Below, piece by piece: positions 1-64,000 of a DNA stretch of 64,000 nt (position 1 is the stretch's first letter; each line of letters opens with the position of its first letter). Origin of the DNA: Acutalibacteraceae bacterium (GTDB lineage: Bacteria; Bacillota; Clostridia; Oscillospirales; Acutalibacteraceae); assembly GCA_045531265.1 (NCBI GenBank), contig JAZSDP010000078.1:27610-91609 (forward strand), in the 5' to 3' direction. The notes beneath the pieces are model-generated. The model had not been told where the DNA came from. It worked only from the letters and a program-made list of their open reading frames with translations, and did no database searches. The translations under genes and the position numbers were made by a program.

Positions 1-928
1 TTTTATCAATTTCAAGAAGGTAGGAAAGTCTCTCTTCAAGGGTATGCCCCTTGATTCTCATAATTTCGTATGTGAAGAAGTCAATGAAAAGGTCGGAATA
101 CTTTCTGTCTCCCTTTTCGTCTGTTTCTTCTCTGAGTGCATCAAGCTGTGAGATTACCTCCGTATGGTCAAAATCCTCACCTGAAAAAGCGGGGGAGACA
201 ATTTCGGATACCGCATAGTAGGTAGCAGTGTTAAGCTCGGTTTCTTCAACAATTTTCTTGTACTTATAATTCCAGGGCATTTTAAGGTCAGTTTCGGAAT
301 AATACTGCTCTATAAGCTTAACTGCATCGGACATATATCCCGTTGCGGTGTAGTCCTCAACAAGGTTTTTTACCGCCTTCATTGAAACATTATCCCCTTC
401 AAGTGATGAAAGGTAGTAATAGTAATTCTGAATTGCGGACATACGCTTACCCTCGTTGTGACTTGCATAGCCTTCAAGAAGGTACATATTACCGTCCACG
501 GCAGTGATTGATGTGAAAGCCGTTGCAATGAAAACTGCAATCATAAGAATGAACATAAATATGCCGCTTTTTCTTACGGGGTAGCGCTTCATAAAGCTAC
601 GGCAGGATTCACAGTATGCATAATCCTCACCGAATTCGGTAGCCTTGGGCTTTTCGCCGCAGCATTCACACATATCGTGCTTTTCATCCTCATATTCGTC
701 AGATTCCTCTTCAAAGTCTGAAAGCTCCTGAATTAGTTCACCCTGTTCTGCTCTTTGTGTAGCTTCGTCAAGCTCCTTCTGGAACATATCCTTAAGCTCC
801 TCAAGCTCCTCGTAAAGCTCCTTTTCAGCCTGAGCTTCAGTATCTTCGGCTGTTTCTTCTGCGTTTGTTTCGGCAGAAGAAATATTTTCATCTGTTACCT
901 CTTCGGGCAAAAGTTCTTTTTCGTCCAA
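1..928 (-). CDS. hypothetical membrane protein with an acidic N-terminus, a CxxC..CxxC zinc-ribbon-like motif and one TM helix; the 3' end runs off the window
   Basis: The minus-strand frame stays open to the window edge, and it is absent from the ORF track because no stop is seen. A TTG start at 926-928 lies 8 nt downstream of GGAGG (revcomp of 937-941). The translation contains DMCECCGEKPKATEFGEDYAYCESCRSF followed by the hydrophobic stretch GIFMFILMIAVFIATAF. Confidence 0.6.
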   Translation of the reverse strand, partial: MDEKELLPEEVTDENISSAETNAEETAEDTEAQAEKELYEELEELKDMFQKELDEATQRAEQGELIQELSDFEEESDEYEDEKHDMCECCGEKPKATEFGEDYAYCESCRSFMKRYPVRKSGIFMFILMIAVFIATAFTSITAVDGNMYLLEGYASHNEGKRMSAIQNYYYYLSSLEGDNVSMKAVKNLVEDYTATGYMSDAVKLIEQYYSETDLKMPWNYKYKKIVEETELNTATYYAVSEIVSPAFSGEDFDHTEVISQLDALREETDEKGDRKYSDLFIDFFTYEIMRIKGHTLEERLSYLLEIDK

Positions 929-1040
929 AGTTAACGCCTCCTTTTTAAGGTTAATAAACCTATTCTATCACTGTTTTATATAAAATGCAATAATTAATTG
1001 TAAGGCAGTAAGCTTTGACGGACCTTAAATCAGCAGTAAG

Positions 1041-1074
1041 CAAAAAAACTCTCCGCCCAACGGAGAGTTTTTTG
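1041..1074 (-). terminator. rho-independent terminator, bidirectional in shape, downstream of the 1081-2697 gene
   Basis: A 10-bp perfect stem (aaactctccg / cggagagttt, 1046-1070) with a 5-nt loop is flanked by an A-run and a T-run. Confidence 0.8.
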
Positions 1075-1080
1075 ATAACA

Positions 1081-2697
1081 TTATTCAATTTCAAGCATCA
1101 TTGTGTTGAATTCAGCAACGATTCTTGAAGCAGTGTTTTCACCGAGTGAAACAAATTCAAGGCTCTTGCTGTCTTCGTGAATCATGGGCATATAATCGTT
1201 ATCGGGAACGATGTAGCCGATCTGGTCATTTGCAAGGCCGATAACCTGAAGCTCTCTGTCGCCCTGGGTTTCAGTTACTATATCCTGAAGTGAAGGATAG
1301 TTGAAGTCCTTACCTGACCATGCGAATTCACCCTTGAGTGTACCGCCGTAAACAAGCTCTGCACCGATTTCACCGGGGATTACGGCAAATGCAAGGTCAT
1401 CACCGAGCTCCATATAACCGATTTCAGTAACAACGCTGTAAACACCGTCAACATTCTTTACGCAGTTTTCAAAAAGACCTGCCTTGCCTGCAACAACAAG
1501 TACCTGGTTATCAATGGGAAGAGAGATTTCCTTATAACGGATGTTAAGAAGAGGTGAAACCTTTGTTTCTTCTTCTATAGCTGCAAGGTCCCTTGCAATT
1601 GACTTACCGAAGCCGATTGTGTTTTCAATGCCCTCCTGTACTTCTGTGTAGCCGATAACTGTATCTTCGTTATGGTTCTGGGTTGTACCCATTTCTGCGC
1701 CGAGGTAGAACATTACATTTGCTTCGTTCTGAAGAGCTTCTTCAACATAGTAGGGATAGTCGCCTGTGATTTCCGTTCCGCCTGCACCGTTACCTACGCA
1801 GTGAGCGGGTGTGGATACAAGCCAGGTTTCCTTACTGCCGTCAGCGGGAACAAAGCGGAGTCTGTTGAAGCTGTCGTCAAGAACATAGGGCTGACGCTTA
1901 TCTTTGGTGTACTTTGAAGCATCTGTAGCGCCAAGGTAAAGGTCGCCTTCTGTCATACCGTCAAAAGCAGCCATAACAGAGTCAGTACACTGTGTGAAAA
2001 GGTTTTCCATATATTCGGCATTCTTACCGTTTATGGGTTCCCAGTTCATCATTGTGAAGAAGGGATTCATAAGCACCATTTCAACAATATTGCCGTTCAT
2101 ACCGAAGGTGTCAATTGCACTGTGCTGATGAAGCACGGAAACGGTAATTGAATTTATACCCTTTTCCTCAGCCCAGGCGGAAAGTCTTGTTCTGATTTCA
2201 CGAACATCGGAAAGAGCAATGCCGTAGCAGTCAATAACCGTGAACACTGCTGAGCCTCTGCCTGTGCCGTCGTTAAGAACAACAGTTCTTACCTTAAGGT
2301 CATCATATACCTTTGTTGCATACTTGGGAGCAAAATCAATTGAGCCTGCAACATAGTACTTGCCTATAACATCCTCCTTGTTTTCGGGAAGAAGGGATCT
2401 TGAATCGTAGCCTAAAAGCCATTTGTCGGCTGTGGCCTCATTGAGGAATTCCTCGGTGCCTGCCATAAAGCCGGTAACTTCTTCATCACTGTCCCAGCTT
2501 TCGGGGGTGGGGATGAAATGAGCAATTGCCTTTATAAGGGTGCTCATAAGGTCGTCAACAATGTTGAAGAACATTTTTTCAACTGCTGAAAACGAGGTGT
2601 AGCTTTCTGTGTTTGTTTCAACACCCACTGCAACTGATGAAAATGCAAGGGTGAAGCAGAGACAGACAGCTATTACTGCAGAAAAAATCTTTTTCAT
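1081..2697 (-). CDS. secreted hypothetical hydrolase, tentatively neutral-ceramidase-like
   Basis: The long ORF has a preferred start at MKKIFSAVIAVCLCFTLAFSSVAVG (signal peptide, ATG at 2695-2697) with GGAG upstream. Its layout (LLGY..., VRTVVLNDGTGRGSAVFTVIDCYG, ITVSVLHQHSAIDTFG) resembles the N-terminal domain of neutral/alkaline ceramidase-type hydrolases. The functional call is weak. Confidence 0.85.
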   Translation of the reverse strand: MKKIFSAVIAVCLCFTLAFSSVAVGVETNTESYTSFSAVEKMFFNIVDDLMSTLIKAIAHFIPTPESWDSDEEVTGFMAGTEEFLNEATADKWLLGYDSRSLLPENKEDVIGKYYVAGSIDFAPKYATKVYDDLKVRTVVLNDGTGRGSAVFTVIDCYGIALSDVREIRTRLSAWAEEKGINSITVSVLHQHSAIDTFGMNGNIVEMVLMNPFFTMMNWEPINGKNAEYMENLFTQCTDSVMAAFDGMTEGDLYLGATDASKYTKDKRQPYVLDDSFNRLRFVPADGSKETWLVSTPAHCVGNGAGGTEITGDYPYYVEEALQNEANVMFYLGAEMGTTQNHNEDTVIGYTEVQEGIENTIGFGKSIARDLAAIEEETKVSPLLNIRYKEISLPIDNQVLVVAGKAGLFENCVKNVDGVYSVVTEIGYMELGDDLAFAVIPGEIGAELVYGGTLKGEFAWSGKDFNYPSLQDIVTETQGDRELQVIGLANDQIGYIVPDNDYMPMIHEDSKSLEFVSLGENTASRIVAEFNTMMLEIE

Positions 2698-2902
2698 ATT
2701 AATCATTCTCCGTTCCGCCGCAAAAATATATAGCGGCAATTTTACAGGATAATATTACCACAATAAAAATTGTAGGTCAAGTTTTATATAACATTTATAT
2801 ATAGAAAAGAAAGAAAAATAATATTTTTTCTTAATAACGCTCTACTTATTGCATAATTTAATAAAGGCAGTAATGTACACTTTGCCGAATTTATTAATTC
2901 TC

Positions 2903-2931
2903 TTGCTTTTTTTGGCTTTAAAAGCTATAAT
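2903..2931 (+). promoter_or_regulatory. sigma-A-type promoter candidate for the MFS transporter gene
   Basis: TTGCTT (2903-2908), a 17-nt spacer and TATAAT (2926-2931) lie about 70 nt upstream of the start codon. Confidence 0.5.
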
Positions 2932-3001
2932 TTATGGGATGGTAAAATTTGCACAATTGTCTTTACCACAATTTAAACTGTAAAAAGAAAGGAGTTTTGA
3001 C

Positions 3002-4873
3002 ATGGCAAAGCAGCAGACAGAAAAGCTTAATGTCAAAAAGACCATATTAACCGGCTTCGGTTTTTTGGCAACTTCAATAGCATGGGCAATTTATGACCCC
3101 TACATCACAAAAATTCTTAACAAAATTCTTTCCGAAAGTGAGCTTGTTACAAACCTGAGTGCTTCACTTGCAAAGGCAATCCCCTGGATCGGCGACTTTG
3201 CAGAGGCTCAGGGTCAGAGTACAATTTCAGCTACGGGCGGTTTTTCACTGGTACCCCTTTTCATCGGTATCATTATGACCTTTGATAACATCTTCGGTGT
3301 TATTTTTCAGCCCACCTTCGGTAAGCTTTCCGATAACTGCCATTCAAAATTAGGTAAGCGCCGTCCCTTCATTGTAAGCTGTGCACCCATTTCAGCACTT
3401 CTTTTTACACTTATCCCCATTGTTGCGCTGAACACTCAGGGCAGCCTTCAGCTTCCCCTTACAATGATTACGGTTATCCTTTTTGTTTTCTCAATGTCAC
3501 TTTGGAGAGCACCCGTTGTTGCTCTTATGCCCGACCTTACTCCTCCCCATCTTCGCTCAGAGGGTAACGCCATTATCAACCTTATGGGCGGTATCGGCTC
3601 GGCAGTAGGTATGGTTGCAGGTACAATAGGTATTGCTCTTTGCACCCTTTTTGCAGGCTACAGCAAGGCAGAAATCAAGGCAGACGAAACCGTTTCCTTC
3701 CCCTATGTTTTCATCGTAGGCTCCCTTGTTATGATCATCGGTATGCTCGTTCTTCTCTTCTTTGTTAAGGAAGAGGATACCAGCATCCGTATTAAGGGTG
3801 ACGCAAATCAGTATGCTGACCAGAAGGCTCTTAAAAAGGCTCAGAAGGAAGAAGCAAAGAGAAAGAAGGCAGAGCTTAAGGCTATGAAGCTCACAAAGGG
3901 CGAAAGAAAGAGCCTTGCATTTATGCTCGGTACACTTTTCTTCCTCTTCTGCGCATCAAACGCTATTACCACCTTCTTCTCACTCTTCGCTCAGGAAATC
4001 CTTCATATGATCACCTCCGAGGCTACCTTCATTATGCTCATCTTTGCAGTATGCTCAGGTGCAGCAGCTATCCCTGCAGGTAAGTTCGGTTCAAAGTTCG
4101 GCAGAAAGAAGACAATCATTGCAGGTCTTGCAGTATTCCTTGTTGCATTCATTGTATTCTTCGGTGTATTCGTAGGTATGCTCGGAGGCAAGAATCTTTC
4201 AATCAATGATTACATTTCAGTCAACAATGCTTATATTGCTATTGACGAAAATATCAACACATATAATGCAGGTCTCAGCACACAGGCTCAACTTGAAAAC
4301 GAGACTCTTGACGAAAAAGAAGTTCTTACAATTGAAGGTTACCTTGCTTATAAGAACGGAAACGCCCTTGAAGGTACAGAGAGATATTATGAAGTATATG
4401 ATGCACACCTTACAGAAACTCTCGGTGAAGGCATTTACGATGAGGTTACAAATGTTGCCGCAACGGTACTTGAGGTTGAAGGCGGCAGCTTTGAAAATGC
4501 CCTCGCAGCAATTGTTGACACAGTTAACAGCGTAACAAAGATTCTCCGTGTTCTCATTTATCCCGTTCTTATTCTCGGCGGTGCCGCAAATATGTTCATC
4601 ACCGTTAATACTCTTCCCCTTGTGCTTGAAATCGGCGGCGTTGAAAAGGTTGGTACCTTCACCGGTTACTATTACACAGCTACCTTCTCAGCACAGATTG
4701 CTTCTCCCATCGTTTACGGCTTTATCAGAATGTTCGCAGGCACATATATGTCACTGTTCTATTACAGCCCGATAATGTTCGCTCTGGCTATTATTCTTAT
4801 AATGTTCGTTAAGCACGGCGAGGCAGTACCCCAGGAAATCATAGACAAAATTGAAGAAGAAAACGCAGACTGA
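3002..4873 (+). CDS. MFS transporter, SLC45/GPH (glycoside-type) family, with a large extra-membrane insertion
   Basis: The 623-aa ORF has a GGAG RBS and multiple hydrophobic helices. The KLGKRRPFI motif after TM2 is typical of GPH/SLC45 sugar transporters. It sits directly upstream of glgP. Confidence 0.85.
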   Translation: MAKQQTEKLNVKKTILTGFGFLATSIAWAIYDPYITKILNKILSESELVTNLSASLAKAIPWIGDFAEAQGQSTISATGGFSLVPLFIGIIMTFDNIFGVIFQPTFGKLSDNCHSKLGKRRPFIVSCAPISALLFTLIPIVALNTQGSLQLPLTMITVILFVFSMSLWRAPVVALMPDLTPPHLRSEGNAIINLMGGIGSAVGMVAGTIGIALCTLFAGYSKAEIKADETVSFPYVFIVGSLVMIIGMLVLLFFVKEEDTSIRIKGDANQYADQKALKKAQKEEAKRKKAELKAMKLTKGERKSLAFMLGTLFFLFCASNAITTFFSLFAQEILHMITSEATFIMLIFAVCSGAAAIPAGKFGSKFGRKKTIIAGLAVFLVAFIVFFGVFVGMLGGKNLSINDYISVNNAYIAIDENINTYNAGLSTQAQLENETLDEKEVLTIEGYLAYKNGNALEGTERYYEVYDAHLTETLGEGIYDEVTNVAATVLEVEGGSFENALAAIVDTVNSVTKILRVLIYPVLILGGAANMFITVNTLPLVLEIGGVEKVGTFTGYYYTATFSAQIASPIVYGFIRMFAGTYMSLFYYSPIMFALAIILIMFVKHGEAVPQEIIDKIEEENAD

Positions 4874-4875
4874 TA

Positions 4876-4906
4876 AAAAGCTCTCCGCACAGCGGGGAGC
4901 TTTTTT
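4876..4906 (+). terminator. rho-independent terminator after the MFS gene
   Basis: The stem gctctccgc / gcggggagc (9 bp with one G-U pair) has an aca loop and is followed by TTTTTT (4901-4906). Confidence 0.8.
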
Positions 4907-5010
4907 AGTAGTGAGTAGCAAGTAGTAAGTAGTAAGGATTCTCTCCGTGAGGGGAAAAAAGCCTATGCCCGAAGGGCATCCTTAACACTTACTGCTTACT
5001 ACTTTTTACT
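4906..5010. repeat. imperfect ~105-bp palindromic intergenic element with GTAGTAAG-rich arms
   Basis: The left arm agtagtgagtagcaagtagtaagtagtaagg (4906-4936) is roughly the reverse complement of the right arm cttaacacttactgcttactactttttact (4980-5009). An inner perfect hairpin atgccc-gaa-gggcat is present. One arm recurs at 57541-57570. Confidence 0.6.
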
Positions 5011-5061
5011 TTGAATCCCGAATATATTTTAATAATACACGCATATTTTTCTTTATTACTG

Positions 5062-5090
5062 TTGATTTTTCTTCAATTTTAGTATAAAAT
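5062..5090 (+). promoter_or_regulatory. sigma-A-type promoter candidate for glgP
   Basis: The candidate consists of TTGATT (5062-5067), a 17-nt spacer and TAAAAT (5085-5090). Confidence 0.4.
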
Positions 5091-5145
5091 AACCATAACA
5101 ACATCTAAAATCAGCTATTTATATAGATTCATTTGGAGGTTTTGT

Positions 5146-7551
5146 ATGAATTATTCACTTACAAAGAAACAAGCAAAAGAGCTTGTAACTGCCAAGCTCT
5201 CCCATTATTTCGGTGTAAATCCCGAGGAAGCTACCGACGAGCAGTATTACAAGGCAGTGGCACTCATTGTCCGCGAGCTTATGCATGAGGGGCTCCGTGA
5301 GTTCCGTAAGGAAAAGGGCAATGAAGAGCAGAAGAAGGTCTATTACCTTTCAATGGAATTTCTTATGGGCCGTTCTCTTAAGAACAACCTTTATAACCTT
5401 AACCTTACAAAGGTGTTTACCGATGCCCTTAAGGATATGGGCATTAAAATCGATAAGCTTTATGATTGCGAGCCCGATGCAGGCCTCGGTAACGGCGGTC
5501 TTGGAAGACTTGCAGCCTGCTACCTTGACGGCCTTGCAACTCAGGGCTACTACGGTATGGGCTACAGCATCCTTTATGAGTGCGGCATCTTCAAGCAGAA
5601 GCTTGTTGACGGCTGGCAGACCGAGCTGCCCGACTTCTGGCTTCCCGGCGGTGAGGTATGGCTCAAGGCAAGAGAAAAGGACACCGTTGAGGTTAAATTC
5701 GGCGGTGAAATTGTTGATATATGGGATACCCACTATCACAGCGTTGAGCACGTCAATGCACAGACTATTGTTGCCGTACCATATGATATGTATGTAAGCG
5801 GTAAGGACGGAAAGGGCATTTCAATCCTCCGTCTGTGGAAGAGTGAGGCTCCCTCACTTGATATGCGCCTTTTTGACCAGGGTCAGTATATGAAGGCTAT
5901 GGAGCAGCAGGCAATGGCTGAGGTTATCAGCAAGATTCTTTATCCTTCGGATAACCACTATGAAGGTAAGAGCCTTCGCTTAAAGCAGCAGTATTTCCTC
6001 GTTTCCGCTTCCGTTCAGGATATGGTCACAAGACATCTCAGACACTTCGGCTCAATGGACAGCTTCCACGAAAAGAATGCCGTTCATATCAATGACACTC
6101 ATCCCACCCTTGCAATTCCCGAGCTTATGCGTATTCTTCTTGACGAATGCGGCTATGGCTGGGACGATGCATGGAGCATTGTTACAAAAGCAACTGCTTA
6201 CACAAACCACACGGTTATGAAGGAAGCCCTTGAATGCTGGCCTGAGGACCTTTTCAGAACTCTCCTTCCCCGTATTTATCAGATTGTTAAGGAAATCGAC
6301 AACCGCTACCGTGCACACATCTGGGAAATGACCCACGATGCAGGCAAGGTTGAAGCAATGGCAGTTACATCAAACGGTGTTATCAGAATGGCAAACCTTT
6401 GCGTTGCCGCCTGCCACAGCGTAAACGGTGTTTCCGCCCTTCACAGCCAGATTCTTAAGGATACAATCTTCAACGATTACTATAATCTTACTCCCGACAA
6501 GTTCAAGAATGTTACAAACGGTATCGCTCACAGACGATGGCTCTGTCAGGCCAACCCTGAGCTTACCTCCTATATTACCGAGCTTATCGGTGACGGCTTC
6601 GTTTACGATGCAGACGAGCTTTTAAAGCTTAAAAAGTTTGCCGACGATAAGAAGGTACTTAATAAGCTTGAAAAGATTAAGCTTTCCAACAAAAAGAGAC
6701 TTGCAGCCCTTGTTAAGAAAAAGACGGGTATCGTTCTTGACCCCAACTCAATTTTTGATGTTCAGGTAAAGAGACTCCACGAGTACAAGCGTCAGCACCT
6801 CAATGCACTTCAGATAATTGCAAGATACCTTGAAATCAAAGAAAATCCCGACGGTGAATATGTTCCTCACACCTACATTTTCGGTGCAAAGGCAGCTTCA
6901 GGCTACTTTGTTGCAAAGAAGATTATTGAAATGATCTGTGCCCTCGCTGACCTTGTAAACAATGACCCGGATATGAGAGGAAGACTCAAGGTTGTTTATC
7001 TTGAGGACTACAACGTTTCAATGGCTGAGGTGCTTATGCCCGCCGCCGATATCAGTGAGCAGATTTCCCTTGCAGGTACGGAAGCCAGCGGTACGGGTAA
7101 TATGAAGTTTATGATTAACGGTGCACTTACCCTCGGTACCCTTGACGGTGCAAATGTTGAGATTAACGAGGCTGTGGGAAATGACAATATGTTCCTTTTC
7201 GGTATGACAACTCCCGAGGTCAATGACCTTAAAAAGAGAGGCTATCAGCCCATTAACTATTTCAACAACAATGCAGAGCTTCGCAAGGTTATTGAATTCA
7301 TTCAGGCAGGCTTCGGCGGTAAGCAGTTCCCCGAAATCGGCAACACAATCATTCACCACGACCCCTATATGGTTCTTGCTGACTTTGTTTCTTACAGAAA
7401 AGCTCAGAAGTATATTGACGAAGTGTGGGCAGACAGAACACGCTGGAACAAGATGAGCCTTATGAACATTGCAGGAGCAGGCCGCTTTGCCGCAGACCGT
7501 GCAATCAACGACTACGCAAGAGACATCTGGCATACAGGTACAATAAGATAA
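5146..7551 (+). CDS. glgP: glycogen/maltodextrin phosphorylase
   Basis: The 801-aa ORF has a GGAGG RBS. Hallmark GT35 motifs are present: EPDAGLGNGGLGRLAAC, NDTHP, YTNHTV and the PLP-lysine region GTEASGTGNMKFMINGA. Confidence 0.97.
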   Translation: MNYSLTKKQAKELVTAKLSHYFGVNPEEATDEQYYKAVALIVRELMHEGLREFRKEKGNEEQKKVYYLSMEFLMGRSLKNNLYNLNLTKVFTDALKDMGIKIDKLYDCEPDAGLGNGGLGRLAACYLDGLATQGYYGMGYSILYECGIFKQKLVDGWQTELPDFWLPGGEVWLKAREKDTVEVKFGGEIVDIWDTHYHSVEHVNAQTIVAVPYDMYVSGKDGKGISILRLWKSEAPSLDMRLFDQGQYMKAMEQQAMAEVISKILYPSDNHYEGKSLRLKQQYFLVSASVQDMVTRHLRHFGSMDSFHEKNAVHINDTHPTLAIPELMRILLDECGYGWDDAWSIVTKATAYTNHTVMKEALECWPEDLFRTLLPRIYQIVKEIDNRYRAHIWEMTHDAGKVEAMAVTSNGVIRMANLCVAACHSVNGVSALHSQILKDTIFNDYYNLTPDKFKNVTNGIAHRRWLCQANPELTSYITELIGDGFVYDADELLKLKKFADDKKVLNKLEKIKLSNKKRLAALVKKKTGIVLDPNSIFDVQVKRLHEYKRQHLNALQIIARYLEIKENPDGEYVPHTYIFGAKAASGYFVAKKIIEMICALADLVNNDPDMRGRLKVVYLEDYNVSMAEVLMPAADISEQISLAGTEASGTGNMKFMINGALTLGTLDGANVEINEAVGNDNMFLFGMTTPEVNDLKKRGYQPINYFNNNAELRKVIEFIQAGFGGKQFPEIGNTIIHHDPYMVLADFVSYRKAQKYIDEVWADRTRWNKMSLMNIAGAGRFAADRAINDYARDIWHTGTIR

Positions 7552-7586
7552 AAAAATCCCCGATGCAACCGCATCGGGGATTTTTT
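7552..7586 (+). terminator. rho-independent terminator after glgP
   Basis: A 10-bp stem (tccccgatgc / gcatcgggga) with an aacc loop is followed by TTTTTT. Confidence 0.85.
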
Positions 7587-7621
7587 CATTTTGCATTTAA
7601 AGGGGATAGGAAAAAAAGATG

Positions 7622-7716
7622 AAGAACGGACAAACTGAGCAAAATCAAGGCTTTAGCCTTGATTTTGTTTGCCCGAAGGCGTACGACGGTACGTCGAGTG
7701 GCGAAGTTTGTTCGTA
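7622..7716. repeat. structured intergenic repeat element with a 12-bp perfect hairpin and a TACGAACAA-type end
   Basis: A perfect hairpin caaaatcaaggc-ttta-gccttgattttg (7640-7667) sits between partially complementary ends gaacggacaaac / gtttgttcg. The end motif and overall layout resemble the element at 11401-11580. Confidence 0.5.
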
Positions 7717-7845
7717 GTATAAAACATTTAATTTTTAGTATTTATAGTTTTTTACTATTTTTATGGGGTTCTTACAGGCCTTCAAACCTGCAGAACCCCC
7801 TTATTTATATAGTTTTATACGGTCTTCGCTTTTTTTACAGCCCCT

Positions 7846-8592
7846 TTAACGGCTGTTAACCATTTCAGTATATATATCGCATATTTCGTCAACATCGCCT
7901 TCGGCTATAAGCTGACCTTTTGAAAGAATAATCGCCTTGTTACAGATTCGTTTTACCGTGTCGGCACTGTGGGAAACAAAAAGCACCGTAACGCCGTCCT
8001 TCATCATATCAAGAACTCTCTGCTCACTCTTTTCTCTGAAAGCGGCATCGCCTACGCTGAGCACCTCGTCAAGAATGAGGATGTCCGGCTTTACTGCTGT
8101 TGCAATGGAAAAACCGAGACGGCTTTTCATACCCGAGGAGTAGCTTTTTAAAGGTGCGTCAATGAATTCGCCAAGCTCGGAAAATTCAACAATTTCCTGA
8201 AACTTTTCGTCAATGAACTTTCTTGAAAAGCCCATTGTTGTGCCGTAAAGGTAAATATTCTCCGCACCTGAATAGTTCATATCAAAGCCAGCGCCCAGTT
8301 CAAGCATGGGGGCAATAACACCGCTTACCTTAACACTGCCCATTGTGGGCTTGAGCACGCCTGCAATGGTCTTTAAAAGGGTACTTTTACCTGCACCGTT
8401 AAAGCCTAAAACACCAACACGGTCGCCCTTTTCAATTTTGAAGGATATATCCCTGAGTGCCCAGAATTCAGTGTAGGTGAGCTTTCTTGTAAGAAGGCGC
8501 ACAAAATATTCCTTTGCATTGTCTACCCTTTCCTTGTTAAGGTGAAAGAGCATACTTACATTTTTTACTTCGATTGCATAGTTTTTTGCCAT
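7846..8592 (-). CDS. ABC transporter ATP-binding protein, polysaccharide/teichoic-acid exporter type (TagH/Wzt-like)
   Basis: The 248-aa ORF has a GGAGG RBS, Walker A GFNGAGKSTLLK, the ABC signature YSSGMKSRLGFS and Walker B ILILDEVLSVGD. It is paired with an ABC-2 permease. Confidence 0.93.
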   Translation of the reverse strand: MAKNYAIEVKNVSMLFHLNKERVDNAKEYFVRLLTRKLTYTEFWALRDISFKIEKGDRVGVLGFNGAGKSTLLKTIAGVLKPTMGSVKVSGVIAPMLELGAGFDMNYSGAENIYLYGTTMGFSRKFIDEKFQEIVEFSELGEFIDAPLKSYSSGMKSRLGFSIATAVKPDILILDEVLSVGDAAFREKSEQRVLDMMKDGVTVLFVSHSADTVKRICNKAIILSKGQLIAEGDVDEICDIYTEMVNSR

Positions 8593-8606
8593 TAAACCGC
8601 CTCCTT

Positions 8607-9443
8607 TTAAATATGCAGGATAAATTTATCCTGATTTTTATAGAACACGGCAAAACCGATTATAAAGGCGAATACTGCAACAGCACTTGTGTAAATAAGC
8701 TGATTTGTGCTGAAAAAGGATAGGAAATTATCCCCGTGAAGAACTGCCGCACGGAACATTTCAATAATTCCGTAAAGAGGATTGACCTTAAGCATTATTG
8801 ACTGCCAGGAGCCGGTCGCAAAGCCGAGTCGGTCAACGGTATAAACAATGGGAGTCAGATAGAAAAGAAGAAGAGTGAAAACATCGTAGAAGTTTTCAAT
8901 ATCTTTGAAGAACACGTTAAGCGTTCCGAGGAACATACCAACGCCCAGAGAAAAAACGAACAATATTATAATAGGAATAATTGCATAAAATATGTTGAAG
9001 GTAATGGGTACCGGGTCCTTGCCGATGATGTTGAAAAAGATAATAACAACGGCAAGCACGGAAAGGGATATAAGAAAGGTCACAAAGGTAGAAAGTGCCT
9101 GAGACAGAGGATAGATATATTTGGGCACATAAACCTTTTTGATTATGGAAGCGTTTGAGCGTATGGAGCGCATAGCCCTTTTTGTGCTTTGGGTAAAAAA
9201 TTCGTAAAGCAGTCTGCCCGAAAGAAGGTAAACGGAATAGTTTACCACCTTTGAGGAGTCCCTGCCGAAAAGGTTACTGAAAACGATTGAAAGCACAACC
9301 ATAGTAAGAAGGGGCTGCAGAAAGGTCCAGAACATACCCAGAACAGAGTTTCTGTACTGCAGCTTTATATTTTTAACTACCAGCTCTTTAAGAAGGTAAC
9401 GGTATTTCATAAAATTATTCTTATGCTTTGTGATTGATGACAA
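8607..9443 (-). CDS. ABC-2 type transporter permease (TagG/Wzm-like)
   Basis: The 278-aa ORF has a TTG start 7 nt after GGGAGG and six hydrophobic segments. The N-terminal LQYRNSVLGMFW motif is typical of ABC-2 polysaccharide exporter permeases. Confidence 0.88.
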   Translation of the reverse strand: MSSITKHKNNFMKYRYLLKELVVKNIKLQYRNSVLGMFWTFLQPLLTMVVLSIVFSNLFGRDSSKVVNYSVYLLSGRLLYEFFTQSTKRAMRSIRSNASIIKKVYVPKYIYPLSQALSTFVTFLISLSVLAVVIIFFNIIGKDPVPITFNIFYAIIPIIILFVFSLGVGMFLGTLNVFFKDIENFYDVFTLLLFYLTPIVYTVDRLGFATGSWQSIMLKVNPLYGIIEMFRAAVLHGDNFLSFFSTNQLIYTSAVAVFAFIIGFAVFYKNQDKFILHI

Positions 9444-9500
9444 ATAAATACCTCCCTTTATTTTGAATGCAAAATGCAGAATGCAAAGCCATCGTTATTG

Positions 9501-9529
9501 ATTATACCACATTAAAACCGCTTTTACAA
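9501..9529 (-). promoter_or_regulatory. sigma-A-type promoter candidate for the ABC-2 exporter operon
   Basis: On the minus strand the elements are TTGTAA (revcomp of 9524-9529), a 17-nt spacer and an extended -10 TGGTATAAT (TATAAT is the revcomp of 9501-9506). Confidence 0.5.
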
Positions 9530-9545
9530 TAGTTTTGCAAATGAC

Positions 9546-10796
9546 TCAGAGTATTATCCTCTCAACCTCATCCGTATCGGCGGCAATAAATTTTGCTCCT
9601 GCACAAATAAGCTCATCCTTATCCCTGAAGCCCCATAGCACACCGATACAGGGAAGTCCTGCATTCTCTGCCGTCTGAACATCCACCTCGCTGTCGCCTA
9701 TATAAACAGTATTGCTCTCATCTGCGCCCATAAGCTCCATTGCTTTATATACATTCGTCGGTGCGGGCTTTCTTTCACTTTCCTCAGCTACACCCAAAGC
9801 CACATCAATAAGTCCGCCGAAGTAATCCTCGCAAAGGTCAACCACAGCCGGGTGAAGCTTGTTAGAAACAACGGCAATTTTAATACCCTTTTCACGAAGC
9901 TTTTTAAGAAGGTCAATAATGCCTTCATAGGGTGCAGTGGTGTCTGCCATATGAGAAAGATAATATTCTCTGAAAACGCTGAGACATTCGGCGTTGGTTT
10001 TTTCGTCGGTGGCATCGGGAGTTGACCTTTCCATAAGCTTTACAACACCGTTACCTATAAAACGGCGCACCTCGGCAAGGCTCCTTTCGGGAAAACCGAA
10101 TTCCCTGAGGGCGTGATTGACGGCGGCGTGTAAATCACCAAGGGTGTTGAGCAAGGTGCCGTCAAGGTCAAAGATTGCATAAGGGTAAGAGGGCTTTCTC
10201 ACAGAGAAAACACAGCCGCAGTAGTTCTGCCTGTATAAATTATGCTCCCTTGAAAGCTCAATTGAACGCTTATAGCCGTTTTTCTTTTTGAAATCTGAGG
10301 GCAGATGCTTTATGCCGTATTCTTCTGCAAGCTTTTCACCGATTTCGTTTATCTTTTCGGCATTTTTAAGGGGGCTTATGGTAAGGGTGGTAGTGAAATA
10401 ATCAAAGCCTATTTCCTTGCACAGCTCAGCGGTTTTACGAAGACGCAGCTCATAACAGCTAAAGCACCTTTCGCCGCCCTCCTTCACCTTTTCAAGACCC
10501 TTTACCGCAGAGTAGAATTCATCGGGTTTGAATTCACCCTCAATAAGTGAGACCTCGTTTACATATTCGCTTTCGCTTATGAGCCTTCTGATTTCAGAGA
10601 CTCTGTAAGCGTATTCTTTTTCGGGGTAAATATTGGGATTATAAAAGAATACCGTTATACGGAAAAACTGAGAGAGATATTCAAGGCAGTAGCTGCTGCA
10701 GGGAGCACAGCAGGCATGAAGAAGCAAGGTGGGCACAATTCCCGCCTTACGGTTGGTTTCTATTATATTGTCAAGCTCTTTCTGATAGTTTCGCAT
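9546..10796 (-). CDS. queH: fusion protein: epoxyqueuosine reductase QueH (DUF208) N-terminal domain plus a HAD-family phosphatase (phosphoglycolate-phosphatase-like) C-terminal domain
   Basis: The N-terminal ~200 aa carry the QueH motifs LHACCAPCS, GERCFSCYELRL, TTTLTISPLK and NYCGCVFS. The C-terminal ~215 aa carry the HAD motifs IFDLDGTLLNT, VVSNK and YIGDSEVDVQTAENAG. Confidence 0.9.
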   Translation of the reverse strand: MRNYQKELDNIIETNRKAGIVPTLLLHACCAPCSSYCLEYLSQFFRITVFFYNPNIYPEKEYAYRVSEIRRLISESEYVNEVSLIEGEFKPDEFYSAVKGLEKVKEGGERCFSCYELRLRKTAELCKEIGFDYFTTTLTISPLKNAEKINEIGEKLAEEYGIKHLPSDFKKKNGYKRSIELSREHNLYRQNYCGCVFSVRKPSYPYAIFDLDGTLLNTLGDLHAAVNHALREFGFPERSLAEVRRFIGNGVVKLMERSTPDATDEKTNAECLSVFREYYLSHMADTTAPYEGIIDLLKKLREKGIKIAVVSNKLHPAVVDLCEDYFGGLIDVALGVAEESERKPAPTNVYKAMELMGADESNTVYIGDSEVDVQTAENAGLPCIGVLWGFRDKDELICAGAKFIAADTDEVERIIL

Positions 10797-10924
10797 TTTT
10801 TACCTCTTTGTATTTCAGGATTTTATACTTTGGGATGTGGTTGGTACATTGTTTTGTTTCAATATAGCAGATGAGTTTTGCCGTGGAGATTTTACCGTTC
10901 CGTTCATTAAACTTTTGGATTGTA

Positions 10925-11030
10925 CTTTTCAATAAGCTCCGTACGCTCATGCCGCTTGGGCACTTACTTTTGCCGATTGTGGCAAAAGTAAGCAAAAACA
11001 CGCTTTTGGTTCAATCAGTCCGAAAGAGGC
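10925..11030 (+). repeat. hairpin-containing intergenic repeat, copy A
   Basis: The sequence gctccgtacgctcatgccgcttgggcacttacttttgccgattgtggcaaaagtaagcaaaaacacgcttttgg aligns by eye, at roughly two thirds identity, to the reverse complement of 11480-11575. The central stem shows compensatory changes (acttacttttgcc/ggcaaaagtaag versus cttcctttgtc/gacaaaggaag). Confidence 0.6.
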
Positions 11031-11400
11031 TAATTTGCCGAGAAAGGTTTTATATCTTTTAAAGATATAGTCCTTTCCCATTGTTTGATATATCTTCAGA
11101 ATTATTTTATCGGCAAAACCGCAATTTCTCCCATTAGTCTTTACTCTGTGTTTGTGCTCCACAGTTATTCCTACTGATACGCTCAATAAACACATCCGCT
11201 ACGGTCAATTAATTCCGGAAGATTGTTAAACTCGTCAGCTTTTCTCGTCTGCTGTTTCACTGCCATATATTCCGACTCTCGCTGACCGCTACGGAAGTAA
11301 TTCCATTTTATAGATTTCCACCAGCCTTTGATATACTGACGATACTTTACGGAATTATTCCCTAAGCAGTGTCTATAAAGTAATGTATAAGCGGTTTATA

Positions 11401-11580
11401 ATCAAATTAAGTAAGCGAATCTCTGTCCCGTACGAACAACCCGTAAGGGTTGTATGCGGAGACGGATGCCGGTGTATGCTCGTGGTATACCCGTAGCAAC
11501 CCAAAAGGGCGCTTTGCTTCCTTTGTCGCCCGGGACAAAGGAAGTGCCACAGCGGCATGAGCGGACGGGCTTAAAAGAAA
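11401..11580 (-). repeat. hairpin-containing intergenic repeat, copy B, inverted relative to copy A
   Basis: The minus strand reads gcccgtccgctcatgccgctgtggcacttcctttgtcccgggcgacaaaggaagcaaagcgcccttttgggttgc. A second hairpin is present at 11429-11460. Confidence 0.6.
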
Positions 11581-11669
11581 AACTATACTTAAAAGTTTTA
11601 TAATAGGTCAGATAAAAGCTCCACGCCAAGCGTTGAAAGATTTATTGAAACAGAAATTTTAAAAGAGCA

Positions 11670-11829
11670 ACCCCTCAGTCACAACCTTTGGTTGCGACAG
11701 CTCCCCTTTCAGAGGAGCCTCTGCGATGTGGTGACTTCGTCACAATTGGAACCCCTCAGTCAAAATCTTACGATTTTGCCAGCTCCCCTGAAAGGGTCGC
11801 CTCTGCGATGTGGTGACTTCGTCACAATC
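11670..11829. repeat. two tandem copies of an 81-bp repeat
   Basis: Copy 1 (11670-11750) and copy 2 (11751-11829) share acccctcagtca...cagctcccct..a.agg...gcctctgcgatgtggtgacttcgtcacaat. The first internal hairpin differs between copies by compensatory changes (acaacc/ggttg versus caaaatc/gattttg). Confidence 0.8.
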
Positions 11830-12217
11830 GTAACGGTATGAGCGTGTAGAACTTTATTGATAAATATATTTGACGGTAAGGTATCAGGTCGACGACTCAT
11901 TCTCCGCAAGCGGTCCCCCTTCTCTAAAAGATAAGGCTATGTGGACCCTACAATGTAATGTAAACGAACCCACCTGCGGTGCATTATTGTAGCAACGAGG
12001 AGCATCACTACCCACTCAATTATAAATAATCCCGAAAGAAAAATCAACTGCTTCATTTTTCCTTCTTTTACGACAAAGGGGGTGTGATATTATGGTTCAA
12101 CTGCCCTTTATTGCACCTTATAAAGGTAAATCCTAACAATATTGTAAATTCTTCTAACAAAATGCACAAAGAGTGTTGATAATTTTTTATCAACTTGTAA
12201 CAGAATAACAAAAACTA

Positions 12218-12246
12218 TTGAAATTTGTTTTTTATGGTGCTATTAT
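12218..12246 (+). promoter_or_regulatory. sigma-A-type promoter candidate for the glgBCDA operon
   Basis: TTGAAA (12218-12223), a 17-nt spacer and TATTAT (12241-12246) preceded by TGc (extended -10) lie about 195 nt upstream of the glgB ATG. Confidence 0.5.
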
Positions 12247-12319
12247 GTATTATGAGTGAAAGTATAATTTGTTTTATTTATGTTTTTCCGGCTTTTACAA
12301 AAAAGAAATATATAAAAAA

Positions 12320-12421
12320 ACACATCACGAAGTGATATTTCACACCGCAAAGCGGTATTTCACTTCCGAAGGAAATTTCACTTGACAAAAGGTCAAATTT
12401 CACATATCGGCATTGCCGATA
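12320..12421 (+). promoter_or_regulatory. array of five tandem CAC-hairpin-ATTTCAC units in the glgB 5' leader
   Basis: Five short hairpins are present: atcac-gaa-gtgat, accgc-aaa-gcggt, ttcc-gaa-ggaa, ttgac-aaaa-gtcaa and atatcggc-att-gccgatat. They are separated by ATTTCAC, at 12336, 12356, 12374 and 12396 (spacing 20, 18 and 22 nt). The array ends at the RBS. Confidence 0.55.
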
Positions 12422-12441
12422 TATAAAAAGAGGGTGTATAA

Positions 12442-14361
12442 ATGGCAAAAAAGAAACAGCTCGGTGACGAGGTTGCTCTGTACCTTTTTCACCAGGGCAA
12501 CAATATGAAGGCCTATGAATATATGGGCGCACATAAGGTTGAGGGAGAAAAGGATCTCTTCTCCTTCCGTGTCTGGGCTCCCCATGCCCAAAGGATAAGC
12601 GTTATCGGTGACTTTAACGGCTGGGATGAAAATTCCGCCGTGATGAATAAAATCAACGATGCGGGCATGTGGGAATGTTATGTAAGCGGTGTTAAGCAGT
12701 ACGATGCATACAAGTTCCTTGTAACGGGCTGCGACGGCAAAAAAATTGCCAAGGCTGACCCCTATGCCTTCCACACGGAAACAAGACCTTCAAACGCTTC
12801 AAAGTTCTATGAGCTTTCGGGCTACAAATGGAAGGATGCAAAATGGCAGAGGGCCAAGGAAAGCCTTAATGTTTACGAATCCCCTATGAATGTTTACGAA
12901 GTGCACGCCGCATCCTGGAAGCAGCACGGGGACGGCAACTACTATACATACCGTGAGCTTGCCGATGAGCTTGTGCCTTATGTTAAGGAAATGGGATATA
13001 CCCACATTGAGTTTATGCCCCTTTCCGAATATCCCTTTGACGGCTCCTGGGGCTACCAGGTTACGGGTTATTTTTCCGCAACCTCACGCTACGGCACACC
13101 CCACGACCTGATGTACCTTGTTGATAAGTGCCATCAGAACGGTATCTCCGTTATTCTTGACTGGGTGCCTGCCCACTTCCCCCGTGATGAGCACGGCCTT
13201 CGTATGTTTGACGGCGATGCCTGCTACGAGTACAAGGACCCGAAGAAGGGCGAGCACAAGGATTGGGGCACAATGATTTTCGATTTCGGCAGAAATGAGG
13301 TTGTTTCCTTCCTCACCTCCTCGGCAGCCTTCTGGATGGATAAATACCATATTGACGGTCTGCGTGTTGATGCCGTGGCTTCAATGCTTTACCTTGATTA
13401 CGGCAGAAAGGATGGGGAGTGGATAGCCAACAAATACGGCGGAAACGAAAACCTTGAGGCTGTTGAATTCCTTAAAAAGCTCAATTCGGGAATTTTCCGT
13501 GAGTTTAAAAATCCCCTTATGATTGCGGAAGAAAGCACCGCCTGGCCCCTTGTTACAAAGCCGACGGATATAGGCGGTCTCGGCTTTAACTTTAAATGGA
13601 ATATGGGCTGGATGAACGATGCCCTTAAGTATTTTTCCATGGACGGTCTTTCAAGAAAGTATAACCACAATCTTCTCACCTTCTCCTTCTTCTATGCTTT
13701 TTCCGAAAACTTTATTCTCCCCATCTCCCACGATGAGGTTGTTCACGGAAAATGCTCCCTTATCGGCAAGATGCCCGGTGAATATGACGAAAAGTTCAGG
13801 GGTATACGCTCCTTTATGGGCTACCTTATGGCTCACCCGGGTAAAAAGCTTACCTTTATGGGTCAGGAGTTCGGTCAGTTTATTGAATGGAAGTACGATG
13901 CAGGCCTTGACTGGCTGCTTTTACAGTATGAAAAGCACCGTCAGCTTAAGGAATACACCAAAAAGCTCAATCATATCTACCTTAAAAATCCTGCTTTGTG
14001 GCAAATTGATTACAGCTGGGAGGGCTTCCAGTGGCTTGTAAGCGACGATAAGAACAACAGCGTAATCGCTTTTTCAAGAAAGGATAAAAAGGGCGAGGAA
14101 ATCGTTACCGTTTGTAACTTTACCCCTGTTATGCGTGAGAAATACTCCTTCGGTGTCCCCCGTGAGGGTGCATATGAGGTTATTCTCAATTCCGATGCCG
14201 TGGAATTCGGCGGCGAAGGCAAGGGTACAAAATCAAGAGCCTCTTCAAAGAAAATCGGTCTTCACGGCTTTGAAAACAGCATAACCGTTGACCTTCCCGG
14301 TCTTTCAGTGATTATGCTTAAGTATAAGCCCAAGGCAAAAGCCAAAAAGAAAGAAAAATAA
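12442..14361 (+). CDS. glgB: 1,4-alpha-glucan branching enzyme
   Basis: The 639-aa ORF shows GH13_9-type motifs: YTHIEFMPLSEYPFDGSWGYQVTGYF, ILDWVPAHF, GLRVDAVASMLY and IAEESTAWP. Confidence 0.97.
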   Translation: MAKKKQLGDEVALYLFHQGNNMKAYEYMGAHKVEGEKDLFSFRVWAPHAQRISVIGDFNGWDENSAVMNKINDAGMWECYVSGVKQYDAYKFLVTGCDGKKIAKADPYAFHTETRPSNASKFYELSGYKWKDAKWQRAKESLNVYESPMNVYEVHAASWKQHGDGNYYTYRELADELVPYVKEMGYTHIEFMPLSEYPFDGSWGYQVTGYFSATSRYGTPHDLMYLVDKCHQNGISVILDWVPAHFPRDEHGLRMFDGDACYEYKDPKKGEHKDWGTMIFDFGRNEVVSFLTSSAAFWMDKYHIDGLRVDAVASMLYLDYGRKDGEWIANKYGGNENLEAVEFLKKLNSGIFREFKNPLMIAEESTAWPLVTKPTDIGGLGFNFKWNMGWMNDALKYFSMDGLSRKYNHNLLTFSFFYAFSENFILPISHDEVVHGKCSLIGKMPGEYDEKFRGIRSFMGYLMAHPGKKLTFMGQEFGQFIEWKYDAGLDWLLLQYEKHRQLKEYTKKLNHIYLKNPALWQIDYSWEGFQWLVSDDKNNSVIAFSRKDKKGEEIVTVCNFTPVMREKYSFGVPREGAYEVILNSDAVEFGGEGKGTKSRASSKKIGLHGFENSITVDLPGLSVIMLKYKPKAKAKKKEK

Positions 14362-14391
14362 TTATACTATTATATATAGGAGGAAATATCT

Positions 14392-15606
14392 ATGGTCAAA
14401 AAAACAGAATGCCTTGCAATGCTTCTTGCAGGCGGCCAGGGCAGCAGACTCGGAATTCTTACAAAGAATATTGCAAAGCCTGCCGTACCCTACGGCGGAA
14501 AATACCGCATTATTGACTTCCCGCTTTCAAACTGCATCAACTCGGGAATCGAAACTGTGGGTGTTCTCACCCAGTACCAGCCCCTTGAGCTGAATGATTA
14601 CATCGGCAACGGTCAGCCCTGGGACCTTGACAGAGCCTACGGCGGTGTGCACATCCTTTCACCCTATCAGCAGATTAAGGGTACAGAATGGTACAAGGGC
14701 ACAGCCAATGCAATTTATCAGAACATTAATTTTATTGACCGTTATAATCCCGAATATGTAGCCGTTCTTTCAGGCGACCATATTTACAAGATGGACTATA
14801 ACAAAATGCTTCAGTACCATAAGGAAAAGGATGCCGCCTGCACAATTGCAATGCTTGAGGTGCCCTGGGAAGAAGCATCACGCTTCGGCCTTATGTTTGT
14901 AAACGATGACGGCTCAATCAGTGAGTTTGAGGAAAAGCCGAAGAATCCCAAGAGCAACAAGGCTTCAATGGGCGTTTATATCTTCACCTGGAAGAAGCTC
15001 CGTCAGTATCTTATTGACGACGAGGCAAATCCCGATTCAGGCAACGATTTCGGTCACGATGTTATTCCCGCTATGCACGAAGCAGGCGAGAGAATGTTCG
15101 CATTTAAGTTTGACGGCTACTGGAAGGATGTAGGCACAATCGACAGCCTTTGGGAAGCTAACCTTGACCTTCTCAATCCCAAGGTTGACCTTGACCTTTC
15201 CGATGACAGCTGGAGAGTATATTCAAGAAATCCCATTGCTCCCCCTCACTTTGTGGCTAAGGGTGCAAAGGTTGAAAATTCAATGGTCGGCGAAGGCTGC
15301 TATATTGAAGGTGAGGTTGATTATTCAATTCTCTTCTCAAATGTTGAGGTTGAAGAAGGGGCAGTTGTTAAATATTCAATTGTAATGCCCGGTACTATAA
15401 TTAAAAAGGGTGCCGTTGTTGAATATGCAATCGTAGCTGAAAACGCAGTTATTGATGAGGGCGCACACGTTGGTGAAAGTCCCGAAAAGATAAAGGACCT
15501 CAATGAGTGGGGTGTTACGGTTATCGGTGAAAAGGTAACAATCGGTGCCGGCGCCGAGGTTAAGGCAAAAGAAATGATTGATACAGATGTAAAGGGGGTT
15601 AAATAA
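14392..15606 (+). CDS. glgC: glucose-1-phosphate adenylyltransferase, catalytic subunit
   Basis: The 404-aa ORF has a GGAGG RBS, an N-terminal [14 protein letters not shown]...[21 protein letters not shown] motif and a left-handed beta-helix C-terminus. Confidence 0.97.
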
Positions 15607-16709
15607 TGGCTTCTTCAAATGTACTCGGTATTATTTATTCAAATGCTTATGATTCACTTCTCAGTGAACTTACAAGCGTAAGAACAATGGGCTCCGTTCC
15701 CTTTGCAGGCAGATACAGACTTATTGACTTTGTGCTTTCAAGCATGGTAAACAGCGGTATCGGCAAGGTGGGGGTTTCCACAAAGGCTAACTATCAGTCA
15801 CTTATGGACCACCTGGGCTCAGGTAAGCCCTGGGACCTTTCAAGAAAAAGAGACGGTATCACCTTCCTTCCCCCCTTCGGCGGTGAGGTTTACAAAAACC
15901 GTCTGAATGCCCTTGAAGCAATGCTTCCTTATATTTCAAAGTCAACCAACGATTATGTGCTTATGGCAGACTGCAATGTTGTGTGCAACCTTGACTATAC
16001 AGAAATCATTGACGGTCACATCAAGTCAGGTGCAGATATCACAATTGCATATAAAAGAGGTATCGCTCCGAAGCTCAGCCACGTTATGAGCTTTGAAATG
16101 GCAGAGGACGGCAGAATAAATGCAGTTAAAATCGGTGAAGCCGGTGACAAGGCCTGCGATTATTCACTTAACATAATTGTTATGAGCAGAGTTCTTCTTG
16201 AAAGACTTCTCCGTTCAGCTCAGGTTATGGGACAGAGCAATTTTGAATTTGACATTATTGCCGCCAACGTAAACGCTCTTAAGATAAGAGGCCACAAAAT
16301 TGACACCTATGCAAAGGTAATTGACTCCCTTCAGAGCTATTACGATATCAGCATGGAGCTTCTTTCAGGCGAATACAGAGATTTGTTCAACAAGGAAAAT
16401 CCCGTTTACACAAAGGTAAGAGACGATATGCCCGCAATTTACGGCATATGTGCAGATGCCACAAATTCCCTTATTGCTGACGGCTGTGTTATCAAGGGTA
16501 CCGTTGAAAACTCAATTCTTTTCAGAGGCGTTTATGTTGCTGAGGGCGCGGTTGTTAAAAACGCAATTGTTATGCAGGACAGCTACATCAGCCAGGGCGC
16601 AAAGGTAAACTGCGCAATTCTTGATAAGAATGTTGTTATCAAGCCGGGCAGAGAAATCAGCGGCGCACCGACTTATCCTTTATATATCGGTAAGGATATT
16701 ACTGTTTAA
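15606..16709 (+). CDS. glgD: glucose-1-phosphate adenylyltransferase subunit GlgD (regulatory paralog)
   Basis: The 367-aa ORF overlaps the glgC stop (TAATG). It is a GlgC paralog that lacks the G-rich GGxGxRL loop (RTMGSVPFAGRYRLIDFVLSS). Its position between glgC and glgA is the usual Firmicute arrangement. Confidence 0.93.
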   Translation: MASSNVLGIIYSNAYDSLLSELTSVRTMGSVPFAGRYRLIDFVLSSMVNSGIGKVGVSTKANYQSLMDHLGSGKPWDLSRKRDGITFLPPFGGEVYKNRLNALEAMLPYISKSTNDYVLMADCNVVCNLDYTEIIDGHIKSGADITIAYKRGIAPKLSHVMSFEMAEDGRINAVKIGEAGDKACDYSLNIIVMSRVLLERLLRSAQVMGQSNFEFDIIAANVNALKIRGHKIDTYAKVIDSLQSYYDISMELLSGEYRDLFNKENPVYTKVRDDMPAIYGICADATNSLIADGCVIKGTVENSILFRGVYVAEGAVVKNAIVMQDSYISQGAKVNCAILDKNVVIKPGREISGAPTYPLYIGKDITV

Positions 16710-16754
16710 TTCCGAATTCAAAAACCTTTTTAAGAAAGGACACGACTAAAGACT

Positions 16755-18182
16755 ATGAAAGTATTATACGTAACCAGCGAAGCACTGCCCTTTATGGCCA
16801 GCGGCGGTCTGGGTGATGTTGCAGGCTCACTGCCTCAGGCACTCAGAAAAAGACTTATCGGCTGCCGTGTTGTTATGCCCTTGTATGACACCATAAAGCA
16901 GGAGCTTAAAGATAAAATGACATTTATCACAAACATTTCCGTGCCCGTTGCCTGGAGACGCCAGTATTGCGGAATTTTTCAGGCAAAGCACGAGGGTGTT
17001 ATCTATTATCTTATTGATAATCAGTATTATTTCAAAAGAGACACAATCTACGGTCACTATGACGATGCGGAACGCTTCACCTTCTTCTCCCGTGCGGCTC
17101 TTGAAATCCTTCCCGTAATTGATTTCAAGCCCGACATCATCCACTGTAACGACTGGCAGACAGCTCTCACCCCCGTTTTCTATACAACCTTCTATTCTAA
17201 GGACCCATGGTATCAGGGAATTAAAACCGTGTTCACCATTCATAACATTCAGTATCAGGGCACCTACGGTATGGAGCTTGTAAATGATGTTATCGGTCTT
17301 GAGCCCGGCGATACCTCAATTGTTGAGTATGATGGCGACGTTAACTTTATGAAGGGTGCAATTGAATGTGCCAACAAGGTAACCACCGTTTCACCCTCTT
17401 ATGCAAATGAGATTCTTGACCCCTGGTACAGCCACGGACTTGACACTATCCTCCGTGACCGTCAGTGGAAGCTTCAGGGTATTCTCAACGGCATTGATGT
17501 TAAGAACTACGACCCCGAAACAGATCCCAGCATTGCAATGAATTACACCGTTAAAAATGTTAAAGAGGGTAAGGCTGAATGTAAAAAGCAGCTTCAGGAA
17601 AACCTGGGTCTTCCTCAGAAGGCAGACACACCCGTTATCGGTATTGTAACAAGACTTGTTTCCCACAAGGGACTTGACCTTATCAAGGGTATTCTTGATG
17701 AGCTTCTGAGCACCACCGATGTTCAGATTGCTCTTTTAGGCTCAGGTGACTGGCAGTACGAAAACTTCTTTAAGGAAATGGCAGATAAATACCCCGACAA
17801 GGTGGGTATCAGAATAGGTTTTGTACCTTCCCTTGCAAGAAAGATTTATGCCGGTGCCGACCTGTTCCTGATGCCCTCCAAGAGTGAGCCCTGCGGCCTT
17901 TCACAGATGGTGGCTCTGCGCTACGGTACAGTGCCCATTATCCGTGAAACCGGCGGTCTTCGTGACTCAATCACCGACAGCGGTGACGGCGAAGGAAACG
18001 GCTTTACCTTCAAGACCTATAACGCCCACGATATGCTCGGCGCTATAAGACGCGGTCTTGATGCTTATTGGAACAAGGATTACTGGGCAGTCCTCACTGA
18101 AAGAGCAATACAGTGCGATTTCAGCTGGGGAAAGAGCGCAAACGAATATATTAAAATGTATAAGCAGGTGCTTAAGGATTAA
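16755..18182 (+). CDS. glgA: glycogen synthase (ADP-glucose type, GT5)
   Basis: The 475-aa ORF starts with MKVLYVTSEALPFMASGGLGDV (KxGGL-type motif) and also carries HCNDWQT and PSKSEPCGLSQM. Confidence 0.97.
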   Translation: MKVLYVTSEALPFMASGGLGDVAGSLPQALRKRLIGCRVVMPLYDTIKQELKDKMTFITNISVPVAWRRQYCGIFQAKHEGVIYYLIDNQYYFKRDTIYGHYDDAERFTFFSRAALEILPVIDFKPDIIHCNDWQTALTPVFYTTFYSKDPWYQGIKTVFTIHNIQYQGTYGMELVNDVIGLEPGDTSIVEYDGDVNFMKGAIECANKVTTVSPSYANEILDPWYSHGLDTILRDRQWKLQGILNGIDVKNYDPETDPSIAMNYTVKNVKEGKAECKKQLQENLGLPQKADTPVIGIVTRLVSHKGLDLIKGILDELLSTTDVQIALLGSGDWQYENFFKEMADKYPDKVGIRIGFVPSLARKIYAGADLFLMPSKSEPCGLSQMVALRYGTVPIIRETGGLRDSITDSGDGEGNGFTFKTYNAHDMLGAIRRGLDAYWNKDYWAVLTERAIQCDFSWGKSANEYIKMYKQVLKD

Positions 18183-18183
18183 T

Positions 18184-18217
18184 AAAAAGACGGCGGATAC
18201 CCGCCGTCTTTTTTTAT
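18184..18217 (+). terminator. rho-independent terminator ending the glg operon
   Basis: A 10-bp stem (aagacggcgg / ccgccgtctt) with an atac loop is followed by a run of T. Confidence 0.88.
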
Positions 18218-18364
18218 TTCCCATTATCAGTTACACTGCAAATTCGGTGCAAGTCCGAATTCCGAACTCCGAATTCTCAACTATCAAATTAACCAAACGC
18301 AAATAGTCTTTTTCGTCAAAAGAGCCAATTTTTAATAAATTATAAAGTAATTTACTTTTCATTA

Positions 18365-18394
18365 TTGACTTTATTGATTTTGTAATGATATACT
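18365..18394 (+). promoter_or_regulatory. sigma-A-type promoter candidate for the 2,434-aa surface protein gene
   Basis: The elements are TTGACT (18365-18370), an 18-nt spacer and TGATATACT (TATACT at 18389-18394). The AATGATATACT string is identical to the one in the giant-gene promoter. Confidence 0.55.
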
Positions 18395-18578
18395 GATACT
18401 AACTAAAAGTGACTCTTTATGCCCTTTTGGGGTTTCGGTATGCCGTAAAACGGTCAGGTCAGGGGCCGGGCAGGCTGATTTTTCAAGGGAAAAAGTGTAT
18501 CACAGTGAATTTCGTTTTTACGGCGAAGAGCCGTTTTATGAAATAAACAGGTTAATTTTTATTAAGGAGGAAATCTTA

Positions 18579-21500
18579 ATGAAAAATCAATTCAAAAAAA
18601 GTTTATCACTCATAATGGCAGTGCTTATGGTACTGTCCTGTTGGGTATGGGTTGCTCCCACCAAGGCGGAAGCAGCTGACTACAGAGACAGTTATTACTA
18701 CGTTAAGCTCACAACAAATGTAACCGATACCGGTGACGAAGATGGCTCAACCATTACTATTACATATAAGACCAACAACGGTATGGGCGAAACCGCGGAT
18801 TATGTAAAGACTTACGGTCGGATGGGTTGGAGCGGTCAAACTACAGTATTTGAGGGCTACATTCCCGGTTATCCCACTGCTGTTCATTGGAATATGCCTG
18901 TGGGTTGGGGTCGTTCAGAAAACCACAGAGATATTACTCTTTGGATAGGTAAGGATGCCGCAAACTGTACAACAAAGGCTTTATATAGTGAAGGCTACAA
19001 CTTTAAGGATGATAAGACAGGTCTTGTTGGTTCAACTAATGAAGACTGTTACCTTTCAGTTCCTCAGGGTCTTGAAACTCCCAGACCTAACAAGGATCAG
19101 TCCTTTTTCTATGATGACAAGGGCAACGTTTTCACATCTGATACCCTTGTTACTATTCCCGATGTAGGCGATACTACCGTTATTTCAAAGGATTTCAATG
19201 TTCAGATTTGTGACCAGTACGGCGTTTACTGGTACAACACCCCCACTTTCAACCTTTCAAAGACTGAAGGCGGTACGACGGATGTTTCTGATGAAGAATC
19301 CGGCTTCTGGTGGGTTGATAAGGGTACATCAGGTAAATCTGTAACTGTTAAAATTACTGAGCAGATGCAGAAGTCCCTTTCACTTCCTCTTTCTAACTCT
19401 GATGGTTATATAGATTATTATATCGTTGCTTCACATTCAGAAAATGACGGTACTGCAACTCTCTCAAGAAAAATCCGTGTTACATACCCCAAGTATGACT
19501 GGAAATTCAATACAACTGTCAGCGGTTCAGCATATACTGCAGACAAGATCATTATGCAGGACGGATCCTTCTACGATGCAAACAACGACTCTCAGCCCGA
19601 CGCTCACTTTGAGAAAGCTGATTATCTTGCATATAACCAGAAGGCTTCTGTATATCCCGTAAGCGCTGAAAGAAAAGGCTTCACCTTCCTCGGCTTCTGG
19701 ACTCAGCAGCAGTCCGCAACACTTGGTGACCCCAGTGAACCTTTCACTCTTGAGAGCAATTTCAAATATCCTATCAGCCAGGCAAACTATGATGCCCTCA
19801 CTGCCGAAGAGCAGGAAGGCTATGTTGTTGCCGGTGAACAGTGGAACTCCAAGGATTCCGCAATGCTCAACACAGAAGGCAACAAGACATACTATGCCTG
19901 GTGGCTTGCAGATGACGTCAACGTTAAGTTCTATGACATTGACGGTAAGTTCCTTCTTGAAAAAACAGTAAAAGCAGGTCAGCGCAACGGCGCCTTAACC
20001 TGGCCCACTCCCACTCAGCAGTTTGTAAGCGGTTCCTTCACTTACAGCAACTGGAACGGCAAGTGGGAGCATGCAGACGGTACAGTTGTTGATTCAACAA
20101 ACCATACCTTCTGGAACGACCTTGTTCTTACTCCTCTTTATGAAACAGTAAGCTTTACAAATAAATATAACATCGCTTTCTATAATACATACGGTGCAAC
20201 CGGTATGTTCGGCTACTCAAAGGAATACGGCTACAGAGAAACTGCAAACGTTCCTACAGCTGATGAAATAACAGAGCTTACAGAAGGTGTAGATTATACA
20301 TATACCTTCGAAGGCTTTGTAAACTGGAAGCCCGAAAACGGCAACTACCACATAATGCTTGAAGATGTAGACTTTGATGAAAACGGTCATGCACTTAACA
20401 TTATTGAAGACTTTACCGTAAGAAGTGATGCTTCATACTACCCCGTATTCAGACGTCACATCAAGAGCTATGATGTTTACTTTGAATATATCAATGAGCA
20501 GGCTGAATATGTAGGTGTATATAAGACCTTCAAATACGGTGAAACAATCACTCCTCCCGAAGGTGTACCCGCAGTTTACGCTGAAGAAGGCTTTGAATAT
20601 AAGTTCCTCGGTTGGACAAGAGACAACACTGACGTTAATCTCAGCCAGGAAGTATGCCGTCCCGATTATGAATACTACGCAAAGTATGACAACGGTACAG
20701 CTACTCCTTACACAGTTTCATTTGTATATAAGAATGAAAAGGGTGAAGATGTAACAACCACAACAGAGGTTAACCACGGCGATTATATCCCATTTGAATT
20801 TGTTGAATCCCTTAAGGATAAGCCTTGCGGCATCTTTGATGACGGTGAAAGCCAGCTCAGCTTCAACCTTGAAAAAGGTAAGTGGCATTTCAACGGCTCA
20901 GATTATACTTATGATGAGCTTGCCAACTATTCACCCACAGGTCATACAACATTTACTGCTGTTTACGAAGACGGTATTCCCTTCTACACCGTAACATATA
21001 AGGACGGTAACAACACTCAAAGCTACAGACTGCTCAGCGGTGAAAAGCTTCCTCAGTGGATTTATGAGGTTGAAGGTGAAGGCGGAGAGTCAGAAGAGAA
21101 GACTTATCTTCCCACAATTGCTGATACAGACGAAGGCCGTTACACATTTGAAGGCTGGTATGACGAGGAACAGCTTGACATTGCTGCTACCAACGGCACA
21201 AAGTACGAGGTTGGTGTTACACCCGTTACCGGCAATGTAACTCTTTATCCCCAGTTCTCATTCGGTAAGTTTGAATATCACATTAAGTTTGTAAACTACG
21301 ACGGCACAGAGCTTGTTAAGGGGACATTCAACTATCTTGATTCTCTCGGTGATATCACATACAACGCAAAGAATCTTGCAGTAAGACCTGCCGACGAAAC
21401 CTACACATATCAGTTCATCGGTTGGGACAAGAAGGTTCCCGAATTCTGTGAAGGCGGTGAACCCGACAGCACAATCACATTTGTTGCACAGTATAAGCCC

Positions 21501-24500
21501 GTCTATATCTATTATGATATTGATTGGCTCAATAGTGAAGGTGAAACAACACCTCTCAAAACAAGTAAGTATATCTATGGCGACAGAATCTTCACTCCTT
21601 CAGTAACTCTTTCACCCGTAGGTCCTGATTCAACAAAGAACTATGTATTTGCAGGCTGGTATTACAGAGATGCAGAAGGCGTTGAGCATGCTTACAACCG
21701 TAACATCACCGTTACAGGCGACATGCAGTTCTATGCAAAGTACGTTGAAGCTACTGCTGTTTACACCGTAACTGTTGTAACAGGCAAGAATGCAGCAGAC
21801 TACACCTTCACCGTAGAAGACGGAACATCACTTAAGAACCTTGTTTCAAATCCCGTTGCAGGCTATATCGATGCTGAAAAGCATGATGCTTTTGCAGGCT
21901 GGTACACAACACGCACAGCAGACGGTGAAACAGGCGAATTCACATACTCCGATATGTTCGATATCGAGAACGATGTTGTAAACGGCAATATCACTCTTTA
22001 TGCAACCTACACAGAAGGTAAGCATGTGCTCAACAAGAGCGAAGTTAAGGAAGTTCCCACATATCCTATGGCAGGTTACACCGAATATGACGGCACACCG
22101 GTTCCCGCTGATGACGGTAAGGGTGTTATGACCGTATGGTGTGAATGCAATAAGGAAAAAACTCAGAAGGATGAAGCTATCCCCGCTCTTACCGATAATG
22201 TTGCTCCCACAGGTACAGGTTACATCGGTACAAAGTGGAACACAGAAGACGGTGAACTCAGCGATGTTGTTTACGCTTCACCCAAAACAAGCCTTATCCT
22301 TACAACAACCGATAAGGGCGATAAGAACGCTCAGTTCAATCCCTCAGAACTCGGTATCGGTGTTCAGGAAATTCAGGCAGCTATTTATCCCGCAGCAGAC
22401 CCCATTACAGAAGCTGACATCAAGTTCACAGACGGTGCATTCGATCCCGAAAAGGGCGTATGGACAAAGATGTACGACTGGACTCAGATTCAGGCATCAC
22501 TTATAAATTACTACGGCGGTTGGGATAAGATTCCTTCCGTATATCAGAATTATCCCGGTAATGCAACCGGCGATATCGGTGCATACAATGTAACTGACGG
22601 TACAGAGTACAAGGTATATGCTGTTATCATTGATAAGGCAGGTAACTGGAAGTTTATGGAAACCTGCACCTTCGTATACGATGCAACAGCTCCCGTTGTT
22701 ACCTTCTCAGGCAGTTCAAACGCTGCAAAGGATAAGTTCTGCGGTGAAGTTACAATCAATGTTGAAGAAGCAAACGCTTACACCGTTAAGGCTAACGGCG
22801 AGGTTCTTACAGCAGAAGACGGCGTTTATAAGATTACCGAAGCCGATTATTACAACATCGTTGTTGAAGATGTTGCAGGCAACAAGGTAAGCAAGTATGT
22901 AACAGTAACTGCAGGCCACGATATGCAGGAATATGTTGTTGAAGCAACCTGTGAAATGAACGGTTACAAGACAGAGAAGTGTACAGTTTGCGGTACCCAG
23001 GACGCTGATGAAGAAATTATCGAATCCGAAGGTCACAAGATGACCACAAAGCATGTTGCTCCCACATGTACAGAAAACGGTTACGATGTAATGGAATGTT
23101 CAAAGTGTCATCTTAAGGAAATAGTTGAACACACTGCTACAGGCGAAGTTCTTTATCCTAAAACAGGTCACAGCTACAAGAAGGTTGAAGGCAGCGAAGA
23201 AAACGAAGTTATCGTAACTCTTCCCGCAACCTGTTCAGATACAGGTCTTGGCTACAACCTTTGCTCAGTCTGCGGTTACAGAAATATCGTAACTCTTGAT
23301 ATAAATCCCGATGCACATAATCCCTTCCCCGTAAAGGTTATCAAATCAACCTGTACTCAGGAAGGCAGCAGAACTCAGGTTTGCCGTTACAACCCTGAAC
23401 ACGTTCTTATCAACGAAACTCTTCCGCTTGCTGCTCATACATTTGACGGTTGGAGAGTTGAAACTCCGGTAGGCTGTTTTGAAGGCGTTAAAGATGAAAA
23501 CGGTGAATATACTCAGCTTCCCGCATACGGTCTTGAAGTAAACTACTGCTCAAAGTGCGGTATTGACAATGAAGTGGACGGTGTTCTTGTAACACGTGAA
23601 ATCAAGGAGCTTAAGAATCACTTCTGGCAGATTACAGACAGAACCGAAAATGCTGAAGGTACAAAGGCAACTGTAACATACGGTTGTACCGGATGTACAG
23701 CTACAAGAACAGAAACTGTTGATATTGAGCAGCTTGTAACATATAAGGTTGAATTCATCAACGGTGAAGAAACAGAAGTTATTGAAGTAACACGCGGTGA
23801 ATCCGTTGCTGAAGATGCAATTGCTGCTCCCACAAAGGCAAACAGTGAAGACGGAAAGCATAAGTACACCTTTGCAGGTTGGTTCACAAAGAAAGATAAC
23901 GGCGACTTCTCTGAAGAATATATCCTCGGAAAGGCTGTTTACAGCGACCTTAAGCTTTATCCCAAGTTTACTGAAAGCAACATCATCTATGAAGTGCAGT
24001 TCATTAAGGCTAAGTCTTTCAAGGAAGTTGAAGTCAAGGATGATGAGGGTAATGTAATCGGCACAAAGATTGAATATACCTACGAAAATCCCGATCTTGA
24101 AGACGTAACTACCCTTAACGGTTATAAGGGTGCAATAAGAAAGCCCTCCGCTGACCCCGTTCTTAAGGGTAACGATAAGTACACATTCGAATTTGCAGGC
24201 TGGAAGGACGCTGCAGGTAATATTGTAAAAGACTTTACAGTTAAGGATAGCGCTACCTATACTGCATCCTACAAAGAAATCAAGAATGTATACAATGTAG
24301 TATTTATGAACGGTACTGAGCCCTTCTATGTAATCGAAGGTCTCACTGCAGGTGAAAATGCTGTTTACAATAAGGTTGATACCGAAGGTAACATTGTATA
24401 TCCCACAAAGGCTTCCACAGCAGAAAAGCACTACACCTTCGACGGTAAGTGGTACACAAGTGCAGACTGCAAGGAAGAAGCTGATCTTACTGATATCCAG

Positions 24501-25883
24501 GAAAAGACAGTTGTTTACGCAGGCTACGTAGAAGCTGACCACAACTTTGACGATGGTGAAGTAATCCAGGCTCAGGAATGTGATAAGGAAGAAATCACCA
24601 AGTTTGTTTGCGAAACATGTGAATACGAAAAGACAGAAACAACCAAGCCGGTTAAGGGCCACACCAAGGACGGCGGCACATATGACGCTGAAACCGGTGA
24701 AAACATCTTCAAGTGTGAAGATTGCGGCACAGAACTCGAGCGCACCAAGGCTTCTTACACAATCAAGTTCTTCAATGATAACGGTCTTGCAATTGATATG
24801 ATTACAGTTCCCGCTAACACAGAAGTTGAATTTGATTATGGCGAAAACAATGCAAATGTTCCCACCAAGAAATCCGACGCCCAGTACACTTATACATTCG
24901 CCGGCTGGAAAGCTCCCGACGGAAAAGAATATAAGATGGGCGCAGAACTTCCCAAGGCAACAGCAGATATCGTTTATACAGCTTACTACACAAGCACAGT
25001 ACGTACTTACACAGTAAGATTTGCAAATGTAAACAAGGAAGTTGTTTATGAGGTTGAAGGCGTTGCATACGGTGCATCTGTTGATACAGTTGATACAGCT
25101 AAGAAGTATGCTTACACCGAAGCTAAGTACGGCGGCAAGCAGGCAAATGCTGAAGGCCACTATGTATTCAGCGGTTGGGATACCGACATTACAAAGATCG
25201 TAGGCGATACACTTGTTCGTCCCGTATTTACTCTTGAAGCACACACCTTTGACGGCGGTAAGGAAACCGGTGCAGACTGTGTAACTCCCGGCGGTACAAA
25301 GTATAGCTGCGCTTGCGGATACTCATATATGGGCACAGAAACCGTTCCTGCAACAGGCCATAACTGGAAGCTTGTGCAGACAATCGAACCCGACTTCGCA
25401 GAACAGGAGGATGGCAAGAGAATTTACGAATGTCAGAATCCCGGATGCGGAGAAAAGTACGAAGAAGTAATCAGCGGTAAGCTTGCAGAAATCAAGGTAA
25501 CCGTTAAGGATACCGCAGGCAACCCCGTTCAGAATGCTCTTGTTCAGCTTTACAGAAAGTCTGACGGAGCTCAGATGGGCGGCGAAAAAACAGGTTCCTC
25601 AGGTGTTGTAGTATTTATGGTACAGCCCGGTGAATACACCGTAACCGTTAAGGTTGAAGGCATTGGTGACACAAGCTACGATGTTGCTGTTGACGAAAAC
25701 GGCAATACAACCGGCAACCAGGATCAGGTTACAGTTGAAAAGCCTGCTGAAGAAGTACACAAGTGCGAATGCTCTTGCCACCGTAATAACTTCTGGGGCG
25801 GATTCTTCAGATTCTTCCAGAAGATCATCAAGCTCTTCACAGGTAAGGCTTCCTGCTGTGCAGATCCTGACTCAAGAATCTGA
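18579..25883 (+). CDS. very large secreted surface protein (2,434 aa) with about 14 Listeria/Bacteroides-type (InlB B-repeat / Flg_new-like) repeats, an Ig-like region, Cys-rich CxxC modules, a CarboxypepD_reg-like domain and a Cys-flanked amphipathic C-terminal tail
   Basis: The ATG at 18579 lies 8 nt after AAGGAGG, and the track ORF begins at an upstream GTG (18495). The signal peptide is MKNQFKKSLSLIMAVLMVLSCWVWVAPTKAEA. The aromatic-GW signature recurs (FLGFW, FLGWT, FEGWY, FIGWD, FAGWY x2, FAGWF, FAGWK x2, FSGWD), each followed by LYA/LYP-type strands. A terminator follows the gene. Confidence 0.93.
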   Translation: MKNQFKKSLSLIMAVLMVLSCWVWVAPTKAEAADYRDSYYYVKLTTNVTDTGDEDGSTITITYKTNNGMGETADYVKTYGRMGWSGQTTVFEGYIPGYPTAVHWNMPVGWGRSENHRDITLWIGKDAANCTTKALYSEGYNFKDDKTGLVGSTNEDCYLSVPQGLETPRPNKDQSFFYDDKGNVFTSDTLVTIPDVGDTTVISKDFNVQICDQYGVYWYNTPTFNLSKTEGGTTDVSDEESGFWWVDKGTSGKSVTVKITEQMQKSLSLPLSNSDGYIDYYIVASHSENDGTATLSRKIRVTYPKYDWKFNTTVSGSAYTADKIIMQDGSFYDANNDSQPDAHFEKADYLAYNQKASVYPVSAERKGFTFLGFWTQQQSATLGDPSEPFTLESNFKYPISQANYDALTAEEQEGYVVAGEQWNSKDSAMLNTEGNKTYYAWWLADDVNVKFYDIDGKFLLEKTVKAGQRNGALTWPTPTQQFVSGSFTYSNWNGKWEHADGTVVDSTNHTFWNDLVLTPLYETVSFTNKYNIAFYNTYGATGMFGYSKEYGYRETANVPTADEITELTEGVDYTYTFEGFVNWKPENGNYHIMLEDVDFDENGHALNIIEDFTVRSDASYYPVFRRHIKSYDVYFEYINEQAEYVGVYKTFKYGETITPPEGVPAVYAEEGFEYKFLGWTRDNTDVNLSQEVCRPDYEYYAKYDNGTATPYTVSFVYKNEKGEDVTTTTEVNHGDYIPFEFVESLKDKPCGIFDDGESQLSFNLEKGKWHFNGSDYTYDELANYSPTGHTTFTAVYEDGIPFYTVTYKDGNNTQSYRLLSGEKLPQWIYEVEGEGGESEEKTYLPTIADTDEGRYTFEGWYDEEQLDIAATNGTKYEVGVTPVTGNVTLYPQFSFGKFEYHIKFVNYDGTELVKGTFNYLDSLGDITYNAKNLAVRPADETYTYQFIGWDKKVPEFCEGGEPDSTITFVAQYKPVYIYYDIDWLNSEGETTPLKTSKYIYGDRIFTPSVTLSPVGPDSTKNYVFAGWYYRDAEGVEHAYNRNITVTGDMQFYAKYVEATAVYTVTVVTGKNAADYTFTVEDGTSLKNLVSNPVAGYIDAEKHDAFAGWYTTRTADGETGEFTYSDMFDIENDVVNGNITLYATYTEGKHVLNKSEVKEVPTYPMAGYTEYDGTPVPADDGKGVMTVWCECNKEKTQKDEAIPALTDNVAPTGTGYIGTKWNTEDGELSDVVYASPKTSLILTTTDKGDKNAQFNPSELGIGVQEIQAAIYPAADPITEADIKFTDGAFDPEKGVWTKMYDWTQIQASLINYYGGWDKIPSVYQNYPGNATGDIGAYNVTDGTEYKVYAVIIDKAGNWKFMETCTFVYDATAPVVTFSGSSNAAKDKFCGEVTINVEEANAYTVKANGEVLTAEDGVYKITEADYYNIVVEDVAGNKVSKYVTVTAGHDMQEYVVEATCEMNGYKTEKCTVCGTQDADEEIIESEGHKMTTKHVAPTCTENGYDVMECSKCHLKEIVEHTATGEVLYPKTGHSYKKVEGSEENEVIVTLPATCSDTGLGYNLCSVCGYRNIVTLDINPDAHNPFPVKVIKSTCTQEGSRTQVCRYNPEHVLINETLPLAAHTFDGWRVETPVGCFEGVKDENGEYTQLPAYGLEVNYCSKCGIDNEVDGVLVTREIKELKNHFWQITDRTENAEGTKATVTYGCTGCTATRTETVDIEQLVTYKVEFINGEETEVIEVTRGESVAEDAIAAPTKANSEDGKHKYTFAGWFTKKDNGDFSEEYILGKAVYSDLKLYPKFTESNIIYEVQFIKAKSFKEVEVKDDEGNVIGTKIEYTYENPDLEDVTTLNGYKGAIRKPSADPVLKGNDKYTFEFAGWKDAAGNIVKDFTVKDSATYTASYKEIKNVYNVVFMNGTEPFYVIEGLTAGENAVYNKVDTEGNIVYPTKASTAEKHYTFDGKWYTSADCKEEADLTDIQEKTVVYAGYVEADHNFDDGEVIQAQECDKEEITKFVCETCEYEKTETTKPVKGHTKDGGTYDAETGENIFKCEDCGTELERTKASYTIKFFNDNGLAIDMITVPANTEVEFDYGENNANVPTKKSDAQYTYTFAGWKAPDGKEYKMGAELPKATADIVYTAYYTSTVRTYTVRFANVNKEVVYEVEGVAYGASVDTVDTAKKYAYTEAKYGGKQANAEGHYVFSGWDTDITKIVGDTLVRPVFTLEAHTFDGGKETGADCVTPGGTKYSCACGYSYMGTETVPATGHNWKLVQTIEPDFAEQEDGKRIYECQNPGCGEKYEEVISGKLAEIKVTVKDTAGNPVQNALVQLYRKSDGAQMGGEKTGSSGVVVFMVQPGEYTVTVKVEGIGDTSYDVAVDENGNTTGNQDQVTVEKPAEEVHKCECSCHRNNFWGGFFRFFQKIIKLFTGKASCCADPDSRI

Positions 25884-25908
25884 CACTAAATCGGAACATT
25901 TAAACTCA

Positions 25909-25942
25909 GAAGACACACTCCGTTCGGGGTGTGTCTTTTTTG
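25909..25942 (+). terminator. rho-independent terminator between the two large genes
   Basis: The stem gaagacacactcc / ggggtgtgtctt (about 12 bp) has a gttc loop and is followed by TTTTTT (25936-25941). Confidence 0.85.
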
Positions 25943-26083
25943 TGTATTGATTTTGTTTGTAAGGGTAGCAGGAGCTGAAAATGTACAATACGATGATCAA
26001 AATCATATGTTTATTCTGATAATTCAATATATTGTGCACTCAAAATTTGCTATAACTATATACTGATGATTCCTCATATATGG

Positions 26084-26112
26084 CTGAAAACCTTTATTTA
26101 TAAGGTTTTCAG
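26084..26112. promoter_or_regulatory. perfect 11-bp inverted repeat upstream of the giant-gene promoter (candidate operator)
   Basis: The repeat ctgaaaacctt-tatttat-aaggttttcag is not followed by a T-run and lies about 80 nt upstream of the -35 element. Confidence 0.35.
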
Positions 26113-26191
26113 AGCCACAAGTAAAACTTAACAAAATAAAAACACGGCATATATGCAATATGTAGAATTAAAAAAAAATTAAGAAATCGTA

Positions 26192-26220
26192 TTGAAAAAT
26201 TTGACTTCAAATGATATACT
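26192..26220 (+). promoter_or_regulatory. sigma-A-type promoter candidate for the giant gene
   Basis: TTGAAA (26192-26197), a 17-nt spacer and an extended -10 TGATATACT (TATACT at 26215-26220) are followed by the palindrome acctata-gt-tataggt at the predicted transcript 5' end. Confidence 0.6.
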
Positions 26221-26340
26221 ACCTATAGTTATAGGTGTCTCTATGGGCATTTTGCACCCTTTTTTAGGGTTCAGCTCGGTATTTATATAGGGAATCCTAT
26301 TTATAACATACATATTCTTTCATATAAGGAGGAAAATTTT

Positions 26341-29300
26341 ATGAAAGTTGGTAAAAAAGTACTAAGTTGCGTACTCGCTATCATTATGATAGTATCCAGC
26401 GTGTCAGTGTGTTTCGGCGTTCTCGGCGCAGGCAACACAATTGATAACCTCATGAACAGAATTGAGCTTAACCATGAAGCTCTGGCTGACTTCATACTTG
26501 AGGTTGAAACACTGGAAGCAAAGCTTGCGGCAGCTCAGACACAGGCTCTTAAGGAAGAGATCGGTGCTCAGCTGACGGAGGCTAAGAAGCGTATACCGCA
26601 ACAGGCAAATGCATCACAGTGGAAGGTTGAGGTTGACTCAGCGTCCGGTTCATGGACATGGGTTGCCCGTGCTTACGCTGAAGCAGCAAAGGTTGTTGTT
26701 CAGCAGAAGGATAAGCACACCTACTACGGCATTTATGCAGAGATTCTCTCTCAGGTTGACGCTGCAAGAGCAGGTAGAACTACCGCCCTTACAAAGGCTC
26801 AGTATGATGAGATTCTTAAGTATTTTGCCTTTGGTGAAACAGAAGAAGTAGCCGGCGGAGCATATGCAACTCCCAAAGTAATCACCCTTAATATCGGTGC
26901 AGGCTTTGACGTGCTCAAGTGGGCTCCTGATTACAACGAGATTCCTACAGATGCTGCTGAACTTCAGCTTTACAACAGCTGGGTTAAGTTCGGTATGTCC
27001 ACAGTAGGTGATGAAAACAACGGTCTTGTTGGTATTAATGAAGCTGATATCACATTTGATATGCAGAACCAGAACTCCGAAATGATTGCTCAGGCTCTTG
27101 ATGTTGTTAAGCAGTCAATCATTAAGTTCATTGCTCTTTCAGAAGAAGGTCTTACCGAGACCAACCCTGAAACAAATGAAGAAATTACATATCTTCCCTG
27201 GTTCACAACAAACTTCGCAGAACTTGCTGCAAACGATCCCGCTCTTCTTGACAAGACCATTATGCAGATTTCAGAGAAGATCGTTGAATTCGATACCGCT
27301 ATTGCAACTGCTCAGGTTGGTAACACCGAAGATATCTGGAACTCTTATGTAAGTCCTCATATCACCGGTAAAAAAACATGGGCTGAAGTTAACCGTTGGT
27401 ACGAAACAGAAATCGTTGGTTATATCGCAAAGGCTTATGCTACTCAGTTTAAGGCTCAGTTTGAGGCTGCCTTCGCAGCTGCTGATGCTCTGGGTGAAGC
27501 AGCTACAGGCGACCAGCTTTATGTATACTATCTTGAAGTTCAGGATATTCTTGCTGCACTTGACGAAACCGTTGCTTATGTAAACGGCGAATCCATCAAC
27601 ATCGCTGACCAGATCATCGATGCTTTTGACGGTGGCAGAGAATATTACAACAACATTCTTACAAGAAGAAATACTCTCGGTTATCACACAGCTTCAAAGT
27701 TCTCAACAGAATGGGCTGACAGATATAACGAAATCTATAACTTCAACCTTGTTGACTCCAAGGCTTCTGTTGCTATGGGCCACGTTTGGGAAAAGTGCGA
27801 CGGTACCTGCGGCACAACCTGTGACGGCAAGGGCAACGGTCAGGAAGACTATGTTGAAGGTACTGACTGTACATACGGTTGGGTAGATGCAAACGGCGAC
27901 GGCATTTTCACCGATGATGAAAAGACAACTGTTGCTCACTGTATCCATGTTGACTATAACAACGCTCTCGAATTCTATACAAAGGCCGCTGCTCTTGTTG
28001 CTGACTTTGAAGCAAAGGTATTCCCCCTTGTTACAAACGATGCAGGCGTAATTGCATTCGACCGTATTGCAACGGAAACTCTTAATGAGAAGAGCTGGAA
28101 TGCTTTCTATGCAACTTATCAGAAGGCAAACCTTAACCTCAACGGTGCTAAGTATATTGATATGAAGGCAAAGATGGATGCATTTATGGGTTCAATCCGT
28201 CTTTCCGGTGGTATGTCATACAACGTTATCAAAACTTATCACGATGAATTCGTAGCATTAGGTTACACAGAATGTAAGGATCTTTCAACTAACCCTGCTA
28301 CCAAGGATATCTTTGAAGAAATCTTCGGTAAAGCAGGTATGACTCCTTATGACAACTTCATAAATGACCTCAAGCGTCGTGCTGCTGTTCGTATTTATGA
28401 ACAGCTTGAAAGAATTGCTACATACTACGGCGAAGGTGGCAACAATGTTACATATTATAACTTCGAGTCAATCCTCGCCGCTGAAGCAGCTCTTGAAGCT
28501 CAGCAGGGTGCTCTCTTCACCTTCCTCAGAGCTAAGCCTGCTTACAATCCCGATGCTGACCAATTCTTCGATATCGTAAGAGATGAAGAAGGCAACGAGA
28601 TTTCACGCACACAGAAAGAAGGCGTTATCATTTATGATATCGATGACGACCTTGGTGCAAAGTACGAAGAAGTTTCTCCTTATACAGTTAGGGCTCAGGA
28701 GTTCAAGGATAACCTTGCTCTTATGAGAATGGAAGCTAACCTTAATCCTCTTGAAGAGTTCAGCTGGCAGGGCGATAAGACTATCCTTGCATACCTCTTC
28801 GACAGATACAACAACGCTAACAACTATTCCGGTTCTTACTATGAATATCTGTGGGTTAGCGGTAAGGGTAAGCTTGACTATGACGCTATTTCAGACCTTA
28901 TTGCAGAAGTTGGTCTCGGTCTCGGCGGTAAGGATACAGCTACTCTTATGGACGAAGTGGTTAAGAAGTTCGACAAGATGATCCTTTCCAAGGACCTTGG
29001 TTCACTTCTTGATGCACTTACAGCAAACTCTGCAACCGGTGAAGGTCTTCTCGGCACATGGGATATTACTTATACCTTCAATAACCCCGACGGTTCAACT
29101 ACCACAAGAACAAAGGGTGACAAGGTAGAAAACGTCCGTGAAATGCTCATCAACCTTATTATGGGCCTTCTTTACGGCGGTTCACTCCAGAATCTTCTTA
29201 TGTCCCTTTACGGCCTTCTCGGTAACGTAATTATGGACCTTGATATGGACATCCCTGTCCTCGGTCAGGTTGGTGCAAAGCTTCCCGAATATCTCCGTGG

Positions 29301-32300
29301 TGCTATTCCTCTTATGCCCCACTGGTTCACTGAAAACTGGAACGGCTACTCCTGTAACCAGACAGGTGTTCGTTGGTATAAGTGGTTCGACGGATCACTT
29401 CTCGGCTCATCATACAACTATGAAAATGCACTTCGTGTTCTCGCTCAGGCTCCCCGTCATGATTCAGGTAAGGACACCAAGTCATTCTGGGACAGCGAAA
29501 ACAGACCCAACTTCGGCACATATGCCGGTCTTCCCGAAGATGCTTGGGAAACCTATGAACCCGACGAAATCTGGCACGTAAGAAACAATGTTGACCTTTT
29601 CAAGTCACTTGCTGCCGCAGCCTGCGGTCTTGCTGCACCTCTCGGTGTTATCCTTTGCGCAAACGATGCAACACTCCGTGCAAAGTCAGATATTTTGAGC
29701 ATCGAACTTAATGCTATTGCTCATAACGCAGGTGACCCCCTGTATGACAGACTCTTCATTCCTCTTTATGAGCTTCTCGGTATTACTCAGTACAGCACAT
29801 CCAATCCCTACGGTTACAGAACCGGCAGCGAAATGAAGAACGCTACCGCTATTGCCGGCTACCTTGAAGGCGGCGACACTACACCTTATGTTCAGAACTA
29901 CGGTTATGACATGTGGTCATATGTTCTTACTCCGCTTCTTAACTGGATGGAAACCAAGCTCTTCGTTAATCCTCTTGAAACTATCCTTGGTCTTCTTCCC
30001 AATCTCTTCTGTGCTATTGAGTACAACCAGATTCTTCCCAAGATCAAGAACATTGCTCTTGAGTTCAAGCTTGACCTCTTCGGCGGTATCAGCCTTTACA
30101 CCCTTAAGGTTTGGGATCTTCTTGCTCCCCTTCTTGATAACCTCGGTCTTCAGCTCGATAAGGGTCTTGACGGCGTTATCAACATGCTCCTTCAGGTAAC
30201 AAAGACCAATAAGGCAACCTACGATGCCGAAATGGCTAAACCTAAGGAAGAGCAGAAAGCATTCCTTATGAAGTCCGTTCTTGATGCTAAGGGCAACAAG
30301 ATTTACGACCTTTACAATAAAGACGGCGACGTTATCCAATATAATGTAGATGTTGCAGCACTTACTGAGCAGTATCCTGACGGTCTTCCTAACGAACAGT
30401 ATACTTCTGAAAGAAAGGAAGTATATGTTGACAAGGACGGCAACTACTACTGGAAGCTCGGTCTTCTTGCTCAGACCCTCTTCGGCACAGGCAGCAAGGG
30501 CTGTAATGAAGGTTACCTTGAAATGCTTAACTTCAATAAGAAGTCAGGCCACGGTACAGTTCAGCTTTATGTTCCTGTTAACCGTATTGTTTCAATGGGT
30601 ACACTTACCCAGAAGACAGTTTACGGTACCAACAGCAACTGGACACTTTACCACATCAATGCTGACTCAGGTGACGTTCTTCTTGCCCTCTTCCGTTGGC
30701 TTATGAACGACGGCGTTGTTCCCAAGCTTCTTCCTCTTCTCAACGGCCTTCTCGGCGGCGGTGAAGCAACAGAAGAAGGTGGTTCAAGCGTTTCAATCAT
30801 TGATACAATCGTTCCCATTATCGACGGTCAGGCTGACACAGTTATCGCTATCCTTATTTCACTTCTTAACACATACGATGTAGGATACTTTAACTATGTT
30901 GACACATATAAAAACTTAGTTGATAACCTTAGCGGCGAAAAGCTCGAATACACAAACTTTGGCTCAAAGGATGCTGACAATGACGGTCAGCCCGACTTCG
31001 TCATCGGTAAATATCTCTCCGAGTCTCTCGCAGACATGGCTACCGCAGACGTTAACACAACTGACGAACAGAAGCTCGCCAAGGTTGACCTTGCAATTTC
31101 CAAGCTTGACGGACTTATCAATACAGTTGTTCCCTCAATCATCCCCGTTATTATGCCTATGCTCGATGACCTTCTTAAGGGTGACATCGGCGATATCGTG
31201 AAGCCTCTCCTTGAGCCTCTCAACGATATTCAGAAGGGCGACACTCTTGCAGACGTAGTAGCTGACATCCTTGTACAGGACGGCGTGATGCAGCTTCTTG
31301 CTGAGCTTCTCGTTGGTACCGGCGAACAGAAAGAGGAAACTCTTGAAGACGGCTCAAAGGTTCCCGCATTCCAGAAGGATGCAGACGGCAACTATGTTCT
31401 TGACGAAAACGGTCAGAAGATTCCTGTTATGGATACAGGCCTTCTCGGCGGTATCCTTGGCGGCGGCATGCTCGCAAACCTTCTTCCTGCTCTTGCAGAT
31501 ATGGACATTGACATCAGACCTCCTGCATTCTATGATGCAGCAGTTGCAGCAGGCTGCACAGGTATTTCCGATTGGATTCTTGGCTGCTACAACGATGCAA
31601 TTGCTCAGGGTGCAGATTTCAAGGGCGATTACCACAATATGGGTTGGGAATGGATGAAGGCTCCCGGCGAAAACCATAAGTGGTTCAATGTTGCCGAGGA
31701 TGCTACTGCAGAACAAAAGGTTGATGAATTCTTCAATCTCCTCGGCACACTCCTCGCTCCTCTTAACCCCATCCTCTTCCTCATCTTCAGCGGTCAGGAT
31801 CTTACCCTTCTTGATGAACTTACCATTGAAGGCGGACAGGGTTATCAGAGCGCAATGACTCTTCTTATCGAAAGCCTCGGCTTCGGTAAGGTTAAGATTG
31901 CCGGCACAAATTACACTGCTTCTATGTCCAGAAGCGATTACCTTGCATTCGTTCACGGCAGCACAGGCGGTACAGATGAAACCAAGATCCCCAAGGACGG
32001 CAGATTCTGGGCAACAGCTCACTCACCCCTTGCTCCTCTGTTCACAGCTCTCAGAGCATTCCTTGTAGGTGATGATGAAACAGGTGCACTCGGTCTTCTT
32101 GAAAGTCCTCTTACAGCACTTCTCAAGATGATCCCCAACCTTGCATATCTTCTCTATTCATACGAGACAGATGAGCTTGATGAAACAGGTGCAAAAGTTA
32201 AAACTAACAACCTTGCTCAGGCTGCTAAGAACCTTATTTCACCTGTACTTTCAGTTCTCAATATCATTGACCCCATTCTTTCAAGAGCTCTTGAACTTGA

Positions 32301-35300
32301 CATTGAATCACTTCTTGATTCATTCCTGAACGTTGAAAATATGCTCAACGACCTCATCTCCGGCCTTGTTGACGGCTCAGACCTTGACACCGGTGAGGAT
32401 ATCGTTGTTACAAAGTTCGTTGACTTTGGTGCTCTTGCAGTTTACGGCGGTAAAGCAAATAAAGATGCAATTTCACACACCACAGGTGTTGGCGGCACAT
32501 TCACAGAATTCACAGGCTCACCCGCTCAGACCCTTATTACACTTGTTCGTTCAATCATGACAGATGACCTCATCGATTCCTTCGTCACCATGTTCATGGA
32601 TTACTACGCAACAACAGAGCAGGGCCAGCAGATTACTGACGAAAACCGTGAAGACTGGGCCCGCGTTCGTGACATCGTTCTTGCACTTTCAGTTCGTGCA
32701 AAGACTCCCGCAACATTTGAAAACGGCAACTATAACGGTACCGGTGTTGACCTTATCGTAGGTCTTGTTGTTGACCTCTTCACTGACTATGTTCCCGGTC
32801 AGGGCGTAGAAATGTTCTACCAGAAGATGGCTGATGAAGGCTATAGCGATGCAATCATGGAAAAATACGGTATCCAGCACGTTCCTTATCAGTGGGAAAA
32901 CATCACCAAGGATGAAAATGATGATTTACTCTTCACTCCCGATGATGTTGAAGATACACTCGACAGCTTCGATGCAGTTATCAGAAAAGCTGCTCCCGAT
33001 GTTATCGGAATCCTTACTTCACAGGGCATTCTTGACCTCAGCTCACTCGGTATTGAGCTTGACGGTGAGGCAACAACTCTCTATGGAGTACTTACACAGC
33101 TTGTTGAAGACTTCCTCTTCACAGACGAAATAATGGCAACTGTTGCTAACCTTCTCGCTTCACTTCTCGGTGGCGGTATGGTAGGCGACCTCCTGCCCCT
33201 TATTAAGGATGCAGGTATTGACATTACAGCTGTTTCCATTTACAAGAGAACAAAAACAAACAGCGCACTCCGTGAATTTATGTCATACAATATCACCGGT
33301 GGTGTTGACGCAAACGGTCAGATTACTGTTGACGGTGAAAAGCGTGATATCACATGGGCTGACATTGCTGACGCTCACGGCTACCAGGCTTACGAATATG
33401 ACGAGCACGGCAACGTTGTAATGGACGGTGACGACGCTAAGCTTGCTTATACAAAGAAGCTCTCCGTTGACAAGGACGGCAAGCCCGTTTATGAACTCGA
33501 CGAAGACGGCGAAATCAAGCTTGACGCCCAGGGCAACAAGATTCAGGCCCAGGAAGATGACCTTGACAAGCCCACAATGAAGCTTATTACAAGCATTTAC
33601 GTCCAGGCTAAGAAGGACGGTAAATTCGTATATACCTATAAGGGTAAGGATGCAGAAGGCAACTCCGCTGACCTTGAATATCTCAGCGCATTTGCTAACC
33701 TTGAATCCTTTGCTGTTCAGGTATTTGAAGAAGACGGCACAACACCCAAGAAGGACGAAAACGGCAAAGAGGTATGGACTAAGTATGACCTCAAGCCTGT
33801 TTACACTGACGAAGAAATTCCCGGCGCATGGTCATGGGATTTCGACGATGTTGAATCACGCGGCTATAAGAACCACATCTACGGTAAACTCAGCTACTTT
33901 GTAGACAGCGTATGGGAAATCATCGGCGGTCTCGAGGATATCCTTGAAGCTCTCTTCTTCGGTGCTGATACCAATAAGGCCGTTAAGCTCTTTGACACAC
34001 TTAATATTGAAGGTACCGACGGCTTCGAAGATACACTTCTTCCTCTTCTCCGCGGCTTCGGTCTTGATGCTATCCTTTCCAACCTTAACAATTCTCCCGC
34101 AACAGATGCAGACGGTAATGCACTTGTTGACCCGAAGGGTGACGGTTCCGTTTACACTATGCTCGAAGAACTCAACGACGAGCGTAAGGTAACCTACGGT
34201 GACGAAAATGTAAACGCTATCCCCGCAAACCTTGTTAAGGGTAATGCAGGTATGAGACGTTCACTCGGTACTTGGAGAAATGCAGCAACAAACGAAATCG
34301 AAGCAGAAGCCTTCAAGAACTTTGCAATCGGCAGAGATTGGTTCGCAGAAGAACAGAACGGAACAATCTATTTCGACCAGGCAGCAGGCTATGATATGGC
34401 TACCTTCCTCAAGGTATTCCTCAACTATGTTCTCTACTTCGTTGAAATCCTTGCTTCCTATCCCATCTCAACTCTTATGAGTGCTCTCCCGACTCTCGCA
34501 TACTTCATCGTAGGCGACGGTCTTAACGAAATCGTTTCCAACCTTCTCAGATTCCTCACAGTTCTTACCGACAGACTCGCTCCCATCCTTGCTATTGATG
34601 TTAACGATATCGGTGCAGGTCTTGTTGATATGCTCGGTACTAACGAATGGGGTACATTCCAGGAAATCTTCAAGTTCTATGTAAATGAAGACGGCCAGAA
34701 GGTTTATGACGAGATCACATATGACGAAAACGGCAAGGTTGTAACTGTTCAGAAGCCTGCCGCAGAAAAGAACATCTCACTCACAGAGACTCTTCTTTCC
34801 TTCGTTGCAAACATTAAGATTGACCTTGACAGCGACGGCGTTCAGGAAAGCACAATCACACGCTTTATTAATGCTGAAGCTGAAAAAGAAGCATGGGCAC
34901 TTATCAATGCAAATACAGATGATAAGGGCGTTGTTAATAAGGATAAGCTTGAAGAAGCACGTCAGATGCGTACAGCCGCTGTTACAGCATGGCTCGAATC
35001 TGTTGTTGCTCTCGGTGAACCCTTCAAGGGCGACTATACTGATGCTAACGGCGTTGATCACAATGTTCCCGCTAAGTATCACGGCTATGTAAAGATTGAT
35101 GCTTACAACGGTCAGATCAGTGTTCCCAAGAATGATATGTTTATGTTCATTCTTGACTTCGTATTTGAAAACACAACCCTTCAGGAGGTTCTCGGCGATC
35201 TTCTCGGTTATGATATTACCGATGAAAACGGTACAGATGCAGACCTTCTTGACGAACTTCTCACTAACGTATTCAGAAATCCTGACTATCTTGTTGACCT

Positions 35301-38300
35301 TATCGTTGCTCTGTTCACAACCTACACAGTTGCTCCCAATAAGGACATCCCCTTCATCGATATTGATGAGTATCACTACAACTTCTACGATGAAGACGGT
35401 CAGACAACATACCAGGATATTCTTCCCCAGATTCAGGCAGGCACATATGCAGGCTCTGAAATCTCACGCGTAAAGACAGCTTACGCTATTGACAACCTTG
35501 ATAAGCTTGTTGGTACAGTTCTTAACCTGTTCAAGAAGGACCTTGTTAAGGAAGGCGGTCTCTTTGACGGTATCTTCACCGAAGAAGATGACATCAGCCT
35601 CAGCGTTGCCGTTAACGGTCTTCTTGAAGATCTTCTCTTCACAGACGATATGATTAACGACCTTCTCGGTATGCTCGTTGGTCTTCTTTCAGGTGAAGGC
35701 GTAGGCGACATTATAGGTATCGTAACTGATATCCTTGAAAGTGCTGCAGGTATTGACATTTCAACAGCGGCATTCGCAAATAATGATACTCTTGAATCAA
35801 TCATAATGAAGGACGGCAAGGCTCAGACCTGGTCCGAAATTGCTGAAGCTAATAAGCAGTACGAATATAAGTACGAAACAATTGACGAAGACGGCGAAAC
35901 TGTGCTTAAGGACGGCGAACCCGTATACGGCACATACTTCGACAAGTCTGCTACAGCCTCATCCGCAGTGGTTGACGCTGACGGCGACGGTGACGAAGAC
36001 GACACAGTTACTCTTATCCCTGTTTACAACCAGAAGCAGGCTCAGAATGCTGATAAGGAGTATGAATACTACTACTTCGCATCTGAAGAAGATAAGACAA
36101 ATGATATCAGAACTCCGTACTTTGATAAGGAACAGAACAAGACAGAGTATGTAATTCCTGCAACTGACGATGCTGAAGAGCAGAAGTTCGTACTTACTGC
36201 TGTTATGGTTGACGATACTGACAGCCAGAAGACAGCTGTTAAGTTTGACAAGCAGTGGAACATCGTTCCCGAGCTTGCTGACGATGCAACTGCAGAGCAG
36301 AAGGCAGCAGCTTCCAAGCAGGCACGCGATAACTTTGTAACTGTTCTCTGGGATGTTCTTGAACCTCTTTCACCCGTTCTTGAACTCCTCTTCACCGGCA
36401 GAAACCTTGAAATCTACGGTGAAATCACAATCCGTGGCTTTGACGGATACGAAGGCTTTATCCTTCCTCTCATCAATGCCCTCGCAGCCCCCGTTTATAC
36501 AAAGGCTGACGGTGTAACTCCGTACCTTGACACTAACAAATACTACCCGACTCAGGAAGCTTTTGAACTTGCTGTTTACGGTGCTGATAAGGCTCCCGGC
36601 GGTGAAGATGAAAATGCTGATAATACTCAGGTTCTTCTTCAGTCAATCCTCGATGCACTTCTTGCACTCGTTGATTCACTCTGCGACAGACCTATTTCAA
36701 CTATCGCAACTCTCCTTCCCTACCTTGCAAGATTCCTTGAAAGCAAGGGTATTGATACTATCCTTTCAAACCTTCTTTCACCCATAACTGCAATTACAGA
36801 TATGATCAAGAATGTATACAATCTTGACATTATGGGTCTTATCAAGGGTCTCCTTCAGGGCCTTGCAGCTGACATGAATAAGGATGCTGCAGCTCAGACA
36901 GCAGCAGGCTTCATCGAAGAAAAGATTGACGAAGCAGCCGAAGCTAACGCTAATGCAGGTGTTGCTCTCGCAGCTGAAGAAGACGATATCCTTAATAATG
37001 ACAGCGGTATCGACTACAGCAAGTACACCTTCATGGAAATCATCTGGGATATCCTTGAAGCTGTTCAGATTGACCTCGGTGACGGCAAGAAGCTTGCAAT
37101 CTCCGACCTCATCAACGACCAGTTCTTTGTAAAGCTTGCAGCTTGCGCATGGTATGACGACGAAGCCCTCGGTTATGTTATGATTAAGGGCATTGACTAT
37201 GCTGACGGCGAAGACGAAGACATCAACGACAGTAAGGTTACAAACGAGCAGAGAGACACAGACTACTATGTAGACCGTGAAACAGTTCTTCTCTTCGTAC
37301 TTGATAACCTTCTCTTCCAGGAAAGCGTTCGTGACCTTATCGGCGGTCTCATCGGTGATATGGAATTCACCGACGAAGCTCTTACCGAACTTAAGAACAA
37401 TAAGGACGAATCCAAGGTTCTTGACACAGACTATCTCCTTCCCGTACTCCTTTACGGCGTATTTATGGACGGCGAAGCTCTTGAAAGACTCCTTATCGAC
37501 CTTCTCTCCTGGTACGATGTTGAATATGCTCCCGAAAGAGTTGACAAGACAACTCCGAACTCAACTCTTCCTGAAGTTGACTGGGATGCAACCGGTCTCA
37601 ACGAAGCAGAGCTTGAGAACCTTCCCAAGCAGCTTGATGACCTTGTAGCAGCAGTTCTTCCTCTCCTTCTTGAACTTCTTCCCACCTTCGGTGTTGATCT
37701 CGGTATCGACCTCGGCGGTGCAACAGATATCAAGCACATCGTTGAAAATCTCATCGGCTCACTCTTCACTGATACAGTTGACGAGAAGACCGGCGAAGTT
37801 AAGAACGGCCTTGCAACAACTCTCTTCACACTTCTCGTGAAGCTCTTCGGTGGCAGCAACCTTGATGATATTCTCTCAATGGTTTATGAGCTTACCGGCG
37901 GCGACGAACATGCAATTAACCTTACACTCGCATACTTCAAGGATTCCTCGACTGCAATCGCTAAGTACTTCAATGAGTACAAGGATGCAGAAGGTAAGAC
38001 CAAGGCTATCAATACTTGGGCAGAAGCTTACGAAGCATTCAAGGTTAAGGTAGACTTTGACGCAGAAAAGAACTTCTCATATGCAGAAGAAGATGTAAAC
38101 AAAGAAAACAAGATCTTTGACAAGAATGACGGCGATTATCTCTACGCTGTAGATGATAAGGGCAATATCGTTCACACATATGCACAGGATGCAGAAGGTA
38201 AGGCAATTCCCGCAACTGATAAGGGCACAACAGCAGTTTGTCCTGACTGCGGTGAAACCTTCTATATCACTGCCGGTGACGGTAAGGTACTCGAAGGCGA

Positions 38301-41300
38301 AGATGCAGCTAATGTTGTAGCTTATGCTGACGGTGAATTCGCATACGAATACCAGTGGGATATTAAGCTCACAGGTACAAACAGCTTCGGTGTTAAGGAC
38401 TACACAACAGCTCTTAACCTCCTTGGCGATATCGTAACACCTCTTGTTCCCGTGCTTAAGCTTCTCCTTGTAGAAGACGGTGACCTTGTAATCCTTGACG
38501 GTGTTACAATCTCCGCAGGTGACGGCTATGACCGTTTCGTAATCCCCGTTGCAGAAATGCTCGGTATCGAAATTGAAAACGATAAGTACGCTGTTGCAGA
38601 GTTTACAAACGCTGAATTCGGTGACTTCATCGTTGACGGTATTGTTAAGCTTATTAACAAGATTGTATCCTCACCCATCCAGACAATTATCGATCTCCTT
38701 CCCAACCTTGCATACTTCATTACATCCAACGGTCTTGCTCAGGCTGTTGAGCAGATGCTTGCTCCTCTTCTTACTCTCGTTGACATGGTTAACGACATTT
38801 CAGGCGCAAAGATCACTCTTAAGAACGGCACAGAGCTTGTAGCTCTCGATGTATATGAACTCCTTGTTGGTCTGCTTAAGGACGTTATTGATCTCAAGGG
38901 CGCAAAGACAGCCGGCGAAATCATCACAAATCTCCTTACAGCAGATGGTCTTGAAGACCTCATTATGGGTCTTGTTAAGAACGAAGACGGCACAACTAAG
39001 CTCGGATTCCTTGATGGTCTCTTTGCTGATATCGTTGCTAAGACAGTAGGTATCACAGATGTTGAAACTGCACGTTACTTCGGCTCATATGTTCAGGGCG
39101 GCCACCGTATGGTTAAGGGCGTTTATGCAACAAGAGCAAACACAGTTCTTCAGCTCATCTCTGAACTCATTCTTGCTGAAAACGGTCTCATCTTTGAAAT
39201 TCTTGACCTTGCAGGTCTTGACCTCAACGATCCCGCTAATGCAACTATTAAGACTGTAATCGACGGTCTCACCGGCGACAACAGATATTGCATACTTGAA
39301 GTTCTTCTTAACTACTTCAACCACTATGATGTTGAAGGTACAATCATTGACTATCTCTCATTCGAAGCTAAAGAATTCGCTTATGAGACATATACAACTG
39401 ATTCTACACTTTCCGCACGTAAGGTAAGACGTGCAATCAAGAAGCTTGACCAGGCGGTTCTTGCTCTTGTTCCCGAACTTCTTCCCTTACTTGAAGAAAT
39501 CGAATTCCTTAAGGGCGCACTCGCATCCGTTAAGGATCCCGATAAGGGCTATGAAGGCGTAACCATCCAGAAGGTTGTTGAAGCAATTCTTTCCGACCTT
39601 GCATTCAACGATGAAACAATGACAATGCTCGTTGGCACAATCATCGGTCTTCTCGGTGGCGAAGGTCTCTCAGGCACCCTTGCATCACTTTCACCTGTAC
39701 TTTCAAAGCTTGTTGATGTTAACATCGCTCCCGCAGCAGTTGCAGATAATGCACAGACAGCAGGCGCAACCGCACTTGCACAGCTTATCGGCGAAGCTAT
39801 TGCCGGTACAGAAGCAGCACGCAGCTCAAGCTATGTAGACGATGACGGTCTTACAGTATCAACTGTACGCGAAGCAACATGGGCTGACATCGCAGAATAC
39901 TATGCAGATAATGCATACTTCTACATTGTTGAAAATGTTGGCGAAGAATATGTTCTCAACAATAAGACAGGCGACAAGGTTCCCGTATTCAACACTGAAA
40001 CAAATGAAGACGGCGTTAAGGTTCCCGTATTCGCAGAAGGCGAAGAAGCTCCCGACAATGCTGAAGACCTCTTTGTAAGTGAAGACGGTTACCTTATGAG
40101 AAAGGTTTACACCTACTCAATTGAAAAGCACTTTGACAAGAATGAATATGAAGACGGTAAAGTTATCACTATCGATGGCGAAGAAGTAACTCTTTACACT
40201 CGCGCTATCGCAACAGATAAGGACGGCAACATTATTTGGGCAGACGCTGAAGCTCTTAAGCCCACATTCCAGCGTGTAATGGACGGCGAAAAGTATGGCT
40301 TCAACTGGACATACACTGTAGCTGACGATGAAGCAACAGCAGATGTTGACGAATCCAAGACATACAGCGGCGTTGTATATCAGAATGATGCAACTGACGC
40401 TGACGGTTTTGCAGAAGTTGAAATCGACGGCAAGAAGGTAGAAGTTGCTGTTGAAGAAGCATTTGTAATGTCAGGTACTCAGGTACTCGGTGCAACAGAA
40501 ACCGATTGGGGCTTTGATGATGCAGATACCTTCGAAGAGAAGAAGGACGTATTCCTCGGCGAGCTTTACGGTATCGTTAAGGCTGTTGAACCCGTTGTTG
40601 ACTTCCTCTTCCACGGCGAAGATATCACTATCCAGTCCACAGTTAACGGCAATACTGTTGATGCTATTACCCTCAAGGGCGGCGAAGGCTACAGATACGC
40701 TCTGTATCCGCTTCTTCAGGCTCTTGCAGCTGACCAGATGGGCAACTCCCTTGTAAGCGGTGTTGACTACGGTGCACTCAAGGGCACAGTAGGAACTCTC
40801 GAAGCTATTGTTGACGGTGTGTTCAATGTTGTTGAAAACCTTGCAGCAGGCCCCGTAGAGTACATCCTTACTCTCCTTCCCTCACTTTCATACTTCATCA
40901 AGTCTGACGGTATCAGACTCTTCGTTGAAAACCTTGCTTCACCCGTATTTGCACTTCTTGACGTTGCAGAACCCGCAGTAGGCGCTCTTCTTGACGACCT
41001 TCTCGGCGGTCTCCTCAGTCCTCTTGTTGGCGACTATATGCCCGCAGAGTATGTAAATATGGAAGGCCGTAAGGTAGACGATAACGGTACACCTGACGAC
41101 ACAACTGATGACTTTAAGGTATACACTCTTGACGAAATTCTCCATATCGCAGGTAAGGATGGTACAAACCTTGTAGCTATCCTCAACAACCTTGTTGGCG
41201 GACTTATCGTTAAGACAGAAGAAGGCGAAGAAATTGAACCTATCACAATTCTTCCCGCAAACTTCTTCGCAGACTATGTAGCATACGCAGTAGAAATCGG

Positions 41301-44300
41301 CAGCAGCTTCGGTCAGAAGATGTTCTATGACCTTGAAGTAATCAAAGCAGGCGGCAAGTTCGGCGGTAACGTTGGTGACACAATTGCTATCCCGCAGGCT
41401 GACTACACAGAAGACCTTAAGGAATACTACACAATCGTTGGTGACACCAGATATTCAGTTTCTTCCTGGAAGGTTGACATCGCAGATTCACTTGTATATC
41501 TCCTTCAGTCAGTAGCCTCCGCTGATCTTCTCGGCGTACTTGCAGGTGATGATCACGAAGAAAAGGTTGCTAAGAATGACCTTATCGCTATCATTCTTGA
41601 CAACCTCATCAAGGGTAACAACAACGGTCTTACAATTGCTGAAATCCTTGTATCACTCTTCGAAGGTTACACAGTTAAGTATGTACCTCTTAACGGTATT
41701 TACATTCCCATCGACCATACAGGTATGACCGATGCAGCAGATATTCCCGTATCACTTGATAACGTTATCCTTGAAGCACTTCCCGTAATTCTTCCTCTTC
41801 TTGCAGGCGAGAATGTTGAAGAAGGCAGCCTTATGGATACACTCACCACTGCTCTTGCAGACCTTGGTGAAAACGAAAACGCTATTAAGGCTCTTGTTGA
41901 CGGTCTCATCAATTCCTTCCTTACCGATGACCTCGTTCGCGGCATTGTTGAAATGCTCGTAGGCATCCTCGGTAACGAAACAATAGATATGGTTCTCGGT
42001 CTTGTTAAGATTGGTGACCACAACCTCACTGCTCCCGAATTCAAGGCTCAGATTGATGCACACTTCGCAGGTAAGGCTGACTATGCAGCAGCACTTGCAG
42101 CTATTGATTCAATCATCGGCGAATACGGTTCATGGGCAGAAGTTGCTAAGGCTAACACCAAGTATGCTTACACATACGTAATTAAGGAAGCTACAGCAAC
42201 AGCAGCAGCTGAACTCGGAACATACTATGCAGTATCTGACAAGCTCGGCGGCACATATCAGGAAATCGACGGTAAGGAATATCTCCTCACCAAGAAGGCA
42301 TCCGATGTTAAGAACGATAAGGGCGAAGTTATCGGTTCAGTTCACGAAACTGCCGTTAAGTTCGACGAAGCTCTTACCTTCGGCGTTGACGGTGCAGATG
42401 ACAAGCTCACAGCTCTCATCAATGCATTCACAGTTCTTCTTGAACCTCTTACCGAAGTTCTCCAGCTTGTTCTCCAGGGCAAGACCCTTACACTTCTCTC
42501 AAGCAACGGCAAGTATGTTGCTGACTCATTCGAAGACATCTATGGTGCTGAAACAGGTCAGTCCAACGGCGAACTTCCTGACGACGACCGTGACACAGCA
42601 GACGTAGGCGTAATCATGGGCGACGGCTTTATCGAACTCCGTGGCTCAAAGGGCTACGACGAAGGTCTCCTTGCTCTCGCTGAAGCAATCTTCGGCCAGA
42701 TTAAGGGCACTGAACTTGAAGACAAGATTCCTTCAGGTGCTGAATTCAACGCTTACACCGACATCGAAGATATCCTCGGTGCAGTTGTAAACATCATTAT
42801 GGCACTCGTTGAAGGTCTTGAGAACGGTCCCATCACCTTCCTCGCAGACCACCTTGCAGGACTTCTCTACTTCCTTGCAAGTGATAACGTAAACAACCTT
42901 GTTAATAACGTTCTCGCTCTTGCAAACGGACTTCTTGAAGTTCTTGAACCTCTCACAGGTAAGGACAACATCATTGACCTTCTCGGTATGCTCGGCGTAG
43001 ACCTCAGCATCCTTGAAATCAATAAGCTCCTTGAAATGCTTACAAACCTTATCAGAGCTCCTAAGGACTTTGAAGTAACTAAGGCAGAAGATGGCTCCTA
43101 CACATATGTAAGAGACGAAAAGACTGTTGCAGTTACAACAGAAGAAATCAAGACTAAGGAAGTTGAAAAGGACGGCGCTAAGGTAACTGTTGAATATGTA
43201 ACAGTTGATACAGGTCTTGACCTTACAATTGACCTTGCAATGCTTAAGGACCTTGTTGCAGCTCTTGGTGAATATGCAGTTATTGACTCACTCAGAACAT
43301 CTGCAAACATCGGTCTTGCTACAAACAATGCAGGCGAATATGTAAATAAGGACGGCCAGGTAATTGAAGGTGACGCTATCACAACCGGCAAGCTTACAAC
43401 AGTTGTTGGCTGCAGAGCTCACTTTATTGACGGTCTTCTTACCTTCGCACTTTCCGATAATATCATTGGTAAGCTCCTTGTTAAGGACGAAACCGATCCC
43501 GATAACATCCTCAATGACCTTATTGACGCTCTCACTGCAGAAGATGCAGCAGACGGCCTCATTAAGTTCCTCAACCAGCTTACAAGTAAGTATCTTGTAG
43601 AATATACTGTTCTCGCAGCACTTGACGAAGAGCTTGCACTTACAAAGCTTTACACCTACTATGCTGACAGTGTAAATGCTCCCGAAGGCGCTCATAAGAG
43701 AACAATCAAGAAGACAGATGCTGAAAAGACAATCGACAACCTTAACAATCTTGTAGGTCCTATCCTTGAACTTGTTGGTATGGGTAACCTTGAAGATCTT
43801 GTCGGCGGCCTTGTATTTACCGACGATATGGTTAATATGCTCGTTGGTCTTCTTGCAGGTCTCCTTCCCAGCCTTGAAGGCGGCGATATCGCAAATATCC
43901 TTGATATCGTAGCTAATGTTCTTGGTGAAGAAATTGACCTTTCAGCAGCAACTTATGCTGAAAACGCAGTTCTTGCTCCCTTCTTTGCAGATGTTGAAGC
44001 AAGTGCTGAAGACGGTGTAATTACATGGGCTGATGTTGCAGCACATTACACCAAGTATGTATACACATACACAATTCCTGCTGATCCTGAAGTTGAAGAC
44101 TCCAAGCCTGAAACTGTAACAGTTTATGCTGCAGAAGGCGAAACAGTTTACACAACTGAAGACGGTAAGCAGTATGCTATTACTCCTGTTTACGAACAGA
44201 AGGCAGATAAGGACGGCAACCTTGTTTACACAACAGGCGATGCTGAAATTATCGCAACAAAGGATTACACCATTAAGACAGAAAACGGTGTAACCACAGC

Positions 44301-47300
44301 AACAACTAAGGTAGACGGTGCAGATGTTGTCTACACAGTAACACCTGTTTACACAACAACTCAGGCTACCAAGGCTGTATATGACTTTGCTTGGGGTATG
44401 GACGCTATCGAAGGCGACGATGACGAAAGCAAGGTACTCAAGCAGGCTCACAAGTTTGTTGATATCATCGCTGCATTCCTGCAGCCCGTAGACTTCATCC
44501 TTGAAGTTCTCCTTGCAGGCGGTACAAATACCGGTGATGCAGAAAATGCTAAGTCAATCAGTGCATTTGATGAAATCAATATCATGGGCGGCTCAGGCTA
44601 CAACTATGCGATTATCCCGCTTCTTGAAACCCTCGGCGTACCCAACAGCATGATTCTCACTCAGGCTCAGTACGAAGAAAAGATTAAGACTGAAGGCACT
44701 CTCGCTCCCATCCTCGATATTCTTCTCGAGTATGTGATCGGCGGCCTCAACGCTCCTCTCTCCTTCGTAGCAGACCTTCTTACAAATCTCTTCTATACAG
44801 TAAGCCAGAACGGTCTTACAACAATCGTTTCCAACCTTATTGCTCCCGTATCTGAACTCGTAAGAGCTCTCGAAGATACTCTTCCCGTAGCAATCAAGAT
44901 CGACCTTACTCAGATCTTTGTTGAAGGCGGCGAAATCTTCAAGATTATGCTCGGTGACGATGTTGCAATCAACGGTGCAACAGTTGGTCTCGACCTGAAC
45001 CTTGATAACAATACAATCGAAGATCTCCTCTTCGGTGCAAACGGTGTTCTCAAGAATCTCGCTCCCGACCTTGTTATCAACTTCAACATCCGCGAATTCG
45101 TTCGTGCAGCAGTTGCAGTTGACGAAAACGGCGATATCATCTATGTAGATTCACTTGTTGATACTGATTACGATATCCTCACACCTGAAAACGTTGAATG
45201 GCGTGACCGTATCGTAGTTGACAGAGCAGACGCAGTTATCAACTTCCTTGACAGCATTCTTACAACAGAGACAATAAACAGTCTCCTCACAATGCTCGAG
45301 GTTGACCTTGACGAAATGCTCGGCGAAGATATGTCGTTCCTTGCTGATATCATCAACGATGCTATTGAAGCTCCCTCAACTCTTATCGATACAATAGTTA
45401 AGCTTCTCTCCACAGCTTACACTGTAGAAGACATTATGGTTCTTTATGATGAACTTACAGAAGCTGATTATAACTACGATAATGAAGTAGCTTCAAAGGA
45501 CGATGTAGCTCTTGTTCTTAACAAGCTTGATGCTGTTATCAACAACGCTATCGAGCCTCTCCTCGGTATCCTTTCAGGTATGGACAATATGCCCGCACTT
45601 GTAACAGATATCGCAGCAGCTATCGAAAACGGTGAAGCTGAAGCTACAATCGGCGGCGTTCTCGACTTCGTACTCGGTGATCTTATCTTCACTGATGAAA
45701 TCGTTAACACTGTATTCGGTCTTATTGTTGGTCTTCTTGGCTCAATGGATGCTAAGACATTCGACCTTATCAATAACCTCCTCGGCGAAATTCTCCACAT
45801 CAACCTTGATCCCGTTGAATTTGCACGTTCAATCGTTGCAGCAACAGGCGATACAAAGGTAGCAGACTATATCGCATCCTTCCCCGCAACTGAAGATACT
45901 GTTCTTACATGGGCAGATATCGCAGCTGCTAACAAGAAGCTTGTATACACCTACACAATCAAGGCAACTGAAGAAGGCGCTGAAGATAAGGTTGTAGAAG
46001 TATACTTCGATCTTGACAGAACAAACGAAACCGCTTACACAGCTGAAGACGGTGTAACTTACACCCTCAACAAGAAGATGGTTGAAAAAGACGGCGTTGC
46101 AACAGACGAGCAGGCAACCAAGGTTGTTATGACTCATAACTGGGGCGTTGATGCTGCAGCTGCAGCAGATAAGAAGGATGTATTCCTTGGCGCAATCCTT
46201 GAAATCCTTGCTCCCTTCGGTGCAGTTCTTGATTGGCTCTTCTGCGGTGAAGACATCGTTCTCGTTTACGAAGGTGTTACACTCCACGGCGGTAACGCTT
46301 ATGATAACGTTCTTGTTCCTCTTGTTAAGGCTCTCGGCGTTGAAATCGACACCGATGCCGAGCTTGATGCACAGAACAAGACTCATGCAGTTGACCGTGT
46401 TGAAGCACTCATTAACGGTATCTTCGCACTTGTTGACAAGCTTGCTGACAATCCCATCAACACAATCGTTGAGCTTGTAACAGGTCTCTCCTACTTCATC
46501 GCATCCGGTGGCGTAGCAGAAGCTGTTGAAGGCATTGCAGCTCCCATCTTCGGTCTTGTTTCAACTCTTGAAGCAATTGCTCCCATGTCAACAATCAACG
46601 AAATTATCGCTGAACTTGCTAAGGACGTTAAGCTTCCCGGCGACAAGCCTCTTACAATTGACAACATCATCAACATTGCAGGTGAAAACGGTGAAGGTCT
46701 TGTAGCTCTCATCAACAGTCTTATCGGTAAGATTGAAATTGAAGATGAAGCAGGTAACATCATTAACCTCAACCTCCTTCCCGATGACTTCTTCCTCCAG
46801 GTTGCACAGTACGGTGTAAACATTGAAACAGTTGCAGAAGTAACTGCTGAAATGATTGCAGGCGGCGTTGACTATCAGCCCGACAACAAGTACGTAACCG
46901 AGTGGTCAGTTGATAAGGCAGACGCTATTATGTATGTACTTTCAACTGTATGCTCCGACTCCTTCCTTAAGAGTCTCTGCTCACTTATGAACCAGCCTGA
47001 AGACAGCACCGTTGGCGGTATCCTCCTCGGTCTTGCAGGCAAACAGAACAATGTTGTTGATATTCTTGTAACACTTCTTACTGAATACACAGTAACATAC
47101 ACAGACTTCACACGTGCTCCGATTGAAAAGGAAGAAGTAACTCATACTGCTCCCATGACTGAAGAAAATCTTGAAGCTGCTCTTGCAGTTCTTGACAAGC
47201 TTATTCCTTCAGTAATCGGTCTCGTAGGTCTTGATGCAGACTCACTCCAGAGTCTCCTTGGTGAGCTTCTTGAAGGTCTCGATCTCGGTAATCTCCTTGC

Positions 47301-50300
47301 AGATCTCCTTGTTCCCCTTCTTGCAGGTCTCGACCTCGGTGAAATCCTCGGCTATGTTGAAGAACTTACTAACATCAGCGTTGACCTTTCACCTGAAGCA
47401 TTCACACACAACAAGTTCGGCTCCAAGCTTGCTGAATTCATCGGCAATGCTGAAACATGGGCTGACATTGAAGCTAAGTATCTCAACTACATTTATACTT
47501 ACGAATTAACCGATAAGGACGGCAACGTTGAAATCGGCGAAGACGGTAAGGCTAAGACAGCTGAATACTTCAGCATTAAGTCTGACCTTGACGGTAAGAC
47601 TGTAACCGTTGGCGAAGGCGACGATGCTAAGGAAGTTAAACTTTCCAAGAAGCTTGTTGAAACAACAGTTAAGGCTGAAGACGGTACAGAAAACAAGGTT
47701 AATGTACATGATACCAAGATGAAGTCCGACTTCGATTGGGAACTTGGCCTCACAGGTGTTGACGCATCCTTCGACGGCGTAATCGCTCTTGTATCCGACC
47801 TTCTCTATCCCGTTGACTTCGTACTCGGTCTCCTTCTCACAGGTGACAGAATTGAAGCACTTGAAGAAATCGGTATCACAGGCGGCCGCGGCTACAACTT
47901 CGCAATTATCCCGCTCCTTGAAGCATTTGGCGTAGAAGTAATCACAGAAGCTGAATATGTAGAGCAGGCTAAGACTAACGGTCACCTCAATTACATCCTT
48001 ACAGCTCTCTTCGGTAAGATTGAAGATGAACTTCTCGTATCACCCGTTAAGACTCTTCTTTCAATGCTTGCTAACCTCTTCTACCTTGTTGGCTCCAACG
48101 GAATCAACAATATTGCAGAAAACCTTCTCGGCTTTGCTAACTACCTTCTTGTAAAGGCTGAGCCCGTATTCAAGGTTGGTATCTCAATCGACCTTTCAGA
48201 AATGGGTCTTGTTGGCGGTAAGGTTCTCAAGACAACCTTCGATGCTGACGAAAACGGCAAGCCTATGCCTTATGTATCATCAATGGCAGCCGGTATCCGT
48301 GTAAATGTAAGTGCTGATGCACTCTCCAAGCTTCTCGGTGACCTTATTGCTGACCTCAAGCTTGTTGATATCGACGGCGACGGCGTAAATGATCCTCTCG
48401 GTCTTTCACTTGACCTTGACTTCACAGAGCTTGCAGCTAAGATGGCAGCAACAAATGAAGACGGCACAATCAAGAAGATTGCAACCTCTCAGATAACCAC
48501 TGAAGGTGCTCCTGCAACATGGTTCAATATTGAAGGTGATGTTGAAGATACCTTCACAACACTTATCGATACAATCCTTACAGATGAAAACGCATTCGCA
48601 CTTGCAAATCTCATCGAAAGCCTCCTTAAGGACGTTGACTTCAGCGGTATGGACGGCGTAGATGAAAACGGCGAAGCAAATGACGAAATCAATGTTAAGG
48701 GTATCCTTAACGACGTGCTCTACCAGAAGGACGGCATTAAGAAGGTTCTTGGTGCAGTAGTTCTCCTTCTCAGCGGTCAGTACACAGTTGTTAAGCCCGA
48801 TACAGCTTATAAGTTCCTTGGTATCCTCAGCTACTTCCTTGAAGGCGACGATACAGGCGATAAGCTCAACAATGCTATTGACAGACTCGATGCAATTATC
48901 GCTCGTGAAGTTCCCGAAATTCTCACAATGTTTATTGACGGCGACTCCGCAACCGGTATTCTCAAGTCACTTGTAGATGCTGCAGACGGTGCAACAGGCC
49001 TTGATGATATGCTTGATTCACTTCTCAAGGAACTTGCATTCACACCCGATAACTTTGCAGCTCTTATGGAAATGCTTGTTAAGGCTATTGCAGGCTTCCT
49101 TACTGCAGACCTTACAGGTACTCTCAATGACCTTCTCGGCATTGACCTTGCTCCTGCAGCATTCGCAACTGCAACAGGTAACGCTAAGCTTGTAGCTTAT
49201 GTTGAAAACGCTCTTGATGCAGATAACGAAGCTAAGGACGAACCCGCTGAACTCACTTGGGCAGACGTTTGGGCAGCTAACAGCACAGACGGTAAGGCAA
49301 ACGAATACGATTGGGGCGTAAATGACCAGAGCGGCTTCATCTCAGCAGTTCTCAGTCTCCTTATCCCGCTCAATCCTATTCTTGACTTCATCTTCTGTAA
49401 CGGCGCAATCGAGCTCCTTGACGGTTCAGTAAGACTTCCCGGCGGTGACGCTTATAATAAGGCTCTCATCCCGCTGTTCAAGGCTCTCGGCGTTGACCTT
49501 GCAACTGCAGAAACCACAACAGAAGCTCTTGATGCTCTTGTTGACGGTCTTATCGGTAACACAGGTCTCGTAGGCAAGCTTGCAGACGCTCCCTTCAGAA
49601 CAATTCTTGAACTTGTAGCAGGTCTCAGCTATCTCCTTGCAAACGATAACCTTGAACCCATCATCAGAAACATTGCAGCTCCCGTATTCTCAATCCTTGA
49701 TCTTCTTAAGGATGTAATCACAATGGATCAGATCGACGGTATCCTTGAAGGCTTCATCGGTATGAGCCTCACAGATATCATCGAAATCGGTAACAACGGC
49801 GGTGCTAACCTTGTTGACCTTGTAAACGGTCTTCTCGGCGGTATCGAAGTAAGAGATGAAAACGGAAAGCTCATCGACACTGTAGATGCACTTGACAGTG
49901 ACTTCTTCGTAGAACTCTCCAAGTATGCAATCGACGTAACAGATCCTGAGGGTCTTGTAGATCCCACAAATGTTGGCGAAGATGCAAACGCATGGACAGT
50001 AGACGCAGCAGAAACACTCATGTTCATCCTTGACAATGTTCTTGATGAAACATTCCTTAAGGTGCTTTGCGGTAAGATCGCTCCCGATGCAAGCGAAGAT
50101 GATATGCTCGTTGGCATCCTCACCTCACTTGCAGATAAGGAGATCGACCTTGTTGAAGTAATCCTTATGCTCCTTGAAAACTACACAATCAGATACAACA
50201 GATATCAGCAGACAACTCTCACCGGCGCTGCAGCAGATTACACAGCATTTGCTGATAACGCAGCAAAGGTTGAAGCAGCCCTTCCCAACGCTATCACAGC

Positions 50301-53300
50301 ACTTGATACACTTCTTGTATCAGTTCTCGGTATGCTTGGCACAGGCGATGACCTCGGTGCTCTTATCGATGGTCTTATTGCAGATGCTGATCTCGGTAAC
50401 CTTCTTATGAACCTCCTCGTTCCCGTACTCGCAGGTCTTGATCTCGATACAATCCTCGGTTATGTAAATGACCTTACAAACCTTGAGGTTGATATCGCAC
50501 CTCAGGCATTTGCAGATACTAAGTTCGGCTCCAAGCTCGGCGAATTCATCGGCGAAGCTGAAACATGGGCAGAGCTTGCTGCAGCTGCAGAATGGCAGCA
50601 GTATGTATACACATATGTTGTTAAGAACGAAGACGGTACCGATAAGATCGGTGAAGACGGTAAGGTAGTAACTGCTGAATACATCAGCAAGGACGGCACT
50701 CTTACCGAAGTTAACCTCGGCACTGAGAAAGAGCCTAATGTTGTTGCTCTTACAAAGGTTATGACAAATCTCACTGACCTTGAAGGTAAGAAGGCATACA
50801 CATATGGCGACGAAACTCTCTATCTTGCAGATAAGGAAGTAAAGGTTGCTGATGACAATACAGTAACAACAGTTATCAAGTCCGGCGAAGGCGACGCTGC
50901 TACAGAAGAAACTGTAACAATCGTTCCCGTTATGACTCACAAGACTCAGTTCGTTTCAACCTTCGATTGGAACATCAAGACTCTTGAAGATGCTGTTAAC
51001 TTCGCAGCTGACCTTCTTCTCCCGCTTGACGTTGTATTCAAGGTTCTCCTTGGCGGCAGCGAAATCATCGCTCTTGAAGACGGTGACACAATCAGACGTG
51101 CTGATATTCGCATCAAGGGCGGCTACGGCTACAACTATGCAATTCTCCCGCTTCTTGAAGCTCTCGGAGTAGATGCAATCAGCCAGTCCGAATACGATGC
51201 ACGTATCAACAGCGTATACCACGGCTCATCACTTAAGTACATCCTTGATGCAATCGTAGGCAGAGTTGACGAAATCCTTGCAACTCCCGTTCAGGAAGCT
51301 CTCGGTCTCTTCGCTAACCTCTTCTACTTCATCGGTTCAGAAGGCATCAACACCTTCGCTGCTAACCTCATCGCTCCCGTTCAGACTCTTCTTGAAGAAG
51401 TTTGTGACGTATATCCCATCTGCATTACCATCGACGGTAGCCAGATCGGTGTTGAAGGCGGTAAGATTATTGCAACAAGCTTTGATGCAGACTACGAAGC
51501 AGGTTCACTTGCAGAAGGCCTGAAGATTGACTTCAAGGCAGAGCACATCTCAGCTCTCCTTACAAACCTTCTCTCAGGTATTAAGATTAACGAGAAGCCT
51601 CTCGGCCTTACTCTCAACCTCAACTGGCTTGAGCTTGCAGCAGCAATGGCTAAGAGAGATGCAGAAGGTAAGATCATTTACACTGATTCTGCTATCGAAT
51701 ACGGTTATAAGAACACAACTGTTAACTCAACAGACCTTACAGCTCATAAGAATATTTCCGGTGATGCTGCAGCAACTCTTGTAACCCTTCTCAACACAAT
51801 TCTTTCAAATGAAAACGTTGCAGTTATCAAGAACCTTGTTAAGGATCTTCTTAAGGATGCTAACCTCGATGCAACAATCGAAAATCTCATCGACAACGTT
51901 CTCAGCGACAGAAATGCTATCATTAACCTTGTAGGTACTCTCGTTCTTGTTCTTACAGGCGAGCACGAAGTACGTGTAATGGATATGGTATTCAAGTTCC
52001 TCGGCGTAACTGACTACAATGTTGAAAACGCTGATACAGCAATTGCTTCCTTCGACAGACTTATCGGTAAGGCACTTCCCGTTGTTCTTGATATGTTTGC
52101 CGATACAAGCAAGCCTGAAGCAGAATGGACAATCCTTGAACAGATTGCCGCTTCCGGTGAAACAACACTTAAGGGTATTGCAGATTGGGCTCTCAACGAT
52201 CTTCTCTTCACAGACGATATGATGGCTACAATCACCGATGCACTCGTTGGTGCTCTTGCAGGCTTCCTTACAGAATCTCTTGCAGGTACTCTCGGCGATC
52301 TCCTCGGCGTTGACCTCAACCCCGTAGCCTTTGCACAGGCAACAGGTAACGCAGCTCTCATAGCTTATGTAACTGTTCCCGGCACAGGCACAGACGGTCT
52401 TGTAACATGGGCTGATGTTCTCGCAGCACACAGCACAACAACAACCGTTGACGGTAAGGAAGTAACAGAAATCGACAACGTATTCACAGGCGTTAATAAT
52501 AAGGATGCATTCCTTGATGCACTCTTCAGCCTGCTTACACCGCTCGATCCCGTACTCGGATTCCTCCTTCGCGGTTATGACCTTACAATCGGCGCAGGTC
52601 TCGGCGTAGACGATATCAAGCTCAAGGGTAACGACGGTTACTCCAATGCAATAAGCATTCTCTTCAAGGCTCTCGGCCTTGGCGAAATGGGCGCAACCTG
52701 GGTAGAAGCAACAGACGATATGAACGCTGTTGACGCTCTCAGACATACAATCGACTATGTATTTGCACTTGTTGATTCACTTTGCGCTAAGCCCTTCAAC
52801 ACAATCCTTGTTCTCCTCGGTAACCTCAGCTTCTTCGTAGCAAACGACGGTGTAGAGAAACTTATCAATAATCTCGTATCACCCGTTCTTTCACTCGTAG
52901 ATGCTCTCAGCGGTACAATCTCCAGAGCAGAACTTGATGCACTTCTCGTTTCACTTACTAAGAACGAAATGCTCACACTCAGCGGTATCCTCAATATCGC
53001 AGGTGACAACGGTGAAGCACTTGTAGAACTCCTCAACGGTATTATCCCCGGCTCCAAGGTTTACGAACCCATGAAGGATGCTGAAGGAAATATCCTTGTT
53101 GGCGAATATAAGGAATACACCAAGGAAGCTGTTGAAAATGATAAGAACAACACCTATGATGAAGTAGTGATTAAGGTTCTCGATGCTGACGGCAATCCCA
53201 AGAAGGATGACGAAGGCAACGAAATCACAAGAACTGCTTACTATAAGGTTGTTCACGTAATCAACGCACTTCCCGCAACCTTCTTCGTTGACCTTGCAAA

Positions 53301-56300
53301 GGCAGCAATTAAGGTTGATACACCCACAGGTCTTGTGGATCCCACTGATATCGGTAAGCCCGTTACTAAGTGGCATGTTGAAACCGGTGATACTCTCGTA
53401 TTCATCCTTTCAACCGTTCTTTCACAGGATGTTCTTGACATCCTCTCTAACCTCCTCGGTCTCACAGACGGTACAGTTAAGGATATCCTTAGCGGTCTCG
53501 TAGGTAAGGAAGAAGAGCTTCTTGATGTTCTCGTTTCACTTCTTGCTAAGTATCTTGTTGAATACAAGGCATATACACAGCCTGAACTCGATAAGATTAA
53601 TGTAACAACAGCTGAAACACATGATAACTTCAACGATATCGTTACAAATCTTGATGCTCTTATCCCGACAATTCTCAGCCTTGTAGAAATCGGCGGTAAG
53701 AAGTACGGCAGCCTTAACGAACTTATCAGCGGATTCATCACAGATGACATCGCAGATATGCTTGTAGGTATGATAGTTGAACTTCTCTCAGGTCTTCCCT
53801 CAGAGACAATCGACGAAATCCTCGGATATGTTAAGGAGCTTACAAACCTCAAGACTCTTGATATCAGCCCGAAGGCATTCGCAAATAACGACTTCGGTTC
53901 AAAGGTTAAGGCATTCTTCGAAGATGCTGCTGCAAAGGCAGGCACCACACTTGATAAGCTCACATGGGCTGAAGCTTGGGAAGCAACAAGCACAGTAGCT
54001 GACGATCCCGAAACAACTGATAAGGTTGAACGTAAATTCAACGGCTATGCTTGGGGCATTGAAGGTCTCAACGACCTTGTAGATCTCCTTTGCGACTTCA
54101 TCCAGCCTCTTGATCCTATCCTCCTCGTTCTTCTCGCAGGCGGTCAGGTAAGAGCTGACTTCGACGGTACAACCGTTGGCAGATCTATCAGTGCACTTGA
54201 TGAAATCAACATCATGGGCGGTATGGGTTATAACTACGCAATCATCCCGCTTCTTGAACTCCTCGGCGTTGACGCAATGAGTCAGGCAGCATATGATTCA
54301 GCAGTTAGCAACAACCACGGCAGTGCTCTCTACCCGATTCTTAACCAGCTTATCAGTACAGTTGAAAATGACATTCTCAAGTCACCCATCAACTGGCTTG
54401 CTAAGATTCTTGCAAATCTCACATATGTAATCGGCAATGATGATATCGGCACAATCGTTGATAATCTCCTTGCTCCCGTTAACCAGCTCATCGCTAAGGT
54501 TGACAAGGTATTCCCGATCGCTATCGACATCAACATAGGTGATATCGGTAACGAAACAGAATACAACAAGGTTGTAGACACCTACCTCGGCGTTGCACAT
54601 CCCGGTGTTGAGGCCGGTATCCACATCAGAGTTGAAGGCAAGGCTCTTGCAGATATGCTTACAGGTCTTCTTGAAGGCATTGAAATTGAAGGCAAGCCTC
54701 TTGGCATCAAGATTGATCTTGATTGGCTCAAGCTTGCAGCAATGGCAGGTGCTGATGCTGACAGCAATAAGAAGGTTGACTTCGAAACAACCAACTTCTC
54801 AACCAAGTATGATATTTACAACGGTGGTGCTTATAAGACCATCAAGGGTGACGCAGCTGACACCTTCGTAACTATCCTCAAGCTCGCACTCACTAAGGAA
54901 AATGTTGAAGCTATCCTTGGCGCACTCAATGTTGAACTTAGTCCCGAAATTAAGGATATTATCGACCAGATCGTTGAAGATCCCGCTAAGATTGTTGATA
55001 TCATTGCAAATCTCCTCGGCGGCAAGCTCGCTTACCAGCCGATCCAGAACAGACCTATTTCCGTAACAGGTGTTAACTACAACAGTTACTTCACCTTCAC
55101 AGAACAGAATGCAGATATCATTGCTAATAACCTTGATACTCTTCTTGTTCAGATTCTTGACCTTGCAGGCCTTGGCTCAATCAGACAGCTTCTCGGTCAG
55201 TTCATTAACAACGGAATGGTTAACCAGCTCCTTGACTTACTCGTAGGTCTCCTCGCAGGCGACTCCGTAGGACCTATCCTTAACACAATTGCAGGCATTG
55301 ACCTCGGCATTGAATTGCCGCTTACACTTCCCGCATTTGCAGCTAAGATCTCTGAACTCGCTAAGACAAGAGATTATCTTAAGGGTGCAGCAGCTCACCT
55401 TAATAAGGGTGTTGCAGCAGGCGGCGAAGATGCAACTTGGGCAAATGTAGGCTCCTTCCAGGATGCTAACGTTGATTGGAAGGTTAAGGACGGCGACCTC
55501 TACGGCTTCGTACAGGCTGTTGCAGGTATCCTTACACCGCTTAACGGTCTTCTTGAACTTCTCCTTATCGGCGAAGGCAAGTACCTTGACGTTCTTGGTG
55601 TTGTTAAGATCGGCGGCGGCAACGGTTACGACTACGGTATCATCCCGCTTCTTGAAGCATTCGGTCTCAAGTCAAGTGAAGTTAAGAATATCACAGAATA
55701 TAAGCAGGCTGTTGCTAAGGACGAAACTCAGCTTCTCGGCTATATCCTTAACAGAATCGCTTACTTCGCTGACGGTCTTCTTGACTCACCTGTAAATGAC
55801 CTTCTCACTATCCTCCCGAACCTTGCATATTACTTCTCCAACGAAGGTCTCCTTCTTACAGTGAAGAATCTGCTTGCTCCTGTTTACACCCTTGTAGACA
55901 CAATCACAAAGGTTCTCGGTGTTGATCTTGAAAGCTTCCTCAAGCTTGAAAAGCTTCTCAGCAATATCGATCTTGGTATCGTTGTATTCAACAACAAGTA
56001 TGATTTCAAGATTCCTGAAATTGATTGGCTCAAGCTTGCTGCACAGGGCGGCGATAAGGCTCAGGAAGTTTCAACTTCACGTTCAATCGCTGCAAACTCC
56101 TACACTAAGGAAATGCGTGCGGATGAATACCATGCATATACTCAGGCTAACCCGAATGCTCCTCATAAGAGCACTCAGAAGAACATCGTAGCAGATAAGG
56201 GCGATACACTCACACTTATCTTCACATGGCTGCTTGAAATGTTCGGCACTCAGCATAACAGAGACGCTCTCGTTAACTGGATTGTTGATGTATTTGAACT

Positions 56301-56697
56301 TAAAGCAGGTGCTAAGGAAACTGTTCGCTACGCTGTAAACGAACTGTTCAACAGAACAGCAGCTTATGACGTACCCGATATCATCGTTTCCGCACTCTTC
56401 GCAGCACTTGGTATGGCAATCGGTCTTGATGCTGCTATTACAGGCGATGTAATCACCGTACAGCAGATCTGGAAGGATCTCTTCGGCATCATCGGAAATA
56501 ACTCAGGCGACGGTTGTAAGTATGCAAGCATCGCTAAGGTTATGGAAGACCTGACCGGTGTCTGGGATGACACAATCGGTGACGATGAAGATCACGAAGA
56601 CGCAGTTGAAGATGCAGAAGAATCACTCAACTGGTTCCAGAGACTTATTAAGAAGATTAAGGAATTCTTCCAGAAGATTTTCGGTATCTTTAAATAA
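26341..56697 (+). CDS. giant acidic modular protein (10,118 aa) of unknown function, with an N-terminal signal/anchor and a C-terminal hydrophobic segment plus basic amphipathic helix
   Basis: A single stop-free frame spans 30,357 nt. AAGGAGG (26326-26332) lies 8 nt before the ATG. The N-terminus is MKVGKKVLSCVLAIIMIVSSVSVCFGVLGAG. Codon usage matches the neighbouring genes. The gene has its own promoter and a terminator at 56747-56776. The internal motif periodicity is only coherent in this frame. Confidence 0.93.
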   Translation: MKVGKKVLSCVLAIIMIVSSVSVCFGVLGAGNTIDNLMNRIELNHEALADFILEVETLEAKLAAAQTQALKEEIGAQLTEAKKRIPQQANASQWKVEVDSASGSWTWVARAYAEAAKVVVQQKDKHTYYGIYAEILSQVDAARAGRTTALTKAQYDEILKYFAFGETEEVAGGAYATPKVITLNIGAGFDVLKWAPDYNEIPTDAAELQLYNSWVKFGMSTVGDENNGLVGINEADITFDMQNQNSEMIAQALDVVKQSIIKFIALSEEGLTETNPETNEEITYLPWFTTNFAELAANDPALLDKTIMQISEKIVEFDTAIATAQVGNTEDIWNSYVSPHITGKKTWAEVNRWYETEIVGYIAKAYATQFKAQFEAAFAAADALGEAATGDQLYVYYLEVQDILAALDETVAYVNGESINIADQIIDAFDGGREYYNNILTRRNTLGYHTASKFSTEWADRYNEIYNFNLVDSKASVAMGHVWEKCDGTCGTTCDGKGNGQEDYVEGTDCTYGWVDANGDGIFTDDEKTTVAHCIHVDYNNALEFYTKAAALVADFEAKVFPLVTNDAGVIAFDRIATETLNEKSWNAFYATYQKANLNLNGAKYIDMKAKMDAFMGSIRLSGGMSYNVIKTYHDEFVALGYTECKDLSTNPATKDIFEEIFGKAGMTPYDNFINDLKRRAAVRIYEQLERIATYYGEGGNNVTYYNFESILAAEAALEAQQGALFTFLRAKPAYNPDADQFFDIVRDEEGNEISRTQKEGVIIYDIDDDLGAKYEEVSPYTVRAQEFKDNLALMRMEANLNPLEEFSWQGDKTILAYLFDRYNNANNYSGSYYEYLWVSGKGKLDYDAISDLIAEVGLGLGGKDTATLMDEVVKKFDKMILSKDLGSLLDALTANSATGEGLLGTWDITYTFNNPDGSTTTRTKGDKVENVREMLINLIMGLLYGGSLQNLLMSLYGLLGNVIMDLDMDIPVLGQVGAKLPEYLRGAIPLMPHWFTENWNGYSCNQTGVRWYKWFDGSLLGSSYNYENALRVLAQAPRHDSGKDTKSFWDSENRPNFGTYAGLPEDAWETYEPDEIWHVRNNVDLFKSLAAAACGLAAPLGVILCANDATLRAKSDILSIELNAIAHNAGDPLYDRLFIPLYELLGITQYSTSNPYGYRTGSEMKNATAIAGYLEGGDTTPYVQNYGYDMWSYVLTPLLNWMETKLFVNPLETILGLLPNLFCAIEYNQILPKIKNIALEFKLDLFGGISLYTLKVWDLLAPLLDNLGLQLDKGLDGVINMLLQVTKTNKATYDAEMAKPKEEQKAFLMKSVLDAKGNKIYDLYNKDGDVIQYNVDVAALTEQYPDGLPNEQYTSERKEVYVDKDGNYYWKLGLLAQTLFGTGSKGCNEGYLEMLNFNKKSGHGTVQLYVPVNRIVSMGTLTQKTVYGTNSNWTLYHINADSGDVLLALFRWLMNDGVVPKLLPLLNGLLGGGEATEEGGSSVSIIDTIVPIIDGQADTVIAILISLLNTYDVGYFNYVDTYKNLVDNLSGEKLEYTNFGSKDADNDGQPDFVIGKYLSESLADMATADVNTTDEQKLAKVDLAISKLDGLINTVVPSIIPVIMPMLDDLLKGDIGDIVKPLLEPLNDIQKGDTLADVVADILVQDGVMQLLAELLVGTGEQKEETLEDGSKVPAFQKDADGNYVLDENGQKIPVMDTGLLGGILGGGMLANLLPALADMDIDIRPPAFYDAAVAAGCTGISDWILGCYNDAIAQGADFKGDYHNMGWEWMKAPGENHKWFNVAEDATAEQKVDEFFNLLGTLLAPLNPILFLIFSGQDLTLLDELTIEGGQGYQSAMTLLIESLGFGKVKIAGTNYTASMSRSDYLAFVHGSTGGTDETKIPKDGRFWATAHSPLAPLFTALRAFLVGDDETGALGLLESPLTALLKMIPNLAYLLYSYETDELDETGAKVKTNNLAQAAKNLISPVLSVLNIIDPILSRALELDIESLLDSFLNVENMLNDLISGLVDGSDLDTGEDIVVTKFVDFGALAVYGGKANKDAISHTTGVGGTFTEFTGSPAQTLITLVRSIMTDDLIDSFVTMFMDYYATTEQGQQITDENREDWARVRDIVLALSVRAKTPATFENGNYNGTGVDLIVGLVVDLFTDYVPGQGVEMFYQKMADEGYSDAIMEKYGIQHVPYQWENITKDENDDLLFTPDDVEDTLDSFDAVIRKAAPDVIGILTSQGILDLSSLGIELDGEATTLYGVLTQLVEDFLFTDEIMATVANLLASLLGGGMVGDLLPLIKDAGIDITAVSIYKRTKTNSALREFMSYNITGGVDANGQITVDGEKRDITWADIADAHGYQAYEYDEHGNVVMDGDDAKLAYTKKLSVDKDGKPVYELDEDGEIKLDAQGNKIQAQEDDLDKPTMKLITSIYVQAKKDGKFVYTYKGKDAEGNSADLEYLSAFANLESFAVQVFEEDGTTPKKDENGKEVWTKYDLKPVYTDEEIPGAWSWDFDDVESRGYKNHIYGKLSYFVDSVWEIIGGLEDILEALFFGADTNKAVKLFDTLNIEGTDGFEDTLLPLLRGFGLDAILSNLNNSPATDADGNALVDPKGDGSVYTMLEELNDERKVTYGDENVNAIPANLVKGNAGMRRSLGTWRNAATNEIEAEAFKNFAIGRDWFAEEQNGTIYFDQAAGYDMATFLKVFLNYVLYFVEILASYPISTLMSALPTLAYFIVGDGLNEIVSNLLRFLTVLTDRLAPILAIDVNDIGAGLVDMLGTNEWGTFQEIFKFYVNEDGQKVYDEITYDENGKVVTVQKPAAEKNISLTETLLSFVANIKIDLDSDGVQESTITRFINAEAEKEAWALINANTDDKGVVNKDKLEEARQMRTAAVTAWLESVVALGEPFKGDYTDANGVDHNVPAKYHGYVKIDAYNGQISVPKNDMFMFILDFVFENTTLQEVLGDLLGYDITDENGTDADLLDELLTNVFRNPDYLVDLIVALFTTYTVAPNKDIPFIDIDEYHYNFYDEDGQTTYQDILPQIQAGTYAGSEISRVKTAYAIDNLDKLVGTVLNLFKKDLVKEGGLFDGIFTEEDDISLSVAVNGLLEDLLFTDDMINDLLGMLVGLLSGEGVGDIIGIVTDILESAAGIDISTAAFANNDTLESIIMKDGKAQTWSEIAEANKQYEYKYETIDEDGETVLKDGEPVYGTYFDKSATASSAVVDADGDGDEDDTVTLIPVYNQKQAQNADKEYEYYYFASEEDKTNDIRTPYFDKEQNKTEYVIPATDDAEEQKFVLTAVMVDDTDSQKTAVKFDKQWNIVPELADDATAEQKAAASKQARDNFVTVLWDVLEPLSPVLELLFTGRNLEIYGEITIRGFDGYEGFILPLINALAAPVYTKADGVTPYLDTNKYYPTQEAFELAVYGADKAPGGEDENADNTQVLLQSILDALLALVDSLCDRPISTIATLLPYLARFLESKGIDTILSNLLSPITAITDMIKNVYNLDIMGLIKGLLQGLAADMNKDAAAQTAAGFIEEKIDEAAEANANAGVALAAEEDDILNNDSGIDYSKYTFMEIIWDILEAVQIDLGDGKKLAISDLINDQFFVKLAACAWYDDEALGYVMIKGIDYADGEDEDINDSKVTNEQRDTDYYVDRETVLLFVLDNLLFQESVRDLIGGLIGDMEFTDEALTELKNNKDESKVLDTDYLLPVLLYGVFMDGEALERLLIDLLSWYDVEYAPERVDKTTPNSTLPEVDWDATGLNEAELENLPKQLDDLVAAVLPLLLELLPTFGVDLGIDLGGATDIKHIVENLIGSLFTDTVDEKTGEVKNGLATTLFTLLVKLFGGSNLDDILSMVYELTGGDEHAINLTLAYFKDSSTAIAKYFNEYKDAEGKTKAINTWAEAYEAFKVKVDFDAEKNFSYAEEDVNKENKIFDKNDGDYLYAVDDKGNIVHTYAQDAEGKAIPATDKGTTAVCPDCGETFYITAGDGKVLEGEDAANVVAYADGEFAYEYQWDIKLTGTNSFGVKDYTTALNLLGDIVTPLVPVLKLLLVEDGDLVILDGVTISAGDGYDRFVIPVAEMLGIEIENDKYAVAEFTNAEFGDFIVDGIVKLINKIVSSPIQTIIDLLPNLAYFITSNGLAQAVEQMLAPLLTLVDMVNDISGAKITLKNGTELVALDVYELLVGLLKDVIDLKGAKTAGEIITNLLTADGLEDLIMGLVKNEDGTTKLGFLDGLFADIVAKTVGITDVETARYFGSYVQGGHRMVKGVYATRANTVLQLISELILAENGLIFEILDLAGLDLNDPANATIKTVIDGLTGDNRYCILEVLLNYFNHYDVEGTIIDYLSFEAKEFAYETYTTDSTLSARKVRRAIKKLDQAVLALVPELLPLLEEIEFLKGALASVKDPDKGYEGVTIQKVVEAILSDLAFNDETMTMLVGTIIGLLGGEGLSGTLASLSPVLSKLVDVNIAPAAVADNAQTAGATALAQLIGEAIAGTEAARSSSYVDDDGLTVSTVREATWADIAEYYADNAYFYIVENVGEEYVLNNKTGDKVPVFNTETNEDGVKVPVFAEGEEAPDNAEDLFVSEDGYLMRKVYTYSIEKHFDKNEYEDGKVITIDGEEVTLYTRAIATDKDGNIIWADAEALKPTFQRVMDGEKYGFNWTYTVADDEATADVDESKTYSGVVYQNDATDADGFAEVEIDGKKVEVAVEEAFVMSGTQVLGATETDWGFDDADTFEEKKDVFLGELYGIVKAVEPVVDFLFHGEDITIQSTVNGNTVDAITLKGGEGYRYALYPLLQALAADQMGNSLVSGVDYGALKGTVGTLEAIVDGVFNVVENLAAGPVEYILTLLPSLSYFIKSDGIRLFVENLASPVFALLDVAEPAVGALLDDLLGGLLSPLVGDYMPAEYVNMEGRKVDDNGTPDDTTDDFKVYTLDEILHIAGKDGTNLVAILNNLVGGLIVKTEEGEEIEPITILPANFFADYVAYAVEIGSSFGQKMFYDLEVIKAGGKFGGNVGDTIAIPQADYTEDLKEYYTIVGDTRYSVSSWKVDIADSLVYLLQSVASADLLGVLAGDDHEEKVAKNDLIAIILDNLIKGNNNGLTIAEILVSLFEGYTVKYVPLNGIYIPIDHTGMTDAADIPVSLDNVILEALPVILPLLAGENVEEGSLMDTLTTALADLGENENAIKALVDGLINSFLTDDLVRGIVEMLVGILGNETIDMVLGLVKIGDHNLTAPEFKAQIDAHFAGKADYAAALAAIDSIIGEYGSWAEVAKANTKYAYTYVIKEATATAAAELGTYYAVSDKLGGTYQEIDGKEYLLTKKASDVKNDKGEVIGSVHETAVKFDEALTFGVDGADDKLTALINAFTVLLEPLTEVLQLVLQGKTLTLLSSNGKYVADSFEDIYGAETGQSNGELPDDDRDTADVGVIMGDGFIELRGSKGYDEGLLALAEAIFGQIKGTELEDKIPSGAEFNAYTDIEDILGAVVNIIMALVEGLENGPITFLADHLAGLLYFLASDNVNNLVNNVLALANGLLEVLEPLTGKDNIIDLLGMLGVDLSILEINKLLEMLTNLIRAPKDFEVTKAEDGSYTYVRDEKTVAVTTEEIKTKEVEKDGAKVTVEYVTVDTGLDLTIDLAMLKDLVAALGEYAVIDSLRTSANIGLATNNAGEYVNKDGQVIEGDAITTGKLTTVVGCRAHFIDGLLTFALSDNIIGKLLVKDETDPDNILNDLIDALTAEDAADGLIKFLNQLTSKYLVEYTVLAALDEELALTKLYTYYADSVNAPEGAHKRTIKKTDAEKTIDNLNNLVGPILELVGMGNLEDLVGGLVFTDDMVNMLVGLLAGLLPSLEGGDIANILDIVANVLGEEIDLSAATYAENAVLAPFFADVEASAEDGVITWADVAAHYTKYVYTYTIPADPEVEDSKPETVTVYAAEGETVYTTEDGKQYAITPVYEQKADKDGNLVYTTGDAEIIATKDYTIKTENGVTTATTKVDGADVVYTVTPVYTTTQATKAVYDFAWGMDAIEGDDDESKVLKQAHKFVDIIAAFLQPVDFILEVLLAGGTNTGDAENAKSISAFDEINIMGGSGYNYAIIPLLETLGVPNSMILTQAQYEEKIKTEGTLAPILDILLEYVIGGLNAPLSFVADLLTNLFYTVSQNGLTTIVSNLIAPVSELVRALEDTLPVAIKIDLTQIFVEGGEIFKIMLGDDVAINGATVGLDLNLDNNTIEDLLFGANGVLKNLAPDLVINFNIREFVRAAVAVDENGDIIYVDSLVDTDYDILTPENVEWRDRIVVDRADAVINFLDSILTTETINSLLTMLEVDLDEMLGEDMSFLADIINDAIEAPSTLIDTIVKLLSTAYTVEDIMVLYDELTEADYNYDNEVASKDDVALVLNKLDAVINNAIEPLLGILSGMDNMPALVTDIAAAIENGEAEATIGGVLDFVLGDLIFTDEIVNTVFGLIVGLLGSMDAKTFDLINNLLGEILHINLDPVEFARSIVAATGDTKVADYIASFPATEDTVLTWADIAAANKKLVYTYTIKATEEGAEDKVVEVYFDLDRTNETAYTAEDGVTYTLNKKMVEKDGVATDEQATKVVMTHNWGVDAAAAADKKDVFLGAILEILAPFGAVLDWLFCGEDIVLVYEGVTLHGGNAYDNVLVPLVKALGVEIDTDAELDAQNKTHAVDRVEALINGIFALVDKLADNPINTIVELVTGLSYFIASGGVAEAVEGIAAPIFGLVSTLEAIAPMSTINEIIAELAKDVKLPGDKPLTIDNIINIAGENGEGLVALINSLIGKIEIEDEAGNIINLNLLPDDFFLQVAQYGVNIETVAEVTAEMIAGGVDYQPDNKYVTEWSVDKADAIMYVLSTVCSDSFLKSLCSLMNQPEDSTVGGILLGLAGKQNNVVDILVTLLTEYTVTYTDFTRAPIEKEEVTHTAPMTEENLEAALAVLDKLIPSVIGLVGLDADSLQSLLGELLEGLDLGNLLADLLVPLLAGLDLGEILGYVEELTNISVDLSPEAFTHNKFGSKLAEFIGNAETWADIEAKYLNYIYTYELTDKDGNVEIGEDGKAKTAEYFSIKSDLDGKTVTVGEGDDAKEVKLSKKLVETTVKAEDGTENKVNVHDTKMKSDFDWELGLTGVDASFDGVIALVSDLLYPVDFVLGLLLTGDRIEALEEIGITGGRGYNFAIIPLLEAFGVEVITEAEYVEQAKTNGHLNYILTALFGKIEDELLVSPVKTLLSMLANLFYLVGSNGINNIAENLLGFANYLLVKAEPVFKVGISIDLSEMGLVGGKVLKTTFDADENGKPMPYVSSMAAGIRVNVSADALSKLLGDLIADLKLVDIDGDGVNDPLGLSLDLDFTELAAKMAATNEDGTIKKIATSQITTEGAPATWFNIEGDVEDTFTTLIDTILTDENAFALANLIESLLKDVDFSGMDGVDENGEANDEINVKGILNDVLYQKDGIKKVLGAVVLLLSGQYTVVKPDTAYKFLGILSYFLEGDDTGDKLNNAIDRLDAIIAREVPEILTMFIDGDSATGILKSLVDAADGATGLDDMLDSLLKELAFTPDNFAALMEMLVKAIAGFLTADLTGTLNDLLGIDLAPAAFATATGNAKLVAYVENALDADNEAKDEPAELTWADVWAANSTDGKANEYDWGVNDQSGFISAVLSLLIPLNPILDFIFCNGAIELLDGSVRLPGGDAYNKALIPLFKALGVDLATAETTTEALDALVDGLIGNTGLVGKLADAPFRTILELVAGLSYLLANDNLEPIIRNIAAPVFSILDLLKDVITMDQIDGILEGFIGMSLTDIIEIGNNGGANLVDLVNGLLGGIEVRDENGKLIDTVDALDSDFFVELSKYAIDVTDPEGLVDPTNVGEDANAWTVDAAETLMFILDNVLDETFLKVLCGKIAPDASEDDMLVGILTSLADKEIDLVEVILMLLENYTIRYNRYQQTTLTGAAADYTAFADNAAKVEAALPNAITALDTLLVSVLGMLGTGDDLGALIDGLIADADLGNLLMNLLVPVLAGLDLDTILGYVNDLTNLEVDIAPQAFADTKFGSKLGEFIGEAETWAELAAAAEWQQYVYTYVVKNEDGTDKIGEDGKVVTAEYISKDGTLTEVNLGTEKEPNVVALTKVMTNLTDLEGKKAYTYGDETLYLADKEVKVADDNTVTTVIKSGEGDAATEETVTIVPVMTHKTQFVSTFDWNIKTLEDAVNFAADLLLPLDVVFKVLLGGSEIIALEDGDTIRRADIRIKGGYGYNYAILPLLEALGVDAISQSEYDARINSVYHGSSLKYILDAIVGRVDEILATPVQEALGLFANLFYFIGSEGINTFAANLIAPVQTLLEEVCDVYPICITIDGSQIGVEGGKIIATSFDADYEAGSLAEGLKIDFKAEHISALLTNLLSGIKINEKPLGLTLNLNWLELAAAMAKRDAEGKIIYTDSAIEYGYKNTTVNSTDLTAHKNISGDAAATLVTLLNTILSNENVAVIKNLVKDLLKDANLDATIENLIDNVLSDRNAIINLVGTLVLVLTGEHEVRVMDMVFKFLGVTDYNVENADTAIASFDRLIGKALPVVLDMFADTSKPEAEWTILEQIAASGETTLKGIADWALNDLLFTDDMMATITDALVGALAGFLTESLAGTLGDLLGVDLNPVAFAQATGNAALIAYVTVPGTGTDGLVTWADVLAAHSTTTTVDGKEVTEIDNVFTGVNNKDAFLDALFSLLTPLDPVLGFLLRGYDLTIGAGLGVDDIKLKGNDGYSNAISILFKALGLGEMGATWVEATDDMNAVDALRHTIDYVFALVDSLCAKPFNTILVLLGNLSFFVANDGVEKLINNLVSPVLSLVDALSGTISRAELDALLVSLTKNEMLTLSGILNIAGDNGEALVELLNGIIPGSKVYEPMKDAEGNILVGEYKEYTKEAVENDKNNTYDEVVIKVLDADGNPKKDDEGNEITRTAYYKVVHVINALPATFFVDLAKAAIKVDTPTGLVDPTDIGKPVTKWHVETGDTLVFILSTVLSQDVLDILSNLLGLTDGTVKDILSGLVGKEEELLDVLVSLLAKYLVEYKAYTQPELDKINVTTAETHDNFNDIVTNLDALIPTILSLVEIGGKKYGSLNELISGFITDDIADMLVGMIVELLSGLPSETIDEILGYVKELTNLKTLDISPKAFANNDFGSKVKAFFEDAAAKAGTTLDKLTWAEAWEATSTVADDPETTDKVERKFNGYAWGIEGLNDLVDLLCDFIQPLDPILLVLLAGGQVRADFDGTTVGRSISALDEINIMGGMGYNYAIIPLLELLGVDAMSQAAYDSAVSNNHGSALYPILNQLISTVENDILKSPINWLAKILANLTYVIGNDDIGTIVDNLLAPVNQLIAKVDKVFPIAIDINIGDIGNETEYNKVVDTYLGVAHPGVEAGIHIRVEGKALADMLTGLLEGIEIEGKPLGIKIDLDWLKLAAMAGADADSNKKVDFETTNFSTKYDIYNGGAYKTIKGDAADTFVTILKLALTKENVEAILGALNVELSPEIKDIIDQIVEDPAKIVDIIANLLGGKLAYQPIQNRPISVTGVNYNSYFTFTEQNADIIANNLDTLLVQILDLAGLGSIRQLLGQFINNGMVNQLLDLLVGLLAGDSVGPILNTIAGIDLGIELPLTLPAFAAKISELAKTRDYLKGAAAHLNKGVAAGGEDATWANVGSFQDANVDWKVKDGDLYGFVQAVAGILTPLNGLLELLLIGEGKYLDVLGVVKIGGGNGYDYGIIPLLEAFGLKSSEVKNITEYKQAVAKDETQLLGYILNRIAYFADGLLDSPVNDLLTILPNLAYYFSNEGLLLTVKNLLAPVYTLVDTITKVLGVDLESFLKLEKLLSNIDLGIVVFNNKYDFKIPEIDWLKLAAQGGDKAQEVSTSRSIAANSYTKEMRADEYHAYTQANPNAPHKSTQKNIVADKGDTLTLIFTWLLEMFGTQHNRDALVNWIVDVFELKAGAKETVRYAVNELFNRTAAYDVPDIIVSALFAALGMAIGLDAAITGDVITVQQIWKDLFGIIGNNSGDGCKYASIAKVMEDLTGVWDDTIGDDEDHEDAVEDAEESLNWFQRLIKKIKEFFQKIFGIFK
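29150..55900 (+). repeat. array of ~15 divergent protein-level modules (about 465-810 aa each) inside the giant ORF
   Basis: Each module has four recurring elements. The first is a Gly/Leu-rich LFTDD-type segment. The second is a TWA[DE][IV] motif followed by a variable, Y/T/E/D/G-rich insert. The third is LLxPLxPxLxxLLxG...[GA]GxGYxxx[IL]xPLxxALG. The fourth is PxxTxLxxLPNLxYFxxSxG...NLxAPV. The GxGY cores start near 29731, 31831, 34012, 36436, 38515, 40678, 42643, 44587, 46288, 47881, 49441, 51118, 52627, 54217 and 55612. Confidence 0.8.
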
Positions 56698-56746
56698 GAC
56701 TCACTGAGATCTGAAAAGCTCAAAGAGCAACCTTAAATAAAACTAA

Positions 56747-56776
56747 CCCCCACTCATCACGAGTGGGGGCGTTTTT
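56747..56776 (+). terminator. rho-independent terminator after the giant gene
   Basis: A 9-bp stem (cccccactc / gagtggggg) with an atcac loop is followed by cgTTTTTa. Confidence 0.85.
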
Positions 56777-56847
56777 ATTGTTCTCTTTGTTGACATAATA
56801 TTCTAAAAGCATTATAATGAGATAAAATACAAAAAGGATGATTGAAT

Positions 56848-57540
56848 ATGCTCGAAGAACTTAAAAGAAAAGTACTTGAAGCTAATCTTAAGCTTCCTGT
56901 TTACGGCCTTGTTACTTTTACCTGGGGTAATGTCAGCGGTATTGACAGAGAAAAAGGACTTATAGTCATCAAACCAAGCGGTGTGGAATATGACGTTATG
57001 ACCGCTGAGGATATGGTTGTTGTTGACCTTGAGGGTAATGTTGTTGAAGGCAGGCTTAATCCTTCGTCTGATACTCCGACACATATTGAGCTTTATAAGG
57101 CTTTTCCTGATATCGGCGGTGTAATACATACTCATTCAACCTGGGCGACCTCATGGGCTCAGGCAGGCAGAAGCATTCCTGCATACGGTACAACCCACGC
57201 CGATTATTTTTACGGTGAAATTCCCTGCACAAGGCAGCTCACACCAGAAGAGGTTGCAACTGCCTACGAAAAGGAAACAGGCACCGTAATTATAGAAGCC
57301 TTTAAGGATAAAGACCCGATGGCAGTACCCGGTGTTGTTGTTTACAAGCACGGCCCCTTTGCCTGGGGTAAAACTCCTGACGAGGCTGTGCATAATGCCG
57401 TTGTTATGGAAACCGTTGCAAATATGGCTTACCACGCCGAAATGATTAATCCTGACCACAGCACGATTGAGCAATATCTTCTTGATAAGCATTATATGCG
57501 TAAGCACGGTCCCAATGCTTATTACGGTCAGAAAAAATAA
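56848..57540 (+). CDS. araD: L-ribulose-5-phosphate 4-epimerase
   Basis: The protein is near-colinear, by recall, with E. coli AraD ([17 protein letters not shown]..., [46 protein letters not shown]). I prefer the ATG at 56848 because an AAAGGA RBS precedes it, whereas the track ORF starts at TTG 56842. Confidence 0.95.
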
Positions 57541-57688
57541 GTAAAAGTAGTAAGCAGCAAGTAACAAGGAATGGTTAGCGGTAAAATAAGAAAAGAATCT
57601 ATGCTATTAAGTTTGATTTATTTTTCTTTTTAAAATAATGTTAACAAAATATAAAAAATGTGTTGTATAATGTAATTACAACATTAAT

Positions 57689-58276
57689 ATGAAGAAAGAA
57701 GTGTTTATTATGAAAAAAATTACGGCTGTCTTCCTCGCAATTGTAATGCTCTTTTCTGCTTTCTCCTTCTGTGTAACTGCTGCAGATGAAAACGGAAATG
57801 TTGCCAGAATGTGGATTTGTGCTGAAAAGCACAAGGATACAGGCATTAACCACGTATTTCTGTATTTTGAAAATCTTACCGATGAAACAATAAAAGTCGG
57901 TAAATACAGCCTTGGTGCTTATGATACGGTATCTGTTGGCTGCTTTGGTACAGAAGGTCCACGAGGTGCGGGCATCTATTACAACAATGAATCAGCACTT
58001 ACTCATTACAATTCACTTGTAGGTCTTTCAACAGAGCTTGACGAGGGTGAGCTCAAGGCTGTTACAAATAAGCTGAACGGCACGCCTAACTGGTGGGACC
58101 CCATCTTCAACTGCTATTATGTTGCAGCAAGAGTATGGAATGCAGGCGGCGGAAAGAGTGTTCCCTTCCTTATTTTCCCCGGCTTTGCAAGATATTTTAT
58201 TGGTATAAAGGGCGGTGGCTCAATGAATATTGACCTTTTTGTTGAAAAGCCCATTTACAAGCAAACCGAACTTTAA
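57689..58276 (+). CDS. small secreted hypothetical protein
   Basis: The ORF encodes 195 aa, or 188 aa from the alternative start at 57710 (MKKITAVFLAIVMLFSAFSFCVTAA, a signal peptide). It is followed by a strong bidirectional terminator. I recognised no family. Confidence 0.75.
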   Translation: MKKEVFIMKKITAVFLAIVMLFSAFSFCVTAADENGNVARMWICAEKHKDTGINHVFLYFENLTDETIKVGKYSLGAYDTVSVGCFGTEGPRGAGIYYNNESALTHYNSLVGLSTELDEGELKAVTNKLNGTPNWWDPIFNCYYVAARVWNAGGGKSVPFLIFPGFARYFIGIKGGGSMNIDLFVEKPIYKQTEL

Positions 58277-58315
58277 TAAAAAAAATACTGTCGCTCAGCG
58301 ACAGTATTTTTTTTA
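58277..58315. terminator. bidirectional rho-independent terminator between convergent genes
   Basis: The stem atactgtcgc / gcgacagtat has a tca loop, with an A-run on the left and a T-run on the right. Confidence 0.85.
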
Positions 58316-58320
58316 TTAAA

Positions 58321-59190
58321 TTACAGATACAAATCCACGCTTATTCCGTAATGGTCAGATGCGAACATTCCCGAAACAAGCTCGTCAATTACCTTATACC
58401 TTGCAACCTTGGTCTTTTCGGGAACGAAGATGAAGTCGATGATTGAAAGAACATCGCTGTTTTCATAATCGTGATAGGTGTGTGTATCCTCACTTTCGGC
58501 AGCAAGATATTTGCCGTCCTTGAGTGTTGTGAGCATTTCCTCGTAAACAATGCTCTTTTCGTCGGCGTTGAAGTCGCCTGTGCAGATAACAGGATAACCG
58601 CTTTCCGATATTTCACGGATTTTTCTGTTAAGCACCTTTACCTGCATCACTCTTGCCTCGTCGCTTACGTGGTCAAGATGGGTGTTGATATGGGTGTAAA
58701 TCTTATCCGTTTCCTTCATTTTAAGTGTTGCCCAGGTGGCAATTCTTGTGCAGCCCGAATCCTCGTGCTTTGTGTAAGGGACATCGGGCGTATCGGAAAG
58801 CCAGATTGTTCCGCTGTCAACAAGGTCGAATTTATCCTTGAGATAGAACACTGCAGATGCTTCAGAGTCGGGATCCTCGTCTCTGTGCTGAGTTACACAG
58901 TCATATTTATCTGAGAGGTGCTTTGAGAGGAGATTAATCCACTTTCCCGTTGCTTCCTGAACGCCGAAGGAATCGGGAAGGTACTTTTCAATCTGTGCCA
59001 TAAGAAGCCTTGAACGGACATTGACCGAGCCGAAAAGGTCACTTGCACAGCGCACATTATATGAAATAACTCTAAGGCTTTCGGGCACTTTTTCAGGCAC
59101 ATTTTTTATGTTGTAGTTTATTGGCAGAAAGAAAAACAGATTCATAACGAATGAAAGTATAACTGCCCAGATTTTGTTCCATAAAGACAT
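58321..59190 (-). CDS. endonuclease/exonuclease/phosphatase (EEP) family protein with an N-terminal membrane anchor or signal
   Basis: EEP motifs are present: VISYNVRC, GVQEA, INTHLDH, CTGDFNA and SDHYGISVDL. I prefer the start at MSLWNKIW (ATG 59188-59190) after a GGAGAG RBS, which avoids overlap with the upstream paralog. Confidence 0.88.
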   Translation of the reverse strand: MSLWNKIWAVILSFVMNLFFFLPINYNIKNVPEKVPESLRVISYNVRCASDLFGSVNVRSRLLMAQIEKYLPDSFGVQEATGKWINLLSKHLSDKYDCVTQHRDEDPDSEASAVFYLKDKFDLVDSGTIWLSDTPDVPYTKHEDSGCTRIATWATLKMKETDKIYTHINTHLDHVSDEARVMQVKVLNRKIREISESGYPVICTGDFNADEKSIVYEEMLTTLKDGKYLAAESEDTHTYHDYENSDVLSIIDFIFVPEKTKVARYKVIDELVSGMFASDHYGISVDLYL

Positions 59191-59213
59191 ATACAAGCTC
59201 TCCTTTACTTTTT

Positions 59214-60086
59214 TTAGAATCTGATATCCGCACAAAGACCTGCGTGGTCGGAAAGATACATATCAGCTATTTTTTCGTCAATGATTTTGTATCTGTCAAC
59301 CTCTGTTCCGTCAGAAACAAAAATGAAATCAATAGGTCTTTTTTCAAAGGGATTAAGTCCGTAGTTTATGTAGGTTGCACCGTCGTCGCTTTCTTTTGCA
59401 AGATACTTTGTGTCCTTAAGGCAGGTGCTCATTTCCTTGTAAGCATCTGCACCCTCCTTGGTGTTGAAATCACCTGTGCAAACAAGAGGATATCCCTTTT
59501 CAAGAAGCTCATTGATTTTTACTTCAAGGACCTTTACCTGCTTTACTCTTACGCTTTCAAGCACGTGGTCAAGGTGAGTGTTTATATGGGTGTAGCTTTC
59601 ACCTGTTTCTTTATTTTCGAGAACTGCCCAGGTTGCAATTCTGGGGCAGAAGGAAAGGCTGTATTTTGAAGCGAACTCGTCGGGCGTATCGGAAAGCCAG
59701 ATTGTTCCGCTTTCTTTAAGGTCGTATTTGTCTTTAAGGTAGAACACTGCCGAAGCCTCGGAGTTGTTTTTGCCGTCTCTGAACTGAGTTACAAGGTCAT
59801 ATTCGTCGCCAAGCTCTTCACTGAGTATGCTCAGCCATTTTTCCGTAGCCTCCTGAACGCCGAAGGAGTCGGGCTTATACTGCTTCAAAGCGGAAACGAT
59901 AAGCTGACTTCTGTTTTCAACACTGCCGTAAGGGTCGTCTGCACAGCGGACATTGAAGCTTATGATTCTTACGCTGCCATCACTTTTTTCGGGAACATTT
60001 TCAATGGTGAGGGATTCGGGCACAGTGATACCCAGAGCAAACATAATTGAAATTGCAATTGCGATAAGCTGTTTTACAATAAACAT
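59214..60086 (-). CDS. endonuclease/exonuclease/phosphatase (EEP) family protein, tandem paralog
   Basis: The 290-aa ORF has a GGAG RBS, an N-terminal hydrophobic helix and the motifs IISFNVRC, GVQEA, INTHLDH, CTGDFNT and SDHAGLCADI. By eye it is roughly 55-60% identical to the downstream copy. Confidence 0.9.
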   Translation of the reverse strand: MFIVKQLIAIAISIMFALGITVPESLTIENVPEKSDGSVRIISFNVRCADDPYGSVENRSQLIVSALKQYKPDSFGVQEATEKWLSILSEELGDEYDLVTQFRDGKNNSEASAVFYLKDKYDLKESGTIWLSDTPDEFASKYSLSFCPRIATWAVLENKETGESYTHINTHLDHVLESVRVKQVKVLEVKINELLEKGYPLVCTGDFNTKEGADAYKEMSTCLKDTKYLAKESDDGATYINYGLNPFEKRPIDFIFVSDGTEVDRYKIIDEKIADMYLSDHAGLCADIRF

Positions 60087-60268
60087 AAATTTTTTCTCCT
60101 TTGTAAAGCTGATACAAAAATTTTACTTTATATGTTAGATTTTGTCAACAACAGCCGCCCAAAAGATAAAAAAATATAAGAAAAGAGATAAAATTTGGGC
60201 TGTAGCTATTGATATTTACTTTAAAATTTGAGATAATATACTGAAATATACCCTAAGGAGGATTTGCT

Positions 60269-61912
60269 TTGAACACTAAGCTTGCAGAACTTCTGTTTCC
60301 CGATATAACAAAAACACCTGACGATATGGAAAATTTGTTTCCGCCCAGAAATCTCAAGGAAGGTGCAAGAGTAACAAGACTTGCTCCCTCTCCCACGGGC
60401 TTTCTTCACTTCGGAAACCTTTTCACAGGTATGGTTGCGTATAAAACCGCAAAGGTTACCGACGGTGTTTTTTATGTAAGAGTTGAGGACACTGACCAGA
60501 AAAGAAAGGTTGAAGGCGCTATTGAGGTTATGCTCGAGGGTCTTCGTGCTTTCGATGTTATTGCAGATGAAGGCGTTGTCGGTGAAGGTGTGGAAAAAGG
60601 TGACTACGGCCCTTACTACCAGAGTCAGCGCAAGGAAATCTACCATGTATTTGCAAAAAAGCTTGTTCTTGACGGTCTTGCATACCCCTGCTTCTGCAGT
60701 GCAGAGGCTCTTGATGAAATCAGAGCACAGCAGGAAAACGAGCCTCAGAAGGGCTATTGGGGTAAATATGCCGCCTGCCGTAACCTTACAATTGAGGAAA
60801 TTGAAAAGAATATTTCTGAGGGCAAGCCCTGGACTCTCCGCCTTAAGTCACCCGGTGATGCGGAAAAGAAATGCTTCTTTGACGATATGATAAAGGGCAA
60901 AATTGAAATGCCCGAAAATGTTCAGGATGTTGTACTTTTAAAGTCTGACGGCATTCCTACATATCACTTCGCTCACGCAGTGGATGACCACCTTATGAGA
61001 ACAACTCATGTGGTAAGAGGTGATGAATGGATGTCAAGCTGTCCCATTCACCTTCAGCTTTTCAAGTGCCTCGGCTTCAAGGTGCCCAAGTATGCTCATG
61101 TAGCTCCCATTATGAAGGAGGAAAACGGCGGAAAGCGTAAGCTTTCTAAGCGTAAGGACCCGGAAGCAGCCGTAACCTTCTATGTTGAAAAGGGCTACCC
61201 CAAGGAAAGCGTAAACGAATATATTATGACCCTTATGAACTCCAATTTTGAGGATTGGAGAAAGACCAATAAGGATGCAGATATAGAAGCCTTCCCCTTC
61301 AATCTTAAGAAGATGAGCGTTTCAGGTGCTCTTTTCGATATGTTGAAGCTGAATGATGTTTCAAAGAATATTATTTCTCTTATGCCTGCAAAAAAGGTAT
61401 ATGATTATACCGCAGGATGGGCGAAGGACTATGACAGTGAGCTTTACTCACTTCTTACACAGGATGAAGAATATTCCGTGAATATTCTCAATATTGACCG
61501 TGAAACGCCCAAGCCGAGAAAGGATATCTCCTGCTTCAGTGAGGTTAAGGATTATATCAGCTATTTCTTCTCCGAAATTTATGAGAAGAATTACGAAATG
61601 CCCGAAAACATCACACCTGATATGGCAAAGGAAATTCTTGAAGCTTACCTTAAGGAATTCAACCCTGCCGACGATAAGCAGCAGTGGTTCGACCGCATAA
61701 AGGCGCTTTGTGAGCCCCTCGGCTACACACCCAATGTTAAGGAATATAAGAAGAACCCCGATGCCTTCAAGGGTCATGTGGGCGATGTTTCAACGGTTAT
61801 CCGTATTGCCGTAACGGGCAGAAGAAATACCCCCGACCTTTACGCAATTATGAGCCTTTTAGGTGAAAGCACCGTTAAAGAAAGACTCAGCGATGCAATA
61901 AAATCTCTTTGA
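60269..61912 (+). CDS. gltX: glutamate--tRNA ligase (long form)
   Basis: A TTG start lies 7 nt after AAGGAGG. Class I aaRS motifs are present: [12 protein letters not shown] (HIGH-type), VEDTDQKR and KLSKRK (KMSKS). Confidence 0.9.
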
Positions 61913-61925
61913 AAGGAGAAGTAAA

Positions 61926-63581
61926 ATGGAAGAATTAACAAATGTTTCCAACTTTATCCACGACTTCATTGACGAAGACCTGGAAAAAGGTGTTTATACC
62001 CATGTGCAGACCCGTTTTCCGCCTGAGCCCAACGGCTACCTTCATATAGGTCACGCCAAGGCTATACAGATTGACTTTTCAACTGCTGAAAAGTACGGCG
62101 GTACCTGTAACCTCCGCCTTGACGATACCAACCCCTCCAAGGAGGATGTTGAGTATGTTGACGCCATTATGGAGGATATTCAGTGGCTCGGCTACAAATG
62201 GGATAAGGTGCTTTATGCATCAAGCTATTTTGACTTCATTTACGAATGTGCAATAAAGCTTATCTCTATAGGCAAGGCTTATGTCTGCGACCTTACGGCT
62301 GATGAAATCCGTGAATACAGAGGAACTCTCACAGAGCCGGGTAAAAACAGCCCCTACAGAGACCGCTCCGTTGAAGAAAACCTTGACCTTTTCAAGAGAA
62401 TGACCGACGGTGAATTCCCCGACGGTGCGAGGGTGCTCAGGGCAAAAATTGATATGGCTTCACCCAACATCAATATGCGTGACCCGGTTATTTACAGAAT
62501 CGCCCATGTAAGCCACCATCAGACAGGTGACAAATGGTGCGTATATCCTATGTATGACTTTGCTCACCCCATTTCCGATACAAGAGAGGGTGTTACCCAC
62601 TCCCTTTGCTCCCTTGAATTTGAAAATCACAGACCTCTTTACGATTGGTTCCTTCGTGAATTAGGCTTTGAAACTCCCTCAAGACAGATTGAGTTTGCAA
62701 GACTCAACCTTAACTACTGCCTTACAAGTAAGCGTAAGTGCTTACAGCTTGTAACTGAGGGCATAGTTGACGGCTGGAACGACCCGAGAATGGTTACAAT
62801 CAGCGGTATGAGAAGAAGAGGCTATCCCGCTGAAGCAATCCGTGATTTCATTTCCCGTGTGGGTGTTTCAAAGGCTTACAGTGTTGTTGATTTCGGCCTT
62901 CTTGAGGCTTGTGTAAGAGATAACCTTAATGCCAATGCACCCAGATGTATGGCTGTTTTAAGACCTTTGAAGGTTATTATCGATAACTACCCCGAAGACT
63001 TAGTTGAAGAGCTTGAGCTTCCCGTAAATCAGGACAGACCTGAAATGGGTACAAGAGTCATCCGTTTTTCAAAGGAAATCTATGTTGAAAAGGAAGACTT
63101 TATGATTGAGCCGCCGAAGAAATATTTCCGTCTCTTCCCCGGTAACGAGGTAAGACTCAGAGGTGCTTACTTTGTTAAGTGTGTCGGCTACGATACCGAC
63201 GAAAACGGTGAGGTTACAGCAGTTCACTGCACCTATGACCCCGAAAGTCGCGGCGGTAATTCACCCGACGGCAGAAAGGTGAAGGGCACCCTTCATTGGG
63301 TAAGTGCAAAGAACAGCCTTGACTTTGAGGCAAGACTTTACGACAGACTTTTCGTAAACCCCAACCCCTCCGACGAGTCAACAGGCTCCTTCAAGGATAA
63401 CCTTAACCCGGATTCACTGCAGATTCTCTCAGGCTGTAAGCTTGAAGACGGTATCGGCGAAATAAAGGTCGGCGACACCTTCCAGTTTATGCGTCAGGGC
63501 TATTTCTGCGTTGATACAACAACCACTGAGGATAAGTTAGTGTTCAACAGAACAGTTGCACTCAACTCGTCCTGGAAATAA
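61926..63581 (+). CDS. glnS: glutamine--tRNA ligase
   Basis: The 551-aa ORF has a GGAG RBS. GlnRS motifs are present: [36 protein letters not shown] and LTSKRK. Confidence 0.95.
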
Positions 63582-63599
63582 AAAGGAGAAATTAAAAAA

Positions 63600-64000
63600 T
63601 GAAAATTGCATACCGTATTATTACCCCAATTTTATCCTTGGGCGCAATTGCAATGGGACTTCTTCTGAAGCTGTTCTATTTTGCAATCGGCGGCGCAACA
63701 GAGGAGCTTTCAAGTATCGTTCAGCTCGTTCAGCAGTTCGGCGTAACAACTCAGTTTGAATATTCAGCAATTGAAATCATTCAGCTTCTTATGGGTATTG
63801 AGCCCTCAGCAGAGGAAGGCTCAGCAACCTTCCTTACAGTTGCAGAGCCCATCCTTCCCCACCTTATTGTTTTTGTTGTACTTTTTGTTATTGCACTTTT
63901 ACTCTTCCTTGCAGTTGCAGGTGTTTCAGCAGCAACAGGCAACAGAAAAGCAGTTATGGGACTTTGCATAAGCGGTCTTGCTGTTATGTTTATTGCAATC
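63600..64000 (+). CDS. hypothetical integral membrane protein; the 3' end runs off the window
   Basis: The ATG at 63600 follows AAAGGAG, and the frame stays open to the window edge. The translation MKIAYRIITPILSLGAIAMGLLLKLFYFAIGG...HLIVFVVLFVIALLLFLAVAG shows several hydrophobic helices. Confidence 0.6.

Follow-up and report, generated by a model that had tools for sequence, protein, structure and literature searches.

Conserved amphipathic tails at the C-termini of two neighbouring giant secreted proteins of an Acutalibacteraceae bacterium

The window (the whole 64,000-nucleotide stretch of Acutalibacteraceae DNA analysed here) harbors two conserved neighbouring genes, p1 and p2, whose very large secreted products each end with a strongly amphipathic, cationic helix. 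A p2 homologue is located downstream of the p1 homologue in 41 of the 52 informative genomes (gut MAGs of Acutalibacteraceae and Oscillospiraceae), and the genes flanking the pair vary between loci, without conservation. Both tails are among the best-conserved parts of their respective families and are subject to strong purifying selection; within the 1.38 Mb of related loci sampled, such tails are confined to these two families. The tails of p1 and p2 are of a similar kind, but not demonstrably the same signal. All the features described below lie on the + strand, and the tail sequences reported by the initial annotation were found in both proteins at the positions it gave.

The p1 gene and its tail module

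The ORF 18495..25883 encodes a protein of 2,434 aa when counted from the ATG at 18579 (p1, 18579..25883), a start supported by the N-termini across the p1 family. The gene is preceded by a conserved promoter and a 5' leader of ~185 nt (18365..18578), with TTGACT and an extended -10 (ATGATATACT), two covarying hairpins (cells paired in 95.8% of cases vs 31-55% in slid controls; compensatory pairs, n=4) and, after the second hairpin and immediately before the RBS, a U-run; the leader has no match in Rfam. No other 25-aa window in the whole p1 family is as well conserved as the signal peptide MKNQFKKSLSLIMAVLMVLSCWVWVAPTKAEA (18579..18674; mean identity 0.82). The protein contains Flg_new repeats, repeated Cys modules and, N-terminal of the tail, a beta-sandwich domain resembling CarboxypepD_reg/CnaB (25491..25712; PF13620, E 3.6e-8; AF2 pLDDT 94-98), whose Foldseek matches are CnaB, SpyCatcher and carboxypeptidase D domains.

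An exhaustive profile search gathered 93 clusters, mostly of ~2,400-aa proteins, sharing the C-terminal consensus CxCxCH-x4-W-G-x-IFRFF[HQ]KIIKLFTG-x3-CC-x-PD; p1 itself ends with ...HKCECSCHRNNFWGGFFRFFQKIIKLFTGKASCCADPDSRI*. The Cys clusters that had been noticed on both sides of the helix are invariant in the family, i.e., CxCxCH (CECSCH in p1, 25764..25781) and the CC pair of the tail end G-x3-CC-x-PD-x-R-[IY] (25842..25880). CxCxCH was found in 65 of the 6,707 ORFs of the loci, 63 of which correspond to the p1 tail module. The helix between them, FWGGFFRFFQKIIKLFT (25791..25841), was modelled by AF2 as helix 111-127 (pLDDT about 90); its projection gives a clean, 180-degree hydrophobic face, and its muH (0.62-0.70) includes the highest 18-aa hydrophobic-moment window (0.70) among the 2,445 of the whole protein. 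Its W, R and following G are invariant, with two F and one K nearly so. In p1, itself very acidic, no window is more basic than the tail.

The p2 gene and its terminal helix

The p2 gene (26341..56697) encodes a secreted protein of 10,118 aa that is rich in Leu/Ala, very acidic (net -949) and free of Pfam domains; it consists of 10 or more divergent repeats, each roughly 550-1000 aa long. Its conserved upstream region (26040..26340; promoter-like sites at 26192-26229) shares with the p1 leader the extended -10 AATGATATACT and a GTG(A/T)CTCT..ATG start, and its N-terminal signal or anchor MKVGKKVLSCVLAIIMIVSSVSVCFGVLGA (26341..26430) is nearly invariant (n=41 homologues). Terminator-like hairpins lie 3' of both stop codons (25908..25939 for p1, with a 14-bp stem and a T-run; 56747..56769 for p2), so the two C-termini are genuine gene ends.

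The internal repeat homology stops ~140 aa before the end of p2, where a unique C-terminal domain begins (56275..56694), no copy of which is present in the repeats. The hydrophobic stretch previously pointed out in this domain, DIIVSALFAALGMAIGLDAAITG (56377..56445), does exist and is the second-highest KD peak of p2, but comparable peaks are common elsewhere in the protein, its simple Hessa-scale sum is +2.3 kcal/mol vs -1.8 for the signal peptide, and the homologous segments, which carry E/Q/H, range from +0.6 to +5.4; it is probably a buried helix rather than a transmembrane segment. A conserved block, IAKVMEDLTGVWDDTIG (56530..56595), ranks second in conservation among the windows of the domain. 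The acidic run DDTIGDDEDHEDAVEDAEE (56566..56622), described earlier as strongly acidic, falls indeed within the most acidic 24-aa window of the whole protein (-12), which directly adjoins the basic tail.

The terminal helix SLNWFQRLIKKIKEFFQKIFGIFK (56623..56694), followed by the stop codon, is made up of two half-repeats, WFQRLIKKI and FFQKIFGIF. Its muH (0.80) is the highest among the 10,101 18-aa windows of p2 and its net charge (+5) is the joint-highest (a three-window tie). The mean identity of the tail is 0.84 vs 0.58 across the C-terminal domain; LNWFQRLIKKIKEFFQKIF[GS]IFK is almost unchanged in 22 homologues whose overall identity is 44-66%, and the helix is placed at the very end in all 21 homologues with an aligning C-terminus.

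Relationship between the two tails and their possible role

The initial annotation proposed that a common FFQKI helix represents one signal carried by both proteins. The exact match exists in p1 and p2, but FFQKI occurs in only 11 of the 93 p1-family tails, 40 of which have FFHKI instead. Over their full lengths, p1 and p2 have 44 five-residue words in common, a rate predicting 0.0012 such words between the last-30-aa segments, and a 5-mer common to both helices has P = 0.008 in composition-preserving shuffles; since both figures are post-hoc, the match is only moderately significant. Cross-HMM scoring gave no significant score, hhalign aligned only 9 columns of the two tail profiles (probability 13-25%), and the Cys/His flanks of p1 (CxCxCH...CC) are wholly missing from p2. 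The initial interpretation is thus supported in part: the tails are terminal, strongly amphipathic, cationic and conserved, but cannot be shown to represent a single common signal.

No LPXTG-like motif was found near either C-terminus, no SLH match covers either tail and no Pfam anchor domain is present in p1 or p2, in agreement with what had been stated on classic anchors; moreover, no Pfam, NCBIfam or PDB match covers the tails, which standard annotation had indeed missed. As for the co-occurring processing enzyme that was to be sought in the wider genome, no gene for a processing or sorting enzyme is encoded near p1/p2.

The main rival reading is that the tails are a specific docking peptide. 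The reading favoured here, to which we assign slightly less than an even chance, is that the basic amphipathic helix tethers p1 and p2 to the surface of the cell membrane; the tails would be in-plane membrane anchors resembling that of PBP5, and the one of p1 may also contain a metal clasp.

Gene ends, physical character and conservation of the two tails

The larger protein, p2 (10,118 aa), is encoded by the ORF 26341..56697 (+), and its C-terminal portion comprises a hydrophobic stretch, DIIVSALFAALGMAIGLDAAITG (56377-56445), an acidic run, DDTIGDDEDHEDAVEDAEE (56566-56622), and, between the latter and the stop codon, a terminal helix, SLNWFQRLIKKIKEFFQKIFGIFK (56623-56694). The ORF of the smaller protein, p1, covers positions 18495..25883 (+); since the N-termini of the family agree, its true start has been assigned to the ATG at 18579, which yields a protein of 2,434 aa ending in HKCECSCHRNNFWGGFFRFFQKIIKLFTGKASCCADPDSRI, whose basic amphipathic helix (25791..25841) has Cys/His flanks. 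All the stretches quoted in the initial annotation are present in the sequence exactly where it placed them. Both proteins carry an N-terminal signal peptide, and a terminator-like hairpin is located 3' of both stop codons. A Pfam scan of the entire p1 disclosed only Flg_new and one CarboxypepD_reg/Big-like domain, and no Pfam match was obtained across all the 10,118 aa of p2. The latter is rich in Leu, Ala and Asp, and consists of at least 10 divergent repeats of ~550-1000 aa each, recognizable by the landmarks GxGYxYxIIPLLEAxG and (I/L)TWAD(I/V). Only the final ~140 aa of p2 are unique, forming a C-terminal domain that has no copy among the internal repeats.

In a sliding scan, the 18-residue window with the highest hydrophobic moment of the whole protein coincides with the tail in both p1 (0.70) and p2 (0.80), and the tail moments (0.62-0.80) compare with 0.43 for the anchor of PBP5. 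The helical-wheel projection proposed in the initial annotation showed that both helices have a continuous ~180-degree face of F/W/I/L opposite to K/R/Q/G, with K/R/Q recurring every 3-4 residues. The tails are also the most basic windows of proteins whose net charge is -167 (p1) and -949 (p2); within the last 50 residues of p2, the most acidic of 10,095 windows (-12) adjoins the joint-most-basic one (+5, a tie of three windows). When 1,088 ORFs with a minimum length of 120 aa, taken from the window and 1.38 Mb of related loci, were ranked by the amphipathicity of their C-termini, p2 came first, followed almost without exception by p1-family tails. At one of these loci (L040, 1-1392), an N-terminally truncated ORF of 463 aa upstream of the p1 homologue, encoding a protein unrelated to p1 or p2, ends with KITSLIVSFMRWLTAIFDAIRGLFNK and has a strongly amphipathic C-terminus (muH 0.64).

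The exhaustive hmmsearch of a 45-column p1-tail profile against 1.84 billion representatives returned 95 matches at E<=1e-3 (52 of them at E<=1e-10), among which 93 clusters are true p1 tails, all located at the extreme C-terminus of proteins that are mostly 2,200-2,600 aa long. The 44-aa p1 tail alone gave no candidates in a word-indexed search, a limit of the index, since the 93 clusters and one individual protein match (P0024) were found later. The family tail can be written as CxCxCH-[KR]-x2-[FIL]-W-[GP]-x-[IL]-F-R-F-F-[HQ]-K-I-I-K-[LM]-[FI]-T-G-x3-C-C-x2-P-[DS]-x2-Y. In the alignment of 39 full-length members, which are 25-75% identical to p1, the CxCxCH motif, W, R, G and CC are, among others, invariant. 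In 25-aa windows, conservation peaks at the signal peptide (0.82), with the tail (0.75) in second place, the protein-wide mean being 0.41. The CxCxCH motif occurs in 65 of the 6,707 ORFs of the loci, in 63 cases within a p1-type tail module.

Two loci harbor unusual arrangements of this family. In L046, the p1 homologue is followed by a 1,560-aa secreted paralogue-like protein (18809-23488), whose signal peptide resembles that of p1 and which contains Flg_new repeats as well as numerous Cys modules; its C-terminus is CGCICHKESVLMKLIYKILNFFWSLFKIGKSCACGNVHW, so that a second architecture also displays the CxCxCH-helix-Cys plan. In L001, a contig of 9,267 nt, the p1 homologue is split into gene calls of 2,201 aa and 222 aa, and a second, convergent ORF with a p1-type tail is located at the contig end beside a Y1 transposase gene, which suggests paralogy or rearrangement.

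As for p2, the search with its last 300 aa yielded 23 fragments of metagenomic or MAG origin (Ruminococcus sp., Clostridia). The last of them (P0023) looks chimeric and was set aside, leaving 22 true homologues that are 44-66% identical to the query. The tail consensus, LNWFQRLIKKIKEFFQKIF[GS]IFK, is nearly unchanged and protein-terminal wherever the C-terminus is present, i.e., in 21 homologues, and the tail is the best-conserved window of the C-terminal domain (mean identity 0.84 vs 0.58). In a metagenome scan with the p2 C-terminal alignment, the matches listed were mostly due to chance, and among them one locus (L068) was confirmed.

An unusual degree of conservation is also seen in the signal peptides of both families. 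That of p1 (18579-18674) has an invariant ...LSCWVWVAP.KAEA, and the N-terminal signal of p2 (26341-26430, MKVGKKVLSCVLAIIMIVSSVSVCFGVLGA) hardly varies even in homologues whose overall identity is as low as ~27%, and has no clear AxA cleavage site. This conservation may reflect a specialised targeting or, in p2, a retained N-terminal anchor. A lipoprotein-type anchoring of p2 was discarded, the Cys of the signal region being replaced by Ser/Thr in many homologues.

The lack of any classic anchor, pointed out by the initial annotation, was borne out: neither protein has a C-terminal LPXTG, and the Pfam scans revealed no SLH, CWB2, LysM, GW or SH3b domain. In a regex scan, the last LPxTG-like strings lie at residue 1615 of p1 and 3480 of p2, none of them being near the ends. 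It is also correct that standard annotation misses the tails, as neither of them has a Pfam, NCBIfam or PDB match; the NCBIfam scan of both tails at E<=10 gave nothing relevant (PEP-CTERM, GlyGly-CTERM and PGF-CTERM included), a PDB sequence search with both gave nothing, and no published description of either tail was found in the literature.

Organization, neighborhood and leaders of the p1-p2 gene pair

When one genome of each GTDB species was scanned, 210 p1 relatives were found, nearly all of them in Acutalibacteraceae, Oscillospiraceae or "Clostridia" gut MAGs, and 66 loci were examined; the nearest relative (L002) shares 77% identity with p1. A p2 homologue is located ~400-460 nt after the p1 stop codon in 41 of the 52 loci with at least 2 kb of downstream sequence, and its frame remains open to the end of the locus (>3,000 aa). 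In the other 11 loci (L004, L005, L013, L015, L018, L021, L036, L046, L052, L062 and L064), p1 with its tail has no adjacent p2. Some MAGs harbor two p1 paralogues, one with p2 and one without it (as an example, L013 and L040). Since the stand-alone paralogues keep the tail, the p1 tail is independent of a neighboring p2.

In the window, the pair is flanked by the glycogen genes glgB/C/D/A upstream and by a class II aldolase gene downstream. These flanking genes are not conserved across the loci, where unrelated genes are found instead. The initial annotation had suggested that a processing enzyme might co-occur with the tails; however, no sorting or processing gene is located beside the pair, either in the window or at the related loci, so that an adjacent sorting enzyme can be ruled out. 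Viral contigs scanned for both tails contained no relatives and a plasmid tblastn search with both C-termini gave no match; thus, in the collections searched, the pair is neither phage-borne nor plasmid-borne. Further downstream in the window (58321-60086, minus strand) lies a pair of neighboring paralogous ORFs (304 and 290 aa) that are similar in sequence and both have an N-terminal hydrophobic segment.

The hypothesis that p1 and p2 form an operon was rejected on the basis of the strong terminator and the separate promoter-like sites existing between them; each gene has its own promoter and the terminator is located at 25908-25939. The p1 promoter and its ~185-nt 5' leader (18365-18578) are conserved at the nucleotide level in 30-40 loci (L002-L067), the proteins encoded behind these leaders being only 25-77% identical. 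Invariant elements of the leader are ACTAAAAGTGACTCT, a hairpin, CGGTC-AGGTCAGG-GRCYG, and a second hairpin, ACGGC...GCCGT; the latter is followed by a U-run (TTTTA) immediately 5' of the RBS and has the appearance of an attenuator. Compensatory changes are present in both hairpins, with 95.8% of cells paired vs 31-55% in slid controls, and none of 500 shuffles attained the observed value. An Rfam search of the leaders found nothing at E<=0.1, the two chance-level matches (E 0.12-0.14) being far under the gathering scores and neither of them lying inside the leader itself. As a cis-regulatory RNA, the p1 leader is a new candidate.

Conservation across 42 loci is also observed for the sequence preceding p2 (26040-26340). 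It has in common with the p1 leader the extended -10 AATGATATACT, the GTG(A/T)CTCT..ATG start and a small GC hairpin at the transcript start. These common motifs suggest a common regulation of the two genes, which are probably under one shared regulator.

Possible roles of the tails

The AF2 model of the last 140 aa of p1, based on 40 sequences (mean pLDDT 88), consists of a CnaB/CarboxypepD_reg-like beta-sandwich followed by a helix at residues 111-127 (FWGGFFRFFQKIIKLFT) with a pLDDT of about 90, the Cys-bearing flanks of the helix having a pLDDT of about 76; a Foldseek search with this model matched the sandwich only, with nothing for the tail. For the last 300 aa of p2, the shallow alignment of 24 sequences gave a mean pLDDT of 62: the final 100 residues are predicted to be helical, with a terminal helix at 279-298, and their packing is not confident.

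The reading preferred here, which we hold tentatively and with slightly less than even confidence, is that the tails are in-plane membrane anchors of the PBP5 type. Both proteins would be exported through Sec by their N-terminal signal peptides, and the last ~20 residues would then hold each of them at the cell, with the terminal helix lying in the membrane interface as does the C-terminal helix of low-molecular-weight PBPs (E. coli PBP5). In p1, the CxCxCH and CC motifs might bracket the helix as a metal (zinc-type) clasp, giving a small, fixed terminal module, and in p2, an acidic spacer would precede the helix. What the data show directly is the anatomy of the tails, their conservation and terminal position, the synteny of the two genes and the lack of known anchors; from these features we would infer the membrane binding and the topology of both proteins, as well as the putative metal clasp of p1, the latter from its invariant flanks.

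Several observations are consistent with such anchors. The moments of both tails exceed that of the experimentally established PBP5 anchor, the apolar face of each helix is unbroken, and the tails are the most basic windows of very acidic proteins. They are highly conserved and strictly terminal in the 93 p1-family clusters and in the 21 p2 homologues. The p1 tail is a confident AF2 helix and that of p2 is predicted as a helix not confidently packed on its domain; p1 paralogues without an adjacent p2 retain the tail; the PBP5 tail resembles NNFWGGFFRFFQKIIKLFTG of p1 in pattern; and the proteins offer no alternative in the form of an LPXTG motif, an SLH or other wall-binding module, or a curated C-terminal sorting domain. 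In-plane amphipathic anchors are, moreover, an already established class (PMC1564421), and Cys-rich zinc motifs flank the hydrophobic helix that is the monotopic anchor of LITAF (PMC5095921). On the other hand, the near-invariance of the tails (0.84 in p2; W, R, G, CxCxCH and CC in p1) exceeds what lipid binding usually needs, a single in-plane helix of ~20 residues is a weak tether for a 1.1-MDa protein, and next to the p2 helix there is an acidic run, which an anionic membrane would repel. In addition, the Cys clusters might serve some other chemistry, and the AF2 confidence for the p2 tail, with its 24-sequence alignment, is low.

This near-invariance, maintained while the families diverge to 25-60% identity, speaks for the main rival reading, a possible but somewhat unlikely one, in which the tails would act not as lipid anchors but as specific peptides for docking or recognition, to which a protein partner binds. 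Such a partner might be the other giant or a receptor in the membrane, or else a factor for sorting or processing whose gene lies elsewhere in the genome, and the outcome would be the assembly of a p1-p2 surface structure. The conservation of both the signal peptide and the tail forms a "book-end" pattern that recalls the proteins carrying YSIRK plus LPXTG, and the frequent adjacency of p1 and p2 (41/52 loci), as well as their conserved promoter and leader regions with motifs in common, would suit two cooperating proteins. The best site found by each tail HMM in the other family is also that family's tail: the p1-tail HMM selects residues 10109-10117 of the 10,118 of p2 (score only -5.9 bits), and in 80 of 85 p1 relatives the best match of the p2-tail HMM lies no more than 25 aa from the C-terminal end (scores <=8.6 bits). 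However, no candidate partner or enzyme is conserved beside the genes, both helices are cationic, which makes a direct helix-helix pairing electrostatically unfavourable, and p1 paralogues lacking an adjacent p2 still carry the tail. Furthermore, no co-variation of the tails is visible, p1 varying between Q and H and p2 keeping Q/A/N.

The initial annotation saw in the two tails one FFQKI helix, which suggested a common membrane-insertion, anchoring or sorting signal. The part of this proposal that stands is that both tails are terminal, conserved, cationic and amphipathic, i.e., they belong to the same physicochemical class; a single shared signal was not upheld, and the homology of the helices is unproven. 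The hhalign comparison aligned just 9 columns with a probability of 13-25%, and split the p2 tail into two half-repeats, WFQRLIKKI and FFQKIFGIF. None of the cross-HMM scores is above 8.6 bits, some of them being negative, and the FFQKI string itself is a minority form in the p1 family (11/93 tails), FFHKI being present in 40/93 and other variants in the remainder. Judging from the rate at which the two whole proteins share words, a common 5-mer would arise by chance with a probability of ~0.001; when the composition of the helices is taken into account, this probability is 0.008. Both values are post hoc. Finally, Cys/His flanks are found only in p1-type proteins and the acidic run only in p2. 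The tails are thus family-specific modules with no demonstrably homologous common signal. One might go further and consider the likeness coincidental, the two tails performing unrelated jobs (e.g., a metal-binding structural cap in p1 and an oligomerisation helix in p2), but we deem this unlikely, for both tails are at once the most amphipathic, most basic, terminal and conserved parts of proteins encoded by syntenic, similarly regulated genes, and the top amphipathic C-termini among the 1,088 ORFs belong almost exclusively to these families.

Equally improbable, in our opinion, is a broader scheme in which the signal peptide and the tail would together constitute an unrecognised system, specific to the Acutalibacteraceae and Oscillospiraceae, for the sorting or anchoring of surface proteins. 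In proteins of the p1 type the tail would take the form of the CxCxCH-helix-CC module, and in p2 that of the acidic run plus the double WFQ/FFQ helix. A two-component giant structure made of a ~2,400-aa beta-rich and a ~10,000-aa helical protein would be fixed at the cell either by a dedicated factor whose gene lies elsewhere or by the Cys clusters being modified with a metal or a lipid, and a shared structured 5' leader would control both genes.

The hydrophobic stretch of p2 (residues 10013-10035, mean KD 1.7-2.1) represents its second Kyte-Doolittle peak (2.08) after the signal peptide, many similar peaks being present elsewhere in the protein. A simple, rough Hessa-scale sum gives +2.3 kcal/mol for it vs -1.8 for the signal peptide; the homologous stretches range from +0.6 to +5.4 and contain E, Q or H within the segment. 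On the basis of its sequence, it is probably a buried helix of the unique ~140-aa C-terminal domain. That p2 might instead span the membrane through this stretch, with its last 83 residues in the cytoplasm and the helix on the inner leaflet, where basic amphipathic C-terminal helices are typical targeting sequences (MinD, FtsA), is very improbable despite the rank of the peak, given a hydrophobic core of just 16 residues bounded by conserved Asp, the unfavourable sums, the comparable hydrophobic helices all along p2, the acidic flanks on the would-be cytoplasmic side and the absence of such a segment from p1, which has no hydrophobic segment other than its signal peptide. The release of the tail as an antimicrobial-type peptide (an anionic pro-piece plus a cationic helix) was set aside as speculation with no supporting evidence.

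As a whole, p1 and p2 represent a conserved pair of very large secreted proteins, together occupying ~38 kb of genome and carrying two undescribed family-specific C-terminal amphipathic modules, which are most plausibly in-plane anchors. Among gut Clostridia, the Acutalibacteraceae and Oscillospiraceae are abundant and mostly uncultured, and we know of few surface-anchoring rules described for them beyond sortase and SLH. Two unannotated modules can now be searched for, CxCxCH-x4-W-G-x-IFRFF[HQ]KIIKLFTG-x3-CC-x-PD and the p2 consensus. Should the tails prove to be anchors in the membrane or envelope, they would account for the retention of these giants at the cell, improve the localisation prediction and the annotation of hundreds of MAG proteins that are now hypothetical, and serve in anaerobes as short, portable tags for display; the p1 helix, with its Cys/His motifs on both sides, would also be a bacterial extracytoplasmic counterpart of the zinc-clasped monotopic anchors. 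If they are merely PBP5-like helices, the annotation would be useful and hold no conceptual surprise.

Comparison with known systems

The two tails share with the LPXTG, PEP-CTERM, GlyGly-CTERM and PGF-CTERM signals the condition of being a conserved C-terminal element of large secreted proteins that also have a conserved signal peptide. Unlike these tripartite signals, they do not have the succession of a signature motif, a hydrophobic TM helix and a basic tail, and no sortase-like or exosortase-like gene is located near the p1-p2 pair. The giant proteins of the Hodor megaplasmid were discarded as a term of comparison, being a different system with S-layer/MBG domains and sortases, and no tail is described in the literature on the giant genes of Omnitrophota and Clostridia.

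An ecological analogue is represented by the giant proteins of Apilactobacillus kunkeei (Giant1-5), which are encoded by consecutive genes, are 3,000-8,000 aa long, are secreted by means of signal peptides and contain long alpha-helical repeats; their conserved cationic C-terminal end has been proposed to attach to the negative envelope (PMC12863079). Nevertheless, those C-termini are SH3b-like/DUF5776 beta domains and not a single amphipathic helix, and the proteins belong to another lineage and have no sequence relationship with p1 and p2.

LITAF has a C-terminal, zinc-stabilised monotopic anchor, a helix inserted into one leaflet, whose metal site is needed for membrane association (PMC5095921). 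As in LITAF, the helix of the p1 tail is C-terminal and bracketed on both sides by Cys/His-rich motifs; LITAF is, however, eukaryotic, sits on the cytoplasmic side and has a 22-residue hydrophobic insert, whereas the p1 helix is amphipathic. The LITAF motifs are of the zinc-finger type, CxxC, and p1 has CxCxCH/CC instead. Moreover, p1 has no Pfam match to zf-LITAF-like, its metal binding is putative, and p2 is devoid of Cys flanks. The p1 tail is thus LITAF-like in plan only, and on the basis of motifs and HMM it is not a member of that family.

In-plane amphipathic membrane anchors, of which PBP5 was the first described case, constitute an established class (Sapay et al. 2006, PMC1564421). 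Like PBP5/DacA, p1 and p2 appear to be Sec-exported proteins without a transmembrane span (the p2 candidate segment having been judged on a rough scale), in which the anchor would correspond to the last ~18-20 residues. In both cases, these residues form a terminal amphipathic helix with a high moment and an unbroken aromatic/aliphatic face accompanied by basic residues, and the retrieved PBP5 sequence (muH 0.43) and the p1 tail have in common the pattern NF[FW]G...KII...IKL.F. Some differences can also be observed. The passenger is a repeat protein of 2,434 or 10,118 aa and not a DD-carboxypeptidase, Cys/His flanks (p1) or an acidic run (p2) are added, and the tails are more amphipathic and far more conserved than that of PBP5, with no family relationship shown at the sequence level. 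Since neither p1 nor p2 has a Pfam match to the Peptidase_S11 DD-carboxypeptidase domain, they are not members of the low-molecular-weight PBPs, and yet their tails may still work as that of PBP5 does.
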